From: Iphione sp. A-MEVVRFRX5
Lineage: Eukaryota
Length of the DNA: 64,000 nucleotides
Reading direction: 5' to 3'
NCBI GenBank assembly: GCA_976226885.1
Contig: OZ320317.1
Location: forward strand, 70,122,001-70,186,000
Below the pieces are notes generated by a model. It was not told the origin of the DNA and ran no database searches. It was given only the letters and a program-made list of their open reading frames with translations. Positions within the stretch are counted from its first letter, which is position 1. Every line of letters begins with the position of its first letter. This document shows, piece by piece, positions 1-64,000 of this stretch. The translations under genes were made by a program, and so were the position numbers.

Positions 1-2939
1 TACTGTCGACTGGAGTTGACATAGGCGACCTTGTCACTGTATCAGGTAGGACACAGCATCAGCAACTTTTATTTCATCATGGTGCCAAAGCTTTATCTGG
101 CTGTCGTTCACATAGTGGATAATCTGATTGTACATGAAAGCAGACAGTCTTCACAGGAAACTTATCTCTTGAGTTACTGGTAGTAAAGCTTACATTTTTA
201 TTGTTTGCTATATATTTACAGTTAAGTATTGATCATTCATCTAAAGTTTACTGTTGCACAGAATGTTGTGATTTAATTAAGCAGCTATACACAGAGGGGA
301 ATAACTTGAAACATTTCATGCATCACTGGACTGTCAGCCATCCTGCTTCTGCACAATGTTTAACCTTTTTTTGTCCCCTGCCTCATGGGGGAGGGGGGGC
401 ACCTTAGGAATGCTGCTGGCTGACTGACATTCCATCACACTCTTATGGGTCTGATAAGTCCAAAACCCTTCAGTCAAATGCATTGATTTTGATACATGAT
501 ACTTATGTATATAGACCCATGACACGGTGTAATTTTGATAGTAATTCAATTATTCTAAAAGTGAATTTATGCCAATTTTACTCTTTTGCGAATATAGCTA
601 CCAACATACATACCTTGTCTAGGGTCTGACAATGCACTAACATGCACACACACACTCACCAATACAGCCCTTCTACCAGCACCATCTTAAAGTCAGTCAA
701 ATAACAAAAGGAGGAAAATTTCTTCTCTGTAAGGCCATCAAGTGCCAATCGAGGTGGTTGTAGAGAGAAACCCCCCATCCCCACCCACCCAGCCATAGAA
801 AACTATTAAGTAACGAGTTAGCAATAGGTGCATGTAGGAGGTAGAAAGTGATGGTTAACTGTACTCGTAGGACCTACAGCCAATGAAATGTACCTAAGAT
901 CGTAATACTAAATACAATTCCTGCTATCATATGCACATCCATTGTATTCAGATAATGCACAATCGCAATACATTCTCATCTATCACCTAAGACAAGTCTT
1001 TCAAACACATGTAGTCGATTGCCAACTATGTCCTGATTAAGACCATTATGGTTATGCACATATACAATGAGCCCCTCTGGACCTAAATAAATTAAACAGT
1101 AACTAGAGAAGAAACTTTACTTTGTCCCAGTAAAATGTGAGTGGTTCAGTTGGAAACCTGTTATTTAAGGAATGGTTGAGTGGGCCTAATTGTAGCTTAG
1201 CTGTATTAGATTTCTGTATCTAGCACTAAGGGCTGTCTCTGCGTACATACAGCAGTCAAGCCTCACTGCCTTGCTCAGTACTCATACATTAACTGATCTC
1301 TGATGTTTTATGCAGGCAAGGTGACTGATGTAGATGAGGATACAGCCTTCTCCTGGCAGTCATGTGATGTGTGCGGGTCAGACCAGTTAGAATTACACAG
1401 GTAATTGGATGTACAGTGAAACTGCGCTTAGCAGGACACTGTTGATACCCAATGAAACTTTCCCCATTTAAGGGGTTCTAAGGAGATACATAAACTATAG
1501 ACTTGATTCAACTAGAATCTGCCTCATTGTAAGAGGTCGCTCTTGTTCTGAGGTGGCCCGATACTGCGGTTCTATTATAGCACTCAAGTTAAGAAAGATG
1601 AGTGATTCTACGTACTGTTCAGGTGGATGGGGAGGGCCCCATTGGGGCTTGTTTGCCATCGGCTGTCAGGGCCTCATGAAAGCCCTTACACCATCATGTA
1701 ATGGTTTGTTAACTTTCTGCCTCAGGACTGAGCACTTTGGACAAAAGATTCTGACCAGTGGAACATGCTATGTTACCAACTAATACTTGATATTTTCTTT
1801 CAGAGCTCTCTATTACTGTACAGAATGTGAAAGACCTGTCAAATGTCCCAGCACAAAAATGAATTTAGAGGTTTATGTAAACTGTGACATCCAAGGAGAA
1901 TATCAAGTTCCCGCAAGGATCAAGGTGAGACTTTTTTTGTGTTGTTTCGCAAAGAAATGTATCCTCTATGAACTGAAAATCATTTCTTACTGTATTTTCT
2001 TTCATTTCAGCTCCGTTTTTCAGGGTGGCATTGTATTTGTATTACATCATAAAAAATTGCAATATTTAATCTTTTGACTCCCATATTTTGTTTCAGCTCT
2101 TGCAAACAACTATTGAACGATTATTGCCGAGAGTTAGAAATAAAGAGGTAAGGGCATTTCGGTGATGGGGAGAGGTCTGCGATTCTTTGAGGCTGCCCAG
2201 TGTTGGTTGTGTAACTTGAAGTCAAAGTCAGGTGGTTTTTCTGTGGACACCCAACATAAGATCGTTCTGAGCAGTTTGAGCTGCTCCCATTGTGGCCTAC
2301 TTAGTGTAGCTCTATCACGAGGGACATTACATTGCTTTTGAACTTTGCTAGTGGCGAAATTGCTAAAGATGTTTGCTTCCTTGCTAGAGTACATGTACTA
2401 GCCATACTCCTGCAATGCAATCATTTATGGGCTTTTTTGATGTCGTAATAGAGCAACCACCAAGCAAAACGTGCCATTTAGGAGACTTAGTAGAAGTGCC
2501 ACTGTAATTAACGTTTTCATCGAGGCAACAACTTGCACTGTCGTCTGTCAGCCTCAGAAGTGAATAAGCTTTGACTATCTTTTAACATTGATGATCTCTA
2601 TAGTTTATATGCTCATAAATCTTCTTTATGAAAATGATGTAAAGCGCCAAGCATATCCAAGCAGACCTCGTATTAATCTTGGTAGTTTTTCTGATAGGAA
2701 AAATACAAGTAATGGAAACGTTTCCTTACAAAAGTGAAATTATTCGAAACGTAACACATTTCCTAAAACGTTTTATGGAAACAAAATCTGTTCTCTTCCA
2801 GCATTACGATATGCAGGTTATTATGAACAAACACGTGGGACCTCTTCCATGTTATGTCTCGGCTGTTGTGGAGAAAAATCCTCATGATACCAGAAAAGAC
2901 ACTGGGATACAGCTGTTGGAGATACCTTTAGCCAAATGA
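1..2939 (+). CDS. SPIDR: SPIDR (scaffold protein involved in DNA repair, KIAA0146-like), last five coding exons; gene starts upstream of the window
   Basis: Phase-consistent GT-AG exons <1-45, 1316-1400, 1804-1924, 2097-2147, 2802-2939 give ...SGKVTDVDEDTAFSWQSCDVCGSDQLELHRALYYCTECERPVKCPSTKMNLEVYVNC...KLLQTTIERLLP...HYDMQVIMNKHVGPLPCYV...*. This matches my recollection of the human SPIDR C-terminus (VDENTAFSWPVCDMCG...FSCGDC...VKLLQRSISSLL...VGLLNCFV). Confidence 0.85.
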
Positions 2940-5249
2940 TGTAAAAGCCTCTCTCAAGGGAACCACAGCTTAAAACTACTACAAATCCTTTTCTCACTTA
3001 AGGTTTTGACTTAAGTTCTACTGTTGACGATTGCCGTGAGAACACTGGCAATGAATAGACTGTCTGATGGTGGCACCACCTGTGCATGTATCTCAGCTAA
3101 ACATCGGTGTGTAAACATCGGTGTGCAACAGTATAATCAAGTCAAAATCACACTTCACTGGTAAGTTTGTGTAATCTGTTCATTATAATAGATGAACATT
3201 TCTGTAATTATAATACTGTGGACAGTTGATAAAAAAAACTATAAATTGTGTTCATCAAGAAGCTATCATTGCCGACCAGCTGTAAGTCATAGTATGGTAT
3301 GCACACATGAAAAGTTGCCCAAATGGTCAATGTTTTAATTTGTTTGATGTCAAAGGATTTAGTAACACGACGAGTTCTAATATATTCAATTTTTTAGGGA
3401 TTTCCCAGTGAATCATTTTAAAGAATGTTTTTTCTTTAACATTATATGCAATGGAAAGTGGTCTTAATAAGTATAGATCATGTTCGCTGTGCGTTCACAT
3501 CCAAGACCTAGATGTTATTTAGTGTCAGGCCCTTTTACAATTGAAAGCATCCTTATCCAAAACTGATATATTGTAAATGGAAATGGGTTCTTTACTGGAA
3601 CTTTGTGATAAAAATGATAATAACAGTGACTTGTTATTCTTTTAAAAGAATATTGAGAGGAAGCCCCGTTAAGGCGCCCTGTAGGTAGACAGACAACCGA
3701 GCTGGTCAGATGACTTCGCATGAAAGCGAGTACATTGTATATCAAGCTAAATAAACAAATACATGTATATGACCCAATGCCACCATTCTAGCGTTTATCT
3801 AAGGTGCAAGGGAATTCCATTCTTGGTTCTCATCAAACGTAGGTAAACCTGGCTGTCTTTAATTACCTATCTTTTACTGTCCATGAATAAACATAACTTG
3901 CACTATTACTGGTGCCGCCTACCACACCTAGATAAACATCAGTTACCAACAGCAGTAACCCAACCCACACTACCATCCATTTACAACCGGAAGTTCAGGA
4001 CTTAGATCTGTCTCCCTACATAAAGGTGCTGTCTGTATGAATCAATAACACATTTCCACTGGGATCTTCATAATCCTCCAAATACACTATTTGCACTATC
4101 GTTGGTTGCTACCAACAAAAATGGTTCCCAGGTGACCACAGCTGTTTCCATGTGAAAGATGGTAATGGATCTAGGAGTGTACCGTAACACTCAGTGTACA
4201 TGATCGTGAGTTCTAGGGGTTCCAGTTCCAGAGAAGAGACACCTACTGGCCACCCTTCGGGCAACCTGCGAACTACAAACAAACGTGAATTGTGAAGAGG
4301 TAGCACATATGTCCTCTCCATTATCTGAAAGATGCCTTCCACTGTCCATCTTGGATTTCTAAATCTTCATTTATTACACGCATATTTGCCTTGGAAGTAC
4401 GACTTGTAACACTTATTGAAACGATTCAATTTTTAAAATGCTTGAAAAAAGAGGTTAGCACTCACTTCAGGTAGCGACACTTATAGGAAAGACAGAGAGG
4501 GTTTCGTAAGTCTTCCTCCATAGACATGCCCGAATTAAGAACAGTTTAGGAAAGTACCATAGGTGTAGCTACTAGAGCTTTTCCACCATATTTAATTAAA
4601 AAGACAAGTCATTTCTGTGCTCAGAAACATCGAATAAGTTGCATTTTCCAAAACAGTCGATGCAACAACCATTTTTCGATTTTTCCTTTTAAAGCCAAGA
4701 AGTCGATGCACTTAATACCATGCGCGTAATATAGAGGTTGCTCAGTGTACTTAATTAATGCAGTATAGGGAGGCCCATCATATGTATTAAGAATAGTGAT
4801 TTCCTTATAGGAAATTTTAATAAGAAAACTCCCTCCACATTTGCAGCTATCACGCCTGGATATGAGCATTGATACATGGCCTTTTACAGGCACCTTGTTC
4901 ATAAATGTCAAACGCAACAATTTGCATTATTTTCGGGCAAGTCTCTGTGAACTAATGACTACCAAATGTCTAAGTTGAGTGAGACCTGTTCAAATCTATT
5001 CCGAGTCCGTTTGCATGACAACTCTGTCCAGGTTTTACACAAAGGCATCCATTAGCGTTGTGATTGGACACATGTAAACAATCAGTGCATATTCACCCAC
5101 GCACTCACTGCGGCATATCAATTAGTGTAAACAATGTGTGCATGTTAAAGCCCCCTTAGTGAAGCTTTAATTATAATTTTTTATATCATTATTTTTCTCT
5201 ATTGAAGCATTAATATGGATTATTATACACTAGACCAATTGATTTGTAG

Positions 5250-5376
5250 AGAGAGAGAGAGAGAAAGGGATATGACTTCAAGCCCAGACCCCCTCCACAA
5301 TCACTTTGCGACCATATTCAGAATTACGACCATTTTGGGCCGACCCAAGTGATGGTCGCAAAGCGAGTTTCTCCTG
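5250..5376. mobile_element. Isolated right end of the Tc1/mariner-type MITE family seen intact at 56250-56984
   Basis: Near-identical to ~56861-56984, ending GGTCGCAAAGCGAGTTTCTCCTG|TA; no matching left end seen. Confidence 0.7.
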
Positions 5377-6236
5377 TAGTCCACTTTTGCTACGAGGAGC
5401 ACCTCTAGGATTAAACGCAATTTGGTCCCTCTTGCAGTCTGGTCTTCTTTGTGGTCTCTTCCTACATACAGATGCCTCTTCCTACATATTTTAGTTTTAC
5501 TAAAATCCTCCCTCCCCTTTGTCATCTGGTCTCTAAGTGAGTGTCAACTCTGTGCGTGCGGCTTGGTTTCACCTCTATTGTCAGAACTCTTATCAGAGGC
5601 ACATCATTCCGGCAGTTTTCAGAATTTCAACTAAAAACCTCTGGGCATGAATTCTAGAGAAATTCCCAAATTTGTTATAAAGGTTTCATTATCAAATGAA
5701 TCTTTAAATGAGGTATAACTGCAAAGAGGTAATAATGAGGGGAATAGACGGCTCCAGATATGCAGGAAACAAGATTTCTTATAGAACGGGTTTAACTAGT
5801 CGAAGTAAATTAAATGGACGTGCAAATATAACTTAAGTAGCCAAGAAGACAACGCGCTACATGTTGGTCAAGTTTTAATTCTTTTTACAGCAACAGATTT
5901 ACACCATCTACTTTCATAAATCCCTTTATACCGATGTACATAAACATGGTTCCCTTCGTGATGTAATTCGTGTATTGTAGTACAAAATATGTATCAATAA
6001 TGTTACAAGAGTCTATTACACTGAATATACTTCCAGATTTAAGAATGATTACACCTTGCCAACAAAATATATTCAAAAGTAACCTTTAGGAGTGAATATT
6101 CTCACAATTTTATGTTTTTACAGTGTTGATTTTGTTATAAAATCACAAAGACGAGTGCACTATCTTGCGCAAACCACACACATCCATGAATGAAGTGCTC
6201 AACAAAATTTGAGTCTAACTTCCATCTTCATCTCAT

Positions 6237-9200
6237 TTACTTGACGAGAAAACTGAAAAAGAAAAGGATTGAGTCATACACAAAGTTTCTACTTTTTTAG
6301 AGGTAGCAGTGCTGATACAGTGGTTGAATTTTAAAGCAAGCTTGTGTATTCCTACACCCCTCTGTTCAGCCAAGCAGAACCGAGGGTTGTAAACTTGCAG
6401 GAGGGATCAAAGTACAAGATACTATTTTACAACCCTTATAGTACACCTATGGTGTGTACATGTATCTACTCGATTTATACATGAATCATACTGATTTACT
6501 AGTTCGTGGAAATTACCATAGGAATCACTTATAATTACTTTATATGGTCTAATTTTTCCTATGCATGTAGCAGAAAGTAGCGACCTTATAATGGAAGAGA
6601 TTTAAAGAGCGTACGATGAGATACTGGGTAATGTTTACTAACAATCTTTCAATTTTATTGAATGCTCGCTTAAAATCGCACCCACCTGTATGGATAACCT
6701 TGGTATTTTGCTCTGAATACTGAGAGCAACAGACTGAAGAACAGGGCCACCGACACCAAACCAGTGATCACCACAACTAAAAAAAGTAATTTCCATATTT
6801 CATTTACAACACATACACTGAACATATGCTAATATAAACACAAAATTAAAAGAATCTTGCCAGTGCTACTGAACGGCAGTGTTGTGGCATCCGAAGTGGT
6901 CAGCCTGGTTTCACATTTAATTTTTGTGTTTTTTTTACACTGCCACCTATTCATTATTAAGTGACAGGCAGTACTACGTAGGTCTACATTTTGTTTGTGT
7001 ATGTGTGTATTAAATGTCATGAATCTTTGTCAGTGTCCTATGTGAGCTCGCAAAGGCGTTCAAACAATTATGAAAGGTTTTATCAAAGTGCAAAGCCCTC
7101 TGATACCATATTTTATTTTTGATATTATTATTAATAATTATCATTATAATGATCATCATAGTACCAGCATTACAATAAAACAAAACCCATCTTTAAATTC
7201 CATACTGACCCATTTTTTATATCGTTAACTGGGATTTTGCTTTGTCTCCTTTATATTATGTTAACAATACAATAACCCCCCCCCAACCTTCCCCATGTAA
7301 TTAAGTCTCACTCTCTAATAAGAAAGGGCCATGTAGTATTTCATTTGGTTTTTTTATCACTTAGAATCCCCTTGTCTTATCAATGTTGCACGATTTTCAC
7401 AAGACAGACGTCAGCAGGTTTATTATGAACACTTACTTCGCTTCTTGCTGGCATCTCCTTTAATATTGTTTGCTTCGTTCAGCAAAATCATCCCGACAAC
7501 AACAGCAACATCTGGTATCTCGAGTTAAGGAAGTTCATGCAATTGCTTTCATTCCAACAGTAACAGATTAAAACAAAGAAATTTTTGCAGGTGTTTCATC
7601 TCAAGAAAATGTATTCATTATTCTACTATTTTCTGGTTGATTAACATTAACAGTTTTCCCAGCAGAGATGTACTGCAGGTTCCATAAGAGACAGATGAAC
7701 GTGGGGGAAGAGAAAGAGAGAGCAAAACGTAGAGCCCTCCTCCTTCATACACATACATACAGATGCAGGTGATGCCAGAGAGGACAGCAAAGGCTTGCTG
7801 TCTTACGTTATGTCATTTGATGTGCAGTGTATAATGTGCACGGATTCAGTGAGGGGGTAGTATGCAAAACCCCATCACCTCCACCTATACACATGCTTGT
7901 GCATACAGCAGTTAGCAATGGTTCCCAGTTTAACACCAAATCATTTGGTGTGCACTGTACTGTACCCAATGTCAGTGTGCACTGTGTATAAATACTATGT
8001 GTGCCTCAAGCTATTAAGTGTGAATGTGTAAACATGTCCTACATCATATAATTCTGTATTATGTATACTGTGCGTGTCTGACAGTGCATCAATTAGTGCA
8101 CACTGTTTATATGCTTTGTGCATGAAACTGTGTCAGTCAGTATGCACCATGTATACTCTATGTGCCTGACATTGTGCCATTTAGTAGGCACTGTGTATAC
8201 TTTTTATACCTAACAATGTGTCAGCAAGTGTACACTGTGTGTGCTCATTGTACCTGATACTGTATCAATCATGTACAGTAGGACGTCCCATATGCGGACA
8301 CCCTTGGTTCTGTCCCAAACTGTCCGGATTTCAGATGTGTCCTGATTATAGATCACTTAGCAGTAAATGAGATGTGTATACATTATTATTATTAAATTTG
8401 AAGAATAAGGGTCCTAAAAGTACTAAATTTGATGATCAAGAGTCCTAAAAGTACTGAATTTGATGAATAAGTGTCCAAAAAGGACTGAATTTGATGATAA
8501 AGAGTCCTAAAATTACTGAATTTGAAAAGTAAAAATCCAAAAAGTACTGAATTTGATGAGTAGAAGTCCTAAAATTACTGAATTTAATGATTAAGAATCC
8601 AAAAAGTACTGAATACAGTGGGGTCTGTGAAAATGACTACTGAGGTCTCTCTGCTGCCTCTGGAGCCTCCCTTCACATGACAACACCTCGTCCACAGGGT
8701 TTATTCATAACTACCTTTGAAAATGACTTCTGGAGCCTCTCTGGAGCTCCAAATTCACGCAACAACACCTTGCTCACAGGGTTTATTCATAACTACCTCT
8801 GGAAATGACTTCTGAAGATTCTCTGCAGTCCCAAATTTGCCCAACAAACAGTGTCCATAGGCAGAAGTTTTGTAAAATTAGCTGTTCTTATTGTAGACAT
8901 CTGTGTGTAATGCTTAAGTATAGAAAACATATTGGTTCTTTTTTAAATCGTCCGCATTTGAGATGCATCTGCATCCCAGAAGTGTCTGTGAGGGGACATT
9001 GCACTGTATATGTGTCATACATCACGTCTTACATCTATCGGAGTATGAAGTATGACCCTCTGCCTACCTATCTATTGAACTCCTCCCCCCTTTCAAACCA
9101 CTAATCCACCAATCAGCTTGGGTTAGAGTGTCAAGTGTCCATGAGGTCTGCATGGGGGGGGGAATGTATTACTGTCCCCTACACTTGTCACCCTGCCCCT

Positions 9201-12200
9201 TAGCCTTTGAAGAAATACTCTCCAGGAAAAATGAGCCCTAGAATATATGAACAACAAGCACCGAAACATCACCGTTTCTTAGCTGTCTTGCCAGTAAGGC
9301 AACCTCTGATAAGTGTTCTCTGCTAGCTGGGATGTTTTATGAGGCATAACTGCATTCCAACCAAGTCGGCCAGGCCTCACGATGCCAAGGAGTAGCGGGC
9401 GGCCCTATCTGACATCCAATTTTCACTCTCTTAAAACAAGAAACAATGTTTTTTTAAATCCAGAACTGACAGCAACAGTCATAATGCAGATTACACGCAA
9501 TTAACGATCGCCTACCAGCGGGACGTCAAAATGACGCAACGACAATGTTCATATTTTGGTGCTGCAGTGAAGGAAAAGTTTTAGCCGCACAACGGCATTT
9601 TAATGTTCACTCGCTGGTCAGCGATCGGTCAATTACTAAAGAAAAACCAAACCTCCGCTGTCCTCCACAGAATGCTTTAGTACAATGTCCATACCACAGC
9701 TCAGGGGGGAAGGGGGTGGATACTTAGGGAATTTCTATCGGTCAATAAAGCATGCGTTTTATGTTACCCACACTAATCCTTTTAGGCACTCCAACAAGCT
9801 CGAATACTGGGCAGGAGCATAGGGAGGGACAGGGCCGTCTGCTTTGTCTCCCTCCATGCAGCCACGCTCGACTATTACTGGTACCTGTTACCTGTCAAGG
9901 CTCTCTTAAGTGCCACACAAGTGCATACGTAGGATGTGAGCATGCCGGGGGAATGCTTATGTGCACTGAAAACAGTTTAAGTAACAGAATCGTGGGGATG
10001 GGATGACTTTTTTGGGACATGACATGCAAATCATGCGCAGGGTTGAAAATAACAAGATGATAGATACAGTGCGCCATTACAATGAAGGTCTCTGCTATGA
10101 ATTGCATATCAACGTCAGGGTAAATGAAAATCTGAAATGAAGCAAAAACGAAGAGATTCTATGAAACGAAGAGTTCAAAACTTGGGTTTACCACAAGGAA
10201 ACGTAGTTTGTGACGTCATTTAACCCTCTTGTCACTAAGCATTTGTCTTCTTAATGAAAATGAACAGGCTGTGGCACCTTATGACTAGTAAACTGGCTGC
10301 TCTGGTAAGACCTGGACAAGAAAATCCTACGTACATTTTATTTATTTTACAAGAATTTAGAGTGGCAGCAAATAAGGGTTCCACGATACATACCTCGAGG
10401 CACTCCATGGAAATTTTTTAAGAAATTCATTAAGATGCTATGTGTCAAAAAAGGGCTAAAAACGCTACAGTTGACCTTCATTACTTATTAAACAAGACTT
10501 CACCGTAATGGGGGTCAACTGTAGAGAGACTTCAGCTGAACTAAACTGGGTGTTTCAGGTCAATCATCCAGTTAACCATGCATTTGATTAATATAAACAG
10601 TACAGGTATACCTCTCTTAATGAATCATCTGGGAACAAAACCTTTTTATAACAGCTGGTGGGTTTTTTTTGGTAAACTTAGTGGTCTTAGGTGACTGTTT
10701 AGAAACCTATAAGTGTTTATGATTTATTCAAAAACGTATTTAAAAACCATGAAATTTAGGAAATTTCTCACAACAAAATGAAATCATGGAACACTAGTAA
10801 AAAGACGTGTTGTATCTATGGCTTGCTGAACCACACTCAGTATGATGTCACACTCTTGGGTCCATCTCATGCTCTGCTCCCTTGGCATGCCCCACATGTG
10901 CTATCATGGTACACAGCCGCGTCATTAACTGAGATATACCTATACTATAGACAAAATATACTATAGACAAAAAATCTCCATGTGTTACACTGAATTGGGT
11001 GCGGGTTATCAGAGAATTTGATTGCAAATGGCATTGGTTAAATGGACGTGACTTTATTAGTTACTAGGCTCCTAGAGTATGAATACTTAACTAAAAATAA
11101 ACATTACAAGACGCTGACAAGGGAAGGAGTGAAAGTCAGTTAGTGACATCGAGTAGAGTGTTATGCCGTGGTCTATTTAGAGAAACCACAACTTGTTATT
11201 ACATATGTACTGCACTTTTTGTACTGGCCCTGAAATCAATGTATCCTTCTTAAACACATGCATTTGCCTTAAAGTATCTTTGCTCTAGACCCACATGTGT
11301 TTAAAGAGTGCCAACATCATGCTAACCATCCCCCTTTTTTTCAACTGTTCACTTGAAAGCCACTAATGTAATGTTACACAACTGATGTCACACTGTCCAC
11401 ATACGGTGGAGATTTTGTATGTGAGCAATGTGTGAATCTACCCGAACATAAAAACAATGGACATTTTTAGGCGGAGTAGATCCAGAACGAGAGAGAGCAG
11501 GGTGCAGTTTTGATGTCAAAAATATATACATGTACGTGTATACACAACAAATATATAGACAAATTACCAGTCAAACAAGCTGACCAGCACAGACCAGGTT
11601 CCCTCACCATCTGGAATAGCAGTGGCGAACAAACTTCAGGTGCTCACATCATTGTACCTAAGGCCACATTTCCAGGTATCCCTGTAGTGTACACACCTGT
11701 GAATTGCCATGAGCGGCCTTGCCATGTCTCTGTGATAATGTGTATCTATGTTGTGTGTTCATTGTTTACATCTCCATAATTAACCAAAGTTCACAATCTA
11801 TAGAGGCAGCTGTTATCCTATATTCCCAAAATACATGGAGAACCATGCATGAACAGACAACGCGGATACAGGCGCACATGAAAATTAGGCCTTATTATCC
11901 AAACTCTACCCAAGTAGTGCCGTTTCAAGTGCTCACAATGAATTATAGGCTCCGAAAATTTGAAAGTCCTATGAAAAGCACACACCAAGTTTTCTATAAG
12001 TATTGGACAAAAAGGTCTGAGAAATCCTGAGTGTCAGACTGCAGTATTCCAAAGTTCCCTAGCCTAAAGACAGGGGAACAATAACGGAGACCTGATTCGT
12101 ACCTAGGGGAGACGGAAGCCTATTTTCAATGAGGATAGTGCTAAATCAGATCATGGAAGTCACAGAATGATAACACTGATGCGGGAGTGGGAGCGTCACC

Positions 12201-15200
12201 CATTCCCCTCGGGCTCCTGTGTCGGTCCCCTTTCATTTTAAGTTAGTAAAACTGAAGACGTGGCTGAGGACACTCCAGTAAAAAAAATGATTTTAAGTTA
12301 GAACGTCGATTTGACGCAACCCAGAGGTGAGACCACACGTAGCAACCTCTAAGATAAAGCTGCTAAACAGAGTAATATTTACACAGTGCAGACTGCATAC
12401 ACAGCCTCCATTCACATTTCCTTCGACATCCCCACTAAATTATCACTGGCTTAATGCTAACATCACGAGAGCACAAAACTAAGGGTGTAGGAAGTTACAG
12501 ACATCTACCATCACGCTGCTGCTGATTTAATAGTATATTCTTTAGTAAAATTTCGTTTCACTGCTAGGAATGCTTTATGCGGCTGGTCCATTCAGAGTTG
12601 ATAAAAAAGGAAGAAAAAGGCGATAACTATCTATAAGAAAAGCAAGAGTCTATGCTATGTGTCAGTGTAAGTCAAACCGCTATTTTGTCGCTAACAAGCA
12701 AAACAAATGACGAAAATGTATACTGAAAAAGAAAAGGAAACTAAAATTTAAAATCTTAAATGACATAGTGCTTGAACAAGACGTGTTCTTCTAAACAGGC
12801 ATCTAACACGGTGCTATGCTAGATTCTCTCAGGGTTGGATGTGCCTAATACGCTACTACTACTGAAATGATGTGGGTCCAGTATAAAGGATACTCAGGAA
12901 GATGACAATGTAGGTCTCCACAATGAACTGCCCTTGGCTACTGGCATGAATGTAATGCTGTAAACAACAGTGCACCGTCAGACATGAGTGATCCACTATT
13001 TTACATCATTAAAGAAATCTATGAGCTGTAAGAGGTTCTCCCACTGATAAAGGGACAGAAAATTGATTTAATAATTACTCGACACATATAATTACAGTCG
13101 AACAACCCCATTCGGACAGACCAGTGGATAGAGCTGGAATTGACCGAGTTCCGACTTATGTTGCAATTATAATGCACACCAACAAAATAATGTAATTGAT
13201 TTTAACAAAAGCACGCAAATGATGTAGATCGCCCTTGATACGTAAAAACTGTCAAAGCCACAACGTCATATGCATTATCACGTAAGTCGGCGATCGGTCA
13301 ATTATCTGCAAAGTGGTCATGTCCCCAGTGTGATTTATTATATTAAGTCAAATCACTTAGTTCTGAGGTCAACCTGTCCACTAGCTGATCACGTCTGTTT
13401 TTGGTCTCTCCATAATGTGTTGTTTGTATTTTGTCTCCCAAACTCTTATCATTCGTGCAAGCAAAAGCAACCAGGAACTAGCAAAGTTAGCCAGATTCAA
13501 GTGCGATAAACAACGAAAAATATCTACTTGATAATATGGTACAACTACAACAATGATATCTGCAGGTTTTACATTACTGACCACTTGTCCAGTGCTGGGG
13601 TTTTTGTGCATGAGAGGTGGACCACGGATGTGATTCCACATTTGTCCAGATGTCATGGCAAATATGATTGACTGCAAAGAGATAAGAAAGAAGATACTTA
13701 AGCTGGAAAGCCGGATGTTGATTTTAATGGTTACAATTTTAGGCAGTCATTTTGTTGTGGGAATTTATAGAAAGAAAGTCAAATATACAAAACACCAGTG
13801 AAACCCAGGCCTTCCCTGGCCGTGACGAGCAAGTCCCACCCATCCAGAGACGCATATCTGATCAGGGCACCCAAGAGAGGCACACGACAGCTCAGTATCG
13901 GCTCACACATCAAACAGCTTGGCACACATTTTAAACGTTTCCTATAGTGGAAATCCAACGATCTTCTAGAAAATACTAATCACTGGGTCTGATCCCCACT
14001 GATTACATTGACCACCTAATATGGTCACTTGTGAACATGTGTCTAATATATGGTTAGCTTAAATACCATTTGAGCATATCTTAGTCAAATATCTGTAAAT
14101 GTGAAAAAATGGGCACTGTCCCAATGTTTACGCCTGCGGATCAGTAACAGGAAAAACTGTGGGTGCTTCCTGAAATACATATACATGGAAATCCATGCAA
14201 ATCCCCCCCCCCGCACCCCCCACCCCCCCAAAAAAAATCATCCATATATATACATACAGCTGGCTTTATTGGACTGAGAAAACAGTATAGTTACTGTAAG
14301 GTTTCGGTAACCTAGCTTGCGCTCATCCGAACAGTATTCGCCATTGCACACTTGGTTCACTTGACGGGGCAAACCGCATTAGAATCTATATGACAATCTA
14401 AACTTGAGATGTACTTACCAAGGCAGCAATAGCCCAGGACGTCTTATTGTAGAGGAATTCGAGGCTGTTACGCTTAAGATACAAAAGGCCCCCAACCAGG
14501 GAAAAGAGCAGGGCAAGTGCCAAGGTCCCCGAGTAGTTTGGTGGTCGGAACACCCTGATCTGTAAGAAAGTGGAAAAAAAACGTATAAGAATATTGAGGT
14601 TTAGTGTTTTTTTAAACCGATTTCTTCGTTTTTTTTTCAACAAAATTATCCTAAGTACTTATACGTGTTTGTACCATAGGTGTTATGTAAACATATGCAC
14701 GTTGACTAGGACACATTTAATTCAAAGTATTCGTAAAAGATAAAGGTTTCCCTATTCAGAATATGGAAACGTAGACGGGAAACATGGATACATGTAAACC
14801 CATTCGAAACATCTGTTTTTCATTCGAGGAACGTCTGGATTATTCGGTTCTAATTCCAGTTGAAAATATGAAGCATAATTACATGAACATCTGTACGTTC
14901 TGCAACCCACCGGGCTACATTTTCTGCTGAGAATCCAACTCTGAAATTGAAATGTTCAGAATATAAAACACAAAAGCAAAAGAAGACGCTTGATGAAGAT
15001 TAACAGATGGCTAATGCCTCTGCAGATTCACCAGGTTTGTGGCTAGTGTCAAAGAATCATATCCAAACCCTGACAAAGGAAGTTTCATACTTGCCTGTGG
15101 ATTTCTAAAGTATCACCACGTTTAGGCTTTCCCTTTGGTGGAAAATGCATGAAAACTGGTGCTGAATTGAGCTTCAACTGAAAAGATCATTGACATTCCC

Positions 15201-17856
15201 AGCCTAAATATCACAATATTTGTGCAGTATTCGTCATACTCCTCAATTTTCATTAACGGTATGTAATTCTATGAATTACACATCCATATATACCACGTTG
15301 AACAGCAACACTTTACTGTTATTACACAACATGATGTGGTATACTAAACAAATAGATTGTAGACGAAACTATACATAATTTGTTGTCGGCGTTGTATTGG
15401 CAATAACAGTATAAAGACAAATACCGGAACAAAAAAACAGTATGATAGTAAAGAGTAATGATGTTCCAGTGCAAACTAGTTATTATGCCACTTTACCCCA
15501 AAAAAATATGGAGCAACACACCTCATACATAACATCAGCTTAAAAACCTAGCACTTTTGATGCAGCGGAGACTCATGAGATACATTCAAGTAAGAAGTGT
15601 CATTCTTTTAAGAAACAAACATTTAATTTAGACTGTGTAGACTAGCGGTAGGCGGAATACATACACCTGAGAAGACGTCGGGCCCCTCATCATAGTCGAC
15701 CATGGCAAAGAACAAGCGATTGGAGTACTGCTGACTATAGCGCCATGAGTTCGCCACAATAAGATACTCCTCATTTGCTTGTCTGTTGCAAAGTATGAAA
15801 CAAATTACAATTACAGGCGTTAGCAATAGGCCCTTCACAGCGAATATTTGTTTTACAATATACATTATAATCAGCAAAGAGAAATCCCAACGTTGTTTTT
15901 TTATTGAAAAATGCCTCATATGTTATGTTACTGTCAGAACTGAGGACACGCCCTAAATGGGGACACCTCAACTGGGAACCAAGGTTGTCCCACTAAGCAC
16001 GGGTATAGTGTTCATACAGCTAGGATGTCTCACAAGTACATAATGATCACTATGCTATGAATTCTGCATTTACTGACTCGATTGTAACAAAATGGATACA
16101 TTCTTTTACAACAAGACTGCGTGGACTGCTTTTTAGTGGTCTGTGGTTGCATAAGGCCAGTGACCTCATGACTTAACCGTTGATGTAATGAGCTAATCAC
16201 TGACAGTTGAAGACATGGGTACCAGTACTGCAGATGTACTTTTTACCATGTGTGACCCAATGGGAATCAACCAATCAGATGGCTTTATTTTGTGACAATG
16301 TCCAAATTAGTAAAAAAAAAAAAATATGTTTGCAGTACCTGTTTCTTCAACCGTTGCCAATCACTGGAACTTTGGGAGTCTTTATTTGTGTTCTATCGTT
16401 CATAAGGAAACTAAAACAATTATTTTGCAAGGCTAACGTATTAAAGGTTATTTTGCAGGAAAACCATTGACCATTAAATGCAATATCCCAACGCAGAAAA
16501 CACAAATCCCAAATTATACAAATTATGCCTGGAAAGATCATTAAAATGTGTTCCATGTTAACTTGCCTGCATACAGAACATTGTCTCTGGCTTTGCAGGG
16601 CCGTCAGCATGAGGATAACTGAATAGTTCCGGGGTGGTGCACGTAAGTACTGGCGGAACTTGTTACCATCCATACGGATCACTGATTTTTTATTGCTCCA
16701 ATCCATCAGGGTCTGCACTTTTTCTGACAGGACCGCCTGCATGTAAAGAAGCCACAGGATTTATACAGAATGACCACAGGGTGCTGGAACGAGTATGCGT
16801 ACCATGCCAGGTTGATTATTTTTCCCGAACGAGACCGCAGGTCGAGTTCAGGAAAAATAATCAACCTGGCATGGCACACATACGAGTTCCAGCATCCTGT
16901 GGTCATTCTGTTTTTATTCCATGCCTTATTTGATGAGAATTTGATTTGAGTAATGTCTTTTTGAAGATTTCGTATCAAATGGGAAGTATACAAGAAGCAC
17001 TGAGCATGTGCAGAAGCATGCGTTTTTTTCACTTCCTGTTTACTAGTTGATGCGAAACACTTTCTTTTAAAGTTAAACATACTTTTAAATGACTTCAATA
17101 TGCATTTAAATTGTGTGTATAATCATTATTTAACTGATTTTCATATCGATTGTGCTTAAAATTATTTATTGGAAGAATATTTCCATGTTGAAAGACTGAA
17201 TCGGCACATGTCTGCCATTTTGTTTGTTTACATTTCGAATCTGAAGAAACCTTTTGTTTACTGGGAAATAAGCAGTAAAACTGGTCCAACTCACATCAAA
17301 GTGTGAGCATATGTTCAATATATGGCTATCCATCTCATAAATTTACTATAAACAAATCATTTTTCATTTTGATTTTCAACGTGTATACCGCACAGGCATG
17401 TGGTACGCACGAGTGTACTAATGGGCCAGCAGCGGGTGGTACACGCAGGTTGTACGCGCACAGGCATGGAATAAATTGGGGTCCCTGGGCGATATTAAAG
17501 GTTTTCTGCTATTCACTGATATATTTCCATCTACTTTAAAGGGAAATTACTTTTCATTGATTTGACAATCTTTTATCAGTTAAATCTATAACTGTTTTGG
17601 AGGAATGTTTTTGTTTAGCGTAGTTAATAACGTCTACTCATAGAGCGATTTAGCTTATTTACATCCACACTATATAGCTGCTTGGGTACGCCGGTATGCC
17701 ACATCAATGCTCAATAAATTCTACATCGGTGAAACAACACTGTGCATTATGTGTGGCACATCAGGCGCGACAAATTACCTCTTTCTTCTTTGGAACGGCT
17801 AAAACTACACATGGCAGTATGAAAATCGTAAATATCAGGATTATCCTTGTGTCCAT
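6237..17856 (-). CDS. TUSC3/MAGT1: Oligosaccharyltransferase thioredoxin-like subunit TUSC3/MAGT1 (OST3/OST6 family), complete, 11 exons, 327 aa
   Basis: Exons (-): 17856-17779, 16736-16567, 15782-15665, 15177-15095, 14940-14883, 14559-14419, 13671-13582, 12957-12894, 7511-7437, 6776-6686, 6252-6237. These total 984 nt and are all phase-consistent. The protein has a signal peptide ([20 protein letters not shown]), a CSVC motif, [53 protein letters not shown], and ends [15 protein letters not shown]. Confidence 0.97.
8405..8615. repeat. 31-bp minisatellite, ~7 copies
   Basis: Unit ~AAAAGTACTGAATTTGATGATAAAGAGTCCT; the GTAC/GGAC anchor recurs at 8420, 8451, 8482 and onward. Confidence 0.9.
8629..8870. 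repeat. Degenerate ~85-90-bp tandem repeat, ~2.5-3 copies
   Basis: GAAAATGACT...CAACAC...CACAGGGTTTATTCATAACTACCT recurs. Confidence 0.7.
14941..15094 (-). other. GC-AG intron 4 of TUSC3/MAGT1
   Basis: Donor CACAG|GCAAGT and acceptor tttcag|A, giving the in-frame junction EIHR-VGFSAE. Confidence 0.9.
15783..16566 (-). other. GC-AG intron 2 of TUSC3/MAGT1
   Basis: Donor TGCAG|GCAAGT and acceptor caacag|A, giving CSVCR-QANEEY. The nearby GT alternative produces an in-frame stop. Confidence 0.88.
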
Positions 17857-18367
17857 CTTCCTCCATATGGCTAACAACAGCTGAAACGTCGCACGTTATG
17901 ATTGGCTAGTCAACAACCTCGACCCTGGTAGTCGCACACAGAGTGTCGGACCCCAGCTTTGACACCAGAGGGCATCTCAATCTGCATGATGATGAAGTGC
18001 TTCACGGCACTGAAGTGCGTTTTCACTCCTTGACTCGAAATGCAGGTCTTAAATCTGACGTTAACATTTGTAGAAGAAGTTCCTCTGGCTTTAGGATCAC
18101 GGCTTAGCTTGAACGTGTAACACAGTACTGTTAGTTAAAAGACGATGCATGAAAATGGGTACTGTACTGTCTATGTAAAGTGTTTATATATAAGTAGTAA
18201 TAATGGCCTTTTAACTAAGAAGCAATTGAAAATTTGTCATTGGTGTACGTGACCCTATGCAGTTGTAAACGTATCCATTCCTTATCTTAGTGATGAGGTG
18301 ACAATTAGGATTAATGTGCAGAAGTCGTTAATGTTATGGAGAATATCTAGTTCCTGGTTAAAGATAC

Positions 18368-18844
18368 TGTAGTTTCTACTTGGGTTCAATAAAGAACTGA
18401 CAACTCTGAGTCCTGATTCAAAACTGTCTTTATTCAGGTTCCCTCTCATATTTATATCTTTTCTCCAATCCAGGCACTAGCCAATCATCTGTCAGTAACA
18501 GAGTAAGAAAATACATTGTTACCTTCTTTAACAGCCCTTTCAACTAACCCACCAACCAGGAGAGAGCAAAGTATCACTTTTGGGGCTGTGGGACCACAGC
18601 CGAGTGCTGCCGATCCAATCACAAGAGAGCTTTGAGACTCCAGGGTAGTTTGTTTTAAATCCAGGGGTGGCTGTGGTACCACAGCGACCCTTAGTGCATG
18701 TGCACCGAGTCCAGTACTCCTGCACTTACTTCGTTTGACCAGTGCACCCCGACTGTGGCACCACACACTTCTGCGCACAGGGCGTGCGCCCGTGCCTCCA
18801 CCTGTGGCACCACAGCTCGCGGCCGGCTCCTGTATACCACTACA
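18368..18844 (-). repeat. 3' LTR
   Basis: Differs from 27877-28353 at 6 of 477 positions by manual comparison; minus-strand TATAAAT (~18450) and AATAAA (18434-18429); four TGTGG-N2-CCACA palindromes. Confidence 0.97.
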
Positions 18845-18857
18845 CTCTCCCCTCTTT
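18845..18857 (-). other. Polypurine tract
   Basis: AAAGAGGGGAGAG directly abuts the 3' LTR on the minus strand. Confidence 0.9.
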
Positions 18858-19082
18858 AAATTACACCCACCCCTGAGGGGTGGGGCGAAGCATCACACCC
18901 TAGAAGATCAATGTAGGAACAGCAATTCTAACTCAATCTCCCAACACTATAGCCACTAGGTAGCTTCCTTAATTTTAGCACCAATGAAATTTCTCTCGCC
19001 ATCATTACTTAACACCTGCTAAAATTTTACAATGCATCTAATCCCAAACGTATCCAAGTGTCCCTGAGCATGCAGTCTTATA

Positions 19083-19312
19083 GGCTTGAACTACGGCTTA
19101 CGGCCGTGGTAGTTCAGTAACACAGTCATATCAAATGAACTAAGGCTTACGGCCATGATAGTTCAGTGCAATAGTCATATCAGATGTGGAGGTATGTAGT
19201 CCTCTGAATGTGAAGTAAGGCTTACGGCCGTGGCAGTTCAGTGAAACAGTCATATCAAGTATGGGGGCTTAAGGCCGCAAAAGTTCAACCAACCAATCAT
19301 ATAAAAAAAACA
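19083..19312. repeat. Four degenerate ~50-70-bp direct repeats in the element's 3' untranslated region
   Basis: GGCTTA(C/A)GGCCRYRRYAGTTCA...A(G/A)TCATAT at ~19095, 19144, 19218 and 19266. Confidence 0.75.
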
Positions 19313-19535
19313 CTATCATACTTTGAATTCAACAACGGAGAAGCCCGTGTTGGGCAAAACTTGACCTCTACGTAAACTCTGAATCTTGCCTCACTCTCTC
19401 GGAGGAAAGTTTGATCATCGGGATGATATCAGTCTCACGTGGAGTTTGAGGCCCGAGCAACGACACCAACTCAAATAAAAAAACATTCTTTAACCGCTCG
19501 GGCCCCTACTCACCACCCTGTGGAGGTCGGCTGTT

Positions 19536-20605
19536 CTACTCCTCCGTCCACATCACATCAGTGTTGGTGCGAAGCTGCTGAGGGGGGCGGGCCTCCAGAA
19601 GGTCCCACACAGTGGGATCCTCCGCTCGTTGTTGGGCCCGCGCCGCCTGCGCCTCCCGCTCCCAGGTGTCGAAGGCCTCGCGCCTCGAGGCTGCCGTCGT
19701 CGCGTAGGTCGGACGCGGGTCTTCGAGGAGGTTGGTCGCGGCTTCGATGGAGCGGTTGTGCCAGCGGGTGACACGTTCGCGGTCGCCCCACTCGAGCCGG
19801 TCAGGGATCCGCATCCCTTCCAATGCGAGGACCGGCCGCCTGACCAGGGGGTCGATGAGGTGCTGCGGCGATGCCTCCGACTCCGCCAGGGCCAGAACCC
19901 ACGCCAAGGAGGAACTGGCGATGAAGCGCGAGGTGGGGCTCATCTCCATCCAGCGGGGAGGGGGCCATTCCAGCCGCTGGGGAAGACGTACCATAGTGGG
20001 AACCATGACGGCTCGCCGTACCGCCGGGTAGGGTGGCACTCGGCCGTCCAGAATCTCCCGGACTCGACGGGACAGCGGGCCGAGCATGGGCGTGGTGAGC
20101 TCCCGTTCTGCCAGTCGTTGAAGGTGTCCTGGTGGGAGGGCTGCCTCCCGGGGCCGATCGCTTGACGGATGAGGGTGTCCGGAGGCCTCCCAAGCCGTCA
20201 GGGTGTCGAGGAGGGCGGCCGGACTCCAGTCAGGGGTCGGGAGGGATGGCCCCCCCCGCAGTAGACTAGTGACTGACGCGGGCGTCCCTGGAGTGGCGCT
20301 GCTGCTTCGCGGTAGGCGGGAGCCGTCAATCCCCTCTCCACGACCCATGGATGGCGCCGCCGCAAGTGGGCGAGCCAGGTGCCCGGCTCGCCTAGGACGC
20401 TGGGACAGAAGAGGCAGTCCATCTGTCGGTGTCGACAGCCCCCATGCTGCTCCTTCTGATGGCGCTCCAAGGACTCCCCCGCCCAGTACACCCGGTGGGG
20501 TGTGCAGAGCTCGCACCAAGCCGTACCAGGGGGCAGGGGCTCTCCTTCCTCCACCTGGGGTGCCGGGGGATGTGCCACTTTCTGCCGGGGCATGCCGCTT
20601 GCCAT
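19536..20605 (-). CDS. Retrotransposon accessory protein: two C2H2-type zinc fingers plus an unknown C-terminal domain, ~356 aa if the G8 run at 20250-20257 is read as G9
   Basis: From the ATG at 20605: CELC-x14-HQKEQH and CLFC-x12-HLRRRH. The overlapping 382-aa frame becomes protein-like from GPSLPTPDWSPAALL onward. One extra G at the run joins the two frames. Confidence 0.65.
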
Positions 20606-20630
20606 AGAGAGGGACGGCCAGGCAGGGTGG

Positions 20631-21463
20631 TTGTGGAACCACAAGCTCGTTGACAGTACCGGTTAGGTCAAGACGTGGGGCCACAGACTACAACACACAG
20701 AGATGAACAGTCAATGGCAGATAATCACTGTGGTACCACGGACAACAAGCTGGCTGCCTTGGGGTGGTCACTCAGCCGCCCTTACCTATCGTCGGAGATG
20801 GAGGTGCGAGGTGCGGCCACAGCCCGGTGATGGCGACTGCTGCTCCTCGCCCAGTCACTTGATCCTTCCGCAGCGTCTGCCCGAAACCGTGGTCTGTGGT
20901 TCCACGCTCACGATCGGCCTCCTGTTTCTCAATGCCCCGTCGGATGTGTCCACACAGAAAGACTTATTTTTGGCACTGTCCCCCGGTGTCCCCACTGTTC
21001 TTCTCAGCCTCTTCTCTCCCTCACGTGGCCAGCTGTGGTGCCACGGGCCGCCATTGATCACGTCTCGCGAGACCACGGGTTCTCTCGCGCCCCGCGAGAT
21101 CCCGTGTCCCGCGTCCGTATCTCATCTGTGGGCCCGCAGCGAAACTGCTTACTCTACGACTGCTGAAGGTTCATTCTTTTTGTACTATAGGGGACTGGTA
21201 GGGATAGGACAAAACTGTGCTACACCACTCTATTTCCCTTCCTTCGGCTGTGGCACCACAGGCACTTTCGCTGCGTTCTCCCTCCAGAGGGCGACACCTC
21301 CTCCCCGCCTGTGGTTCCACAGCCCGTTCACCTGATACATTGTATCAGTTATTTCCCCCGATCCCACCAATCTCCCGTTATGTTGGATCTCTGTGGCACC
21401 ACAGTATGAGTGGTTACCCTCCCAGCCAATCGCTCGAACGCCAATGATATCTGTGGCACCACA
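20631..21463. promoter_or_regulatory. Cluster of ~10 TGTGG-N2-CCACA palindromes between the divergent accessory genes
   Basis: Copies at ~20631, 20674, 20728, 20894, 21033, 21126, 21248, 21309, 21391 and 21451; the half-sites are conserved and the 2-nt spacer varies. Confidence 0.75.
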
Positions 21464-21560
21464 TACACGATCTTCGCTGCCCGCCGTAGCCAATCATCTT
21501 GGCTCACTGCGCTCCCCCCAAATATAAATGAGATGGGCTACGGCCAGCCTGCTTCATCTG
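21424..21560 (+). promoter_or_regulatory. Putative internal antisense Pol II promoter
   Basis: Three CCAAT boxes (~21426, 21441, 21490), TATAAAT at 21523-21529, and an Inr-like TCA ~30 nt downstream. Confidence 0.6.
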
Positions 21561-21760
21561 GACTCTTGCTGCACCCCACCAGGCTTCTCTATCCTTCCAG
21601 CTACCCCTTCCAGCTACCCCAGTTCTACAGGTATCCATCTTATGTAGGAATGGCAACTGTTTAACATCTTTGAACTAGCTGAACCAGAGACAAATCATTT
21701 TTTTTTTTTTTTTTTTTTTTTTTTTCACGGGTTTCTCCCTTTTTCAGCCTAAACCCAGCC

Positions 21761-22630
21761 ATGACCAATCAAGGGACCGCGTTTGGGCACCTTCCTGCTA
21801 CCGCTCTTCGGCCTTATCGCCTGTGAGTGTTTGGATAACTCTTCCTCTACTTCCATTCGTTCTAAGTGTTATCCAACATCGCCCCTTCCTGGAGTTTAGT
21901 GTCAGCCAGACCCATCTTCATTTTTCCTGCCTATTTTCTCTTCCACAGGCTCCGCTATCGACCCACCCTGCCCGGGTCAACTCCCTCTGGCGTGAACATT
22001 CATACAGAAGGGCCGGTGGTACGAGTTTCCGGCACCCATGAGATCATAGATGCCCCCTTCATCTTGCCCGTTCCGGGTCGTCTGATCTTCCTGGGACCGC
22101 TTCACATGATTGACCTGGTGGTACGCCCCATCGCCCCTCCTGGCTCGGCGCGGCCCCCGCCAACGATGCCCGCCCCATCAGACTGGGCTGCTTGCTACAC
22201 CACCCCGCTGCCCCCACCGGCTTCTCCCTCCTCCAGTGCTTCCGGGTATAGCACCGACAGCCCCTCATCCCTTACCAGCAGTCGTCTGGACCCCTGGGGA
22301 TCCCACCAGGACCTCTCCGCGATGGGCGCATCACCACCCCCGGCGGATGGATCGGGCCGCTCCTCTCCAAGCCCGCGGCCGTCACCCGCCCCGTCAGGAA
22401 AAGACTCTGTACTGCCTCCGTCTCTGGCCGTCATGAGGCCAGAATGCACTACCCCCGAGACAGGCGATGACATCTCCTGCGGCTCCTCACCCCTGGGGAC
22501 TTCCCCTCCGGGAGGTCATGTGCCCTTCTCGGCGATTTCGACTCCCGCCCTGGCAGCCTGGTATCGTCAGCTTCGTTGGGGCGACGCCCCCTTCTGCCCT
22601 ATTCTGGTATCTTCCTCCGATGAGGAATAG
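21761..22630 (+). CDS. Spliced antisense accessory gene of the Gypsy element, 247 aa, unknown function
   Basis: Kozak ccagccATG at 21761; donor CT|GTGAGT at 21823; acceptor ttttctcttccacag|G at 21948; both phase 2. The product runs MTNQGTAFGHLPATALRPYRLLRYRPTL...FCPILVSSSDEE*. AATAAA lies at 22697-22702, followed by a GT-rich tract. An upstream intron 21631-21747 contains a T28 tract. Confidence 0.65.
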
Positions 22631-23024
22631 GACTTTGAATGGCAATTATACTCCCCATGCTAAGTACTCTGTAGTTGCGTGGCCGACATACCTTGAAATA
22701 AATTTCAGCTAACTGATTTGTCCCTTGTGTTCGTTCTATGTTCTATTCGCTCTCAGACTTAACTATTCTCACCCCGCTCGTCATCCCGTAGCAGCGACCA
22801 GAGGACATAACCCGAGCAGGTTCTAATTCTTACACCCTGGTCCGGGTTGGCTCTACCCCTGATAGCGTGCCGGCTCACCCAGAGGACAAAGCCTGGTCAG
22901 ACCTCCGTCTCCTTCTGGCCCAGGCCGGCTCCACCGTCAGTTCCACCTTCATGGTCTGTCAACTTCTCAGCTACCACGGGCCTACACTGCGAGTGGCCGC
23001 AGTGCTGCCCTCCCTAACCGGGAG

Positions 23025-23372
23025 CCTCCCCCCCTTTTCTCCCCCTAGAACTTTTGGGTACCACACCCGGGGATGTCCAGCCTCCCCCTCTGGAGCTTTT
23101 GGGTCCCGCACCCGAGGATGTCCAGCCTCCCCCCCCTGGAGCTTTTGGGTCCCACACCCGAGGATGTCCAGCCTCCCCCCTCTGGAGCTTTTGGGTCCCA
23201 CACCCGGGGATGTCCAGCCTCCCCCTCTGGAGCTTTTGGGTCCCATACCCGAGGATGTCCAGCCTCCCCCCTCTGGAGCTTTTGGGTCCCACACCCGAGG
23301 ATGTCCAGCCTCCCCCTCTGGAGCTATTGGGTCCCGTACCCGGGGATGTCCAGCCTCCCCTCCCTGGAGCTC
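23025..23372. repeat. 45-46-bp GC-rich minisatellite, ~7.5 copies, just downstream of the pol stop
   Basis: GATGTCC anchor at 23072, 23117, 23163, 23209, 23254, 23300 and 23345; units differ mainly in C-run length. Confidence 0.93.
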
Positions 23373-23415
23373 TCTGCTCTCCCTAGTCCGACCTCCATTG
23401 GAAGACTTTTTCTTT

Positions 23416-26400
23416 TTACGAGCTCCCTTCCTTATTCGCGCGCCGCCACCAAGACGCGATCCAACGAGGTATCTCCCCACGATACAGTCGTAGGCGATTC
23501 CGGTGCACCACCTTGGGGCGAGCCCGGGCTGCCCGTTGGACCACCAATCGCTCTGGGTCCAGCACCTTGGTGACGAGCCATGGACCCGTCCAGGGCAAGT
23601 ATACTTTAGGGCTCTTCCCTCTGGGTGGTTGAGCTTCCTGTAACCACACCGCGTCCCCTTCCTGTAGGGGTTCCCCTTTTGCCTGGCGATCATATCCTCT
23701 AGCCTGCGTCCGTGCAGCCTTTACCAAGTGCTCCCGGACCGTCTGGTAAGCCCTCTTCAGCTGGCGTTGAAGGCGCTGTACCCACTCTGGCATAGTCACC
23801 TGTTCCTTCCCCTCCCACTCGCTAAGAGGGAGGCCATCCATCGCATGCGCTGGCAGGACCACCTCCCGACCGAACATCAGGAAGTTAGGTGTGAAGCCAG
23901 TACTGGCTTGGGGGGAAGCTCGGTACGCCATCATAAGCAGTGGGAGTGCTTCGTCCCAGTCGTCGTCGGTATCATGGCAGTGGGCTTTAATCATTTTCCC
24001 TAGCGTGCGAAAGCTCCTTTCGATAAATCCGTCCCCCTGGGGGTGCCTAGGGGTCGTCTTGGTTCGCTGGATTTGCAAGAACTCGCACAGAGCAGAAACA
24101 ACTTCGCTGCAGAAGTTGGTCCCTCTGTCGCTGTGGAGCTCCATGAAACATCCATACCGAGAGACCACCTCCTCCACTAGTACTTGTGCTATCCGGGTTG
24201 CCCTCTGATCAGGCAGTGGGAAGGCCTCTAGCCATTTAGTAAAGTGGTCCCCCACCATTAAGATATAACAGTTGCCCCGCTTGGTATGGGGGAACGGACT
24301 GGCCACGTCCATGGACCATCTCTCCATTGGCTCCCCGGACACATAAGTGCGCAGCGTTGTCTGTGGGCGGAAGGGGTTTACTGTGAGGAGGGCACAGTGG
24401 CATTTCGCACAGAAGTTTTGTATATCTTGTTGCATCCCAGGCCAGTAATATGCCAAAGACACCAAGAAGGTGGTACGGTCTATCCCTAAGTGGCTACCCA
24501 TCCGGCCTTGGTGGATTTCTTCGATAGCCTTGACTCGTCGCTGCGCAGGGAGTACCAGCTGCAAGCGTGTTCTTGAGGCTTCGAGCTCATGCCACCGCCG
24601 GTATAGCAGCCCCTCTTGGACCACCAGACGGTCCCACTGCTGCCATAGTTTCTTGGCCGCCCTTGACAAGGGAGAAATGTTTTCCCACTCTGGCCTACCA
24701 GACGTATCCTCCTTCAGCGTCAGGATAGGTCCAATATCTGGGTCATCCAGCTGCGCACCCCGAAGGGCGCGATCTGCCGCCCCCTGGGTGCGGCCTCGGG
24801 TGACGACTCGTACCTCCACCCCATGCTCTTGCTTGCACTGTTTACACGGCATTCGGGATAGAGCATCCGCATTACCATGTAGGCGCCCTGGTCGGTGCTG
24901 AAGGTGGAGGTGATATTGACCGATTCTCTCCAGCCATCGGGCTAACTGCCCCTCAGGGTCCCGAATACGGCTCAACCAGCTAACCGCCCCATTGTCCGTC
25001 CGCACCGTGACCTCCTGCCCGTATATAAAAAAATGAAAATGTTTCAAAGCAGCTACCACCGCCAGCAGCTCCCTCCGCATCACACAATACCTCCATTCCG
25101 GTGACGTGAGGCTGCGACTAAAGTATGCGAGGACTACCTCCTGGCCTTCCTGCTCTTGGGAAAGCACGGCTCCCAGCCCTACATTGCTGGCGTCTGTGTC
25201 CAAATAAAAACGTCCCTTAGGCATCGGGTAGCCCAGCACGGGACTGGCCTGCAATGCCCGTTTCAGGGCTTCGAAGGCCTCCTCTTCTTCGGGGCCCCAA
25301 TAAAACCGGGTCCGAGGGCTAGTCAGCCGGTGTAGGGGTGCTGCTAGATCGGCGAAATGAGCCACCAGACGGCGGTAGTAGGAACAAAGTCCGAGAAAGG
25401 CTCTTATGTCAGTAGTGGAAGTCGGCTTCGGCCATTCCTGGATACACTGCACCTTCCCGGGATCTGCCGAAATCCCCCGATAGGACACCCGATGCCCCAG
25501 GAAGGGAACCTCCTCAAGGAACAAACGGCATTTAGCCAGTTTCAATTTTAAACCAGCAGCCTCAATTCGAGAGAGCACCCGATCCAACCGAGCTAGCGTC
25601 TCCCCAAAATCCCGCCCGAATACCAATACGTCGTCCAGATAGACTAGACATTGCTCCCAGGTCAGTCCCCTGAGTACCGTGTCCATTAAGCGCTCAAACG
25701 TAGCGGGAGCGTTGACCAACCCAAACGGCATCACCGTAAACTCGTACAACCCCGAGGATGTGGTGAAGGCCGTCTTTTCCTGGTCCCGCGGATCCATCTT
25801 AACCTGCCAATAGCCCGATGCTAAGTCTAACGAACAAAAGTACCGAGCTCCCGCCAGTGCGCTTAACGAATCATCAACTCTGGGTAGGGGATACGCATCA
25901 ACCTTCGTCTGTTGGTTTAGTTTCCGGTAATCGACACAGAAACGAGTAGTCCCATCCTTCTTGCGTACCATGACTACGGGACTTGCCCAGGGGCTCTGGC
26001 TCTCGACAATGACCCCGGCCTCTGCCATTTCCCTTACTAGTTGCTGTTCTTCCTGTCTTTTTGACAGGGGCAGGCGCCGAGGTTGCTGTTTAATGGGACC
26101 TGACTCCCCCGTGCAAATACGATGTTGCACCACGTCCGTACAACCCAAATCACCTTTGTGTTGTGTAAAGGCCCCCCTGTGCCGTTCTAACACCACCCGC
26201 AGCTCTCCCTGTTCCCCTCCAGTGAGGTGAACTGTCTTAGTGGCCATCAACTCATCTATCACGGTCCCTGCCCCCACCTTTGTGGTAGCCACTTTCAGGG
26301 GGTGATCTTGAGGGCAGTCAGTAACCTCCTCCCTCTGCACTGGCGAGCCAAGGGCTAGAGACGTCCCCTGTTGGATCAACAGTTCCCTCTCCCCAGTGTT

Positions 26401-27006
26401 CCACACGGGCAGCACCTGGCTTACAATGCAGCGCACTCCTACCACCCCTTGTAATAACTGACCCTCCTCTAAGCCCTCTACCAAGAATGGGCCCTCTCCA
26501 CTGGGAGACACTGGGACCCCCACCCCTTCCCCAGGGGGAACCGTAATATCGGAGGCTGCCCTCAGTACCTTAACTCCTCTGGTCTGTTCCTTCCCCCTAG
26601 GGGTCCCTCCAAACAAAACCTCCCCCTGTGACAAGTCAATGACAGTGCCATGCTGGGTCAAGAAATCTGCCCCCAATATCCCATCCCCTTCTATCTCTGC
26701 TAACAGGAAGTGGTGTTTGAATTCTTTTCCAGCAATCCCTACTTGAACTTCCTCTCTCCCTACCGTTGGCAGGATATGGCCCCCTACCCCCATAACCTTC
26801 ACAGCAGCCCTCTTAACAACTGGGCCAGGGACCACACAGGGATTCATAATGGAAACTTCAGCACCCGTATCAATAAGCAGTAGGAGTGTCCTCCCACCAC
26901 AGCTTACCTTGAGATGTGGTCCCTGGCCGTATTCCATTATCACCTCCTGGTGGACAGATGCAGTCGGTGTCCCCTGGCCTACTGAGCCGACTGCTGTGTG
27001 TTTTCC
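23416..27006 (-). CDS. pol: Pol polyprotein (protease, reverse transcriptase, RNase H, integrase), probably expressed by -1 frameshift from gag
   Basis: The 1175-aa ORF 23416-26943 contains LLIDTGA (PR), FCVDYRKLN and YLDD (RT), LDTDAS (RNase H), H...H...CAKC plus SMDV/HSDRG/IERS (integrase) and WTGPW (GPY/F). The frame is open up to 27012. Confidence 0.97.
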   Translation of the reverse strand, partial: GKHTAVGSVGQGTPTASVHQEVIMEYGQGPHLKVSCGGRTLLLLIDTGAEVSIMNPCVVPGPVVKRAAVKVMGVGGHILPTVGREEVQVGIAGKEFKHHFLLAEIEGDGILGADFLTQHGTVIDLSQGEVLFGGTPRGKEQTRGVKVLRAASDITVPPGEGVGVPVSPSGEGPFLVEGLEEGQLLQGVVGVRCIVSQVLPVWNTGERELLIQQGTSLALGSPVQREEVTDCPQDHPLKVATTKVGAGTVIDELMATKTVHLTGGEQGELRVVLERHRGAFTQHKGDLGCTDVVQHRICTGESGPIKQQPRRLPLSKRQEEQQLVREMAEAGVIVESQSPWASPVVMVRKKDGTTRFCVDYRKLNQQTKVDAYPLPRVDDSLSALAGARYFCSLDLASGYWQVKMDPRDQEKTAFTTSSGLYEFTVMPFGLVNAPATFERLMDTVLRGLTWEQCLVYLDDVLVFGRDFGETLARLDRVLSRIEAAGLKLKLAKCRLFLEEVPFLGHRVSYRGISADPGKVQCIQEWPKPTSTTDIRAFLGLCSYYRRLVAHFADLAAPLHRLTSPRTRFYWGPEEEEAFEALKRALQASPVLGYPMPKGRFYLDTDASNVGLGAVLSQEQEGQEVVLAYFSRSLTSPEWRYCVMRRELLAVVAALKHFHFFIYGQEVTVRTDNGAVSWLSRIRDPEGQLARWLERIGQYHLHLQHRPGRLHGNADALSRMPCKQCKQEHGVEVRVVTRGRTQGAADRALRGAQLDDPDIGPILTLKEDTSGRPEWENISPLSRAAKKLWQQWDRLVVQEGLLYRRWHELEASRTRLQLVLPAQRRVKAIEEIHQGRMGSHLGIDRTTFLVSLAYYWPGMQQDIQNFCAKCHCALLTVNPFRPQTTLRTYVSGEPMERWSMDVASPFPHTKRGNCYILMVGDHFTKWLEAFPLPDQRATRIAQVLVEEVVSRYGCFMELHSDRGTNFCSEVVSALCEFLQIQRTKTTPRHPQGDGFIERSFRTLGKMIKAHCHDTDDDWDEALPLLMMAYRASPQASTGFTPNFLMFGREVVLPAHAMDGLPLSEWEGKEQVTMPEWVQRLQRQLKRAYQTVREHLVKAARTQARGYDRQAKGEPLQEGDAVWLQEAQPPRGKSPKVYLPWTGPWLVTKVLDPERLVVQRAARARPKVVHRNRLRLYRGEIPRWIASWWRRANKEGSS

Positions 27007-27845
27007 GACGGTTTAGGCCCTGTAGCGTTCGATGCTTGCTGTGGGGCTTTCGGGCAATCTCTCTTCCAGTGACCCGGTTGCTTGCAGATGAAACACAAAT
27101 TGTCCCTGGGCCGAGACCTCTGAGGTCGCAGTTCCTCCCGTAGTTTGGCAAACTCCTGCATTAGGACTTCCACCATGTCCTTGGGTGCTGGGCTGTTAGA
27201 ATCCTTGTTGCCACTTGCTTGTATGGCATTCACTCTCCTCGCGGGGAACCGCTCCTGGATCTCCACTACCTGTAGTGCAGCCTCCATGGTCTTGCATTGG
27301 GCTTCTAAACATTTCAAATGCAGGTCGTCCGGGAGTGCCCGTTGGAAGGCCGACACTGCTGCTAATTCTCGTGTTTCCGCACTCACATCGGGGTACGCGG
27401 TGCGTACAAGTCGTCGGACTTTGTCAGCAAACCCCTTAGCATCCTCCCCTTTCTGCCTGCAGATCGTGGACAGGTCTTGCATAGCCGTCACTCGATTGCG
27501 TCGACGCCCAAACCGCTTCTCCAAGGCAGCTACCCTGGACTCAAAGTCGGCCTTGTCCTCCGATGGGAGGTCTCCAAAGTACATTTGGGCGGTGCCAGTC
27601 AACGACAGAGCCAGTGCTGAAGCTCTTGTGTTCGGACTCCACTTGCATGCATCTGCCCATTCGACAAACTGGACAATCCAGCTGTCCCAGTCGACTACGC
27701 TGCCATCGAATCGCTTGGGCTTCATGGCGTTGGTGCGTAGTGGCTCCTCTGGGGCTAACACATAAGGTTCAGCTTCCTCTTCATCATCCGCATCCGGTAC
27801 GCGCAACTGTACCTCGTCATCAACTGCCACAAACTTAGTAGCCAT
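26979..27845 (-). CDS. gag: Gag, 288 aa, with a CCHC zinc knuckle
   Basis: KPKRFDGSVVDWDSWIVQF capsid-like start; CFICKQPGHWKRDC knuckle; ATG just after the PBS. Confidence 0.95.
   Translation of the reverse strand: MATKFVAVDDEVQLRVPDADDEEEAEPYVLAPEEPLRTNAMKPKRFDGSVVDWDSWIVQFVEWADACKWSPNTRASALALSLTGTAQMYFGDLPSEDKADFESRVAALEKRFGRRRNRVTAMQDLSTICRQKGEDAKGFADKVRRLVRTAYPDVSAETRELAAVSAFQRALPDDLHLKCLEAQCKTMEAALQVVEIQERFPARRVNAIQASGNKDSNSPAPKDMVEVLMQEFAKLREELRPQRSRPRDNLCFICKQPGHWKRDCPKAPQQASNATGPKPSENTQQSAQ
27000..27006 (-). other. Candidate -1 ribosomal frameshift site G_GAA_AAC
   Basis: In the gag frame (TCG GAA AAC), inside the gag/pol overlap; pol is in the -1 frame. Confidence 0.6.
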
Positions 27846-27857
27846 GATGTACAGTGG

Positions 27858-27875
27858 ATCCCACTTCTGACACCA
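27858..27875 (-). other. Primer-binding site complementary to the tRNA-Leu 3' end
   Basis: TGGTGTCAGAAGTGGGAT, 1 nt from the 5' LTR; complementary to ...ATCCCACTTCTGACACCA of tRNA-Leu(CAA/CAG type). Confidence 0.88.
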
Positions 27876-27876
27876 G

Positions 27877-28353
27877 TGTAGTTTCTACTTGGGTTCAATA
27901 AAGAACTGACAACTCTGAGTCCTGATTCAAAACTGTCTTTATTCAGGTTCCCTCTCATATTTATATCTTTTCTCCAATCCAGGCACTAGCCAATCATCTG
28001 TCAGTAACAGAGTAAGAAAATACATTGTTACCTTCTTTAACAGCCCTTTCAACTAACCCACCAACCAGGAGAGAGCAAAGTATCACTTTTTGGGCTGTGG
28101 GACCACAGCCGAGTGCTGCCGATCCAATCACAAGAGAGCTTTGAGACTCCAGGGTAGTTTGTTTTAAATCCAGGGGTGGCTGTGGTACCACAGTGACCCT
28201 TAGTGCATGTGCACCGAGTCCAGTACTCTTGCACTTACTTCGTTTGACCAGTGCACCCCGACTGTGGCACCACACACTTCTGCGCACAGGGCGTGCGCCC
28301 GTGCCTCCACCTGTGGCACCACAGCTCACGGCCAGCTCCTGCATACCACTACA
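27877..28353 (-). repeat. 5' LTR
   Basis: 477 bp, TG...CA, followed by the TSD ATAC. Confidence 0.97.
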
Positions 28354-28858
28354 ATACAATGAAATGAAATGAAACATTCGATCCTACCCCTGGACGGAAC
28401 TAACACAATGGGCAGTTAATCTTATATTGTCTGAAGGACATCCATTGAGATACACAATGAGTTTTGCATACCTTTGATAGCGTGTTTACATCACTAACGT
28501 ATATAAGTAAGGAGTTGCATGTCCCTAGTGGGACTCGCTTGTAAACAACTGGGAAATCTGTCCTGTGCTCTGCAATAAAGGCCTGACGAGAAGAACCTAT
28601 GTGTGGTGTATTTATTGTTACAAATGACTTCGGAGGGATGTGGCACAAAAATAGTCCCCCCACTGGTGCTGAACTTTGTTCCTCAAAACCTACCGGTAGT
28701 GTTTCTTGGACTCATAGTTATACCATATTGTCTTTTTTTTTCACCCAAATCTTATAGTCTCTTACTTCATGATGAGGCCAGCCACAGACTAGACAGTCCC
28801 CTAGATAATGCTGATAATACTCATTTTTTCCAAGGCAGTTATCCCAGATATCCAGAGT

Positions 28859-29015
28859 CAGGCCCGTAGCCAAGGGGGTATCGGACGATACCCCCCAAAG
28901 AGTTTGATTACCGGTACTATAGTTCCTTATATGGATTTTAAAAAATTAGTTCCACCTCTGTGGTATTGGGGGTATCGTCCGGTACCCCCCACAAAAAGCC
29001 CTGGCTACGGGCCTG
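28859..29015. mobile_element. 157-bp MITE with CAGGCCCGTAGCCA terminal inverted repeats (TIRs) and a 5-bp TSD (hAT5-like)
   Basis: CAGGCCCGTAGCCA...TGGCTACGGGCCTG, flanked by AGAGT on both sides. Confidence 0.8.
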
Positions 29016-30189
29016 AGAGTCCAAAAGTGTTAAGGTTAAACCCTGCCCTACAGCATTAACAATGTTCAAATATGTTTATGGAACACTGTGGTTATTGGTT
29101 AGGCCTATAGGTTAGGGGTGGGGGGGAACATTCAGGCATTGTATAAATTTTAAAACATAATGACTAGGTAACATTAGATTGAAATATTCGTAGAACATTG
29201 TAGTTGGGATAGTAATGTTTCTAAAACTTAAGTTGAACTTAGGTTACACCAAATAATGAACAAAAGGAATTATTTGACATACCGGGTACGGAAATTTAAT
29301 AACAGGTGAAGATAGTTCAGTGGGTAAGAATCAAACAAGTGGCTTTTAAATACCACAATGCCAAGTGAAATCTCCATAGAATAAAAAAATACCATAACAA
29401 CAGGGAAGTCATGAAACATAATATATTGAATAAAATATACTATATTTTGAATATTAAAATACTGTAATTTAGAATATTTTAAAATCATTTTAAAGAATAT
29501 TTCTGAATGTTGGAAATACACATTCTATAAATGTTTATGTATGTGAATTCACCTTTTAACATTCCCTAAATGTTATTTCACAACATATTCATACCAAACT
29601 CCAATATCTATATAATAATTTTACAACATTAATTGCTAAAATCACACCTTAATATTATGACCTAGGAGGGGAAGGAATAGGAACAAGGAAACAGAGTAGG
29701 GCAGAAAAAGGGAAAACGGAGAAAACTTAAGAAGGATAAATGGAAAACCTATCCAAAAAAATTGGAGAGGAGTATAGATAGTGGCCAGTATGGGGAGATG
29801 ACTCTCACCCATAAGAATTGATCAGTCACAAACTGGGTCGGCAAATTCAAAGACGGAGTCATCAAACAAGATCTCCCCCACCACCCTGTTTTAGACAAAA
29901 AGAAACATGGCAGAAATGGGTTAAAAAATCAATTCCACAGTGTAGTATCCTGGATAACGTTAGAACTCTCCTGTATACTTCAGCAATAAAGCTGCTTCCT
30001 GTTACCATCAAAATGGAGTCCAGTCTTGTCTTTCACTACCTCTAAAGTAAATCACAAATATACAGCACACAGAAATATGTATCAGTCCTGGAGAATACAT
30101 GAAAAATGTAGGTTAAACCAATAAGAATAAGTTACTGTACCTTGTATTCTTAATGTATTTGTTCAATAGGAACTGGCGGTTTTAAATGT

Positions 30190-31830
30190 TCCTGATAAAA
30201 ACTCATCACATGAGAGATTGCCAAAGTATACAAGTGATTAACTATGTATTCTCCAGGGCGAACTGCAAAAATTCCATATTGCCCTCTCCCCACCTTGCCA
30301 CCCTCCTCAACGCAGAGGGACGGTTACACCCGGGGTCAACATGGGGAGGGGCCAGTTTGGCCTCCTCCCTGTCTTCTCTCTTCTCTGCTTGGCCACCCAT
30401 CATGTCCTTGGTCTCCATGCCCACTGGATCTCAGGGTCCCTGCTGGCCACTCCTTCGGTTGGGGGGGGCCGCCGAGGTCACAGTTTGTAGACCTTTATGG
30501 TTCCCTCAACCTTGACATACTGTACCTCTTTAGTCCCCATGGTCTCTTGTCTAGGGCCAGCCTTGGGCGAGCCATCCTGACCTCTTCCTCACTGGAGGTG
30601 GGCAGTGCCTTCGCAAGTGCCTCTCCCTGTACTTCGGTTACTGGCATCAGACACTCACCCTTTCCATCTCCAGCTGGCTGGCCCACCAGGATTAAGGCAA
30701 TCTCCTCCCCAAACAAGTCAGGCAGGACCACCTGCACCTCCGCAATCTTCTTGAGCAAAGCCCTTGGGCACTCCTCCACCTCTTGGAGGATCATCTTCAT
30801 TGCCATGCTCAGGGTATCCAGGATGGGCAGCAGGACTGGGATGGAGAGTTGGGAGAGCCAGCCTCCAAATGACCTCTTGGACACTGGCGTGGTCAGCTGG
30901 GGCATTGCGGCTTTTCCATGCAGGGATGGGGGGAGGTCCCCAGGCTTCGAAGTTGCAGCGTCATCAGTGGGAGGCCTCCAGGTTGACCCCTACCTTTCTT
31001 CACAGCAGAGGTCGCAGTCTCTGGAGTACCTGCTTTTCTCTTACTCATTTCCCCCCAGGGGTCCAAGGGGTGTCAAGCATTATGGTAGCTTCTAGCAGTG
31101 CCCTCTTGAGAATACGTGTATCTGTCTTGAGAATACGTGTATCTGCAGACTACCCAGGCATAATCTTCTTTTAAGTGCATGAACCGATGGCAACAGAGGT
31201 TATCTCAGCAATCACACATAAATTTCCAGCTCATATTGCAGGTGAACATATAGTCCTTCAGCTTTCTCTGCATGATGAAGGGAGATCTGAGCTCCATTCA
31301 AGAATGGTCATCCCCAAGGGGTGACGTGACCTTTACCAATGGCAACAGAGGTTATCCCAGCAATCACACATAAATCCTTCAGTTTCCTCAGCATGATGAG
31401 GGGAGATCTGAGCTTCATTCAAGAATGGTCATCCCCAAGGGGTGACGTGCCTTTATATGTCACCTGAGGTGAGGTACCTCTGCAAGTCCTTCTGGAAATC
31501 CCTCCACCTCCTTCTGATTGGTAAAACTTTCCCGCCGAATCACCATGACATTAGCGGTCACTTCACAGAAGTCCCTCTGCCCCTACACCTCTTGATCTGT
31601 CTTCAGGCAGGGTTCCAACAACACCGTGTGCACCATTCGCTCTCTTGTTCTTTTCTTGATTGGATACAGTGCTGCTAAAAGGGCTTCCTGAACCTTCCAG
31701 CCCCCCCCCCTCCAAGAAGAGCTGCACGTTTGGCGAGAGCCCTAACTTCTTGACTGGATTGAACACATACACCTCTTGTCCTGGCCAGTAGTCCACCTCT
31801 CTCACCTGCTGGTCATACCAATCCCTCTGG
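30190..31830 (-). mobile_element. Decayed Gypsy 3' remnant: integrase C-terminus, a ~150-bp tandem duplication and a GC-rich accessory ORF relic
   Basis: YQRDWYDQQVREVDYWPGQEVYVFNPVKKLGLSP resembles a Gypsy integrase C-terminus; duplicated block at ~31185-31450; broken ORFs at 30242-30905. Confidence 0.65.
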
Positions 31831-32899
31831 TACCATACCCCTACCTGTAGGTGCACAAAGGTGACTGCATGGCAAGTGTCTGAACAAACACAAATTGTCA
31901 AGGTACAATTAGGTGAGCTGTTACTTAGCTGATCGGACACAGCAGTGGCTGGATGGGGTGTCCAAGCAAACAACTTGTTCTCTATTAGTGTCCAAAGAAA
32001 TGGGGAGTGGATGTGCCATTGTCCAAACACAACACACCGGTGTCCAATTGCAGCCCCAAGTGGACTCGCCTGTGTCCGAACATACCATCACCATCGACAG
32101 CTCTATTCAAAGTGAGGTGGATTGGCACACCTAGCCAACAGGTCACTACCAGTGGGACGCTCTGTTAAATCTGTTAAGAGATAAAACATTACTCCCTTAA
32201 GAGTAATACCTATTTTACAGTTTTTTTACTGAACTTCCATGGATTTTGTTGTTTTTCTATTGAATTTACCAAAAACATGGGTAAACATATGTGAAAACAC
32301 ATATCTAAGGAAATTCAGCCTTGAAAACTATTTGGGGCAGAACAAAGTTTAGGTAGAGTGAGGTCTTACTAGGTAGGGGTGGGAAACCAGAATCACACCT
32401 ATTTTTTTCTTGGCCTCAGTAAAGAGCAACAGCCCTTAACTTAACAACAAATATTATCTCTTTTCATACTTCAGTGCAAAAGTGCCACTGATATACATGT
32501 AACATGAAATTAGGAGCTTATCATAACGTATCTATTCAATTTGACCTCAGACAGCAAGGCTGTCTAGCTGGTGATGTATGTTCATTTTATATCACCGTTT
32601 AGCCAGATATGCAAAGCCAATATCCTGAGAGGTGTAACCAATGGAAGACGGTGGTCCTATGTTTTGGATATGGAGTAAATTTCATTTTTTAAAATTATAT
32701 AGGTGTTGACGTGGGTCAGGCATGGGACCGTGAAACATAAGGACAACTGGCTGAAGTTAGGTGTGCATCATAAGGCTGCCTTCCCCTCCTAAACAGCTGA
32801 AGTTATAATAGTGGGGTAGATATGTGAAATAGGTGGGCACTTGTGGCAGAAAGTGTGAAAATTTGTACCAAGGAGTATTTCGGTATCTAGAATTAAAAA

Positions 32900-33290
32900 A
32901 TTGCTAGATCCAAGAGATCTAACCAAGCAGTCAGCCACCATCTTGAAATTTCTAGATGACCGCAATGATAAAGGGGTTGGTAGCCAATATCATAGCTTGT
33001 GGACCCATGCCAATGAAATTTGGTATTCTGATGCATTTTCATGTTTAAGCTCAAAAATTGCCAGATCCAAGAGGTCTGACCAATGAGTTGGCTGCCATCT
33101 TGAATTTTCTAGATGGCCATCATGATAAAGGGTTGGAAGGCAATATCATAGCTTGTAGAGCACCCATGCCAATGAAATTTGGTAATCTGGTGTATTTTGA
33201 TGTGCTAAGCTAAAAAATTGCCAAATTGAGAGGTCTGCTGGCAGCCATCTTGAATTTTCAAAATGGCCACCATGATGAAAGTTTGGATCC
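32900..33290. repeat. ~165-bp degenerate tandem repeats, possibly DNA-transposon subterminal repeats
   Basis: GATCCAAGAG...GCCATCTTGAA...GATAAAGGG...CAATATCATAGCTTGT...CCCATGCCAATGAAATTTGGTA recurs ~2.5 times. Confidence 0.7.
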
Positions 33291-33439
33291 CAATGAATGA
33301 TATATGGTATACAATTGTATGGTTACACTGATTGTTCCTCCTCTCTTCTAATCTTTGAAACACTGTCCTGAACAGAAGCAAAGTTCTGTGTAAGAAAGAT
33401 TCGCTACAAAACATGTGCAGTTCCCAGTGCAGCATTTCT

Positions 33440-34640
33440 TACAGTTGCATCTGATCAACTGGTGACATCCTTTAGATGCCTCTGGCATCACTATCTAACA
33501 TGGTTGCCATCCATCATTGTCAATTTCCACCCATCCCCACTCACTAGGTGAAGGACTGCCCCCCGACATGACCAGCCTGAAGGGCCACTCTCTTCACATA
33601 CTGACACAGACCTTCCTTTGTTGGTGCAATGTTCTTGACTTGTAGATTTCCATGAGCAAATAGTTGGTTATGTGCCTCCTTCAACTTCTTCAGGGGGAGG
33701 TCCGACTATAGAGGAGAACAAAGAACCTCTTGATTGCATCCGTATCCTTTTCTGTTCCTACTAATGGCACATGCGCTAGATGTTTGAAGACATCTTCCAA
33801 GTTTGGCATGGAATTCCAGATGTCCCATGCTGTCATTTTGCCTATCCCACATATGGCAGACATGGTATCACACCTAGATACGGCATGAAGGAACAGAAGC
33901 CCCCATGCATGCTCAGGATCAATTTGAGCTGAGATGGTGTGAGCTGCAATGTACCTAAACTTCTCATGCCCAAATGCCAGCCAAACTTCACATCCGTCCA
34001 TCACACATGCCATAGCTATGGCTATCACAATTACATCCATGTCAGTGGCAAGAATCACTACACTTCGGTATCCCTGCTGATAAGCATTCCAGGCATGTAG
34101 AAGGATTCGGGAATTGGCCTCTTTATGAGTGCATGGTTGAAGTTGGGAAATATCAGATGGTGGGTTAGAAAGGACCTCTTCATCTTGGGTTGTAAGAAGT
34201 ATTTTCACAGGTGTAACCAGCATACTTTCCAGGGCAGCTGCAAGGTAGCAGAATAATTCCTTTTTGTTTGAATCTACATGAAGGAAGCTGCTCCAGTTTT
34301 GTGGTATTGACATCTTTTCTGTAATATGGAGTGGTGTCCCAGCTACATGACCAATCCTTGTACCTGTAAAACAAGCTGCATATCTTCAGTTTGTCCAGTT
34401 GTTTCTTTCCTTTTCAGAAATGACCTGTATTGTGTGTGGAGAGCTGTCATGCACTCCTTGTGATATACAGCATCTGATGCAGTCATATCATCTACTGAAA
34501 ACCTAGCCAGGAGTTTTGGGTCACTTAACTCAACTGCCATAAAATGAACATTGGCATCAAGGTTTCTAGTCATAGCCCTGTGAAATACTTTGTCATCATC
34601 TATAATGGCCTCACAAAAAAACATGTAAAACCCTGTTCAA
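33440..34640 (-). pseudogene. Decayed XPG/FEN1-like nuclease domain of a probable Academ (AcademX)-type DNA transposon protein
   Basis: PQNWSSFL...NKKELF...CTHKEANSRILLHA...ATDMDV...HAVSRCDTMSAICGIGKMTAWDIW aligns with the PIN/FEN1 acidic motifs (EEAD, DTD, GCD plus H3TH), which are degenerate here; frameshifts on both sides. Confidence 0.6.
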
Positions 34641-34849
34641 TGGGTGCAGATGCAAAACTAGACTCTTTTCTTGACTGGTGTGCTAGCTTCTTGGCTATTT
34701 TCAATATGTCTCTGCTTTCTTGTCCTTGATTTCGCATGATCCACATGAGAACTACTGCACTGGATATAACAGTTTCTGTGCCTTTTGGCATCATGCTTAG
34801 CAAGGGTCACATGAAAACCACAGCCTTCATCTAGCTGGGAAATGTTTAT

Positions 34850-37075
34850 GCCAAAGGCAGTGTGTTCAGATTATTCAATGCCTCAAGATTCTGAACAAGT
34901 TGTCATATACCCCCAACAGTCCATCAGCCTCTGTCCGTTCCCTGATCGTCGCCTTGCTGCCCTTTGTATGGAACCCCAAGGAAGGAGTTCCCGGGGTCCC
35001 CATTGTAACCAAAGGTGGGAATATCTTGCTGTGTCCCCATCTGGGCTGTCCAGGAGAAGGGGTTTGCACTCCCTCAGTACCTGATTTCCTCATGGCCTTA
35101 TCCATGAGATCTACCTCTCTGGGATGCCAGGCCTGCTACTCCTCTTCTGCCATCTTCAGGGATTGGGCAATGGCCTCCAACATCTGCGCCTCCTCAATGG
35201 CTTTGTCTGAGGTGGGGGGGCCTCACCCTGCTTGTGGTGGCCGAAGCTGGAGTACCCCAACTGAGAGGGTCTAACATCAACTAGGGCTGAGGTAACTGCC
35301 TTCTGGGGCTGTAGTGTGACCCATTGGGTGGAGACTCTCCCTCCATTCCCGGCTCCTCCCAAGTCAGCATGGACAGCCCTACCTCCCTGACCTTGGTATC
35401 CACAATTCCCTCCATGGGGGTCATCTCCACTTGAGATGGTGGAAGGGTAGGCTGCCCCTCCTCCTCCCCCGTCATCTCTGGTGGGGGGTGAGCAACAGCC
35501 CTTCCCCCTGTTGTCGCTGCCACTGCCCCCATCTGGGGCACGGAGGAAGCCACTCCCCCAGCTACGCTGATGGGGATAGGGCATCGGCCCTCTCCCCCTT
35601 GTCCCCTGACTTTGCCCCTGCTCGGGGCGTGGAGGGAGCCTCCTCCCTCATCTCTGCCATGGTTTCCACCATTCGGGGGCAGGGTGTTGGCCCTCATCCC
35701 CTTTTCCTCCATCACTGCCCCCATCTGAGGCATTGGAGGAGCCACTTCCCCCATTTCTTCCACCACTGGGGCAGAGCATCAGCCTTCCCCACTTCTCTGC
35801 TGTCGACGTCTCCTCCAGAGGAGCCACTTTCCCCGCACCTGGTTTGGCTGCTGCTGCCCCTGCCTCGACTCCCATGGTGGGGGCGCCCACATCCACCTGG
35901 CACTCCTGCTCCAAATCAGCTGACACCTCCTCTGTTGCTATCAAGAGGATGTTCAGGTCCCCTGCATTGTCTGAATCAATAGAAGAGGTGTGGGGTGGCC
36001 ACTGCCCCATCTGAGTCCAGGAGGCCTTACACTCCACCTCCACCTCCTCCATAAGTTGCCTTGCCTGGTCCTGTGATGCCTTGGTCCCCTGGGGCACTAC
36101 CAGCATGGGAGACATGTCCATCAACACATACTCCTTGGGGCCTTGTGGGGTCATCAATGTAGCTGTTGATCCCACCTTCATCCCAGAGATGTTCCAGTAG
36201 AACTTGTCCTGGGCCACCTCCTCCCCCAACATCAGTGGACGCCCCTTCCACAGACCCTTCCGAGGGGATCCATCTGAGCTGGAGCTGAGGGAGATGACCT
36301 CTTCCACCGATGCTCGGATAGCCTCCAGCTTGCCTTGTCAATTCCTTCTCCTGGAACATTCCCGGGGGGAGCGCAGAGTGATCACCCTCCTTTCTTCTGG
36401 ATGAGAGCAAGATGGTGAGCATGAAGGGGGCTTACTCCGCACCTCCAGCCCCACCTTACTCCGCTTCAACTGGTCCAATGTGTGCTCCAGGGTGACTGCC
36501 ACCTCCTGAGGAGACTTCCCCATTCATGGTGGACATGCTCAGTTCTCCCCCGCCATGGAGATCTGCTGTCCCTGTGCACTCAACAAACACCTCTTGTCCC
36601 ATTAATGCTTCCCAAGGGAATTCCCCACTCTTGCAGCTGGTTTCCCTGGGGATCACTCCCTGTGATGGTGATGTCTAGGAGACCACCTCAACTCGGTGAG
36701 TGCTGCCCCCCTCCGGTACTTTGCCTCTGGCGATCCCCTCGCTCAGTTGCTGCTTCCATGTTTGACCCCATACTCTAGGGCATTCATGGCCAACCAGTCA
36801 CCTCTCCCCAGACCCAGCCTGGACTTCTTGAAATCTGGGGGCAGGATAGCTGGTTTACCACACTTAGGATAGGGGGACTGGTGAATGAACTCCAGGAATT
36901 CCAAGCCTGGATCCTCAACACTACCTTAGAGAGTTTCAGCTGGACCATGCACAGACCAGTCCAGAACCTTTGTAAATTTGGTGATTATCCTTTCTGCTAG
37001 ATGGGGTGGAACATCCACACCTTATCCCCAGGGACGTAGCTCTGCTCCTTCACTCAACTTTCGCAACTCCTCTTC
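34850..37075 (-). mobile_element. Second decayed Gypsy 3' remnant: integrase C-terminus plus a long broken accessory ORF
   Basis: ~37040-36890 reads SYVPGDKVWMFHP..KG*SPNLQRFWTG..VQLKLSKVVLRIQ; downstream ORF pieces at 35648-36307, 35281-35766 and 34875-35105. Confidence 0.6.
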
Positions 37076-37299
37076 ATTCACTCTGCACTAGCCTTCAGTT
37101 TCTGAAGGCAATACACAACTCAGTGGCAGCATCAACATAGTGACAATTCAATAATACTCCTTTAAATACTGGGCATCAAGCCCTCCTGCAAACATCCTTA
37201 ACCAGCACATACATAATAAATATCACAATATTACAATATATTTATCTGCATGAAGCATTTTTTATGCCCTGCTACTGGATGCCCTCACTGCGCCTGCCA

Positions 37300-38760
37300 A
37301 CAACAATCATGAGCAGACAGCATTTGCCATCATCACCTAACAATATGGTATCCAATGAAGATCTTTCAGACCTGGACTCTGATTGGGAAGACAAACTAGC
37401 CCTGGACCCCTACAGATTGCTAAATAATCAAGCTAGGAGATCATCTTCTGATGGATCATCCCAGAGTGATGAAAATTTTGGAGATAATGACAGTGAAATC
37501 CAGAGAGAAAGCCATGATCTTAAGAACAAGAAGATGATGAATGGATATCAATCAAGCCTAACCAAGATAAGGCACAACATTCAGTTGTCTTTGATGAGAG
37601 TTCTCCATGTCTATCTGATGAAATCAACCAAGACAAGACAAAAGGTCCTTCTGACTACTTCTATCTGTTCCTGAATCAAGAATGTTTTACCAAGATCTTG
37701 TCTGACATCAATGGGAGAGCTAGAGGCCACAAACCTAAGGGAAAAGCAAGGAAGTGAACTCCATTTACTATTGCAGAGCTCAAGAATTTCCTGAGTCTAT
37801 CCATGAACATGGTATGATTGTCAAGCCAAGATTTAACCATTATAAGGCAACAATCAAACAAATAGCTAATCCAGTATTTGCAAGGTTTATGACAAGGGAC
37901 AGGTTCAAGTGTCTGCTGAGGTGAGCTAGAAACTATTCAAGAATATGGCATTTCAGCTATTAACTCTTATTTCCCATCAGCAATTTGTTTAATTTCATGT
38001 GAATTTTTTATGTTTTTAACGATTTTCTCCTCACTTGTGCAGGTATTTCAATACATGCAACAACAACAAGTAGAATGACAGTGATGCCCCTCCCCCCTCC
38101 CCACCTGTCTGTGAAGGTTTGCTGGCTTTTTGATGATCTGAATGGACTAGTGAAGAAATTGTATTCTCCTTGACAACAACTCACTGTAGATGAAACTATG
38201 GTTAGACACAAGGGGTTTTTAAGATTTACACAATATATGCCTGCTAAAACCAACATGTCAGGTATTAAGTTATGTGTATTATCTGAGAGTGTCAATGACT
38301 ATTCCCTATTTTGGGAGGGAGCACATGGGTATGTGTTCCTTAGCTGAATATGTTGTCATGGACCTGGTAAAAGAGTATGGACTCCTGGGAAAAGGCCATA
38401 CAATATACATGGATAACTTCTGCACAGGAATTGGTCTCCTCAAAAAACTTTTGACTCTAGGAACACATGCCTGCGGGACTGTAAGAATGAACTCTGAAGG
38501 CCTCCCCAAACATCTGGTGAAAGAGAAAGTGGCTGGCATGAAGAGAACTGGTGACATGAGATTTTCTAAAAGAAATTCTGTCTCTTAGCTATTTGGAAAG
38601 ATAAATGCTTAGTAAGGGTACTATCCACCTGGCATGGGAGTGATACCTCCCACCTCCACATAACTGTCAAAGATCCAATCTCAGGAAAATTAAAGAAAAA
38701 TGAAGCGATCCGTCCAAAAACTGTCTCTGATTATTTCAGGTACATGGGAGATGTAGACAG
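37300..38760 (+). pseudogene. piggyBac-like (PGBD, DDE_Tnp_1_7) transposase, decayed
   Basis: LTVDETMVRHKG..RFTQYMPAK, GLLGKGHTIYMDNFCTG..L...GTHACGTVRMN and DYFRYMGDVDR; stops and frameshifts; probable intron at ~37921-38042. Confidence 0.85.
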
Positions 38761-40374
38761 ATTGAATTGAATTGAATTGAATTGCTTTTATTTATGTCTC
38801 CGATAAATTGGTACAGAGCTTTTCACATAAATATGAGGTATATTGCATCGGTTCATAAAAATGATTATATAATATAAAAAGTCAATGTATAGCAGCTAAG
38901 TAAAACGTAGTATATGTAAGCATCATTACTATGATAGTCTATTGCACAGGCAGGTCAATGTATAACAACTAAGTAAAACGTTGTTTATGTAAACATTGTT
39001 GCTATAGTAATCTATTGCACAGACAGGAAGTTTCACATCTTTGGTTATCAAAATTGCACACGATCACATTTGAGTCTCCTTCAATTATAATGAGGCAGTA
39101 TTGAACAAGTGTGCATCCAATTAGACACAATAGCATTATTGAGACCCAACAGTGCTGTCTCAATTTTCCATAATCACCTAGACTCCACATTGCACTTTAC
39201 AAAATTCCTTGTGCCAGATGGGAACTTATCAATCCAGGGGTAACGCTTCACTCTTCCATAATAAACATACAGATTCAGGTCTGATAGTGAGTGCATTCAG
39301 AACACATTTCACCAAGCATTACTGTTTGATATCATACAGTCTACTAGACACTTTGAACTATCAGCAAGCAGTACTCCAGGATACTGTGCTGAGTTAGTAC
39401 ATCTGCATTATTCCTTTCACACAGCAAGCAATTTCCATACACATGCATAACCTCCACACATATTTTCACCTTTTATACAACCACAGCCAAAGAATCCTGA
39501 TGACAACCGATAACACTCCAAAGACAGATAGCAAGTGCTCTACCAAAAAGATGTGCATTATTCATGTCACTCAGCTGACAAATTTCTATTCAGACTGTTT
39601 TCAGCAGCTCTGACACACTGAGTGTGAATTCGGCATCACAATGTGCTACCTGACCATCGAAAGAACAGCTCTAGGTAGTTTAGCTGCATTTTTCGCTGCA
39701 ATAGGGAGTGAGTTCCACGATGTTACTGCTCTATAGCGCAGTGACCTCGCAAAGTGGGTTGACCTTGGCCTCTCAACCATGAACCCTCTCACTCCCTCTT
39801 CTCTCATCCTGTAGCGCCTTTCCTCAAGCAGCAGGCCCAATGCCTGCAATTTGTGGACTGCCTGCAGGCCTCTGTGATCAATGGTATACCCAAGAAGTTT
39901 TACAGTGGGTGCCAATATCATTGGCTCATTCTGTAGATACACATCTAGCGGTATTTCAGAGGCTTTACCCAGAGGAGTATAAGCACATTTAGACGGACTT
40001 AGCAATAGTCCCTCCCTAGTCACCCACTGATGGACAGCATCCACCATGGTTTGAACCCTCCCTCGAAGTTGCAGGAGGTCAGATGCTTGGACTAACACCG
40101 ATATGTCGTCCGCATACATGACTGGGATGCTGTGTCTTGGCAGGCAGGACGGAAGAGTATCTACCACCAACATAAATGCACTAGGGCCAAAAATTGACCC
40201 CTGGGGCACGCCCTGCTTCAAAACTTTGACGCCAGACATTTCGGCTCCACATCTTACAAATTGCTGCCTATCTGTAAGATAAGAGGCGATCATTCGCCTT
40301 ATCCTCACCCCTGCCCCAAGCACTGTTAGGCGTTCCATAATCTTGTGATGCTGTACTACGACAGATGTGACCAA
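38761..40374 (-). mobile_element. 5'-truncated non-LTR retrotransposon (CR1/L2-group-like) with an RT fragment and a (CAATT)n tail
   Basis: GVPQGSIFGP...MYADDISVL at 39646-40374; AATAAA plus (CAATT)n at 38761-38790 on the minus strand. Confidence 0.85.
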
Positions 40375-41473
40375 TAATTATAATACTATGATTATGCTAG
40401 GAAATTATTTTGGTGTGTTGTTGAAATTATGAACATTAATTCAATGATCTTATACAAGTAGGTAAAGCCAAACCAATGTCATTCTTTAATTTTTTACTGG
40501 AACTTGTGATAGGCTTGATGTCTTCACCAGTAGAGGAGAGGAGGCCTATGAAATGTAGTGAGCTTAGTCACCTGACATCAAGATGTTTTCCATAAGACCT
40601 TGATCATAAGAGCTACTGCAGGGTATGCTATTTTCATGTGAGTAAAGGTTTGCAACTGACAAGATCCCAGACTAAATATGGATGCAAAAGTTGTGATGTT
40701 CATCTCTGTATACCTGTTTCCATATGTATCATATGATCAAGCATCTTGATCGTCTTAACATTCAGGACTAGGTCATTGACAAATACTTGCTCAAAAAGCA
40801 TGAATTTACATGTATTTGATTAAAAACACCCTGGGAATGAAAAATAAACATGCATAATGTATTGAAATAATTGACTTACTTGGTGTATTTTTTTCTCTAG
40901 CACATATGTCCATACATGTCTTATCCATAACGAATAAATAAATTATGTAAATCCATGTTTATGTAATGTGAGAAGTAAAAGGTCCATTTGATGTGTAAAT
41001 CCAATTGACAATAAATAAACTCATATTTATGCAGGAAAAGTAATTCAAAGTGTATCTCCACAATGACTTTTCCTTAGGCAATTGGACAAATAATGCTTCA
41101 GCTAGTTTGAAAAAATACACAAATCCATGATGTTAAGCCATCTGATTATCCTGAACATATTGTATCATGTCTCTGGTCTCTGGAATGGATGACTTCGCGA
41201 AATAAAGAAGGTCCACATGGTGAAGTGAGCTCAGTGTGTTCTCTTCCAGTGCAAATGAGAACTGTCTTTATTCAAGAAAATCTGTCCCTTATATACAGAA
41301 TCTCGCTCTAAAATTAGCCACAATGATGTAACAGTACTCCTAAAAAAAGCAACAATCAAAAAACCTTTTCTTCCGACAATATGATGTAAGAAGTAAATTT
41401 TCCATTTGATTTGTAAATCTAAGTGACAATTCAGAAAAAGTCCATATTTATCTAGAAAAGGTAATTAAAACTA

Positions 41474-42337
41474 CAGTAAAACCCCTCCACAATGAACATC
41501 AGTGGGACTGGTCTGAGAGTGTCCGAGTCCATCAAAGGAGGGATGGTAACAGGTCCTCTGGGGTGTGAGGGACGAGGTCCCACCTTGCTGGGGTGAAGGT
41601 ACCCTTCAAAGGAGGGATAGTATTGGTTCCGACAGGGTGTGAGGGACGAGGTTGCACCTCTCCTGCGTGTGCAAATCCATCAAAGGAGTGGACAAGGGTG
41701 AACGACTGCCCCTCTCCAGGGTGCTGAGACAAGGTCTCACCTCGCTGGGTGAGGTACCCATGAAAGGAGGGATGGTAGTGGTTCGGACAGGGTGTGAGGG
41801 ACAAGGTTGCACCTCTCCTGCGTGTGCAAATCCATCAAAGGAGTGGACAAGGGTGAACGACTGCCCCTCTCCAGGGTGCTGAGACAAGGTCTCACCTCGC
41901 TGGGTCAGGTACCCATCAAAGGAGGGATGGTAGTGGTTCGGACAGGGTGTGAGGGACAAGGTTGCACCTCTCCTGCGTGTGCAAATCCATCAAAGGAGTG
42001 GACAAGGCTGAACGACTGCCCCTCTCAAGGGTGCTGAGACAAGGTCTCACCTCGCTGGGTTAGGTACCCATCAAAGGAGGGATGGTAGCGGTTCCGACAG
42101 GGTGTGAGGGACGAGGTCACCCCTTCTCCAGGGTGAGTATCCACTGTAGACCATGTAAAATTAAGATTCAGGACTGAAAAACAAGTGTCTCTAGATGGGT
42201 GGCTGTTGTGTGTAAGTGTCCATTGTGTCTGGTCCATGGTAAACGTTATTTACTGTTTATGTTTGGGACTGTCCATCTGGCATCCATTGTAGGGGTCATC
42301 TGCTGTGTACGTGCGTCCGTTGCAAGGGTCTCCACTG
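41474..42337. mobile_element. Tc1/mariner(pogo)-type non-autonomous element containing a 155-bp tandem repeat
   Basis: TA|CAGTAAAACCC...GGGTCTCCACTG|TA degenerate TIRs; ~3.2 copies of a 155-bp unit at 41635-42130. Confidence 0.7.
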
Positions 42338-44076
42338 TACATGTATATCTGCACAATTAATTTTCCTGAGACAATTGAACAAAATAATAGCAATTTCACC
42401 AAATTATAAGGCTGGTTTTCCATGCATACAGAAAACATGTCCGGAACACGTGAGCGTGAATGTGGAAAAAAATGGCATAATGGTTATGAGAGCGAGTGTT
42501 TCCATGCACATGGGTTTCACCCCCTGTGTGTTCCATGTTCCGGAGTCCAGAGACCTTTTACGGACCAGGGCCATAAATTTTTCCACAGCACAGACTCCTG
42601 GGGGTATATGTTATGTAATAGGGGTGTGGCAGCGGTCATGTGATGGTCATGTGATGCATGTTGTCCATACATGACAACACGTTTGCGTGTGAGCGCACGT
42701 AGTTTTGCCATGTAAAATCATGGGTTTTCGTGCTGAAGAGCACTTCATTGAGCTACTCCAAGAAGATCGCTGGACCACACGCCAAAAACAGACACCATGG
42801 GATTCTTCAAATGCAAAGGCAGTGAGCATCTGATTGAGCTTGTGAGACAACATCACAATTTATACGACATGTCTTGAAAAGACTACAAGGATCACATCAA
42901 GGCCAACAACAGCTGGCAAGCCATCACAGACGAGATGAAGAAGTTCCTGAAGAAGGCAACAGGTAGGCACCAAGAGTTTGTACCTACTTGATTTAAAACT
43001 TCAGACAATTTAGGTCTCAGACATTAATAGTCTCGGACATTCATTGTCTGCTAGTTGAGTACCCATGTTTGGTATCCGTCCTAAGAAACTCATTTACATT
43101 TTGGTATATTTGGCCCCTCCTTTCTACTCTGCAAAATATCCGATTTTACCTCCCGTGCTAGTAAGCTGCTTGCAATTTTTTAGTAATGTTCTCTGACAAT
43201 TGTGGACAATTGAATGTTTGGTGAACTATAATACGTGGTCGTATGACCTCGCAGATATTATATAAGTGTATGAGATGCTAAAGTACTGTATGCATATATT
43301 ACATTTGAGTTTGAGCATATGTGATACTTTCCAACATTTAGTTATGTTCTATGATAATCATGGCCAATTAAATGTATGATGAACTATGGAGCCAATTAAT
43401 GTCTGAGATATGTGAAAATGCCGCTTGGTAATGATGTTGCTATGTCTGATGATATCGCAGACAAATTAATGTCTGTGATATGTGTTTTGAATGTAACGTT
43501 TGCTACCTGTAGGTCATAAAACTTAACATGCAATGGAAAAATTTTGGTAAGGTATTAAGGTGTTTGCATGCCTATCGAAGTCCTCTCCTAAACATGAGTG
43601 ACAGAGGGAGTGATCTAGGTGTAAGGACCGCTGTAGCAGACAATTGTCTGTGAAGCCCTACACTGACATCGCTGTTGGGTGACGAGTGCTGCCACTATCC
43701 CTCAGCCACTGCACCTGCCTAGTGTCTTGGAAGCCCCTTCCCCTGACACCGTGGTCGAGTGATGAGTGCTGCCATGCTACCCCGCGACCCGAAGCCCTCT
43801 CTCTGTGTCCCATGACCATGAAGCCCTTCTGTGTGTGCTTCCATCCACAAAGCCCCTCTGTGTGCTGCCTGTGCTGGTGAGACCTCTGTGTGTGTACCCC
43901 CCACTGTGAAGCCCTTTGTGTGCCACTGCCGCCGCCGATATGGCCCGTGTGTGTGTACCCCCCATCATGAAGCCCTCTGAGTGCTGCTGCCACTAAGACC
44001 TCTGGATCCCCCTCCCCCTCTCCCACTTACGCAAAGCCCTCAGTGCCACCGGAGCATCACATTGTCTGTGACAGAT

Positions 44077-47000
44077 ATGTCAGGGAAACATCCAAAGCCC
44101 TCCACCAGCAAGGAAATGCCCAGCCATCAAGGAGAAAGTGACTATGATCCAACTTCACACAAGGAGGTATGCAGAAGGTATCAAAAGAGAAAAGGAAAGA
44201 AAGATGGGCCCAGATTCTGCAAGCATGTAGCCAAGCTGAGGCGTGAAGCCAGGAAGAGGGACCGCTTGGGTGAGCATTGATGTTGCATTCATATGAAATG
44301 TCACTGACCATTATGTATGTGTATTACATGTGTAGTATGACTCATTCTCTTGGTTATGTTGGTACCCGCTGAGAAAAGTATGTAACATTGTGTGTTTCAT
44401 TCAATATATTGCGCCCTCACAGACTGTGACATAATATCACAGACAATGTGATGTCTTATGATCTATGGAGATCATATAAGATGGCTTGATCTTATGGTTG
44501 TTACATGTGTAGTGTGACTCCTTCTCGTGTTTTATCCTAGTACAGGCTGATAAAACATGTGTGTTTCATTGAGTATGTCTCAACTTCACAGACATGTACT
44601 TGTCTGTCATATGATATTGCGGACATTTAATGGTTAGTGATATAATATCGTGGATAATGACCATCTGGTGATCTATGGAGACCATGTAAAATGGCGCAGA
44701 CCCTTATGGCTGTTCCATGTGTAGTGTGACTCCTTCTCGTGCTTCTATTAGTACAGGCTGATAAAGCATTTTGTGTTTCATTGAGTATGTTTCACCCTCA
44801 CAGACATGTACTTGTCTGTCATATGATATTGCAGATATTTAATGGTCAGTGATATAATATCGTGGATAATGACCATCTGGTAATCTATGGAGACCATATA
44901 AAATGGGGCAGACCCTTATGGCTGTTCCATGTGTAGTGTGACTCCTTCTCATGCTTATGTTAGTACAGGCTGATAAGGCATTTTGTGTTTCATTGAGTAT
45001 GTTTCACCCTCGCAGACATGTACTTGTCTGTCATATGATATCATGGATATTTAATGGTCAGTGATATAATGTCGCGGATAATAACCGTCTGGTAATCTAT
45101 GGAGATCATATAAAATTGGGCAGACCCTTATGGCTGTTCCATGTGTAGTGTGACTCCTTCTCATGCTTATGTTAGTACAGGCTGATAAAACATTTTGTGT
45201 TTCGTTGAGTATGTTTCACCCTCACAGACATGTACTTGTCTGTCATATGATATCACGGACAATGAACGTCTGATATCTGAGTGTCTTCATATTTTGACAT
45301 GCCCTTTCATGTACAGTACAATCTTGATTTCTGACCAGTGGTTGGGTCTGGCTGAAAATGGTTGTAATAGCAAGTTTGGTCGGAATTCAATCATTGTTAA
45401 CTACAGAAATCAGTACTTTCGTTCCAGGCTGTAGTGGTCGTAATAGCAAGAATGGTCGGAAATTGATGTGGTCGCAAATTAAGACTCCACTGTATGTTAC
45501 AGCTTCAAATCTACCACCCATAAAGCCCCAGTGCCATTTGATTATATCTTTAACCAGGAACTAGATATTCTCTATCACATGACAGAGCTCTTCCATATCA
45601 TCCTGGGGTAGCATACTACCATCTATTGTTGAGAAATGAGAGACCAGAATACATCATGTCCAACTGATGGCAAAGACCCATGTAATTTTTAACATGACAT
45701 TAATACAATTAGTAATTACAAATTACTTGACCTGGTAGTAACATATTATACTCGTAGGCACTCTGAAGGAGATGAGCCTCACAAGCGCCGAGTCTCTGAT
45801 GGGTCTCAGCAGCGCCGGGTCTCTGATTAAGGGGGTATCAGGCACCACAGGAGCAAGGCCCCCGCCAACCCTGATGAACCCAAGTGGCATAAATCAAAGG
45901 TCAAGCTTTCTGCCAAGGCATTGGACACAGATGAGGCACCGACGCCAACGAACCCCAGCACCCACAGAGGAGCAGGGCCCCTTTTAGTGCTGCTGGCACT
46001 GATGAACCCAAGCAGCGTAAAGCAAAGGTCAAGCATTCTGCCAAGGCATCGGACACAGATGAGGCCACCGACGCCGACAAACCCCAGTGCCCACAGAGGA
46101 GCAAGGCACCTTCTTGTGCTGCCCATGATGAACCCAAGCGGCGTAAATCGAAGGTGAAGCCCAAGGTGTCAGACACAGATGAAACCACCAACGCTGATGA
46201 ACCCAGGCGCCCACAGAAGAGCAAGGCCCCTTCTCATGCTGCTGACGCTGATGAACCAAAGCGCACCCAGAGGAAGGCCCCTTCTCATGCTGCCGAGGCA
46301 CTCAGGCGCCCGGAGGAAAAGAGCACACAGATGGCGAATGATGACTGGAGGCTTCACCAGCAGGTCTGCATTCTCACAGACCAAGTTACACAGCAGCAGG
46401 CTCAAATCAACTCAGTGAGCCAAACCCTAACAGAAGTAATGAAGGCGATGGGCCAGGTGTCCCACTTCCAGGAGCAGCTCGCCACTGAGGTCTCAGAGAG
46501 GAGACAAGAAGCCCGGAATATCGGGTGTCACATAGACCATCTAAGTTAAGACCTCGAGTGCCTCTCCATGGCAGGAAATGCCCATGATGACACCAGCTGT
46601 CAAACCGAGAAGGTTAAGATGTGTGAAGTGGCCACACAGACAGACCCTCGTGTAGCACTCAAAGAGAGAAGCACAGGAATTGTTATGAAGGTGCTTAAGT
46701 GTGCCAAGTCTGCTGGAGTAGATGCAGGCACATAGACAACTCCTCTGATGGACAAAACTGAACCCATGGAGGAAGACCTGAATGTTGTAGATGAAGCCGC
46801 ACAGACTGCAGTTCTACTGCAGACATTAGAGTGTGTGAGGTGCTTTGCCCGACTAGCCTACGTAGATGACAGCACCCAGACGCAGGCTCCATCCCTTGTA
46901 CCACAAGCTGCCGGAGGGAGCGATATACATTCCCTCTTCAGTATGGAGGAAGACGATGTCCTTGATTGTCGGACCCTTAACCACCAGGACCTGCAAAACA

Positions 47001-47128
47001 TGCTTGACAACTACAAGCGGGTGGCGGGGAGCTGCACAATGAAAGACTACCTGATAAGATGTGTGCAGAACGCTATGAGGAGTGGGAGGCGTGAATTGTA
47101 TTTGGATCCACCAAGTGGAAAATCTTAG
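44077..47128 (+). pseudogene. Third, unidentified gene carried in the Harbinger element (basic DEPK-repeat region, then a coiled-coil-like region)
   Basis: Exon-like 44074-44269 with a GTGAGC donor; acceptor at 45757; collinear ORF pieces 46154-46549 and 46748-47128; AATAAA at ~47197; broken by stops and frameshifts. Confidence 0.5.
44330..45270. repeat. 212-bp tandem repeat, ~4 copies
   Basis: GAGTATGT anchor at 44571, 44783, 44995 and 45207. Confidence 0.92.
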
Positions 47129-49060
47129 TTAAAGTTGACTGTGCCGAGATGCCTCCTGAATGGGAACTTTATTTACATTTTTTTTCAACATCTATTAATA
47201 AAACCATGCCTTTGTTATATTTTTCCTCCTGTCTCCTTCCATTGAATGACGAATACATTTAATTGTCCGAGATTAATATTATTAAATACATTATAAAAAT
47301 ACTATAAGCAGTAGTTCTTGATTTCAACTTTAGTTACAGTTTAAACATATATATCTGCAGTTTCCTGGGAATTTATTAAAAACCATTATTGAAAATAACT
47401 GTAGTCCATATAGCAGACATTTAATTGTCTGAGATTAAAATTATAATCTTAACAGTCACATGTTACTTAATGTAATATGGCCTCAAAACAAGAAATACAT
47501 TATAAAAATACTATAAGCAATAGGTATCAATTTCAACTATAGTTACAGTTTAAACATATATATCTGCAGTTTCCTGGGAATATATTAAAAACCGTTATTG
47601 AAAATAACTGTAGTCCATATAGCAGACATTTAATTGTCCGAGATTAATACTAATCTATTCATGTCTAGATATATCTTAAACATATCTGCAGTTGCCTACC
47701 ACAAAAAAGGTCTACAATGAATATGTTTTCAATTTTTTATTTCTACTATGTGTACAACAGTCATGCATACCATTACTGTGCACTGGATGGTTCATTACTA
47801 TATAACACATTCCTTGGACATTTCATTGTCCATGTCGCAACATTGAAAGCAATCTACCCCTCTCTCCAGTCACTTCATGGTCGCAGACATTTATTGTCCG
47901 ACAGTACAAGTATATAATTTAGCATTACTGGGACAATATGAGACACATAAATATTGATCACCACTTTCTTTTATCACAGTCGAAAATTGCAGGACAAGGT
48001 GGCGCACTCTGAAGGATGAATACATCAAGAAGAAGAGGAAGGCAAAGGCCACCAAGAGTGGTCAAGCTGCAGCTACAAGGGCTTTTGAGAAATGGCAGTT
48101 CTACCATGTCCTTTGCTTTCTGGACAATTACATCGATGACCGGCAAAGTGAGAGTAACTTCACTTATGACTCTGACGTCTGTCCAGAGTCGCAGCCTGAA
48201 TTTGTGACACAAGCGGACACAGAGCCCGCCACAGACTTGGAGGAGGAATCTCAGGAGGAGGTCAACTCCGATGATGGTGATGACGGGGAGCCACAATGTA
48301 ACACAACTCAAGACGACACAGGTTTCCAAGTTGATCTTTTATTCTGGACAGTAGACATGTACAGGTGGTAGTAACAGAGCTCTCCGAAAAGTGTGAAGAA
48401 ATCGAGACATTATATACAGATAGGTTACAACCCTATATCAGTGGTTCGTAACCCTCTGGTCATAGTTCGCAACCTTAGGTATAAAGTTTGTAACCTGTCA
48501 TAACCTTAGGTCATAGTTTGCCTGACCTTCAACCTGGGTGCATGCCCTGGGTGACGACCAGTAAAGAATTACATTAACCCTGTGTCCCACCCTAGCACCC
48601 TTCAATGATGGATGTGAAAGCTGTCAACACCCACCCTGGAAGTGCCTCGAAATCCTCATTCCAATGTAGTGTTTGTTTAGACTAACCTGTCACTTTTACA
48701 TGGTTTATGGGTGTCTACTGGTGTGTGTGACGTCAATGTCCAGACTATCAGAGGTGCCACGTCATAACATGACACACCTGTTGTCTGAGACAAGGATCCA
48801 CGTAATAAGCTTATATCTGTACACTGTACATGGGAACTCTCTTCCTTTCGCTTACCGTTTTACATTAAAGACACGAATTACAAAACGTGCACTTATTGTA
48901 TCTTTCATGTACACGTAATATATGTACACCATAGGTCGACCAGGTATATAAAATAGAGTTTATTGTCCGCAAAACCCAATGTCCACAATACGGATGTCCA
49001 CCAAATGAATGTCCGCCATATTAACACTACTGTGTTACATCAAGTCAACATCGGGTAAGT

Positions 49061-51869
49061 CTAGCTTGATAATTGTGTTGGTTGTGTACCACGGCACACA
49101 AGATCCCGCTGCCAATGCAGGGTGTTGACATCCACAAAGTAATTTAGATGCTTGTTTTGGACCTCCACTCCATCTTGGCGCATTCGATGCACAGTCCTAG
49201 GTAGTTGTTCAAGGGCAATTGCAGGGCCATCATCCTTAGCTGCTTGCTGAACTACCTTGATCTTTGCTGGGGTGCTGCTGTTTTGGAGCATGCAACACGC
49301 TTTCACCACTTTGGCTAGTGTATCTGGGTTCAGCATGATCCGAGTGTGAAACATCTGCCACCACATGGCCAATATTCACAATGTTGATTCCACCATGCAC
49401 CTAGCCATGGAGAGGCACATGTTGAAGATGCGTTGATTCTCAACTATACCTTTCCTGGGATATGGTCGCATTACGTTGGGTGTGAGTGGGAAGGCTTCAT
49501 CAGCTACAAAGACATAGGGCAACCTGCCCAATTCCTCTGCCCCATCACCTGGTAGCACTCATGGTTCTGGAAGGTTAAGGGCTCCATCGTTAAGAGCCCA
49601 ACCAAAGCTAACATGCTGGAATATGCCCCCATCACTGTTCTTTCCTTCCTTGCCCACATCCATGTATATGAACTTGTAATTCACGTCAACCACTGCCATG
49701 AGCACAATGGAAAACGTACTTTTGTAGCTAAAGAAGTTGGAACCTGAGTTCATTGTGGAGATGATTTGGACAGGCTTCCCATCTATTGCGCTGATGCAAT
49801 TAGGGAACTGCCAACTGGCTTTGAAGTTCTCTGCCACCAGCTGCCACTCAGCCGGTGTAGTCGGAGTTACCATCTCCTTGATGAGGTGCTCATTGATGGC
49901 GGTTGCCACCTCATTGATGCAGTGGTGGCTCCAGCTCGGTATTGCCAGGCAATGCTCTGTTGTGATTCCCCAGCTGCAACATACCTGTAACAGAAGAAGT
50001 TCACATACATGTATTAAAATACCTGACAAATAATGGTCCAAGATTCTGAAGTCTTCACCTGCATAGGCTCCTCTGTCATAATTCTGCTGCAGCTCACCTA
50101 TAGCAAAAAGAAATAACAGTAAAATTAGCGGACAAATAATTGTCCGAGACTATTCAGACTTCAATGATCCATACAGCGCACCTAGAACAAAAGGGGGAGA
50201 TTCCTCAGGTGCAACATACCTGTAACAGAAAAAGTACCCAGATTAAAAAGTTTCTGACAAATAATGGTCCGATATTCTGAAGTCCTCACCTATACAGGCT
50301 CTTCTGTCATCCTGCTGATGTGCACCTGTTGTAAAAAGAAATAACAGGATATATTAACAGACAATTAAATGTCCAAGACTATTAAAGCCAGTGATCTATG
50401 CAGGGAGGAAACACATTCATTCATTGATTGTAACTGTTCTCATATTGTTTTTCAGGACACCTGTTATGGCATCGACTCCGAAGCCCATCAAGAAACCTAC
50501 AAATGGGAAGAGGTCAGCTTCTCCTGAGGGTAAACTTGAGAGGAAGAGCAGGAAGAAGAAAGACCATGACGAAGAAGATAGCCTGACAGCTGCCGTGCAG
50601 GGATTCATTGCAGCAGAGGGAAAGAGAAGAGAGGAGAGTGTCCAGCGCTTGGAGTTGCTCCAGAGGCAACTGGATCAATCCAGGCATGACAGGGAGGCAA
50701 AAGACTGGATGAAAAGTGATGCCTGGATGTTCTGGGCCTCTTTCGCACCATGTTTTGAAAAACTGCTACAAGAGCAGAGGGCATTGCTACAAATACAGAT
50801 GGCCCATATGTTCTACGACATTGAGAGGAGCGGGCAGAGCACATCAGCACCTGAACCTACACCTGTAGCCATGTCTGCACATGTGCCGCCAAGGTACTTT
50901 GTTCAGATGCCACCAACTCTAGCGAGATTCGGGACCCATGCGAGCGATTCATACCATGAGGGAGCTTCTCAGGATATGTTCATTGATGCCATACTCTACA
51001 ATGAGTGCAGTCAGATTGGCAAGAACTATCAAGAAATGTGACATGTGTGATTCCTGGAAGAACATTAAACATCATTAATTGACATGTAATTGACTCGTAC
51101 ATGTACGAGATGTGTTTTTTTCTGATGAATAGTGGACATTTGATTGTCCGAGACTTCACGCATTTGGATAAGTTGATATTTTTATAGCAGACATTTAATT
51201 GTCCGAGACTTCTACATAGTTGATTTCATTATTTTAAGTATACATATATTTTAAATATATATTTTTGGCATAGCTGAGCGAAGGTTTCAATAAAGTTGTC
51301 CAGAATGTAAAGTGATTTCAATTACATTCTTCTTGGTTTGTTTGAAATTATGTAGGTAATTACTGTTTCTTATGTGATAGTCAAATTATGCTGTACACAC
51401 ACTATATGTAAGTAGCAGACATTTAATTGTCTGTGACATGAGGTGTCCACGTTATCATATACACACTATGCATTGAAATGTCTGTGATATTAAAAACTAT
51501 TATATTCACCTGAGGAAGATGGCTAGTCTCTCTCTTGGCAATATGGCCTCTTGCATCAGGGACATTCTCTGCAATGATGGTGCGATCCGATGTACGACGT
51601 AGTCGAATTGTGGGACTGTCAATCTAGATAAAGAAACCCTTGAATCCTTTGTTTTGTTTGACGAATTCTTGAAAGAGAGTGTGGAAAGTTCCCAGTTCCA
51701 TACGACAAGTGAGGATAGGCTGTACCCACTTTCCATGCCACCTTTTTCTTCACTTCTTGAGACACTTTGCTAGAGCATGCACAACCTGGGTTTTGTTCCG
51801 ATCGATCTCGATCTCCTCCTGTAACTCCTCCATCATTGCCCAAATGAGAATCTCCTCTTCAGAAGCCAT
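49061..51869 (-). pseudogene. Harbinger (DDE_Tnp_4/HARBI1-like) transposase, two exons, frameshifted
   Basis: MASEEE start at 51869; ILPRERLAIFLR|YVAAGES; WQFPNCISAIDGKPV; FFSYKSTFSIVLMAVVD; GKNSDGGIF; FVADEAFPL; RIFN..LS.AR..VE. Confidence 0.92.
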
Positions 51870-52250
51870 TGTAGGTATATAACACTAGGAAATCAACTAT
51901 CAACATTTACTTGCAAACACAGCTGACTAGTTGACAAATACCAAGATGGCAGAATGTAAACTTCCGTCACGCGGGGATCTGGGTCACATTGACTGTAAAA
52001 TGTGGTCATATGACTTCGCACTTGACCGCACACACACACACTCTTTCCATATGCATGGAAAGCCCTTGTCTGTGTCTGTGCAACAAGGGATTATTTTTGG
52101 TGGCTGTACAAAATGTATACACGTACACGGATAAATTTCTGTATGCATGGAAAGCCGGCCTAAGGCACGAGTGGTGTGAGGATGTCTGTGAGCGACAAGA
52201 GGGCAATCAAGTATACAGGTAGCACCTGGAGTGGTCTGAACACATCCAGA

Positions 52251-52330
52251 CCCTTTGGTCCATTGGATTTGAGTGCTAGCCTTCCAAGTGCAGTAAGTGG
52301 GGCCCTAGGTTCAAACCCTTCTGTGACCTG
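52251..52330 (+). other. tRNA-Gly(TCC)-like relic or SINE head
   Basis: A-box-like TGGTCCATTGG, GCCTTCCAAG anticodon-arm-like segment and B-box-like GGTTCAAACCC; no intact cloverleaf evident. Confidence 0.3.
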
Positions 52331-52518
52331 TGTGATACTTTTTCCCAAAATGTTCTCAAAATGTAGTTAAAAAACGTTCTAAAAACGTTTTTTAATCTAG
52401 TTAGGAAAACATACAAACTTTCAGTTACAGTGATTTTACAACGTTTTAAGCAACGTTTTTAAAACGTTTTTAAAACGTTTCTGTGTTGGCTGGGATTGCA
52501 TCGGCACTGTGTATACTC

Positions 52519-52688
52519 CAGGCCCATAGCTGGAACGTTTTCTGGGGGGATATCAGATGATACCCCCAATATCCCACAGGTGGAACTAATTTGTTTTTGG
52601 TCTCTATGAAAGCCTGTTGACATTAATGTTTTGGGGGTATCGGACGATACCCCCAATACCCCCTTGGCTAGGGGCGGCTAGGGGCCTG
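52519..52688. mobile_element. Second copy of the CAGGCCC-TIR MITE family
   Basis: CAGGCCCATAGC...GCTAGGGGCCTG; shares GGGGTATCGGACGATACCCCC with 28859-29015; flanks TACTC/TACTA. Confidence 0.7.
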
Positions 52689-55584
52689 TACTACATTATG
52701 ATGCACTCATAATGTAACGCCTTCTGTAGGAAATTATCAAAATTATTATTTAGGCCCAATGTATTAAGAACAATGCCGATAGAATCCAATCAAGTAATGA
52801 ACTTTTGTGACTTGTGCATTCCAGCTGAACCCAAAACAACCCCGGCCAAAGGTCTCGGTACGAGCGTGTTTGTAACAGGTTAACTCTATTTTCCGTTATT
52901 TATCAAAGCAATTATTCACATCCAGTATAATTTACCAGTTGTTCTGGATGATTCTGCCGCTGAATGGTCATAACGTCAATTGGCCGCAAGCATTCTCGAT
53001 ACGTGGGCAGGAATGCTATTGAATAAGAAAACAAATACATGTATACCAAAATAGCGATCATATCAATTTAGAACCGGGCGGTTTTAACTTGATCTGTAAA
53101 GGATGTAGCAATTAATGCTCACAAAGGGATAGGCGTGACTTTTGCCCTTACAAGAGCACGGCTCCCAGGGTCCCACGTGAGGGAAATAAGATCAATAAAT
53201 AATCTATCGTGCTATATTTGCCCCTCGGGTGTGATGAAGGAACTGCTCAGCCAATTTCAACAATGCATGACTACAGGCACATTTGTAAACCAATGCCACG
53301 CGTCCTCCTCTTCATATGTGGGAAAGTGAAACATCAATGCTTCCGAAAATATCGTTTCTTGTAGTACCTTTTCATTTAAATTTTCATTCTTTTCAGGTCC
53401 CTCTATCAAGTTTAGTTTTTTTTTCATTAACAAAGGATCTATCGAGATGATATACATGTATTATGCAAAAGTATTACATGTATGGGCAACTTTGAACATT
53501 TAAAATCATGCATAAAGAGCGGTCCTTTGAATGCTAACCCGTCTTTGACGTGTGTGAGGAAAGAATGTGTTGGTCTATAGCGATGGGTACAGAATAAGGG
53601 AGGACTTTACAAACAAGCAGGAGAGCCATTTAGATTTACGAGAAACAAGACCCCATAATAGTTAATGTATATTTATCACACGTACGCAACTTCCCATCGC
53701 ACACTCTATCTTCACTGTCCTATCACTGTCAACTTTCCTTTTCTGGGATACCATCCTCACAATGCTAAGCCTAGGTTTCTAGGTTTTCACTTGCTATTCT
53801 AAGGACAGCATTTTCACAGCATTGCCAACATGCAGTCTACTCAACAAAAGGATAATCACCTCTATTATAGTTAAATAAAAAATCGGCTAAAGCGTGGTGT
53901 GAATGGGTTGACTTTTACAGTTCCACCCTAATTTTCTACTATAACATATCATTCTTCACATTTTCTGAACTTCTTTTGCTAAATTCTGTTGTCCTTGGGT
54001 ATAATCCACCAGAGAAAGCATGGTTATCCGATTTTCAAATCTGCATCGATCCCTGAGTAGCTGAGAAGAACCACTGAAGGTTATCCCAGTCCCAAGGGTG
54101 CATAGTTTCCATTCTCACGTAAGACTAATTTACATGTATACGGAGGTGTCGTTAAGTTCTCTACCACTTTTTCGAATTTTTTTACGTCTGGTAACAAACT
54201 CTAACTTTGTGACACTTTCTATAATTTATATGCGGCTTTGTTGCACAAATACTCTACAGGAAATGTTCTACAAAAAATGTCATTGCAGATGCAAGGTTTT
54301 TAATAACATTGCGTGAGAGTTAGCAGTATAGAAATAAGATAATGCAAGTTTAAAATCAATGAAAATGTCGGAGACGAATGGTAGTCAGGACCTGTTGCTA
54401 TTTGCCTGGGCACTGCATTAACTTTTCATCAGATATTGACCGAGTAAGTCGAGGAAGGAGCGGGGGCCTCTATGGATCTCGACTTACCTTGCATTCCCTA
54501 CCGCTCAGTTGACTGCACTCTCACGATACTCCACACCTATGTGGATTGGAAGCATTTGCTTGTTTTATAGAGCAAGTAATAGGCCAGAGACCCAACCGTT
54601 CCCCATCAAAACACAAGCTGGTAAGTGACTACTCTACGTATATTGGCTAATATTGTCATATATTGTTGGGTTTTGAGAGCTGCCTATATTTAATACAAGT
54701 CCACATGGAAGCTTCTTTTTAACATTGCGTTATTCTGTCATCTCTCTGGAGATCGTGGGTTTTTATTCTTTGGAATGAAGGTTTCTCGTACCGTAACGTT
54801 TTGCTATCAGTGGTTGACAAATCAGAGAAACCATGTTCAGATTTACAAAGTGTTTTTTTTTTCAGTATTACTTTTATCAGTAATCATGAATATCATTCCT
54901 CTCTGACGAGAAAGACGACTTCATTATTTTCACTGTTACATTCTCAATGCTCTGTCTACTAAAACTAACACTAAACCTGCCCCAGAATCCGTCTGGAAAC
55001 TTAAATACATGTATAACACTGGCAGGCTCATCCGAAACACTACTAAACAAAAGCAGAGTTACACCAGAGGTGGGCCAAGGATTGTGACGGTTGAGAGCGC
55101 TATGGTTTACAATTCTGAGTGAAACCAGAATGTGAAGACATTACACCCGGGGGAAGAAAGAGGGCTGGTTTTGGAGATAGGAGCCGCTCCGCTCAAGGAC
55201 AGATACCAAACTGCAAATTTATATCCATAATAGACATATACGATGCACTGATAATCAGAGGCCTTGAAATCTTAGCCAATGGTGACTAACTTTTTCAGGT
55301 TAAAATGAAGGTGCCAAAAATGGGGTATATCACAATAGAAAAGATGGAAAGGGACAAATAAATGCATCGTTACAAAAGTCATGCTAACCTTGGTGCCTCT
55401 GAAGAAGTATATAATTCGGAATAGTCGTAAAGCATGCATGGTCACCCGTCTACATTGCTCTTTGTGTCTATGTCTGAGGCCCAGTTTCCGTGTGTCCGGA
55501 TATTTTCCTGGACACATGCATGCGTGTGTCTAGAAAAAAAAAACGATTCTATGAGAATAAGGGTCGATTTCTTCACATGTATTA

Positions 55585-57169
55585 CAGACACTGCTCATTT
55601 TTGGCCTCTGGACACAGGCCACAGAGTACAGAGTACACCAATACTCCCTTACACTTCTGTGTAAGAGTGGTTTCCTTACCTGCGTTTTTCCTTGTGCATT
55701 AATTTTGTATGTATTTTGTGTGCATTTTTATTGAACCAGTGATAACTATTGTAAGGTGCCAGTTGTATCCATGTGCATTTACCTGCATTTACCCTCCATT
55801 GACTATTAATTCACAGATAGGGTTGTTTATTGATAGTGCGTTTTTGCTGCATGGACATCACTGGTAAAAAGTATCAAAACTGGCAAATGTCACTGGATAA
55901 AGTATAAAAACTGGTGAATGTTACTGGAAAAAGTATTAAAAACTGGCAAATGTCACTGCAAAAATATAAAAACTGGTGAATGACACTGGAAAATCAATGT
56001 CACTGGAAAAAGTATAAAAATAACTGGTGAATGTCACTGGAAAAAAGTACAAAAACTGGTGAATGTCACTGGAAAAAGTACAAAATATAAAAACTTGCAA
56101 ATGCCAGAGGAAAAAATGAGTAAATGTGAGGCAGAACACCTGCTGTAAAGAGTATATCCTATATACTGATGTCTGTTGCTGTCCATGTGTGGTAAATTAT
56201 CAGTCAGGGAGCATTAATAGTCAATAGAAGGTAAAGGCAGGTAAACATACAGGAGAAACTCGCTTTGCGACCTCCTCACTTTGCGACCAAATCGACTATT
56301 GCGACCATTTTGGGTCGGAACGGAAGCAATCTTAGTACATTTACCATATGATTACATATCACTTTGTGACCATATTGCTTTGCGACCAAATTCACCCTGC
56401 GACCACACCTGCTAGGGTCGTTTTCAATATAATTTACTATCACTTTGCGACCATCACCCTGGAGGGATGTTGAGGCGTCAACTTTGACGACTTTGATGGT
56501 CTCTCACCCTAGAGGGGTTGGCCGGGGTGGTCGCGGGCGTCAACTGCGACGTCTCTGATGTTCTCTCACCCTGGAGAGGGTCTGTCGGTAGCGGTCGGTG
56601 GTGTCGGGGGTGTCAGTGGGTATGTCTTTGATGGTCTCTCACCCTGGAGGGTCAGCCTGGAGTGGTCGCAGGGTGTCGGGGAGGACGTCTCTGATGGTCT
56701 CTCACCTCTTTGGGTCACTTTTAGTCATCAAATTCAGCACTTTTTGGACTTAAAGTCATCAAATTCAGCACTTTTTGGACTTTTAGTCATCAAATTCAGC
56801 ACTTTTTGGACCTAAAGTCATCAAATTCAGCACTTTTTGGACGTTTCATATGTTAATAAAGAGAGAGGGAGAAAGGGATATGATTTCAAGCCCAGACCCC
56901 CTCCAAAATCACTTTGCAACCATATTCGCTATTACGACCATTTTGGGCCGGCCCAAGTGCTGGTCGCAAAGCGAGTTTTTCCTGTACATGGATACAACTA
57001 GCACCTTACAATAGTTATCACTGGTTCAGTGAAAAATCCACACAAAAATGCATACAAATACACACGGAAATCCAATGCAAGTAAGAAATACCAGCTTTAC
57101 ACAGGGGTGTAAGGGAGTATTTGCGTGCTCTGTGCACTGTGTCCAGAGGCCACAAATGAGCAGTGTCCA
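55585..57169. mobile_element. Foldback-like element with >200-bp inverted arms and a central ~30-bp minisatellite, interrupted by a MITE
   Basis: 55587-55815 is the reverse complement of 56205-56249 joined to 56985-57167; CACTGGAAAAAGTATAAAAACTGGTGAATGT repeats at 55855-56105. Confidence 0.75.
56250..56984. mobile_element. Tc1/mariner-type MITE (TA TSD) carrying a 31-bp minisatellite
   Basis: TA|CAGGAGAAACTCGCTTTGCGACC...GGTCGCAAAGCGAGTTTTTCCTG|TA; many internal TTGCGACC sub-repeats; four 31-bp units at 56719-56842. Confidence 0.88.
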
Positions 57170-57289
57170 TAAACTTCTCTGGACTCTAGTCTCTGGAGGG
57201 TAACACAGATCAGTAGGATAGAGAATAGGTTATTAAAGAAGAAATAACACCCTCTAACATATGTTACTTCATCTTAAGTTATCTAATTT

Positions 57290-57460
57290 GCACATTATTT
57301 GCATAAAAACTGCACAATTTCCCCTAATATGCTTCACCCTCCATGAAAAGCCATACCATATCCACCGATATGCTTCAACCTCCATGAAAAACCGCACCAT
57401 GTCCACCAATATGCTTCACCTCCCTGAAAACTGCACAATCTCCATCAATATGCTTCAATC
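57290..57460. repeat. ~40-bp tandem repeat, 4 copies
   Basis: ATATGCTTCA at 57327, 57368, 57409 and 57448. Confidence 0.85.
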
Positions 57461-57931
57461 TGGCCCCACCCGAGATCTTCCCTAGTCACATGCTGGCACC
57501 GTTAAACTCCAGGCCTTCCTATTCTAAAGTGCTGTCAAGAGAACATATTGATGGTACTATGCATCTCAAACGTTATGTGGACCGATTACAGGACTAATTA
57601 TTGGCCTTTTTCAAAGGAAAGGTTTCGGTCCTTCCTTTCATGTTGGCGAGTATTGCACATGAATCGTGTTGCTTTCGTAATTACCCCGATACCTCAGTTA
57701 ATTAAACATGAATTGATCGACGAAACGCACTCCCATGGAAAGATTTTCCCCATTCCAAGACGTATGCCACCTCAACTGATTAAACACGAAGTTTCGGGTT
57801 CAAAAGTCAAGTATATATATGTATGCTCTGGTAGAGTTACTACTTTCGGGAAATGCTGCGTGAAATAAAGTCAACTACAGCGCTTACCACAGTAAAATAC
57901 GTTATTCCCTTGACCTGTCGGATTCCTAATA

Positions 57932-58678
57932 AGGCCTAATAAAAAAAAGTTTTGTGTTTCCGTAACCCGACCGACCCTCATATTTGTTTCAATAGAACCT
58001 TTTGTTTCATTCTTGTGTTGTGAATATCTCTTGAGTGAATAAAGATAGAAACATATTGTAACCTGTCAATGTCTGGATGAGCTCTGGTCGCCAAAGGTGA
58101 AATAAACTGACAAAGACAAAGAAACTGGTTCACTCCAATTACACTAAATAGTTGTGCATGGGGTGATTTTTCTCATGCATGCAAAGAGAAAAGGTCTGTT
58201 TATTCAGAAAAACATGGGGCTTTATATATGGCAGTGTTACATAAGAGTTTCTAAAAATAGTATACAGTCTAGACACATGTCTGGTTTGGAGAAATCTACA
58301 CAGTATTCATCCTACTGCATAGCAGTTTACACAATATATGCAGTACCTTAAATGCACAGTACAATCCATGAGCAAAACAGATTGGTTGACGCGGATCACC
58401 TGATGCAGATCACCTGACAGGGATTCACTGAGCTGGATCACATGGCTTACATACATGCAGACACCACATTATACTACACACCAAATTGTTCCTTAGATCA
58501 CCAGCTTTCGTGTGGTATAGGTTTTGTTAAGATCTAATGAGAATAAGTGACATTAACATATACATATCCTAGTTTCAAGATCCACTAACATTGGAAAAAA
58601 TAAAAATATAATACCCCTACCGACCGACCCTATACTTTTTTAGCTTGTTACCAGAAACGCAGAACTTTTTTTTAGCCT
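57932..58678. mobile_element. Non-autonomous DNA element with AGGC...GCCT TIRs (Harbinger/ISL2EU-like; superfamily uncertain)
   Basis: TA|AGGCCTAATAAAAAAAAGTTTTGTGTTTCCGTAAC versus the reverse complement of the right end, AGGCTAAAAAAAAGTTCTGCGTTTCTGGTAAC; CCGACCGACCC near both ends. Confidence 0.6.
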
Positions 58679-59091
58679 TACATGTTGATGAAATCTCCTG
58701 GTTATTACATCTTCAGGCCCGTAACTAGACCTAGGGATATGTGTGTTCGAGGAGTGTCTTTAGTTCATGTTGGACCTCTAAGTGACTAATTAATGTATTC
58801 ATGCACTCTTAAAAACTATTATACTGATATGATTCAGTTATTATTTCTGTATTTCTATTAGCTTGCACAGTAAGTATAACATGACGCCTGCAAACACCAA
58901 TCTCTCTCCTAGATGGGGTTCCGGAGAACCCTCCGAATCCACTGGCCTGATCTATATGTTACGGAATGTGCATGTGGGAAAACAGTAATTTATTGGTTCA
59001 GTTACATGTACCTGCAATCGTATACTTAAAATATATTGATTAATCATAGCCATTTCTTCCCTTCTATTAAATCATATATTTCAGGACCATC

Positions 59092-62055
59092 ATGGCTGAT
59101 AACCGACGCACGAGGGAAACACCTTTACTTTCAGAAAGAGAAACGTCCCCAGAAAGAGATCTTTCTAAACAAAGAAGAAAAAAGCACCGCCATCGAAGAG
59201 CACGAAAGAGGAATTCTGTCCAGCCTTGTCCATCCAACTCCCATTCATCACAACAAGATTCCCCCATACACCGGCGACATGTATCTACCCATGGCCAGAC
59301 TACCACTCACGTGAGACTTACTCAAAACCGTGCTGCAGTACACAGAGACTCCGTCGAATATGTTGGGGATAACATAACTATCACTACCTCACACCCGCTG
59401 GTAACAGAAATCACCTCGACAGGCAAGTCATCCAGGAAAACCCAGTCTACAGCACTGACTACTTCTACCTCACAGGCCTCTTCCCCCACTGATGTGCCAT
59501 CACCTAGGATGCTAGACACGAACTTTAGGACCAAACCGTCAACCCAACAACGCAAACATGGAGGAAGAGGTCATGCATACAGTGGGGCCCACAGTGATGA
59601 AATACAGAGGAAGAGTATTAGAAAAGGAAACAGGAAGCCTGGTGAGGTACACGACGAGCATGATGCAGACTGGTTTCAAGCATATAACACATGCATCATG
59701 AAGAAATGGAAGACATGTCTGTTGGCTTCAATGGCAAGAACACCTCATTCACGCATCATAGATCACTTTACGAGTCGCTATCCAGGGCAGGAGGGAGACA
59801 TCTTTGCTGCTGTGAAGGAGAAGCAGGACTCAAGCGATCAGTTTATTGTTGCTCCCATCGATCTTGAATATATTAGCTGCTGCTTGGATGAAGGTGTCAG
59901 TGTGGATGAGCAGGATGTGCGCGGTCAAACCGTGCTCATGGAGGCCGTCCGTGCCTGGCATCTTGATATCATCGACTACCTGATCTCTAATGAAGCTGAT
60001 GTGCACCATTACGACCATTATTGTCGCGCACCCATCCACGTGGCGGCAGCAGCTGACCGCCCCAGTATTATCCGGCGACTTCTCCAGGCGGGCGCTTCAG
60101 TCAACGCCAAAGCCAATCGCACTGCGGAGACTCCCCTACACCTGGCCGCACGGCGAGGGGCCACCTCTGCAATGATGACATTAATGGAATTTGGAGCTCA
60201 GAAAGAAGCTCGCGATTATTGTGGAAGGACGCCATTCTACCTGGCAGCAGAGTATGGCAGATCAAATGCTGTGATTGTCATGCTGAATGCCAAGGCCAAC
60301 CCCTTGGTATGTGACAAAAGCGATGTCCCTGCTTTTGTGCACATTGTTCGTAAGTGCCCAACCATTGTCGATGAGGTGTTAGATCAGTTGGTATTCCATG
60401 ATAGGGTATCTGGTAAAACACAGGCCACAATTTCTAAGCTATACGTGGCACCTGAATCCTGGGACAGGACGGTAGGTACAACCCTAACACTAGATGTTAT
60501 AGAAAGTGAGCGTTGTGAGTCCGCCGTTCTACATCAAGTCGTGAATGCAATGATCAAGGAACAGTGGCAGACGTTTGGCCGGATATGGACCATAGTGAAT
60601 TTTTTCTCACGCCTCCTTTTTTTCTGTGTCTGGACGGCCTGGATCGCAGCAATAGATTGGGAGGATAAACACATCTATGACTGGGAGATGCACTGGTGGC
60701 GAGCCTTGCTACCGATGCTTGGCGTGATCCTGATCATATGGGAAATCAAAATTGAATGTGAAGAGTTTATATATAACAGACGTCGAAGGCTAGCCCTCAC
60801 TAACCTGGCTCTCAAAAACATTACCAGTGATACGCAGAAACTAGCTCACCCAAGCTGGCCTGACGAAAAGGAGTACCTTGATGATGTTGAGAACAAACTG
60901 CAAAGGCAAAAAGGCTTTTGGCAGCAAATGGTACTCTACTGGCGCGATCTCTGGAACTGGTATGATGGAGCAGTCTTTAGCCTGATGCTGGCATGCATGT
61001 TTACTCATGTACTGGATATAAACAATCCCAGTGTTGGTATTGCACGCCTCCACGGTCAGCTGGGCAGTGTGGTTATCCTCATGTTAGGTCTGCGTCTGAT
61101 GAAAGACCTGCGAGGCTTCATAGGACCTGGGCGCATTATCATCATGCTTGGACTGATGGCTGGTGACTTTGGCCGCTTCATCGCCGTATTCATACTTCTT
61201 TTCGTCCCCTGTACCTTCTCCTTCTGGGTGATTTTTGGAGGGAGGAGGTTTCCCTATGATGCTATATGTGCATTCAACTGTAGTAATGTACAACTAAACT
61301 GTACAGCGAATTGCTCGTTAGTATTTGCTCCCTGTTACTCACCTGATATGAGAAACTGTACATCAAATCAGTCAGCTTTAATAGTAACACACATGGAGTC
61401 CTACTTCTCAGTCTGGTTTGCACTACTTCGCTTATCACTTGTTGATGATTACGATCTTGAGACCATGTATGCCATCGACCCATTCATGTCACTTGTTCTA
61501 GTAAGTGCATTCCTTGTTATGTCTGCTCTTGTCGGAGTCAACTTCCTTATTGGCCTTATCTCCAATGTTCTGGGTGAGGGAACCAGACAAGTGGTGGATG
61601 CCTTATCCCTACTGCAGAGGCTAAGTGTCATGCTACTTATCGAGCAGACTCCTTACATATGTCACCCACGGCCACGACAACTTCGAGAGCATCTCAGGGC
61701 CTCATCTGATCGGGTCACAATTCAAAACACGCTGCATGGTGTGTCCGAACACACAATTAAAAGTAACATTTCCCTCATGTCTATTACTGTCAAGGAACTT
61801 CAACAGGAGATGCAGACACTTATGAAGAAAGTGGGGTCTGAGCTCGATGGTGACAAAGATGAGGAAAACCTGTGGTCCAGACAGATAAGCACCTCTTGCA
61901 AGGACAGCAACGTGTCTCGTAGACGGTCAGCAGACCATGGTACAAACACTAACGGAGCTAACACAATGTCCTATACCAATCGCTCCAAACACTCCGCTCA
62001 TGAAAAGCATGATAAGTATAACATACCTCCTGCAAGAATTGATATTGAGGATTGA
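59092..62055 (+). CDS. Ankyrin-repeat TRP-family cation channel (TRPA/TRPV-like), 987 aa, single coding exon
   Basis: About 4-5 ankyrin repeats (GQTVLMEAV, RAPIHVAA, ETPLHLAA, RTPFYLAA); six hydrophobic segments with a pore loop; TRP-box-like LLQRLSVMLLIEQ after S6; C-terminal coiled-coil-like segment; splice acceptor 7 nt before the ATG. Confidence 0.88.
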   Translation: MADNRRTRETPLLSERETSPERDLSKQRRKKHRHRRARKRNSVQPCPSNSHSSQQDSPIHRRHVSTHGQTTTHVRLTQNRAAVHRDSVEYVGDNITITTSHPLVTEITSTGKSSRKTQSTALTTSTSQASSPTDVPSPRMLDTNFRTKPSTQQRKHGGRGHAYSGAHSDEIQRKSIRKGNRKPGEVHDEHDADWFQAYNTCIMKKWKTCLLASMARTPHSRIIDHFTSRYPGQEGDIFAAVKEKQDSSDQFIVAPIDLEYISCCLDEGVSVDEQDVRGQTVLMEAVRAWHLDIIDYLISNEADVHHYDHYCRAPIHVAAAADRPSIIRRLLQAGASVNAKANRTAETPLHLAARRGATSAMMTLMEFGAQKEARDYCGRTPFYLAAEYGRSNAVIVMLNAKANPLVCDKSDVPAFVHIVRKCPTIVDEVLDQLVFHDRVSGKTQATISKLYVAPESWDRTVGTTLTLDVIESERCESAVLHQVVNAMIKEQWQTFGRIWTIVNFFSRLLFFCVWTAWIAAIDWEDKHIYDWEMHWWRALLPMLGVILIIWEIKIECEEFIYNRRRRLALTNLALKNITSDTQKLAHPSWPDEKEYLDDVENKLQRQKGFWQQMVLYWRDLWNWYDGAVFSLMLACMFTHVLDINNPSVGIARLHGQLGSVVILMLGLRLMKDLRGFIGPGRIIIMLGLMAGDFGRFIAVFILLFVPCTFSFWVIFGGRRFPYDAICAFNCSNVQLNCTANCSLVFAPCYSPDMRNCTSNQSALIVTHMESYFSVWFALLRLSLVDDYDLETMYAIDPFMSLVLVSAFLVMSALVGVNFLIGLISNVLGEGTRQVVDALSLLQRLSVMLLIEQTPYICHPRPRQLREHLRASSDRVTIQNTLHGVSEHTIKSNISLMSITVKELQQEMQTLMKKVGSELDGDKDEENLWSRQISTSCKDSNVSRRRSADHGTNTNGANTMSYTNRSKHSAHEKHDKYNIPPARIDIED

Positions 62056-63399
62056 TTGGAATACTATCACGGGTCCCATTGTTCACCCTGTCTGTACATT
62101 CTATTCAGCTTTAAGCTGCTTGTGAAGGTGTCATTTGTTCGTTAAAATATCCAACCTGCTCAACATAGACATCACACATTCATATGCTGTATACTAATCA
62201 TTTACACACTAGTTCAAGAGGGAGGCCATAACATATCAACAGGTAATACGTAGGCATACGGAATGCCTTGTGTTTCATTACATTTACACATGTCGTTTCA
62301 AATGCTTTATGACTGGTCAAATGGACATAAATATTCAATTATTCGTTGAATTTCAGGAAAACCGTGGTTAAAACTGAAGATAAAAAATTATCGTTCTGGA
62401 ATAAATTGAAATGTTCCTTGGTACTCTTGTGTTTGTTACCCGTCACAGAGATAAGATGGCAGGAAGCAATACTAGACTGAGCAAAGGCACGCAGAGATAC
62501 ATAGTGTCTGTGTTATTTACATTTGGCATACAAATAATGTACATTAGGTACCAATATAAAACATGCTGAAAAGACTAGTAACCCCAGTAAACATGACTGT
62601 AATGGACCCGTACTGGACCAGGTTAAGATAATGGTCCAGTACAGGCTATCAGTACTGGGCCAGTACAGAAATGGAAATTGGCTGCCTAATGGCCCAGTAC
62701 TGACAGTCCTGTATAGGTACAGTGTAGGTCTGCCATTGACCCTATACTTGAATATATATTACAGGAACAATGCAGTTATAATGGTAATAGCCCAGTATTG
62801 GCAATTTTTTAAGGTTTACCTATGGTGCCATTAGTGGTCTGATATTGGTAAAAGTAAAAAACTTAAGAGACCAGAAATTAAAAGTACATGTACCTGGAAG
62901 TCTGTTTGTTCTTATCTTTTGCATGTTGCCTCTAACATCATCCTCTAGTTTGTCACCAAGGGCTGACATTTAGGATCCTATTGATCTGTTCTGGCCCAGT
63001 ACATAGCCTGTACTGGACCATTGCAATATGTGCAAACTCCCCTATTATCACGCATTCTTCACTTCTGTAGTATTGTTGGAAAAATAAACAACTTTGGAGA
63101 GGACTTAGATTTTGTTTGAATATTTCTCTTTTTTTAATTATTTGATAAATAAAATAGGGATAAAAGATTTGATTATCATAGTTTATTACACTATTTATAT
63201 AAAACGTTGCCTGGAAGTAGACTGGCCATGAGGAGAGGTCTCATGAATGTAAGATTCTTCCTAAATATCATGATTTCTTTTTAAGTATTTTATTGTAGGA
63301 AACAATTGATAAATACAATAAATTAGCATGGGAATTAAAAGTTTCCCTCTTGAAGAAGCTGGAGGTGGTAGTCTGAACAGTTTTCTGAATCTCACTATT

Positions 63400-64000
63400 T
63401 TCGCTCTCCTCAATGTACACTTGGAAGAGGGAGGTGGAGGACAGTGCCCGTACTTGATGACAGTCTCTTGGAGGCACAGTGCTCTTTCATTCAAACCAGG
63501 GTAGCAATGAATTCCTGGTCTGTCATGAACTGCACCTGCACATCCTCCTATTCCTCATCATCTTCCTGCTGATTCGCATCAGCACCGTTGGTACCCTGTA
63601 CCAGCCTCTCATCCCAGTCCTTGTCCATGGGATCATGGGCTGGGAAGTCCACGTCAAGGTATTCATATGGAGTGAGAGAATCGCTCAGGCCAAGGTTCTC
63701 TTGAGCCCTCCCCACTAGCTCATCCAATGTAAGATCCCTCTCCTCAAAGTCCTCAGGCAAGATGTCCTCAGGTGACATGGGTTTCACACCATACCTCTGA
63801 AAGCAGCTCTCTGTGGTGCTTGTCTTGATCTGGCTGATGACAGTCTAGATCCAATTGATGGGAATCAGCATGTCAATTGATTTGCAATGATGAGGGGATC
63901 CTTGTCTATGTAAGCTTGACTAATCACATGCTGGAGGAGCTTCTTCTGGTAGATTTTCTTCATGTGGGCAATCATCCCCTGATCCATAGGTGGTAGGACA
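63400..64000 (-). pseudogene. pogo/Tigger (DDE_1, TIGD-like) transposase C-terminal fragment, decayed, continuing beyond the window
   Basis: LPPMDQGMIAHMKKIYQKKLL, then (after a frameshift) W..V..I..S....CFQRYG and an acidic tail. Confidence 0.75.

Follow-up and report, generated by a model that had tools for sequence, protein, structure and literature searches.

The locus analysed here raises the question of whether a Ty3/Gypsy retrotransposon can encode the sequence-specific factor that controls its own transcription. The element lies in a 64,000-nucleotide stretch of the Iphione sp. A-MEVVRFRX5 genome (contig OZ320317.1), referred to below as the window.

Anatomy of the element and its accessory genes

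The element occupies positions 18368-28353 on the minus strand and is a young Ty3/Gypsy copy (Table 1). Its two 477-bp LTRs end in TG...CA and differ at 6 positions, a target-site duplication flanks them, a primer binding site and a polypurine tract are present, and gag is followed by a pol with the domain order PR-RT-RNaseH-IN. The primer binding site, which we take to be of the tRNA-Leu type, is one of two types found across the radiation to which this copy belongs. No env-type third ORF is found after pol, where the sense ORF codes for a C2H2 protein and Pfam scans return no envelope family, in agreement with the env-less structure proposed in the first-pass annotation. The 46-bp unit repeated in the spacer after pol carries the word GGACATCC and a degenerate dyad.

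Table 1. Features of the element in window coordinates.
Feature	Position	Strand	Details
Target-site duplication	18364-18367 and 28354-28357	.	ATAC, 4 bp
3' LTR	18368-18844	-	477 bp; 4 U3 dyad sites at 18587, 18672, 18754, 18803
Polypurine tract	18845-18857	-	before 3' LTR
Three related repeats	19087-19258	.	about 49 bp; between ORF-Z and 3' LTR
ORF-Z, 3' part	19536-20308	-	other frame, past the 559-nt deletion; conserved C-terminal domain
ORF-Z, 5' part	20309-20605	-	residues 1-99; both C2H2 fingers about 20351-20515
Internal dyad array	20632-21463	.	10 sites, TGTGG NN CCACA type; antisense TATA to ORF-Z start codon
Predicted antisense gene	21523-22702	+	TATA 21523; AATAAA 22697; about 247 aa
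Antisense exons	exon 1 to 21630; exon 2 21748-21822; exon 3 21949-22630	+	ATG 21761 in exon 2
Tandem repeat	23041-23371	.	7 copies of 46-bp unit, spacer after pol
pol frame	23416-27012	-	1198 aa stop to stop, open; overlaps gag in a different frame
gag	26979-27845	-	288 aa, open; CCHC knuckle
Primer binding site	27858-27875	-	adjoins 5' LTR
5' LTR	27877-28353	-	TATA about 27959-27966; CCAAT boxes; AATAAA 27938-27943
5' LTR dyads		-	4 sites, 143-359 bp upstream of LTR TATA

The copy was first described as young and intact; its youth and its open gag and pol are borne out, but the sense zinc-finger gene, hereafter ORF-Z, is damaged. The annotated C2H2 ORF (20198-20605, 135 aa, with its stop at 20198) does contain the fingers, yet it is a frame-shifted remnant left by a deletion of about 559 nt at 20308/20309, where all 13 aligned sister copies carry extra sequence. 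The natural ORF-Z is preserved in sister copy L007, in which it is open for 542 aa and comprises two C2H2 fingers and a C-terminal domain (C-domain) without an assigned family. The Cys and His residues of the fingers are invariant in 36 of 36 rows, and the structural model displays Cys2-His2 spacing and a beta-beta-alpha fold; its pLDDT from residue 21 to residue 150, taken in blocks of 10, is mostly about 80-95, with two blocks at 66-70. The linker, H.G.R.R, is unlike the TGEKP type as we understand it.

Database comparisons of ORF-Z add little beyond the finger class. Pfam C2H2 matches stay below the cut-off (best E = 4.6e-05), the best Foldseek row against a DNA-bound two-finger protein, Tramtrack 2drp, is not significant (E = 1.5, probability 0.51), and fold searches give no clear match (best Z 5.1, generic helices). 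No significant row for Tas likeness is obtained among viral structure models, and sequence searches of solved structures with ORF-Z and with the antisense protein return chance-level rows only. Atlas searches yield generic C2H2 clusters for ORF-Z and scores below 0.8 for its C-domain; a word-seeded search with the latter gives no match and a full profile scan gives weak ones. A TATA-type promoter was looked for upstream of ORF-Z and not found.

Head-to-head with ORF-Z, the first-pass annotation had placed a spliced antisense gene with its own promoter and polyadenylation signal, and this prediction holds at the sequence level, where a TATA box, phase-compatible donor and acceptor sites and an AATAAA are present. 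The splice signals are conserved across the radiation, as is the TATA box together with a nearby CAGT-type start motif. The predicted protein consists of a beta-rich N-domain, a Ser/Pro-rich middle and a conserved GD..PI.V end. With an E-value limit of 1, none of 11 antisense proteins has a Pfam match to TRP28 or a related domain, and fold searches with a low-confidence model (pLDDT 52) give no clear match. Family, fold and motif searches provide no evidence for the chromatin or anti-silencing cofactor suggested earlier. The PI.V.S.E end presumably resembles a SUMO-binding motif; this reading was set aside because the fold matches join the C-terminal end to the N-terminal beta domain, and the end may be structural.

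A shared palindrome in a conserved layout

At one mismatch or fewer, TGTGGNNCCACA has 19 matches in the window, 18 of them inside the element: four in each LTR and ten at 20632-21463, between the divergent genes. Shuffled windows give 3.1 +/- 1.9 matches, and none of 100 shuffles reaches 19; the 12-14-bp palindrome originally noted in both places is confirmed. The same layout marks a whole radiation, with at least 150 matches in the genome, from which 50 divergent loci were examined, and remote homologues in mussels, such as Mytilus genes of the CAG2256847.1 type. Among 30 divergent loci, an ORF-Z frame with C2H2 fingers is present in all 30, a homologue of antisense exon 3 in 26 and cognate gag/pol upstream in 28.

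Both accessory genes are under purifying selection: where dS is measurable, the ORF-Z domains have a dN/dS of 0.03-0.17 and the antisense exon one of 0.06-0.35, most values overall being 0.03-0.2. Gathering of family copies and this dN/dS comparison had both been proposed as checks in the first-pass annotation. Positive selection on ORF-Z was considered and rejected, since its divergence accompanies saturated dS, which points to exchange instead. ORF-Z blocks are exchanged between near-identical gag-pol backbones. Locus d28, in an RT tree built from copies of the Iphione genome only, has its RT in common with the TGGCGG elements, yet its helix and its dyad differ from theirs and its U3 cannot be aligned.

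The half-site is lineage-specific (CTGTGG, TCGTGG, TGGCGG, TTGGG or TYGGG), and the same dyad occurs in the LTR and in the internal region of a given lineage. This sharing is detected automatically in 27/30 and 16/20 loci, the shared dyads of d02 and d28 being found by inspection, that of d28 by k-mer counts. The 14-bp geometry is retained in all lineages but d28. Of 118 sites in the LTRs, 116 are located upstream of the TATA box there, and in U3 the dyads form amplified tandem units, with as many as 16 in a single LTR, 140-1100 bp upstream of that box. In the internal region, many lineages have a site that precedes the antisense TATA by about 17-21 bp, and in roughly half of the lineages sites lie within 5-50 bp of the start codon of ORF-Z.

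This placement bears on the unlikely reading that ORF-Z is a repressor at the dyads, exerting self-limiting copy-number or latency control over the LTRs of its own lineage. The sites close to the ORF-Z start and to the antisense TATA would suit a repressor, as would the lack of a recognisable activation domain in ORF-Z and the retention of open gag and pol in a copy whose ORF-Z is broken. The U3 tandem sites, in contrast, occupy the place of enhancer repeats rather than that of a start site, and open ORF-Z frames with nearly identical LTR pairs are abundant among the lineages.

C2H2 fingers can bind RNA, and the genomic RNA contains every internal site and every site of the 3' U3. The palindromes might act there as hairpins or dimer contacts, and ORF-Z as an RNA export factor resembling Rev or CERV. 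Such a factor is encoded by Cer1, according to the available text of the report (PMC10309623). A role in RNA is nevertheless very unlikely for the present dyads: their imperfect arms contain 81 G-U against 82 A-C pairs on the sense RNA strand, that is, no G-U bias, the stems are weak (5-6 bp with 2-4-nt loops), and site placement follows the TATA boxes on both strands.

Co-variation of finger 2 with the dyad

Across 11 deep clades, position +2 of the finger-2 helix ranks first of 134 columns in tracking the dyad class (permutation P = 0.008) and the four canonical contact positions jointly give P = 0.002; this co-variation is inflated by kinship among the clades and refers to motif classes assigned after the sites had been seen, d28 included. 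Helix positions -1 and +6 rank 16th and 50th of the 134. Regarding kinship, both the RT and the C-domain trees place the two TTGGG clades as sisters, and the TCGTGG clades have LTRs in common. A rule set on earlier loci, by which the finger-2 helix D-x-Q-S goes with TCGTGG, holds in 6 of 7 later loci. ORF-Z, the internal sites and the LTR are linked and can travel together without binding.

It is highly improbable that the antisense protein or the ORF-Z C-domain, rather than the fingers, recognises the dyads. Both are conserved, and clades with the same dyad are somewhat closer in the antisense N-domain (identity 0.57 vs 0.46); however, neither contains a column that tracks the dyad better than chance (antisense protein P = 0.31, C-domain P = 0.12), and the antisense tree, obtained by a fast method and with long branches, splits d07/d09, d28/L107+L109 and L108/d06.

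The CTGTGG class is served by two unlike finger-2 helices, E-P-G-T and D-E-H-Y, the latter with His at +2 as in the TYGGG class. One dyad with two such helices would fit a reading in which the sites are bound by host transcription factors, for example of Runx type in the window lineage, and ORF-Z has another role. Scored against what we take to be the Runx-type consensus, the core is present in 7 of 9 internal sites of the window lineage and 9 of 11 sites of d10, but at most once per lineage in the TCGTGG, TGGCGG, TTGGG and TYGGG lineages. Several unrelated host factors would neither share the 14-bp geometry nor track finger 2, and a host-factor origin of the pattern is distinctly unlikely.

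Taken together, the lineage-specific dyads, the sites upstream of TATA boxes, the finger-2 co-variation and the purifying selection lend comparative support to the self-encoded DNA-binding regulator put forward in the first-pass annotation. ORF-Z probably binds the palindromes of its own lineage in the LTR and internal region and probably switches on, or keeps open, the transcription of that lineage, as an activator or anti-silencer. Two ORF-Z molecules would read one dyad; its variable outer bases would be specified by finger 2, and the shared inner G by invariant arginines. The U3 arrays would serve as an enhancer, the site near the antisense TATA would drive the antisense gene in many lineages, and the sites near the ORF-Z start codon would provide feedback on ORF-Z itself. 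The antisense protein is, tentatively, best seen as an adaptor that would be under ORF-Z control and would tune the circuit. The copy in the window, with its broken gene, would rely on ORF-Z protein supplied by sister copies. It is also quite possible, if a little short of evenly balanced, that the lineages form a lock-and-key system shared with mussel elements, in which each zinc-finger key reads only its own dyad in the LTR and internal promoter, one genome contains five or more specificity groups side by side, and keys are traded between backbones only with a compatible lock.

Relation to known systems

A close viral parallel is the foamy virus, whose accessory genes lie between pol and the 3' LTR and whose Tas protein acts on both the internal promoter and the LTR, as described in the available text of the sources (PMC13220597; PMC8670036, PMC4929722). 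As with Tas and Bet, the interval between pol and the 3' LTR here holds accessory genes, a candidate internal promoter and a predicted DNA-binding protein. Unlike the foamy virus, this is a Gypsy element without an env ORF, its genes lie on opposite strands and are not splice forms, and its regulator would be a C2H2 protein with one dyad at the LTR and internal region and several specificities in one genome.

VANDALs are plant DNA transposons. Their VANC proteins in Arabidopsis cause loss of DNA methylation and have family-specific short targets that expand in tandem and diverge together with the protein, as far as the available text goes (PMC5735166). The present elements likewise appear to have short lineage-specific targets that multiply as tandem repeats and diverge along with an encoded protein, but these belong to an animal LTR retrotransposon, with C2H2 fingers and palindromic sites. 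Antisense extra ORFs, with a proposed regulatory role, occur in plant Grande, RIRE2 and Retand (TRP28) and in fungal Boty, according to the accessible parts of PMC7264820 and PMC11963269. The conserved antisense ORF described here, which lies after pol and before the 3' LTR and has a predicted promoter of its own, resembles them; it differs in lacking a Pfam match to their domains, in lying head-to-head with a sense zinc-finger gene and in its candidate shared sites.

Other animal Gypsy-type elements also have accessory proteins beyond gag and pol, namely the CERV protein of C. elegans Cer1 (PMC10309623) and the sORFs of the Drosophila MDG1 group (PMC11952523), which the available text associates with RNA export and cell-to-cell transfer. 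The abstracts of these two reports mention no DNA-binding regulator with cognate sites. In lambdoid phage immunity regions, divergent genes flank several dyad operators and specificity groups are exchanged as a block among genomes that are similar elsewhere; this is an analogy only, with no homology and with eukaryotic promoters in the present case.

LTR retrotransposons are generally considered to depend on host factors for transcription, self-encoded transactivators being a feature of complex retroviruses. The literature search, with Repbase, Dfam, GyDB and most subscription journals outside its scope, found no report of such a layout. A sequence-specific self-regulator in a Gypsy clade would, if confirmed, mean that this type of circuit exists outside retroviruses. 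It would also be the first case of an extra ORF matched to its cognate sites; PMC7264820 and PMC11963269 give the function of extra ORFs as unknown. Furthermore, the protein-site pairs of the radiation form a natural panel, testable all against all, for the study of escape from silencing and avoidance of cross-activation, and it may yield small orthogonal regulators.

The element in the window

The element is a Ty3/Gypsy retrotransposon in an animal genome of 1.18 Gb, with an ATAC target-site duplication, a PBS and a polypurine tract; its gag has a CCHC knuckle and its pol follows the order PR-RT-RNaseH-IN. The number of differences between the two LTRs indicates that it is young. The palindrome (dyad) which the first-pass annotation had placed in both LTRs and the internal region is real: allowing at most one mismatch, 18 of the 19 matches to TGTGGNNCCACA across the window fall within the element (four in each LTR and ten at 20632-21463), against a shuffled expectation of 3.1 ± 1.9, and 0/100 shuffles reached 19. 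The LTR dyads precede the TATA box of the LTR by 143-359 bp; the internal ones are flanked by the antisense TATA box on one side and the start codon of the zinc-finger gene on the other.

The same annotation had described the element as intact. Its overall picture stands for the element and the palindrome, but not for the sense C2H2 zinc-finger gene after pol (ORF-Z), which is disrupted in the window copy: residues 1-99, including both fingers, are kept, and the remainder is out of frame. When thirteen sister copies were aligned across this region, all 13 were longer than the window at 20308/20309, seven of them by 559 nt. In one natural sister copy ORF-Z is open over 542 aa, comprising two C2H2 fingers, a helical extension, a long disordered stretch and a C-terminal domain (C-domain) of ~190 aa; all four frames are whole in none of the 14 copies examined. 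Family and structure searches gave no family match and no fold match for the C-domain or the antisense protein, so the anti-silencing cofactor suggested at first pass is a candidate role at most.

Three related ~49-bp repeats (19087-19258) occupy the 3' untranslated region, their number varying among sister copies. Several LTR matches in the genome lie away from every internal-region match and are probably solo LTRs of this family. The 994-aa frame elsewhere in the window resembles a TRPA-type channel.

Features located in the window
Feature	Position	Strand	Details
LTR pair	18368-18844 and 27877-28353	minus	477 bp, 6 differences
Reverse transcriptase fragment	39646-40377	minus	another retroelement
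Uninterrupted frame	59071-62055	plus	994 aa; ankyrin repeats and ion-transport domain
Minisatellite arrays	8364-8642, 41529-42153, 44314-45266, 55868-56871		unrelated; units of 31, 155, 212 bp

Radiation and constraint of the two extra genes

A genome search with the C-domain returned at least 150 matches (150 scored out of 4816 candidates, all positive), mostly at ~40% identity and in open frames of 500-660 aa. Among 30 loci picked to cover the frame-length classes, to which 20 were later added, a C2H2 frame was found in all 30, a cognate gag or pol upstream in 28 (~60% identity), and a homologue of exon 3 of the antisense gene in 26. The layout of gag-pol, ORF-Z and antisense gene marks a radiation, not one copy. 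Pairwise dN/dS, proposed at first pass as a check on both accessory ORFs, is 0.03-0.15 for the finger domain in four unsaturated pairs; the C-domain gives 0.08-0.17 and antisense exon 3 gives 0.06-0.35. By this measure both appear to be working genes.

The predicted spliced antisense gene, head to head with ORF-Z, was surveyed in 22 rows, two of which were dropped for want of the exon-3 motif; the model of the window family was derived separately. In all 18 other representative loci with a located exon 3 there is a TATA box, the first coding exon is open and a phase-2 donor fits the acceptor; AATAAA follows the stop by 67-141 nt in 16 of 18 scored rows. In most lineages (e.g., L058, L052 and L107) the intron has, besides the in-frame donor, a second strong donor of CAG/GTAAG type that precedes the exon-3 acceptor by 70-130 nt, hinting at alternative splicing. 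The spacer that runs from pol to the antisense polyA site (23041-23371 in the window, and in related loci) holds a second class of repeated words, GTCCTCT occurring at least twice in 17/20 spacers and ACATCCT in 11/20, which could represent an RNA element. Four loci (d25, L089-L090; d20, L079-L080; d01, L041; d17, L073) show between them a tandem element with a common LTR region and other retroelements nested in copies or adjoining them.

Lineage-specific dyads and finger 2

The half-sites differ by lineage (CTGTGG, AYGTGG, TCGTGG, TGGCGG, TTGGG(T/G) and (T/C)(T/C)GGGG) within the same 14-bp geometry, each class being present in LTR and internal region alike; the d28 lineage (L096, L116, L117) has a variant, GGGCCCGA, whose half-site spacing departs from the 14-bp dyads of the rest. 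An automated scan recovered a common dyad in 27/30 and then 16/20 loci, giving none for L113, L116, L117, L119 and d01; those of d02 and d28 were identified by inspection. Of the 118 sites in 15 LTRs, 116 lie upstream of the TATA box, often as tandem units. Action of the dyads or ORF-Z at the RNA level is improbable: imperfect arms, read on the RNA strand, contain 81 G-U against 82 A-C pairs, and without a G-U excess the dyads look like DNA sites rather than RNA hairpins. Binding by host factors is somewhat less improbable, its strongest case being the window lineage, most of whose sites contain a Runx-type core.

Helix residues -1, +2 and +3 of finger 2 read D/E-Q-S/T with TCGTGG, H-Q-S with TGGCGG, D-Y-A with TTGGG and D-H-S/A with TYGGG. 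The rules for TCGTGG, TGGCGG and TTGGG were set before the second locus set was seen, in which D-Q-S loci had TCGTGG in 6/7. Across 11 deep clades, helix +2 ranked first of 134 columns (P=0.008, label permutation of the maximum), with +3 fourth, -1 sixteenth and +6 fiftieth, and the four canonical contact positions combined gave P=0.002, values which are too kind because the dyad classes were assigned by the analyst, the TTGGG clades are sisters in RT and C-domain trees, the TCGTGG clades have common LTRs, and CTGTGG goes with two unlike helices. The best independent case for the link is the pair of d28 and L107-L110, which are not sisters in any tree built. No column tracked the dyad in the C-domain (P=0.12) or the antisense N-domain (P=0.31) in the same test; recognition of the dyads by a domain other than the fingers is very unlikely. 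The self-encoded DNA-binding regulator proposed at first pass gains partial support, and the picture widens to a radiation with several dyad specificities.

Elements 95-99% identical over gag-pol carry ORF-Z blocks that are barely alignable as DNA, with dS saturated; ORF-Z is traded between gag-pol backbones. Six pairs that agree in their dyad have LTRs 71-99% alike. In d18 and d28, the only close-backbone pair with different dyads, the U3 and the antisense gene have been replaced as well, while the remaining LTR and gag-pol are still in common, which, for this one pair, is consistent with a rule that protein and sites must be compatible.

Proposed circuit and relatives

Probably, two ORF-Z molecules bind a dyad of their own lineage and raise the transcriptional output of both the LTR and the antisense promoter, ORF-Z also feeding back on its own expression. 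Repression by dyad-bound ORF-Z is unlikely, though the least so of the alternatives. An activating ORF-Z would work like foamy virus Tas, though apparently outside the Tas family (PMC13220597); VANC likewise has co-evolving, tandemly amplified targets, and ORF-Z is outside that family too (PMC5735166). Antisense ORFs after pol are known from plants and Botrytis, with function unknown (PMC7264820, PMC11963269), the animal Gypsy accessory proteins described in PMC10309623, PMC11952523 and PMC5408684 have other roles, and passages of PMC13524379 and PMC8220671 mention no zinc-finger ORF. The layout was not reported in the literature searched, repeat databases lying outside that search.

Scanning 1.84 billion proteins by profile yielded 26 weak matches, none below 1e-10, three of which fit the C-domain. 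Through these three, Mytilus proteins came to light that carry two C2H2-type fingers at the N-terminus and whose C-domain repeats the WPP..W and LALPG motifs seen in ORF-Z (94% probability across 111 columns in profile comparison). One mussel gene model starts with part of a Gypsy integrase, joined to the fingers on their upstream side (E=1e-33), which suggests that the mussel homologue is likewise placed after pol. The record P0025, a C-domain homologue nearer in detail to ORF-Z of the Iphione genome than the mussel proteins are, indicates that a third lineage carries the C-domain.

Follow-up and report, generated by a model that had tools for sequence, protein, structure and literature searches.

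A gene for a protein with two C2H2 zinc fingers (ORF3) lies 3′ of pol in a Ty3/Gypsy retrotransposon of Iphione sp., and post-pol C2H2 genes of this kind apparently make up a recurring and undescribed type of Gypsy accessory gene. In the copy described here, contained in a 64,000-nucleotide stretch of contig OZ320317.1 (the window), the gene is divided between two reading frames, and we consider it likely that this is one gene of about 355 codons, broken at or near an 8-G run by a private slip or an assembly error. The break itself is probably trivial, and the gene class and the regulatory layout around it are the main point. A C2H2 gene in at least nine Gypsy lineages, together with a candidate site in two promoters, offers a test of whether retrotransposons encode transcriptional regulators of their own.

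Results

A young and intact Ty3/Gypsy element

The element is young and intact, and has the full set of Ty3/Gypsy hallmarks: TG...CA LTRs, a target-site duplication (TSD), a primer binding site (PBS), a polypurine tract (PPT), a gag with a CCHC knuckle and the pol domain order PR-RT-RH-IN. Its two LTRs of 477 bp each differ at 6 positions, with no gap.

18368-28353, minus strand: complete Ty3/Gypsy LTR retrotransposon, with LTRs, TSD, PBS, PPT, gag and pol domains
27877..28353, minus strand: 5′ LTR, 477 bp, TG...CA, with four palindrome copies, TATA and AATAAA
18368..18844, minus strand: 3′ LTR, the pair of the 5′ LTR
18364-18367 and 28354-28357: target-site duplication ATAC, flanking both LTRs
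27858..27875, minus strand: primer binding site, presumably of the tRNA-Leu type
18845..18857, minus strand: polypurine tract
26979..27845, minus strand: gag, intact, one CCHC knuckle
23416..27012, minus strand: pol (PR-RT-RH-IN), intact, in frame -1 with respect to gag
23041..23405: 45/46-nt tandem repeat behind pol

The overlap of gag and pol contains G_GAA_AAC, and a -1 shift appears to be in use there. In the tandem repeat behind pol the length of a G run differs from unit to unit. The nearest pol relative overall is a family of 777 members (P0003), 55% identical and sister to the pol of the element on an integrase tree; the nearest named pol relatives are from animals. Between ORF3 and the 3′ LTR, three repeats of 49-75 nt (19070-19479) are followed on the plus strand by CCAAT (19293), TATAAA (19300) and AATAAA (19474), so placed that a short antisense transcript without a clear ORF is possible. 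An Rfam search of these repeats gave no match, and fold z-scores were -0.2 for the repeat unit and -1.9 for the repeats together.

ORF3 is encoded in two frames

ORF3 is read from the minus strand. A reading made earlier from the sequence alone (the sequence-only reading) had placed it in the env position. It does not follow pol directly but lies 2.8 kb downstream, and a predicted antisense gene and a promoter-like region stand in between. The other landmarks named there are present: the ATG at 20605, the 8-G run at 20250-20257, an acceptor ending at 20688, and the finger motifs CELC..HQKEQH and CLFC..HLRRRH in a frame that is open across 20198-20662. The long frame, given there as 382 aa, is likewise open (19536-20687) and measures 383 aa from stop to stop.

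20258..20605, minus strand: N-terminal part of ORF3, 116 codons, beginning at the first AUG after the 20688 acceptor
20515-20444, minus strand: finger 1, CX2CX14HX4H
20416-20351, minus strand: finger 2, CX2CX12HX4H
20198..20605, minus strand: finger-only product of 135 aa, according to the sequence as assembled
20250..20257, minus strand: 8-G run, the likely site of the frame break (phase switch interval 20217-20332)
19536..20249, minus strand: C-terminal part of ORF3, 237 codons, with a low-confidence prediction of helices and no homologue in the searches made

The classical C2H2 ligand pattern (CX2-4C...HX3-5H) occurs twice, and a tandem C2H2 pair arose by chance in none of 2000 shuffles. 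The two fingers are joined by a linker of 9 residues, which is non-canonical when compared with the TGEKP type. Atlas features assigned the N half to C2H2 (0.95) with C2H2 proteins as neighbours, while the Pfam family zf-C2H2_4 matched the fingers at E 0.019 only, below the cut-off.

Both halves of ORF3 are coding. Codon phase was scored with a 3-periodic Markov model trained on the gag and pol of the element itself, and the observed margin was matched in 2 of 300 shuffles of the finger half and in none of 300 of the C half, which is in the -1 frame relative to the fingers. From the AUG the model favoured the finger frame as far as about 20280 and then the long frame up to its stop, with a gain of 23 log units over the long frame alone. 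The 95% interval of the change point (20217-20332) includes the 8-G run, covers about 11% of the length of the gene and contains its longest G/C run. In control runs the procedure placed the gag/pol junction correctly when that junction was left out of training, found the split in a relative with a divided ORF3 (L082, below) and gave no gain on two contiguous ORF3s. Position-wise GC was 0.73/0.57/0.77 in the C half vs 0.73/0.56/0.74 in the finger half. An open long frame over the finger region is no surprise, since it also occurred in 915 and 1390 of 5000 resamples.

The highest 19-residue hydropathy values of the two frames were 0.65 and 1.05, and a Pfam search of ORF3 returned no env family. 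Neither half has a membrane segment, and ORF3 is therefore not an env gene, in agreement with the sequence-only reading. A strong donor-like site (rank 4 of 214) lies at 19513 on the minus strand, 23 nt past the ORF3 stop codon.

Homologues of the two halves

Search by profile and structure was recommended in the earlier reading for both halves. The N half is C2H2-like, and the C half had no homologue by word search, Atlas, five genomes, phmmer over 1.84 billion proteins or fold search. Its sole phmmer match, P0001, was rejected as a bacterial-type fibronectin-repeat protein whose score was summed over repeats. For the finger half the search gave no longer relative, and three matches to viral contigs were short or weak. 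Single-sequence folds were poor (pLDDT 47 and 43), and fold searches gave nothing at E <=0.001 and only weak C2H2 matches. An Rfam search gave 0 matches, and among 74 metagenome loci neither half was matched and no finger pair was present.

Most finger-bearing Gypsy relatives carry fingers and tail in one frame

The sister pol led to relatives: Gypsy elements on contigs that had been binned with prokaryotes and that are taken to be eukaryotic contamination. Several have a sense C2H2 ORF immediately behind integrase, and a search of the five bins concerned added more. Two such bins, G001 and G002 (L075-L083, L098-L124), hold many retrotransposon contigs of eukaryote type (G002 has 118 integrase-family matches), a sign that host DNA has contaminated them. 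An integrase followed by a sense C2H2 ORF was found on 15 contigs, nine in G002 and six in G001. A profile of the fingers gave 18 matches, 12 of them to post-integrase ORFs; the 6 other finger proteins were set aside. Three loci (L104, L105 and L123) end too early to judge, and 12 are informative. Fingers and a tail of more than 50 residues past them are in one frame at 11 of the 12 informative loci and in eight of nine lineages (L075, L078-L081, L098, L102, L106, L107, L119 and L124, with one or two C2H2 fingers each); 3 of these 11 run off contig ends, and breaks further on are possible in them.

The tails of the relatives are RS-rich, acidic or low in complexity. A C-terminal domain of about 75 aa (LGAPSTY...) is common to L102:233-460 and L106:1760-1989, and L078-L082 and L098 share another unnamed domain, of about 100 aa; neither belongs to a Pfam family. 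In 7 of the 9 relatives examined, the AUG has an acceptor-like AG no more than 8 nt away. The window ORF3 resembles the group in being a sense finger ORF 3′ of integrase and behind a predicted acceptor, but its distance from pol is 2.8 kb vs 28-344 nt in the nine relatives measured.

The exception among the informative loci is L082 (L082:9204-9654), where the finger peptide ends two codons after the last His and the conserved C domain continues in the +1 frame. This split is opposite in direction to that in the window, has no homopolymer and is known from a single copy; the gag, pol and LTRs of this element look young and intact. Some Gypsy relatives, L077 for example, have no finger gene. In two others, ORFs of 714 and 609 aa follow pol and are env-like by eye (L085:13676 and L087:5188).

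On the profile of the relatives the window fingers scored 20.5 bits, a score reached by 0 of 1000 ligand-fixed shuffles, while unrelated C2H2 proteins scored 20-28 bits. An hhalign comparison gave a probability of 60%, to be read in the light of unrelated fingers scoring equally high on the profile. The profile itself matches DNA-binding finger proteins in the PDB. The C half did not match the tails of the relatives, and the finger-bearing elements fall into three separate groups on a poorly resolved integrase tree. The link between the window ORF3 and these relatives is thus one of position and architecture, which falls short of demonstrating common descent.

Palindromes and a predicted antisense gene upstream of ORF3

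20632..21463: promoter-like region, with 10 copies of TGTGGNNCCACA (5 exact, 5 one-mismatch) and four CCAAT boxes
20688..20785, minus strand: predicted 98-nt leader intron of the finger gene, its donor ranked 1 of 214 and its acceptor 6 of 327
21523..22702, plus strand: predicted antisense gene, 247 aa, Pro/Ser-rich, with TATA, splice sites and AATAAA; no Pfam family

In exact form the 12-bp palindrome TGTGGNNCCACA is confined to the element, which holds all 13 exact copies of the window, four in each LTR and five at 20632-21463, where 0.15 would be expected. No comparable palindrome arrays were seen in the relatives examined. TGTGGT, which we take to be a RUNX site, is contained in 16 of 18 palindromes, and a host factor may bind them.

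Splice sites of the finger gene were ranked along the minus strand 3′ of pol with a generic matrix. The strong, top-ranked donor precedes the 20688 acceptor by 98 nt, an arrangement that points to a short intron in the leader and to a start within the element. The predicted antisense gene begins with a TATA at 21523 and a weak donor at 21631, followed by a T28 tract and acceptor (exon from 21748) and an ATG at 21761; a further intron occupies 21823-21948, the stop is at 22630 and AATAAA stands at 22697, 67 nt past the stop. Its two short introns have acceptors ranked 1 and 3 of 239 and splice in phase. In the last exon, codon phase was significant only over the first 70 codons (20 of 1000 shuffles; 407 of 1000 for the whole exon). 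The predicted protein has a short beta-like N-terminal part and no match among the loci retrieved from relatives. From this arrangement we infer a spliced antisense gene at 21523..22702, and 20632-21463 would be a bidirectional internal promoter between two divergent accessory genes.

Discussion

The frame break

The normal ORF3 would be a single frame with two N-terminal C2H2 fingers and then a lineage-specific C-terminal region, and one broken gene is the simplest reading because the relatives hold fingers and tail in one frame. The proposal in the sequence-only reading that the two halves form one frame is accordingly the most likely one, given the phase switch at the run and the fused relatives. 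Since the C half matches no tail of a relative, it is architecture and not a full-length homologue that supports a single gene. The break would be due to a slip confined to this copy or its sub-lineage, or to an error of assembly; of the three origins offered earlier these two fit best and are on a par, and the third, a programmed switch, is unlikely. The 8-G run is the longest homopolymer among five coding stretches checked, and long-read assemblies are prone to err at homopolymers. Such runs are also described as hot spots for frameshifts by reverse transcriptase (PMC3185545, in the text available). A trans-acting gene may moreover be carried broken in a copy with intact gag and pol.

The gene may instead be two overlapping genes without any break, which we hold to be improbable: the acceptor at 20688 would give the 135-aa finger protein and a second acceptor, at 20399, a 270-aa protein in the long frame. 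The sequence-only reading did not name this fourth option, nor the strong donor above the 20688 acceptor, the palindrome common to the LTRs and the internal region, or the antisense gene.

20348..20418, minus strand: candidate second acceptor (exon from 20399), with the next AUG at 20348, long frame, 270 aa, of the overlapping-gene model

This acceptor has the best score of the 327 on the minus strand 3′ of pol and arose in only 96 of 3000 synonymous resamples, and the first AUG after it (20348) is in the long frame, earlier AUGs being skipped. Its pyrimidine tract, however, consists of finger 2 codons, and in the stretch 20350-20258 the finger frame is favoured, short of significance (134 of 1000 shuffles). 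In L082 a second AUG lies 4 nt after the first in the frame of the C domain, but 2438 of 3000 resamples had that frame open by chance, and fusion at 11 of the 12 informative loci speaks against overlapping genes. The C half could also be foreign to the finger gene, as a chance open frame in DNA of 68% GC or a captured unrelated fragment; this we regard as very improbable. Such an origin agrees with the failure of every search run to find a homologue, and an open frame of this length occurred in 84 of 2000 shuffles, but the codon-phase margin of the C half was matched in none of 300, in position-wise GC it is level with the finger half, and its coding signal begins where the finger signal ends.

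Recoding at the G run, by a -1 ribosomal shift or by polymerase slippage, would set the ratio of finger-only to full-length product, as the sequence-only reading had proposed with its programmed switch; we judge it unlikely. The gag/pol of the same element shows an apparent -1 shift, and L082, a second young element, is split in the same inter-domain region. Yet the split in L082 runs in the opposite direction without a homopolymer, so no shift signal is conserved in distant relatives. The 8-G run is no typical -1 site either: in the heptamer of such sites, X_XXY_YYZ, YYY is A or U. An all-G run is absent from the shift-prone heptamers listed for mammalian ribosomes in the available part of one account, although the same text describes very low-level compensatory frameshifting at G runs in herpes thymidine kinase (PMC5009743). 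The sequence 3′ of the run had no stable fold (z -0.5, -0.8), a comparison of little power given that the gag/pol control was equally not significant (z -1.1, -0.6). The thymidine-kinase mutants of herpes simplex resemble the window gene in a G-run indel with possible low-level translational rescue, but are accidental mutations, not a programmed switch (PMC5009743). By analogy a low-level leak at the window G run is possible.

Two other splicing routes were considered. An intron bridging the frames was rejected, as its 76 in-frame pairs of sites had all six donors below 0 and a best pair sum of -4.5 bits; a splice from the gag leader into the long frame found no support, with a donor of 0.3 bits and no phase signal in the 81 nt above the AUG (149 of 300 shuffles).

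A putative regulator of the element

If the gene is one broken gene, its product is probably a nuclear, trans-acting regulator of the element. ORF3 would be expressed from a spliced subgenomic mRNA, and its promoter in the window element is probably internal and common to the divergent antisense gene. What the regulator does can be answered only tentatively. It might be a DNA-binding regulator acting at the palindromes of the LTR and internal promoter: a protein with two fingers might recognise a half-site of 6 bp, and as a dimer the full palindrome of 12 bp, in the manner of a foamy-virus transactivator. The RUNX motif in most palindromes and the lack of such arrays in the relatives speak against this role. 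Other roles, such as integration targeting or anti-silencing, are when taken together an equally tentative prospect. Handling of unspliced genomic RNA in the manner of Rev or CERV is only slightly less likely than DNA binding, and is the role to which the RS-rich tails of the relatives and the splice sites in the genomic RNA point instead (compare the available text of PMC10309623). A more elaborate proposal, unlikely in its entirety, is that an undescribed C2H2 class is widespread in animal Gypsy elements and takes part here in a circuit like those of complex retroviruses, in which a finger dimer on the palindrome of the LTR and of a bidirectional internal promoter would control the genomic RNA, its own gene and the antisense gene; should splicing or recoding yield a finger-only form, that form would be a competing repressor.

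LTR retrotransposons are thought to borrow the transcription factors of their hosts, and C2H2 proteins are best known as host tools against transposons. Complex retroviruses are the model for element-encoded transcriptional regulators, and finger genes borne by Gypsy elements suggest a route by which such genes may move between elements and hosts.

Comparison with known systems

The foamy virus transactivator Tas reportedly binds both promoters of its virus, and to our knowledge it is not a C2H2 protein. As far as the available account goes, foamy virus shares with the window element accessory genes on the 3′ side of pol, an internal promoter in addition to the LTR and a possible feedback loop via a motif common to both promoters (PMC7828637); unlike foamy virus, the window element is a Gypsy element without env, and binding is putative. 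CERV, of the C. elegans Gypsy element Cer1, has in the text available a candidate C4 finger and first exons in the gag frame, whereas ORF3 has classical C2H2 fingers and its own AUG (PMC10309623).

Among plant elements, the antisense ORF of Grande is said to be transcribed from its own promoter. Like the window element, Retand, Grande and RIRE2 have a long pol-to-3′LTR region with tandem repeats and an antisense ORF, and a regulatory role has been proposed for their antisense and sense aORFs, in the parts of the accounts available (PMC11963269, PMC7264820). They differ in belonging to a plant lineage and in a TRP28 domain; the term zinc finger is absent from the accessible Retand text, and a divergent sense/antisense pair, as in the window element, was not met in these partial accounts (PMC11963269, PMC7264820). 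Oikopleura Tor elements (PMC4402516) and bdelloid elements (PMC5408684) have, as here, a separate third gene with an internal promoter or spliced message, but the products described in the available portions are Env, GDSL esterase, DEDDy exonuclease or TM/coiled-coil proteins where that of the window is C2H2, and neither zinc nor C2H2 occurs in the accessible text of the bdelloid paper (PMC5408684). A C2H2 ORF3 in Gypsy elements was not found in the openly licensed literature, as far as its texts were available; Repbase entries or supplements may already record such ORFs.

Other features of the window

A host gene on the plus strand (59092-62055) encodes in a single frame a TRP-channel-like protein of 987 aa with ankyrin repeats and an ion-transport domain. 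Nested inverted repeats at 55582-57172 surround tandem arrays of 31 bp and 62-73 bp and probably represent a non-autonomous DNA transposon, related pieces of which occur at 5252-5378 and 8364-8642.

What the first reader, a model, noticed from the sequence alone, without database searches (positions are those of the whole stretch)
20631..21463. About 18 TGTGG-N2-CCACA palindromes confined to the retrotransposon
There are four copies per LTR (18585, 18670, 18754, 18802 and their 5' LTR equivalents) and ~10 in an 830-bp internal stretch. The half-sites are conserved while the 2-nt spacer varies freely (GA, TA, CA, AA, GG, TT, TG, GC) and spacing is irregular. That pattern fits a homodimeric protein-binding site rather than a tandem repeat. 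I saw no full copy elsewhere in the 64 kb. The half-site overlaps the Runx consensus TGTGGT, so a host factor is an alternative ligand.
Basis: partly seen in the sequence, partly recalled or inferred. Interest (0 to 1): 0.82.

Follow-up and report, generated by a model that had tools for sequence, protein, structure and literature searches.

The report
Palindromic sites in a retrotransposon's promoters
A jumping gene in an animal genome carries the same short mirror-image DNA word in its main promoter and in a second, internal promoter that sits between two extra genes, which looks like a docking site for a two-part protein switch, possibly one the element makes itself.

Summary
The motif is real. 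An intact young Ty3/gypsy element (18368-28353, minus strand) holds 13 exact and 5 one-mismatch TGTGG-N2-CCACA dyads (14 independent); the other 54 kb hold no exact copy. Flanks are unrelated, so this is not a tandem repeat. The true half-site is longer (GnC-YGTGG) and the spacer is biased, not free. New here: the internal cluster is the upstream part of a second promoter that shares a 13-mer CCAAT box and an 8-mer TATA box with the LTR. It lies between a predicted spliced antisense gene and a two-finger C2H2 ORF. A C2H2 third ORF also follows pol in 12 of 48 related gypsy loci, but none of those has a dyad array, and the window's fingers lack the usual G-reading arginines. Runx fits the half-site, but its known dimer uses a 4-bp spacer and almost no solitary Runx sites occur. 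Verdict: binding sites for a dimeric transcription regulator serving two promoters (about 0.85). Ligand unproven: element-encoded, foamy-virus-like loop about 0.42; other host dimer 0.25; Runx 0.2.

The parts
18368..28353 (-). Full-length Ty3/gypsy LTR retrotransposon, TG..CA ends, 4-bp target duplication ATAC (18364-18367, 28354-28357)
   Evidence: Pfam domains
27877..28353 (-). 5' LTR, 477 bp, dyads at 28096, 28181, 28263, 28312
   Evidence: 6 mismatches to the 3' LTR, none in a dyad
18368..18844 (-). 3' LTR; U3 dyads at 18587, 18672, 18754, 18803, then CCAAT boxes (18615, 18481, 18465), TATA ATATAAAT (18450-18457) and AATAAA (18429-18434) in transcription order
20632..21463 (.). Internal cluster of 10 dyads: exact at 20632, 21249, 21310, 21392, 21452; one mismatch at 20674, 20729, 20895, 21034, 21127
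21063..21072 (.). TCTCGCGAGA, the Banp motif of CpG-island promoters; only copy in the window
   Evidence: motif identity from PMC9363121 passages
21332..21348 (.). 17-bp palindrome resembling a DMRT site (motif recalled, not from a call)
21367..21529 (+). Core of the internal promoter: CCAAT at 21367, 21426, 21441, 21490; 13-mer 21487-21499 identical to LTR 18478-18490; TATA ATATAAAT 21522-21529 identical to the LTR TATA 8-mer
   Evidence: 0 of 300 shuffles share 13 nt
21748..22702 (+). Predicted antisense gene: exon 21748-21822 with ATG 21761, 126-nt GT..AG intron 21823-21948 that keeps the frame, exon to stop 22630, AATAAA 22697; Pro/Ser-rich orphan protein with acidic C-terminus
   Evidence: 14 of 500 shuffles give a frame as long; no homologues; prediction only
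20198..20605 (-). Third ORF, 5' frame: 135 aa with two C2H2-pattern fingers, starting 27 nt from the first dyad
19536..20255 (-). Third ORF region, overlapping second frame (stop-free 383 codons, 19536-20687), predicted helical orphan domain; the two frames overlap around a homopolymer run near 20250
   Evidence: 0 of 500 shuffles give a frame as long; no homologues
20780..20788 (-). Strong 5' splice-site consensus inside the cluster, upstream of the finger ORF
   Evidence: recalled consensus weights
26979..27845 (-). gag, open, CCHC knuckle
23416..27012 (-). pol, open, PR-RT-RNaseH-integrase
27856..27875 (-). Primer binding site (tRNA-Leu type, assignment recalled); same start in 8 related loci
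18845..18856 (-). Polypurine tract

Best explanation
The dyads are double-stranded DNA binding sites for a two-fold symmetric transcription regulator, half-site about GnC-YGTGG(T/C), used at two promoters of one element: the LTR U3 and an internal, probably bidirectional promoter between two accessory genes. Most likely the regulator is made by the element itself (the C2H2 third ORF, or else the antisense ORF): low basal activity from the internal promoter (host NF-Y, TBP, Banp-type sites) makes the protein, which binds 10 sites at its own promoter and then 4 sites in the LTR, switching on genomic RNA. Shown: the dyads, their geometry, the LTR and ORF anatomy, the shared CCAAT/TATA words, C2H2 third ORFs in relatives. 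Inferred: that the promoters fire, that a protein binds, that it is a dimer, that it is element-encoded, and that it activates rather than represses. Confidence in 'dimer site in two promoters' is about 0.85; the figure below is for the whole self-encoded loop.
For: Strict 2-bp spacing (17 against at most 3); 23 of 25 TGTGG/CCACA pentamers in LTR plus cluster are inside dyads; unrelated flanks; no dyad in gag, pol or, exactly, in 54 kb of host DNA. Both arrays end in CCAAT boxes and the same TATA 8-mer and share a 13-mer that 0 of 300 shuffles match. The cluster is flanked by the starts of two accessory genes. A C2H2 ORF follows pol on the sense strand in 12 of 48 related loci with at least 300 nt after pol; their second finger often has Arg at -1 and +6; one marginal member (L047) ends in a BTB/POZ oligomerisation domain (E 7e-13). 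The window element groups with L001-L004, L013 and L047 in a 25-row clade, SH-aLRT 96. Precedent for the logic: foamy virus Tas (PMC3798896 passages).
Against: None of the 13 finger-bearing relatives has this motif or any comparable dyad array (0 exact copies in 70 loci; best corrected palindrome p 0.019 against 1e-17 for the window), so ORF3 and dyads are not a coupled module across the clade. The window's fingers have one Arg among the helix positions (-1/+3/+6 = A/S/R and E/T/A), poor for a site with three invariant G. Its similarity to the relatives' fingers is weak (12.4 bits; best reversed decoy 10.9) and its C-terminal frame does not match their conserved C-terminal domain (probability 2%). 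In this copy the third ORF is split over two frames. The antisense ORF has no recognisable DNA-binding domain. The half-site also matches Runx. No expression or binding data exist.
Confidence: 0.42

Rival explanations
1. The dyads are a homotypic cluster for an unidentified dimeric host transcription factor, collected by both promoters to place expression in one cell type, alongside NF-Y, Banp-type and DMRT-like sites.
For: Both promoters are otherwise built from host-type parts. Finger-bearing relatives lack dyads. The window's fingers look degenerate. Arrays of host-factor sites in LTR elements are common (recalled: Su(Hw) sites in Drosophila gypsy).
Against: No paper with this dyad as a factor's site among the 9 that contain the words searched (8 seen as listing only, 1 read in passages and it was a Cbf1-Met31 spacer library). 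No candidate factor can be named. No exact copy in 54 kb of host DNA, though that is also what chance gives.
Confidence: 0.25
2. The sites bind host Runx/CBF-beta, one Runt domain per dyad or two in an undescribed tighter dimer, as in retroviral enhancer cores.
For: Half-site equals the Runx core; all 5 single deviations are pyrimidine swaps at the two Py positions of PyGPyGGTPy (PMC6497270 passage), against 1 of 26 in background one-mismatch hits; three G invariant in 28 of 28 half-sites; the next base is T in 14 and C in 7 of 28; 12 of 14 dyads hold a full YGYGGT. Runx can dimerise on palindromes (PMC2952845).
Against: The published dimer has a 4-bp spacer with minor clashes already; with a 3-bp spacer only one half was used. 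Selection for monomeric Runx predicts solitary sites, yet 14 of 16 YGYGGT hexamers in LTR plus cluster lie in dyads. TGCGG occurs once in 28 although the cluster is not CpG-poor. The seventh base is mostly a purine, against the consensus.
Confidence: 0.2
3. The palindromes act in RNA (interchangeable hairpins or dimerisation and packaging signals) or as extrudable DNA structure, not as duplex sites.
For: Self-complementary 12-14-mers lie in the 3' part of the genomic RNA; palindromes drive genome dimerisation in retroelements (recalled).
Against: Arm sequence is fixed with no compensatory change among the 14 sites with at most one mismatch; on the genomic (minus) strand 4 of the 5 variants break pairing; a 2-nt loop is too short; no Rfam match at E up to 1; sites sit upstream of TATA boxes.
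Confidence: 0.08
4. Neutral relic of an old tandem amplification or of an internal LTR duplication.
For: 6 of 14 share the spacer CA/TG; a few 8-15 nt words are shared between LTR and cluster.
Against: Flank identity equals background; TRF finds no array there; shared words are not collinear; cores are near-invariant while flanks are randomised.
Confidence: 0.05

Closest known systems
Foamy virus (Spumaretrovirinae) Tas / internal promoter circuit (PMC3798896, passages)
   Same: Internal promoter downstream of pol, upstream of accessory genes; response elements at both internal promoter and LTR U3; dimeric regulator proposed.
   Different: This is a Ty3/gypsy element without env; sites are one strict palindrome; the TATA-bearing promoter points antisense; no Tas homology was found or specifically tested; loop not demonstrated.
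Runx1/CBF dimer on palindromic TGTGG-N4-CCACA (PMC2952845, abstract, passages and Discussion)
   Same: Same half-site core and inverted orientation.
   Different: Spacer 2 rather than 4; 14 independent copies; extra outer GnC preference.
Oikopleura Tor3b/4b elements with an internal env promoter (PMC4402516, passages)
   Same: Gypsy-type element with a second promoter 3' of the 5' LTR driving a third ORF.
   Different: Third ORF there is Env, sense only; no shared dyad array seen in the passages read.
Gypsy loci with a C2H2 third ORF found here (L001-L004, L009, L013, L015/18/20/21, L031, L053; marginal L047, L024)
   Same: Related pol (up to 58% in RT-RNase H), finger ORF on the sense strand after pol, same PBS in several; L053 has CCAAT and TATA just before the ORF.
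   Different: ORF starts within 1.8 kb of pol, usually after a splice acceptor; no antisense gene seen; no dyad arrays; canonical recognition helices.
Yeast Met31/Met32 site TGTGGC (PMC1488866 passages)
   Same: Same core word; that these are two-finger C2H2 proteins is recalled.
   Different: Monomeric, non-palindromic site, fungal.
Papillomavirus E2 sites ACC-N6-GGT (recalled)
   Same: Many spaced palindromes with unrelated flanks bound by a self-encoded dimer.
   Different: DNA virus, unrelated fold and sequence.

Membership tests
Ty3/gypsy LTR retrotransposon | Two LTRs with TG..CA ends, target duplication, PBS and PPT | tested here: met
Ty3/gypsy LTR retrotransposon | gag with CCHC; pol order PR-RT-RH-INT; gypsy-type relatives | tested here: met
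Homotypic cluster for a dimeric DNA-binding protein | Inverted half-sites at fixed spacing, above chance, with unrelated flanks | tested here: met
Homotypic cluster for a dimeric DNA-binding protein | Cores conserved above flanks across family copies | tested here: inconclusive
   Only the two LTRs could be compared: 6 differences, 0 in 48 dyad bases, expected about 0.6; no close family copy was reachable
Homotypic cluster for a dimeric DNA-binding protein | Protein occupancy of both half-sites | not testable with these tools
   needs EMSA or footprinting
Runx/CBF site | Half-site fits PyGPyGGTPy | tested here: met
   core met in 28 of 28 half-sites; sixth base T in 14 of 28; seventh base mostly not Py
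Runx/CBF dimer site | 4-bp spacer between inverted cores | tested here: not met
   spacer is 2; GTGG-N4-CCAC occurs once in the element, in pol (PMC2952845)
Foamy-virus-type transactivator circuit | Internal promoter upstream of accessory genes | tested here: inconclusive
   CCAAT/TATA/splice/polyA anatomy present; transcription not shown
Foamy-virus-type transactivator circuit | Same response element at internal promoter and LTR U3 | tested here: met
   10 and 4 dyads, as sequence only
Foamy-virus-type transactivator circuit | Element-encoded protein binds and activates both | not testable with these tools
   no DNA-binding assay or protein-DNA model available
Foamy-virus-type transactivator circuit | Retroviral (spuma) pol, env and Tas homology | tested here: not met
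   pol is gypsy-type, no env domain, accessory ORFs have no database relatives: works like, is not a member
Classical DNA-reading C2H2 pair | Two CxxC...HxxxxH units | tested here: met
   Pfam zf-C2H2_4 only E 0.026, below cut-off
Classical DNA-reading C2H2 pair | Base-reading residues at -1/+3/+6 fitting a G-rich site, canonical linker | tested here: not met
   A/S/R and E/T/A; linker not TGEKP-like (recognition code recalled)
Clade-wide gypsy C2H2 third ORF | Homology of the window's finger pair to relatives | tested here: inconclusive
   same position and strand, 12.4 bits against top decoy 10.9; tblastn E 0.024; C-terminal domain unmatched

The most novel reading that the evidence does not exclude
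An env-less Ty3/gypsy retrotransposon has independently built a complex-retrovirus control circuit: it encodes its own dimeric, sequence-specific transcription factor, expressed from an internal bidirectional promoter, that reads a private palindrome repeated at that promoter and in the LTR, while the opposite arm of the same promoter makes a spliced antisense regulator with a SUMO-interaction-like tail. The C2H2 third ORF seen across related animal gypsy elements would then be an overlooked class of transposon-encoded transcription factors.
Probability: 0.3. Interest if true: 0.88.

Novelty: new variant of a known kind. Interest (0 to 1): 0.64.

Why it matters
Self-encoded transactivators with their own DNA sites are a mark of complex retroviruses; LTR retrotransposons are thought to borrow host factors. 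A gypsy element with a private dyad in two promoters and two accessory genes gives a direct test of whether that circuit arose outside Retroviridae. Each new insertion would also spread 14 strong sites and two promoters through the host genome. If the ligand is a host factor, the array defines a dimeric binding mode (for Runx, a new spacing) not found in my searches. The finger ORF in 12 related loci bears on the question of how transposons and C2H2 genes are linked, whichever ligand is right.

Tried and rejected
Homologue searches for the accessory ORFs found nothing usable: C-terminal frame 0 hits among 3466 candidates (lengths 131-419 only), antisense exon 0 among 1452 (lengths 124-396 only), finger frame 1 generic multi-finger hit in 1.84 billion; Atlas gave generic C2H2 look-alikes and a sub-threshold FHA lead at 0.75. 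Single-sequence AlphaFold models were poor (pLDDT 43); the fold search gave only generic three-helix bundles, Z up to 8.2. Homodimer prediction of the C-terminal frame returned no answer (score 0.00) and is not used either way. The L001 palindrome GCTCG-N3-CGAGC first looked like co-variation with a finger ORF, but it lies in a 78-bp coding tandem repeat and vanishes on masking: rejected. A codon-usage test did not even separate gag from its other frames: uninformative. LTR-to-LTR divergence is too small to test conservation. The cluster as a decayed LTR copy: rejected, only the dyads and short non-collinear words align. ERSE (CCAAT-N9-CCACG, recalled) does not fit the spacing. Rfam: 0 matches. 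Host species not identified: five window proteins are absent from the collection, the closest pol is unnamed P0005 (64% in RT-RNase H), and its cluster listing could not be made. In one search some loci without a finger ORF do show enriched palindromes (TACATGTA in L011/L012 p about 1e-13, CTTCT-N2 in L070 2e-7, GGAGC-N11 in L054 5e-8), so palindrome enrichment alone is not unique; I did not follow these. Literature searches that found no description of a C2H2 third ORF or self-encoded transactivator in gypsy elements: (0-2 papers each, none on point by listing); the library lacks most subscription papers and repeat databases, and no supplements were read. Viral and metagenome contig collections stayed unchecked.

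Full report
Observation. The exact word TGTGG-NN-CCACA occurs 13 times in the window against 0.15 expected, and 19 times with one mismatch, 18 of them inside one element. Eight are the four LTR sites duplicated, so 14 are independent: 9 exact and 5 with one mismatch. Shuffles of the cluster, of the LTR and of the element never come near, nor does the best palindrome of any sequence and spacing (2 copies at most in 30 shuffles against 9). The spacing is strict: GTGG-Nk-CCAC occurs 17 times at k=2 and at most 3 times at any other k up to 12. Flanks of different sites are no more alike than random positions in the same regions (0.29 against 0.29) and TRF reports no array there.

The element. It spans 18368-28353 on the minus strand, with 477-bp LTRs differing at 6 positions, TG..CA ends, target duplication ATAC, PBS and PPT. 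gag and pol are open and of Ty3/gypsy order. It is a recent, probably functional insertion in an animal genome (host flank CpG o/e 0.43; named pol relatives are arthropod, mollusc, echinoderm and fish proteins at up to about 50%). The host was not identified. Between pol and the 3' LTR lie 4.5 kb of extra sequence.

Where the dyads sit. In the LTR the four dyads lie in U3, upstream of three CCAAT boxes, ATATAAAT and the polyA signal. The internal ten run from 20632 to 21463 and lead, on the plus strand, into four CCAAT boxes and the same ATATAAAT at 21522. One CCAAT box shares 13 identical bases with the LTR, which 0 of 300 shuffles match. The cluster has CpG o/e 0.5-1.0 and holds the window's only Banp motif (PMC9363121 passages) and a DMRT-like palindrome (recalled motif). 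Downstream of that TATA is a predicted antisense gene: ATG in a good context at 21761, a frame-keeping GT..AG intron, a 254-codon stop-free frame (14 of 500 shuffles) and AATAAA 67 nt after the stop. On the other side, 27 nt from the first dyad, starts a sense-strand frame with two C2H2-pattern fingers, overlapped by a second 383-codon frame (0 of 500 shuffles); a strong minus-strand donor lies at 20785. Whether the split between the two frames is a lesion, an assembly error or recoding is open. The cluster therefore reads as a bidirectional promoter built from the same parts as the LTR. This is inference from sequence signals; no transcript data were available.

Relatives. None of the accessory ORFs has a database homologue. 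A scan of GTDB contigs with a pol alignment returned 72 gypsy loci, evidently eukaryotic DNA inside bacterial bins; 2 (L005, L045) were left out before any count. In the other 70 (687 kb) the dyad never occurs exactly and 25 times with one mismatch, scattered. But a C2H2 ORF follows pol on the sense strand in 12 of the 48 loci that have at least 300 nt after pol (50 loci had a pol end I could assign), with two more marginal; four of the 12 are near-copies of one family. Seven have a finger pair; the second finger has Arg at -1 in all seven and Arg or Lys at +6 in six. L001, L003 and L013 share an unnamed C-terminal domain; L047 ends in a BTB/POZ domain. In an RT-RNase H tree of 86 rows the window element falls in a 25-row clade (SH-aLRT 96) with L001-L004, L013 and L047; finger-bearing rows need at least 5 changes, but many unlabelled rows are proteins or truncated contigs whose 3' region is unknown. 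The window's own finger pair is only weakly similar to the relatives' (12.4 bits; best reversed decoy 10.9), so homology rests mainly on position. I found no paper describing such an ORF (listings only).

Against a simple coupling. After masking tandem repeats and second LTR copies, none of the 13 finger-bearing relatives shows a dyad array (best corrected p 0.019; window 1e-17; LTRs inspected). The window's recognition helices carry a single Arg, which by the recalled C2H2 code suits a three-G half-site poorly. Two weak leads point the other way: L053 has CCAAT and TATA just before its finger ORF and ACTCGG is concentrated there and in U3 (7 of 22 copies in 8% of the length, p 0.002, chosen after looking); and tandem arrays upstream of the PBS in L001, L003 and L004 all contain CCTCA, whose complement fits a code guess of GAG-G for their fingers, though these arrays may simply be homologous.

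Runx. The half-site is the Runx core; all five variants are pyrimidine swaps at the Py positions of PyGPyGGTPy (PMC6497270 passage), against 1 of 26 in background, and 12 of 14 dyads contain a full YGYGGT. However, Runx dimers were shown on a 4-bp spacer, a 3-bp spacer gave no dimer (PMC2952845 passages and Discussion), and nearly all Runx-like hexamers here are in dyads (14 of 16), which monomer selection does not predict. A search for the dyad words in print gave 9 papers, none presenting it as a factor's site as far as the listing and one set of passages show.

RNA structure is unlikely: fixed arms, 4 of 5 variants break pairing on the genomic strand, no Rfam match.

Mechanism. The best reading is a duplex site for a dimeric regulator acting at two promoters (about 0.85). 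For the ligand I put an element-encoded protein first (0.42) because the sites are private to the element, flank the starts of its two accessory genes and recur in U3, which is the layout of the foamy virus Tas loop (PMC3798896 passages). An unknown host dimer (0.25) and Runx (0.2) remain live. It works like the foamy circuit at most; it is not a member, since pol is gypsy-type and there is no env or Tas homology. Internal promoters in gypsy-type elements are known (Tor, PMC4402516 passages). PMC7828637 was seen in passages only and adds nothing beyond the term.

Verdict. Real, non-random, almost surely regulatory; a new variant of a known kind, with a testable chance of being the first self-encoded transactivator circuit in a gypsy retrotransposon. 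Interest 0.64. Conservation across family copies, expression and binding remain unchecked, as do the viral and metagenome contig collections.

Noticed in passing
L001 8466-9032, L002 3822-4175, L003 6198-7511, L004 5997-6236, L009 6746-7435, L013 4878-6158, L053 2193-3179, L015/18/20/21, L031: A C2H2 third ORF after pol, often right behind a splice acceptor, in 12 of 48 related gypsy loci; not found described in five literature searches.
   Followed up: partly
L047 7326-9089: Third ORF with a finger-like N-terminus and a C-terminal BTB/POZ (BTB_2) domain, E 7e-13.
   Followed up: partly
L003 7029-7511, L013 5790-6158, L001 288-713: Conserved unnamed C-terminal domain of the third ORF (28 invariant columns in 3 rows, no Pfam match).
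   Followed up: partly
L053 1950-2190 and 5625-5990; second ORF at 3616: Internal CCAAT+TATA promoter before the finger ORF, ACTCGG repeated there and in U3; CTCGG/CCGAG is frequent along the whole element; a further 586-aa charged ORF follows.
   Followed up: partly
L001 1990-2190, L003 1-130, L004 1-40: Tandem arrays of different period upstream of the PBS, all containing CCTCA.
   Followed up: partly
window 22600-22630 (+): The antisense protein ends in a hydrophobic-then-acidic stretch resembling a phospho-SUMO-interaction motif (recalled pattern), as in some viral anti-silencing proteins.
   Followed up: no
window 23041-23371: Seven copies of a 45-46-bp GC-rich tandem repeat right after pol; stop-free frames cross it on both strands.
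   Followed up: no
window 19070-19258: Three diverged copies of a 49-bp unit between the third ORF and the PPT.
   Followed up: no
window 18388-18393 (+): AATAAA on the antisense strand of the LTR, a possible terminator for antisense transcripts.
   Followed up: no
window 20945-20956 and 20810-20821: Two-mismatch sites; the first is still a perfect palindrome, with both inner G changed.
   Followed up: no
window 59071-62055 (+): Uninterrupted 994-codon frame for an ankyrin-repeat TRP-like ion channel; intronless, not in the protein collection.
   Followed up: partly
window 18307-18366 and 45545-45604: The element inserted next to or into another repeat (78% inverted copy at 45.5 kb).
   Followed up: no
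window 39646-40377, 49559-50149, 16745-16931: Another RT fragment, a Harbinger-type DDE fragment, and a 92-bp-arm inverted repeat.
   Followed up: no
L054 about 6650-6720: LTR U3 with several GTGCGGT/GTGGT Runx-like words in direct tandem, in an element without a finger ORF.
   Followed up: no
L011, L012, L052, L056; L061, L070: Strongly enriched TACATGTA, and CTTCT/TCTGG-N2 palindromes, in these loci; position relative to the elements not examined.
   Followed up: no
GTDB contigs: At least 72 gypsy retrotransposon loci lie in bacterial MAG records, some on contigs over 500 kb: eukaryotic DNA in the collection.
   Followed up: no

Follow-up and report, generated by a model that had tools for sequence, protein, structure and literature searches.

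A predicted spliced gene on the antisense strand of Ty3/Gypsy retrotransposons in an Iphione genome

A young Ty3/Gypsy LTR retrotransposon in the genome of Iphione sp. A-MEVVRFRX5 carries, on the strand opposite to its gag and pol genes, what is very probably a real, spliced coding gene. The element lies in a stretch of 64,000 nucleotides of contig OZ320317.1, here called the window, and an abundant, recently active retrotransposon lineage carries the gene. A preliminary description of the window had claimed a complete spliced antisense gene inside the element, and this claim is strongly supported by conservation across families, by the intron phase and by purifying selection specific to one reading frame. 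The partner zinc-finger gene, the palindromes and the scarcity of lysine reported below are additions to that description. Because it is both antisense and spliced, the gene is invisible to ORF-based annotation. Whether or not the mechanism proposed below is correct, the gene adds an animal case to the antisense accessory genes known from Gypsy elements of plants and fungi.

In plants, antisense ORFs located between pol and the 3' LTR are well established (PMC7264820), and the plant cases are restated in PMC8220671. The former also calls for the study of antisense and spliced transcripts of retrotransposons; for animal retrotransposons, its passages on the subject are limited to antisense RNAs that do not code for protein and to antisense promoter activity. 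In fungi, the Boty-like Gypsy elements of Botrytis cinerea likewise carry an additional gene, brtn, in antisense orientation (Zhao et al. 2011). Neither the extra ORFs of rotifer elements (PMC5408684) nor the env gene of Oikopleura Tor elements, which has an internal promoter (PMC4402516), is called antisense in the parts of those papers that deal with them.

The gene described here shares several properties with the aORF-3R class (antisense additional ORF, pol to 3' LTR): it has this orientation in 56 of 56 loci with pol/gag, is present in most copies and is conserved under selection. Conserved signals suggest that it may also have its own promoter, as members of the class do. It differs from the closest known antisense additional ORFs in its animal host, its unrelated protein (no Pfam match), its intron signals, its paired sense zinc-finger gene and its lysine desert. 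No spliced antisense Gypsy gene from an animal was found in the freely accessible literature searched. The layout is already known; what that literature does not show is such a gene in an animal, this protein family, a divergent cassette of two genes or the lysine desert.

The antisense gene and its host element

The element occupies 9986 bp on the minus strand (18368–28353) and is bounded by a 4-bp target duplication, ATAC. It has the paired TG..CA LTRs, primer-binding site, polypurine tract and target duplication of an LTR retrotransposon, and the order of its pol domains (protease, RT, RNase H, integrase) places it in Ty3/Gypsy. The 5' LTR (27877–28353) and the 3' LTR (18368–18844), each 477 bp long, differ by six mismatches. 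Both contain four copies of a TGTGG-N2-CCACA palindrome; the 5' LTR has CCAAT, TATA and AATAAA signals, and the polypurine tract lies just inside the 3' LTR. The primer-binding site (27859–27876) is one that we take to be Leu-tRNA-like. Both gag (26979–27845), which includes a CCHC knuckle, and pol (23416–27012; 1197 aa) are open, and the named database relatives of pol are almost all animal, in keeping with an animal host, as is the TRP-channel-like gene elsewhere in the window. The two genes overlap by 34 nt in differing frames (26979–27012), which fits frameshift expression. Between pol and the 3' end of the antisense gene lies a tandem array of seven 46-bp copies (23041–23371), which is also present in diverged copies of the element; this array and another of ~49-bp repeats (19070–19258) flank the accessory cassette.

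The antisense gene reads along the plus strand. Its putative promoter (21367–21529) combines a TATAAAT box at 21523, where the preliminary description had placed it, with CCAAT boxes, of which four are found (21367, 21426, 21441 and 21490) rather than the three counted earlier. Transcription in the window presumably starts at ~21556, since 15 of 18 loci have an initiator-like YCAKY 31–33 nt past the TATA box. As this predicted start lies downstream of the ATG at 21533, exon 1 (21556–21630) should be non-coding, as had been supposed. This ATG is also missing from the most diverged alignable copy and was rejected as the start codon. Exon 1 ends at the donor CAG/GTATCC, with intron 1 beginning at 21631. 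This predicted 5' UTR intron (21631–21747) has a T28 tract at 21698–21725 and ends at the acceptor TTTTCAG at 21747; donor, tract and acceptor are all as first read.

Predicted exon 2 (21748–21822) contains the start codon at 21761 and ends in phase 2. The position of the ATG stands, but the Kozak context credited to it is only partial (GCC ATG A). It is followed by a predicted intron 2 of 126 nt (21823–21948), whose phase and place are common to other families. The coding part of exon 3 (21949–22630), nearly lysine-free and under purifying selection, completes a product of 247 aa, with a TAG stop that ends at 22630. The first AATAAA on the plus strand past this stop is at 22697–22702, with a GT-rich element downstream. 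The coordinates given earlier for the second intron, the stop and the poly(A) signal hold. It is highly probable, as far as these signals can tell, that the internal TATA promoter drives transcription and that the message is spliced.

Introns on the antisense strand survive reverse transcription of the sense RNA. The proposal that the orientation shields the introns of this gene is sound logic, in line with what is established for retroelements, and may hold here. It would not be the only way of keeping introns: a sense-strand donor/acceptor pair in front of the neighbouring ORF3 (20785/20688, minus strand) is also kept, each site in five of six copies compared.

Conservation and selection

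A DNA search of the genome (1.18 Gb in 89 contigs) gave 20 matches. Once the window's own copy and the pieces that were split or duplicated had been set aside, 15 distinct copies were aligned. These copies reach down to about 66–74% nucleotide identity. All 15 retain the intron-2 acceptor and the stop codon, 14 the ATG and the intron-2 donor, 13 the intron-1 donor, the intron-1 acceptor and the AATAAA, and 12 the TATAAA; where two copies lack a site, they are mostly the two most decayed ones. Even the most diverged of the copies compared, with introns 62–65% identical, retains both donors and the second acceptor. No stop interrupts nine of 11 full-length matches with at least 89% protein identity. 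Conservation of the splice sites and of the frame across copies had been set as a test of the gene, and both are kept. As read from the alignment, the conservation of these sites exceeds chance.

About ten of the Gypsy families in this genome have a homologous antisense gene in the corresponding position, with a protein that is about 30% identical. A first look for the domain of one family gave 954 candidates, of which 150 were scored. With exon 3 as the protein query, 146 of 150 scored candidates matched, most with 29–40% identity, and many of the matches begin at the acceptor and end at the stop. In a set of 60 loci of 10 kb, fetched by homology and hand-picked to span identity classes, the antisense gene homologue is present in 60 of 60, and it lies opposite ORF3 in all 55 loci that have ORF3. 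Among the first 40 loci, the best acceptor is in phase 2 in 36 (two of them doubtful, in damaged copies), in phase 0 in three and absent in one. Features conserved across the families include the spacing of TATA and initiator, the phase-2 intron, a β domain, an LDPW motif, motifs in the tail and the poly(A) signal. At one place (loci L041 and L042, G000:C5 near 2.94 Mb), two copies of the antisense gene lie in tandem, 1.5 kb apart.

The RT-RNase H sequences of the families are 76–82% identical to that of the window, compared with 64% for the best of the database proteins tested. The families form one clade against six database proteins in an RT-RNase H tree, with weak support (84/88). Trees of RT, the antisense protein and ORF3 are concordant in their tip groupings; their deep order is discordant and poorly resolved, and co-evolution is therefore not claimed.

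Substitution patterns point to selection on the protein. In 14 of 15 pairs, which are not all mutually independent, dS can be estimated and dN/dS is 0.08–0.34 (the remaining pair is saturated), and third codon positions differ most in all 15. For the β domain, dN/dS is 0–0.32 in all pairs but the closest, where it is 0.81 on three differences. Stops occur in the other five frames in each of 11 representatives, and all three element-sense frames carry 1–11 of them; since these representatives were picked for intact frames, the zero-stop count of the annotated frame itself is circular. As judged from these comparisons, purifying selection acts in the antisense frame only.

The partner gene and the palindrome hub

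Head-to-head with the antisense gene is a second accessory gene, ORF3 (19536–20593, minus strand), which runs in the sense direction from 20593 and encodes tandem C2H2-like fingers followed by a conserved C domain. Compared with a sister copy, the copy in the window has a 558-nt deletion near 20309, which breaks the gene. Its intact relatives are about 470–600 aa long from the first Met, with a C domain of ~200 aa. Weak Pfam zinc-finger matches were found in four of seven (E 0.004–0.3), and no database homologue was found by a word-index search with an alignment or in the ESM Atlas. Between close elements, ORF3 apparently changes more quickly than either RT or the antisense protein.

The two genes are separated by a putative internal regulatory region, the hub (20632–21463), which contains ten TGTGG-N2-CCACA palindromes. 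There are 19 such palindromes in the window against 3.1 expected, and 18 of them are in the LTRs or the hub: four in each LTR (18587–18814 and 28096–28323), ten between the genes and one elsewhere, with none in coding regions. Most other families have palindromes of their own in the same places, such as TGGG-N4-CCCA and GGCG-N4-CGCC, and the top palindrome, which differs by family, exceeds the shuffle maximum in 14 of 16 other loci. A TATA-like site on the minus strand of the hub (21177–21193) stands back-to-back with the antisense TATA box, about 330 bp away.

On balance, it is likely that ORF3 binds these palindromes. The proposed pair resembles, by analogy alone, VANC of the Arabidopsis VANDAL elements, an element-encoded accessory factor that goes with family-specific repeated non-coding motifs (PMC5735166), although VANC belongs to a plant DNA transposon. 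Wherever the region is intact, the antisense gene co-occurs with ORF3.

In foamy viruses, two accessory genes, Tas and Bet, are run by an internal promoter, some of whose sites are also found in the LTR. Both of these are sense genes, whereas the antisense gene and ORF3 are divergent.

The antisense protein and its possible function

The products of 33 exons share three features: the β domain (21989–22129 in the window), the LDPW motif (22286–22297), which takes the form xLD(P/L)(W/M) in all 33 aligned proteins, and a conserved tail (22508–22627) with a short helix, a G-D/E, an aromatic-P and a hydrophobic-acidic end. Common to two AlphaFold2 models are five β-strands (pLDDT about 55–63), a disordered linker, which is acidic and Ser/Pro-rich, and a short C-terminal helix. 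The protein has no cysteine cluster. Pfam has no match to 16 members, nor does its Transposase_28 domain (PF04195), known from TRP28 of Retand, match any of them. HMMER searches of 1.84 billion representatives gave no homologue, and a word-index search with the antisense alignment, the ESM Atlas and PDB sequences gave no match. The one match in a metagenome scan, of 33 residues and without gene context, was judged spurious. With the low-confidence model as query, Foldseek against PDB and viral structures and a wide VIA-align search yielded nothing significant; the best structural comparison of the β domain in this model has a Z of 3.8, with an rmsd of 4.3 over 51 aligned residues.

The clearest clue to function is the lysine composition. 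Ten family representatives have two lysines in 2356 codons, where the base content at each codon position predicts 30.3 (Poisson P 3e-11; for K against N, P 0.005), and each of the 33 exon products (191–278 aa) has none or one, which makes the protein a lysine desert. Lysine is not depleted in ORF3, pol or gag. Lysine deserts are enriched in proteins of the ubiquitin system, including Slx5, and occur in viral proteins (PMC10169902, in its passages on these groups). They also arise simply as a means of avoiding degradation or other lysine modification.

The tail offers two further leads. The last nine residues of the protein encoded in the window are an exact match to the SxS SUMO-interaction motif (SIM) as given in PMC4476178, which is matched by three of the 33 proteins; a looser P-I/V-x-I/V-acidic tail is found in 31 of 33, and the canonical SIM core in none of the 33 tails. 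The tail profile also aligns in register with a host F-box profile over 23 columns (P 0.004; hhalign probability 8%), the tail helix of other families falling on the start of the host F-boxes. In this comparison, the best tail scores 4.6 bits against control maxima of 3–5 bits, and the tail of the window protein does not score. Pfam F-box-like matches one of 12 tails (E 0.04), the best score being 14.1 bits against the family cut-off of 24.3, and the window tail has no match. Both the SIM-like and the F-box-like reading are post hoc, and the tail weakly suggests either.

From these features, the best, though tentative, reading of the antisense protein is as an adaptor of the ubiquitin/SUMO pathway that acts against host silencing; no basic nuclear localisation signal is evident in it, which speaks against this reading. 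The ORF3 zinc-finger protein would bind the family-specific palindromes and activate the LTR and internal promoters. The β domain of the antisense protein would bind a target, its tail would recruit SUMO or an SCF-type ligase, and the lack of lysines would protect it from its own destruction. The ubiquitin/SUMO machinery hooked in this way might then weaken a silencing factor of the host. The full picture, a two-gene cassette like that of a complex retrovirus in an envelope-less animal lineage, with a palindrome-reading activator and a splicing-gated, lysine-free, ubiquitin/SUMO-hijacking adaptor that disables a silencing factor in the manner of Vif or ICP0, is rather speculative. Few proteins have been described by which animal LTR retrotransposons counter piRNA and chromatin silencing, and the antisense protein would be a small, concrete and testable candidate from an unannotated family.

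The antisense gene of HTLV-1, HBZ, is spliced. Like HBZ in relation to Tax, the antisense protein might regulate transcription of its own element, as a partner or a brake for the ORF3 activator, a reading that we regard as somewhat doubtful. The head-to-head layout over one palindrome hub, the constant company of ORF3 and the acidic Ser/Pro-rich linker all fit such a role, and retroviral antisense regulators are known, HBZ being an antisense regulatory protein gene in an animal LTR retroelement (PMC11963269, in its account of them). However, no DNA-binding or leucine-zipper domain was found in the antisense protein. Nor do the two genes evolve in lockstep: in near-identical pairs, antisense branches are 0–0.06 long and those of the ORF3 C domain 0.2–0.5. 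HBZ is also driven from the 3' LTR, whereas the gene described here has a predicted internal promoter and its own poly(A) signal, in an element that has no env, and no sequence likeness was found.

A cytoplasmic role in particle assembly, trafficking or nuclear entry is unlikely. It would make sense of the invariant short motifs within the disordered linker, one of which, LDPW, might be of the endocytic-adaptor type, and of the closer tracking of pol by the antisense protein than by ORF3 in close pairs, but it leaves the lysine desert unexplained. The protein is not env-like, with no hydrophobic stretch of transmembrane length (maximum KD19 0.5–1.8; window, 1.43). An env-like ORF was rejected on the antisense orientation and on the lack of a clear transmembrane stretch in either accessory protein.

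Most of the other families have a second, stronger donor 92–320 nt past the coding donor (loci L071, L068, L070, L092, L094, L095, L100 and L105), a layout that is not that of the window family. A message spliced from it would stop after the first-exon peptide. CAGTT words are enriched between the two donors, where 1195 nt contain 16 of them, compared with 25 in 29,600 nt. A frame-keeping middle exon between the donors was considered and rejected, there being no candidate in several families and lengths of 30 versus 29 nt within one. The second donor suggests regulated alternative splicing, with one message that is productive and one that is not. Such truncation would also suit a scheme in which the antisense RNA itself matters, by pairing with the genomic RNA or tuning small-RNA silencing, and the protein is secondary; non-coding antisense RNAs are described for Drosophila micropia (PMC7264820, in its animal examples). 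The strong purifying selection on amino acids, with dN/dS down to 0.01–0.1 in the β domain, makes this quite improbable. A GC-rich region with many overlapping open frames in the element might suggest that the antisense frame merely reflects base composition or something on the other strand. This is essentially refuted by the stops in every element-sense frame of all 11 representatives and by the similarity to distant families, which runs exactly from the acceptor to the stop codon.

Elsewhere in the window, a 994-aa open frame on the plus strand (59071–62055) encodes ankyrin repeats and an ion-transport domain, similar to a TRP channel, and is apparently intronless.
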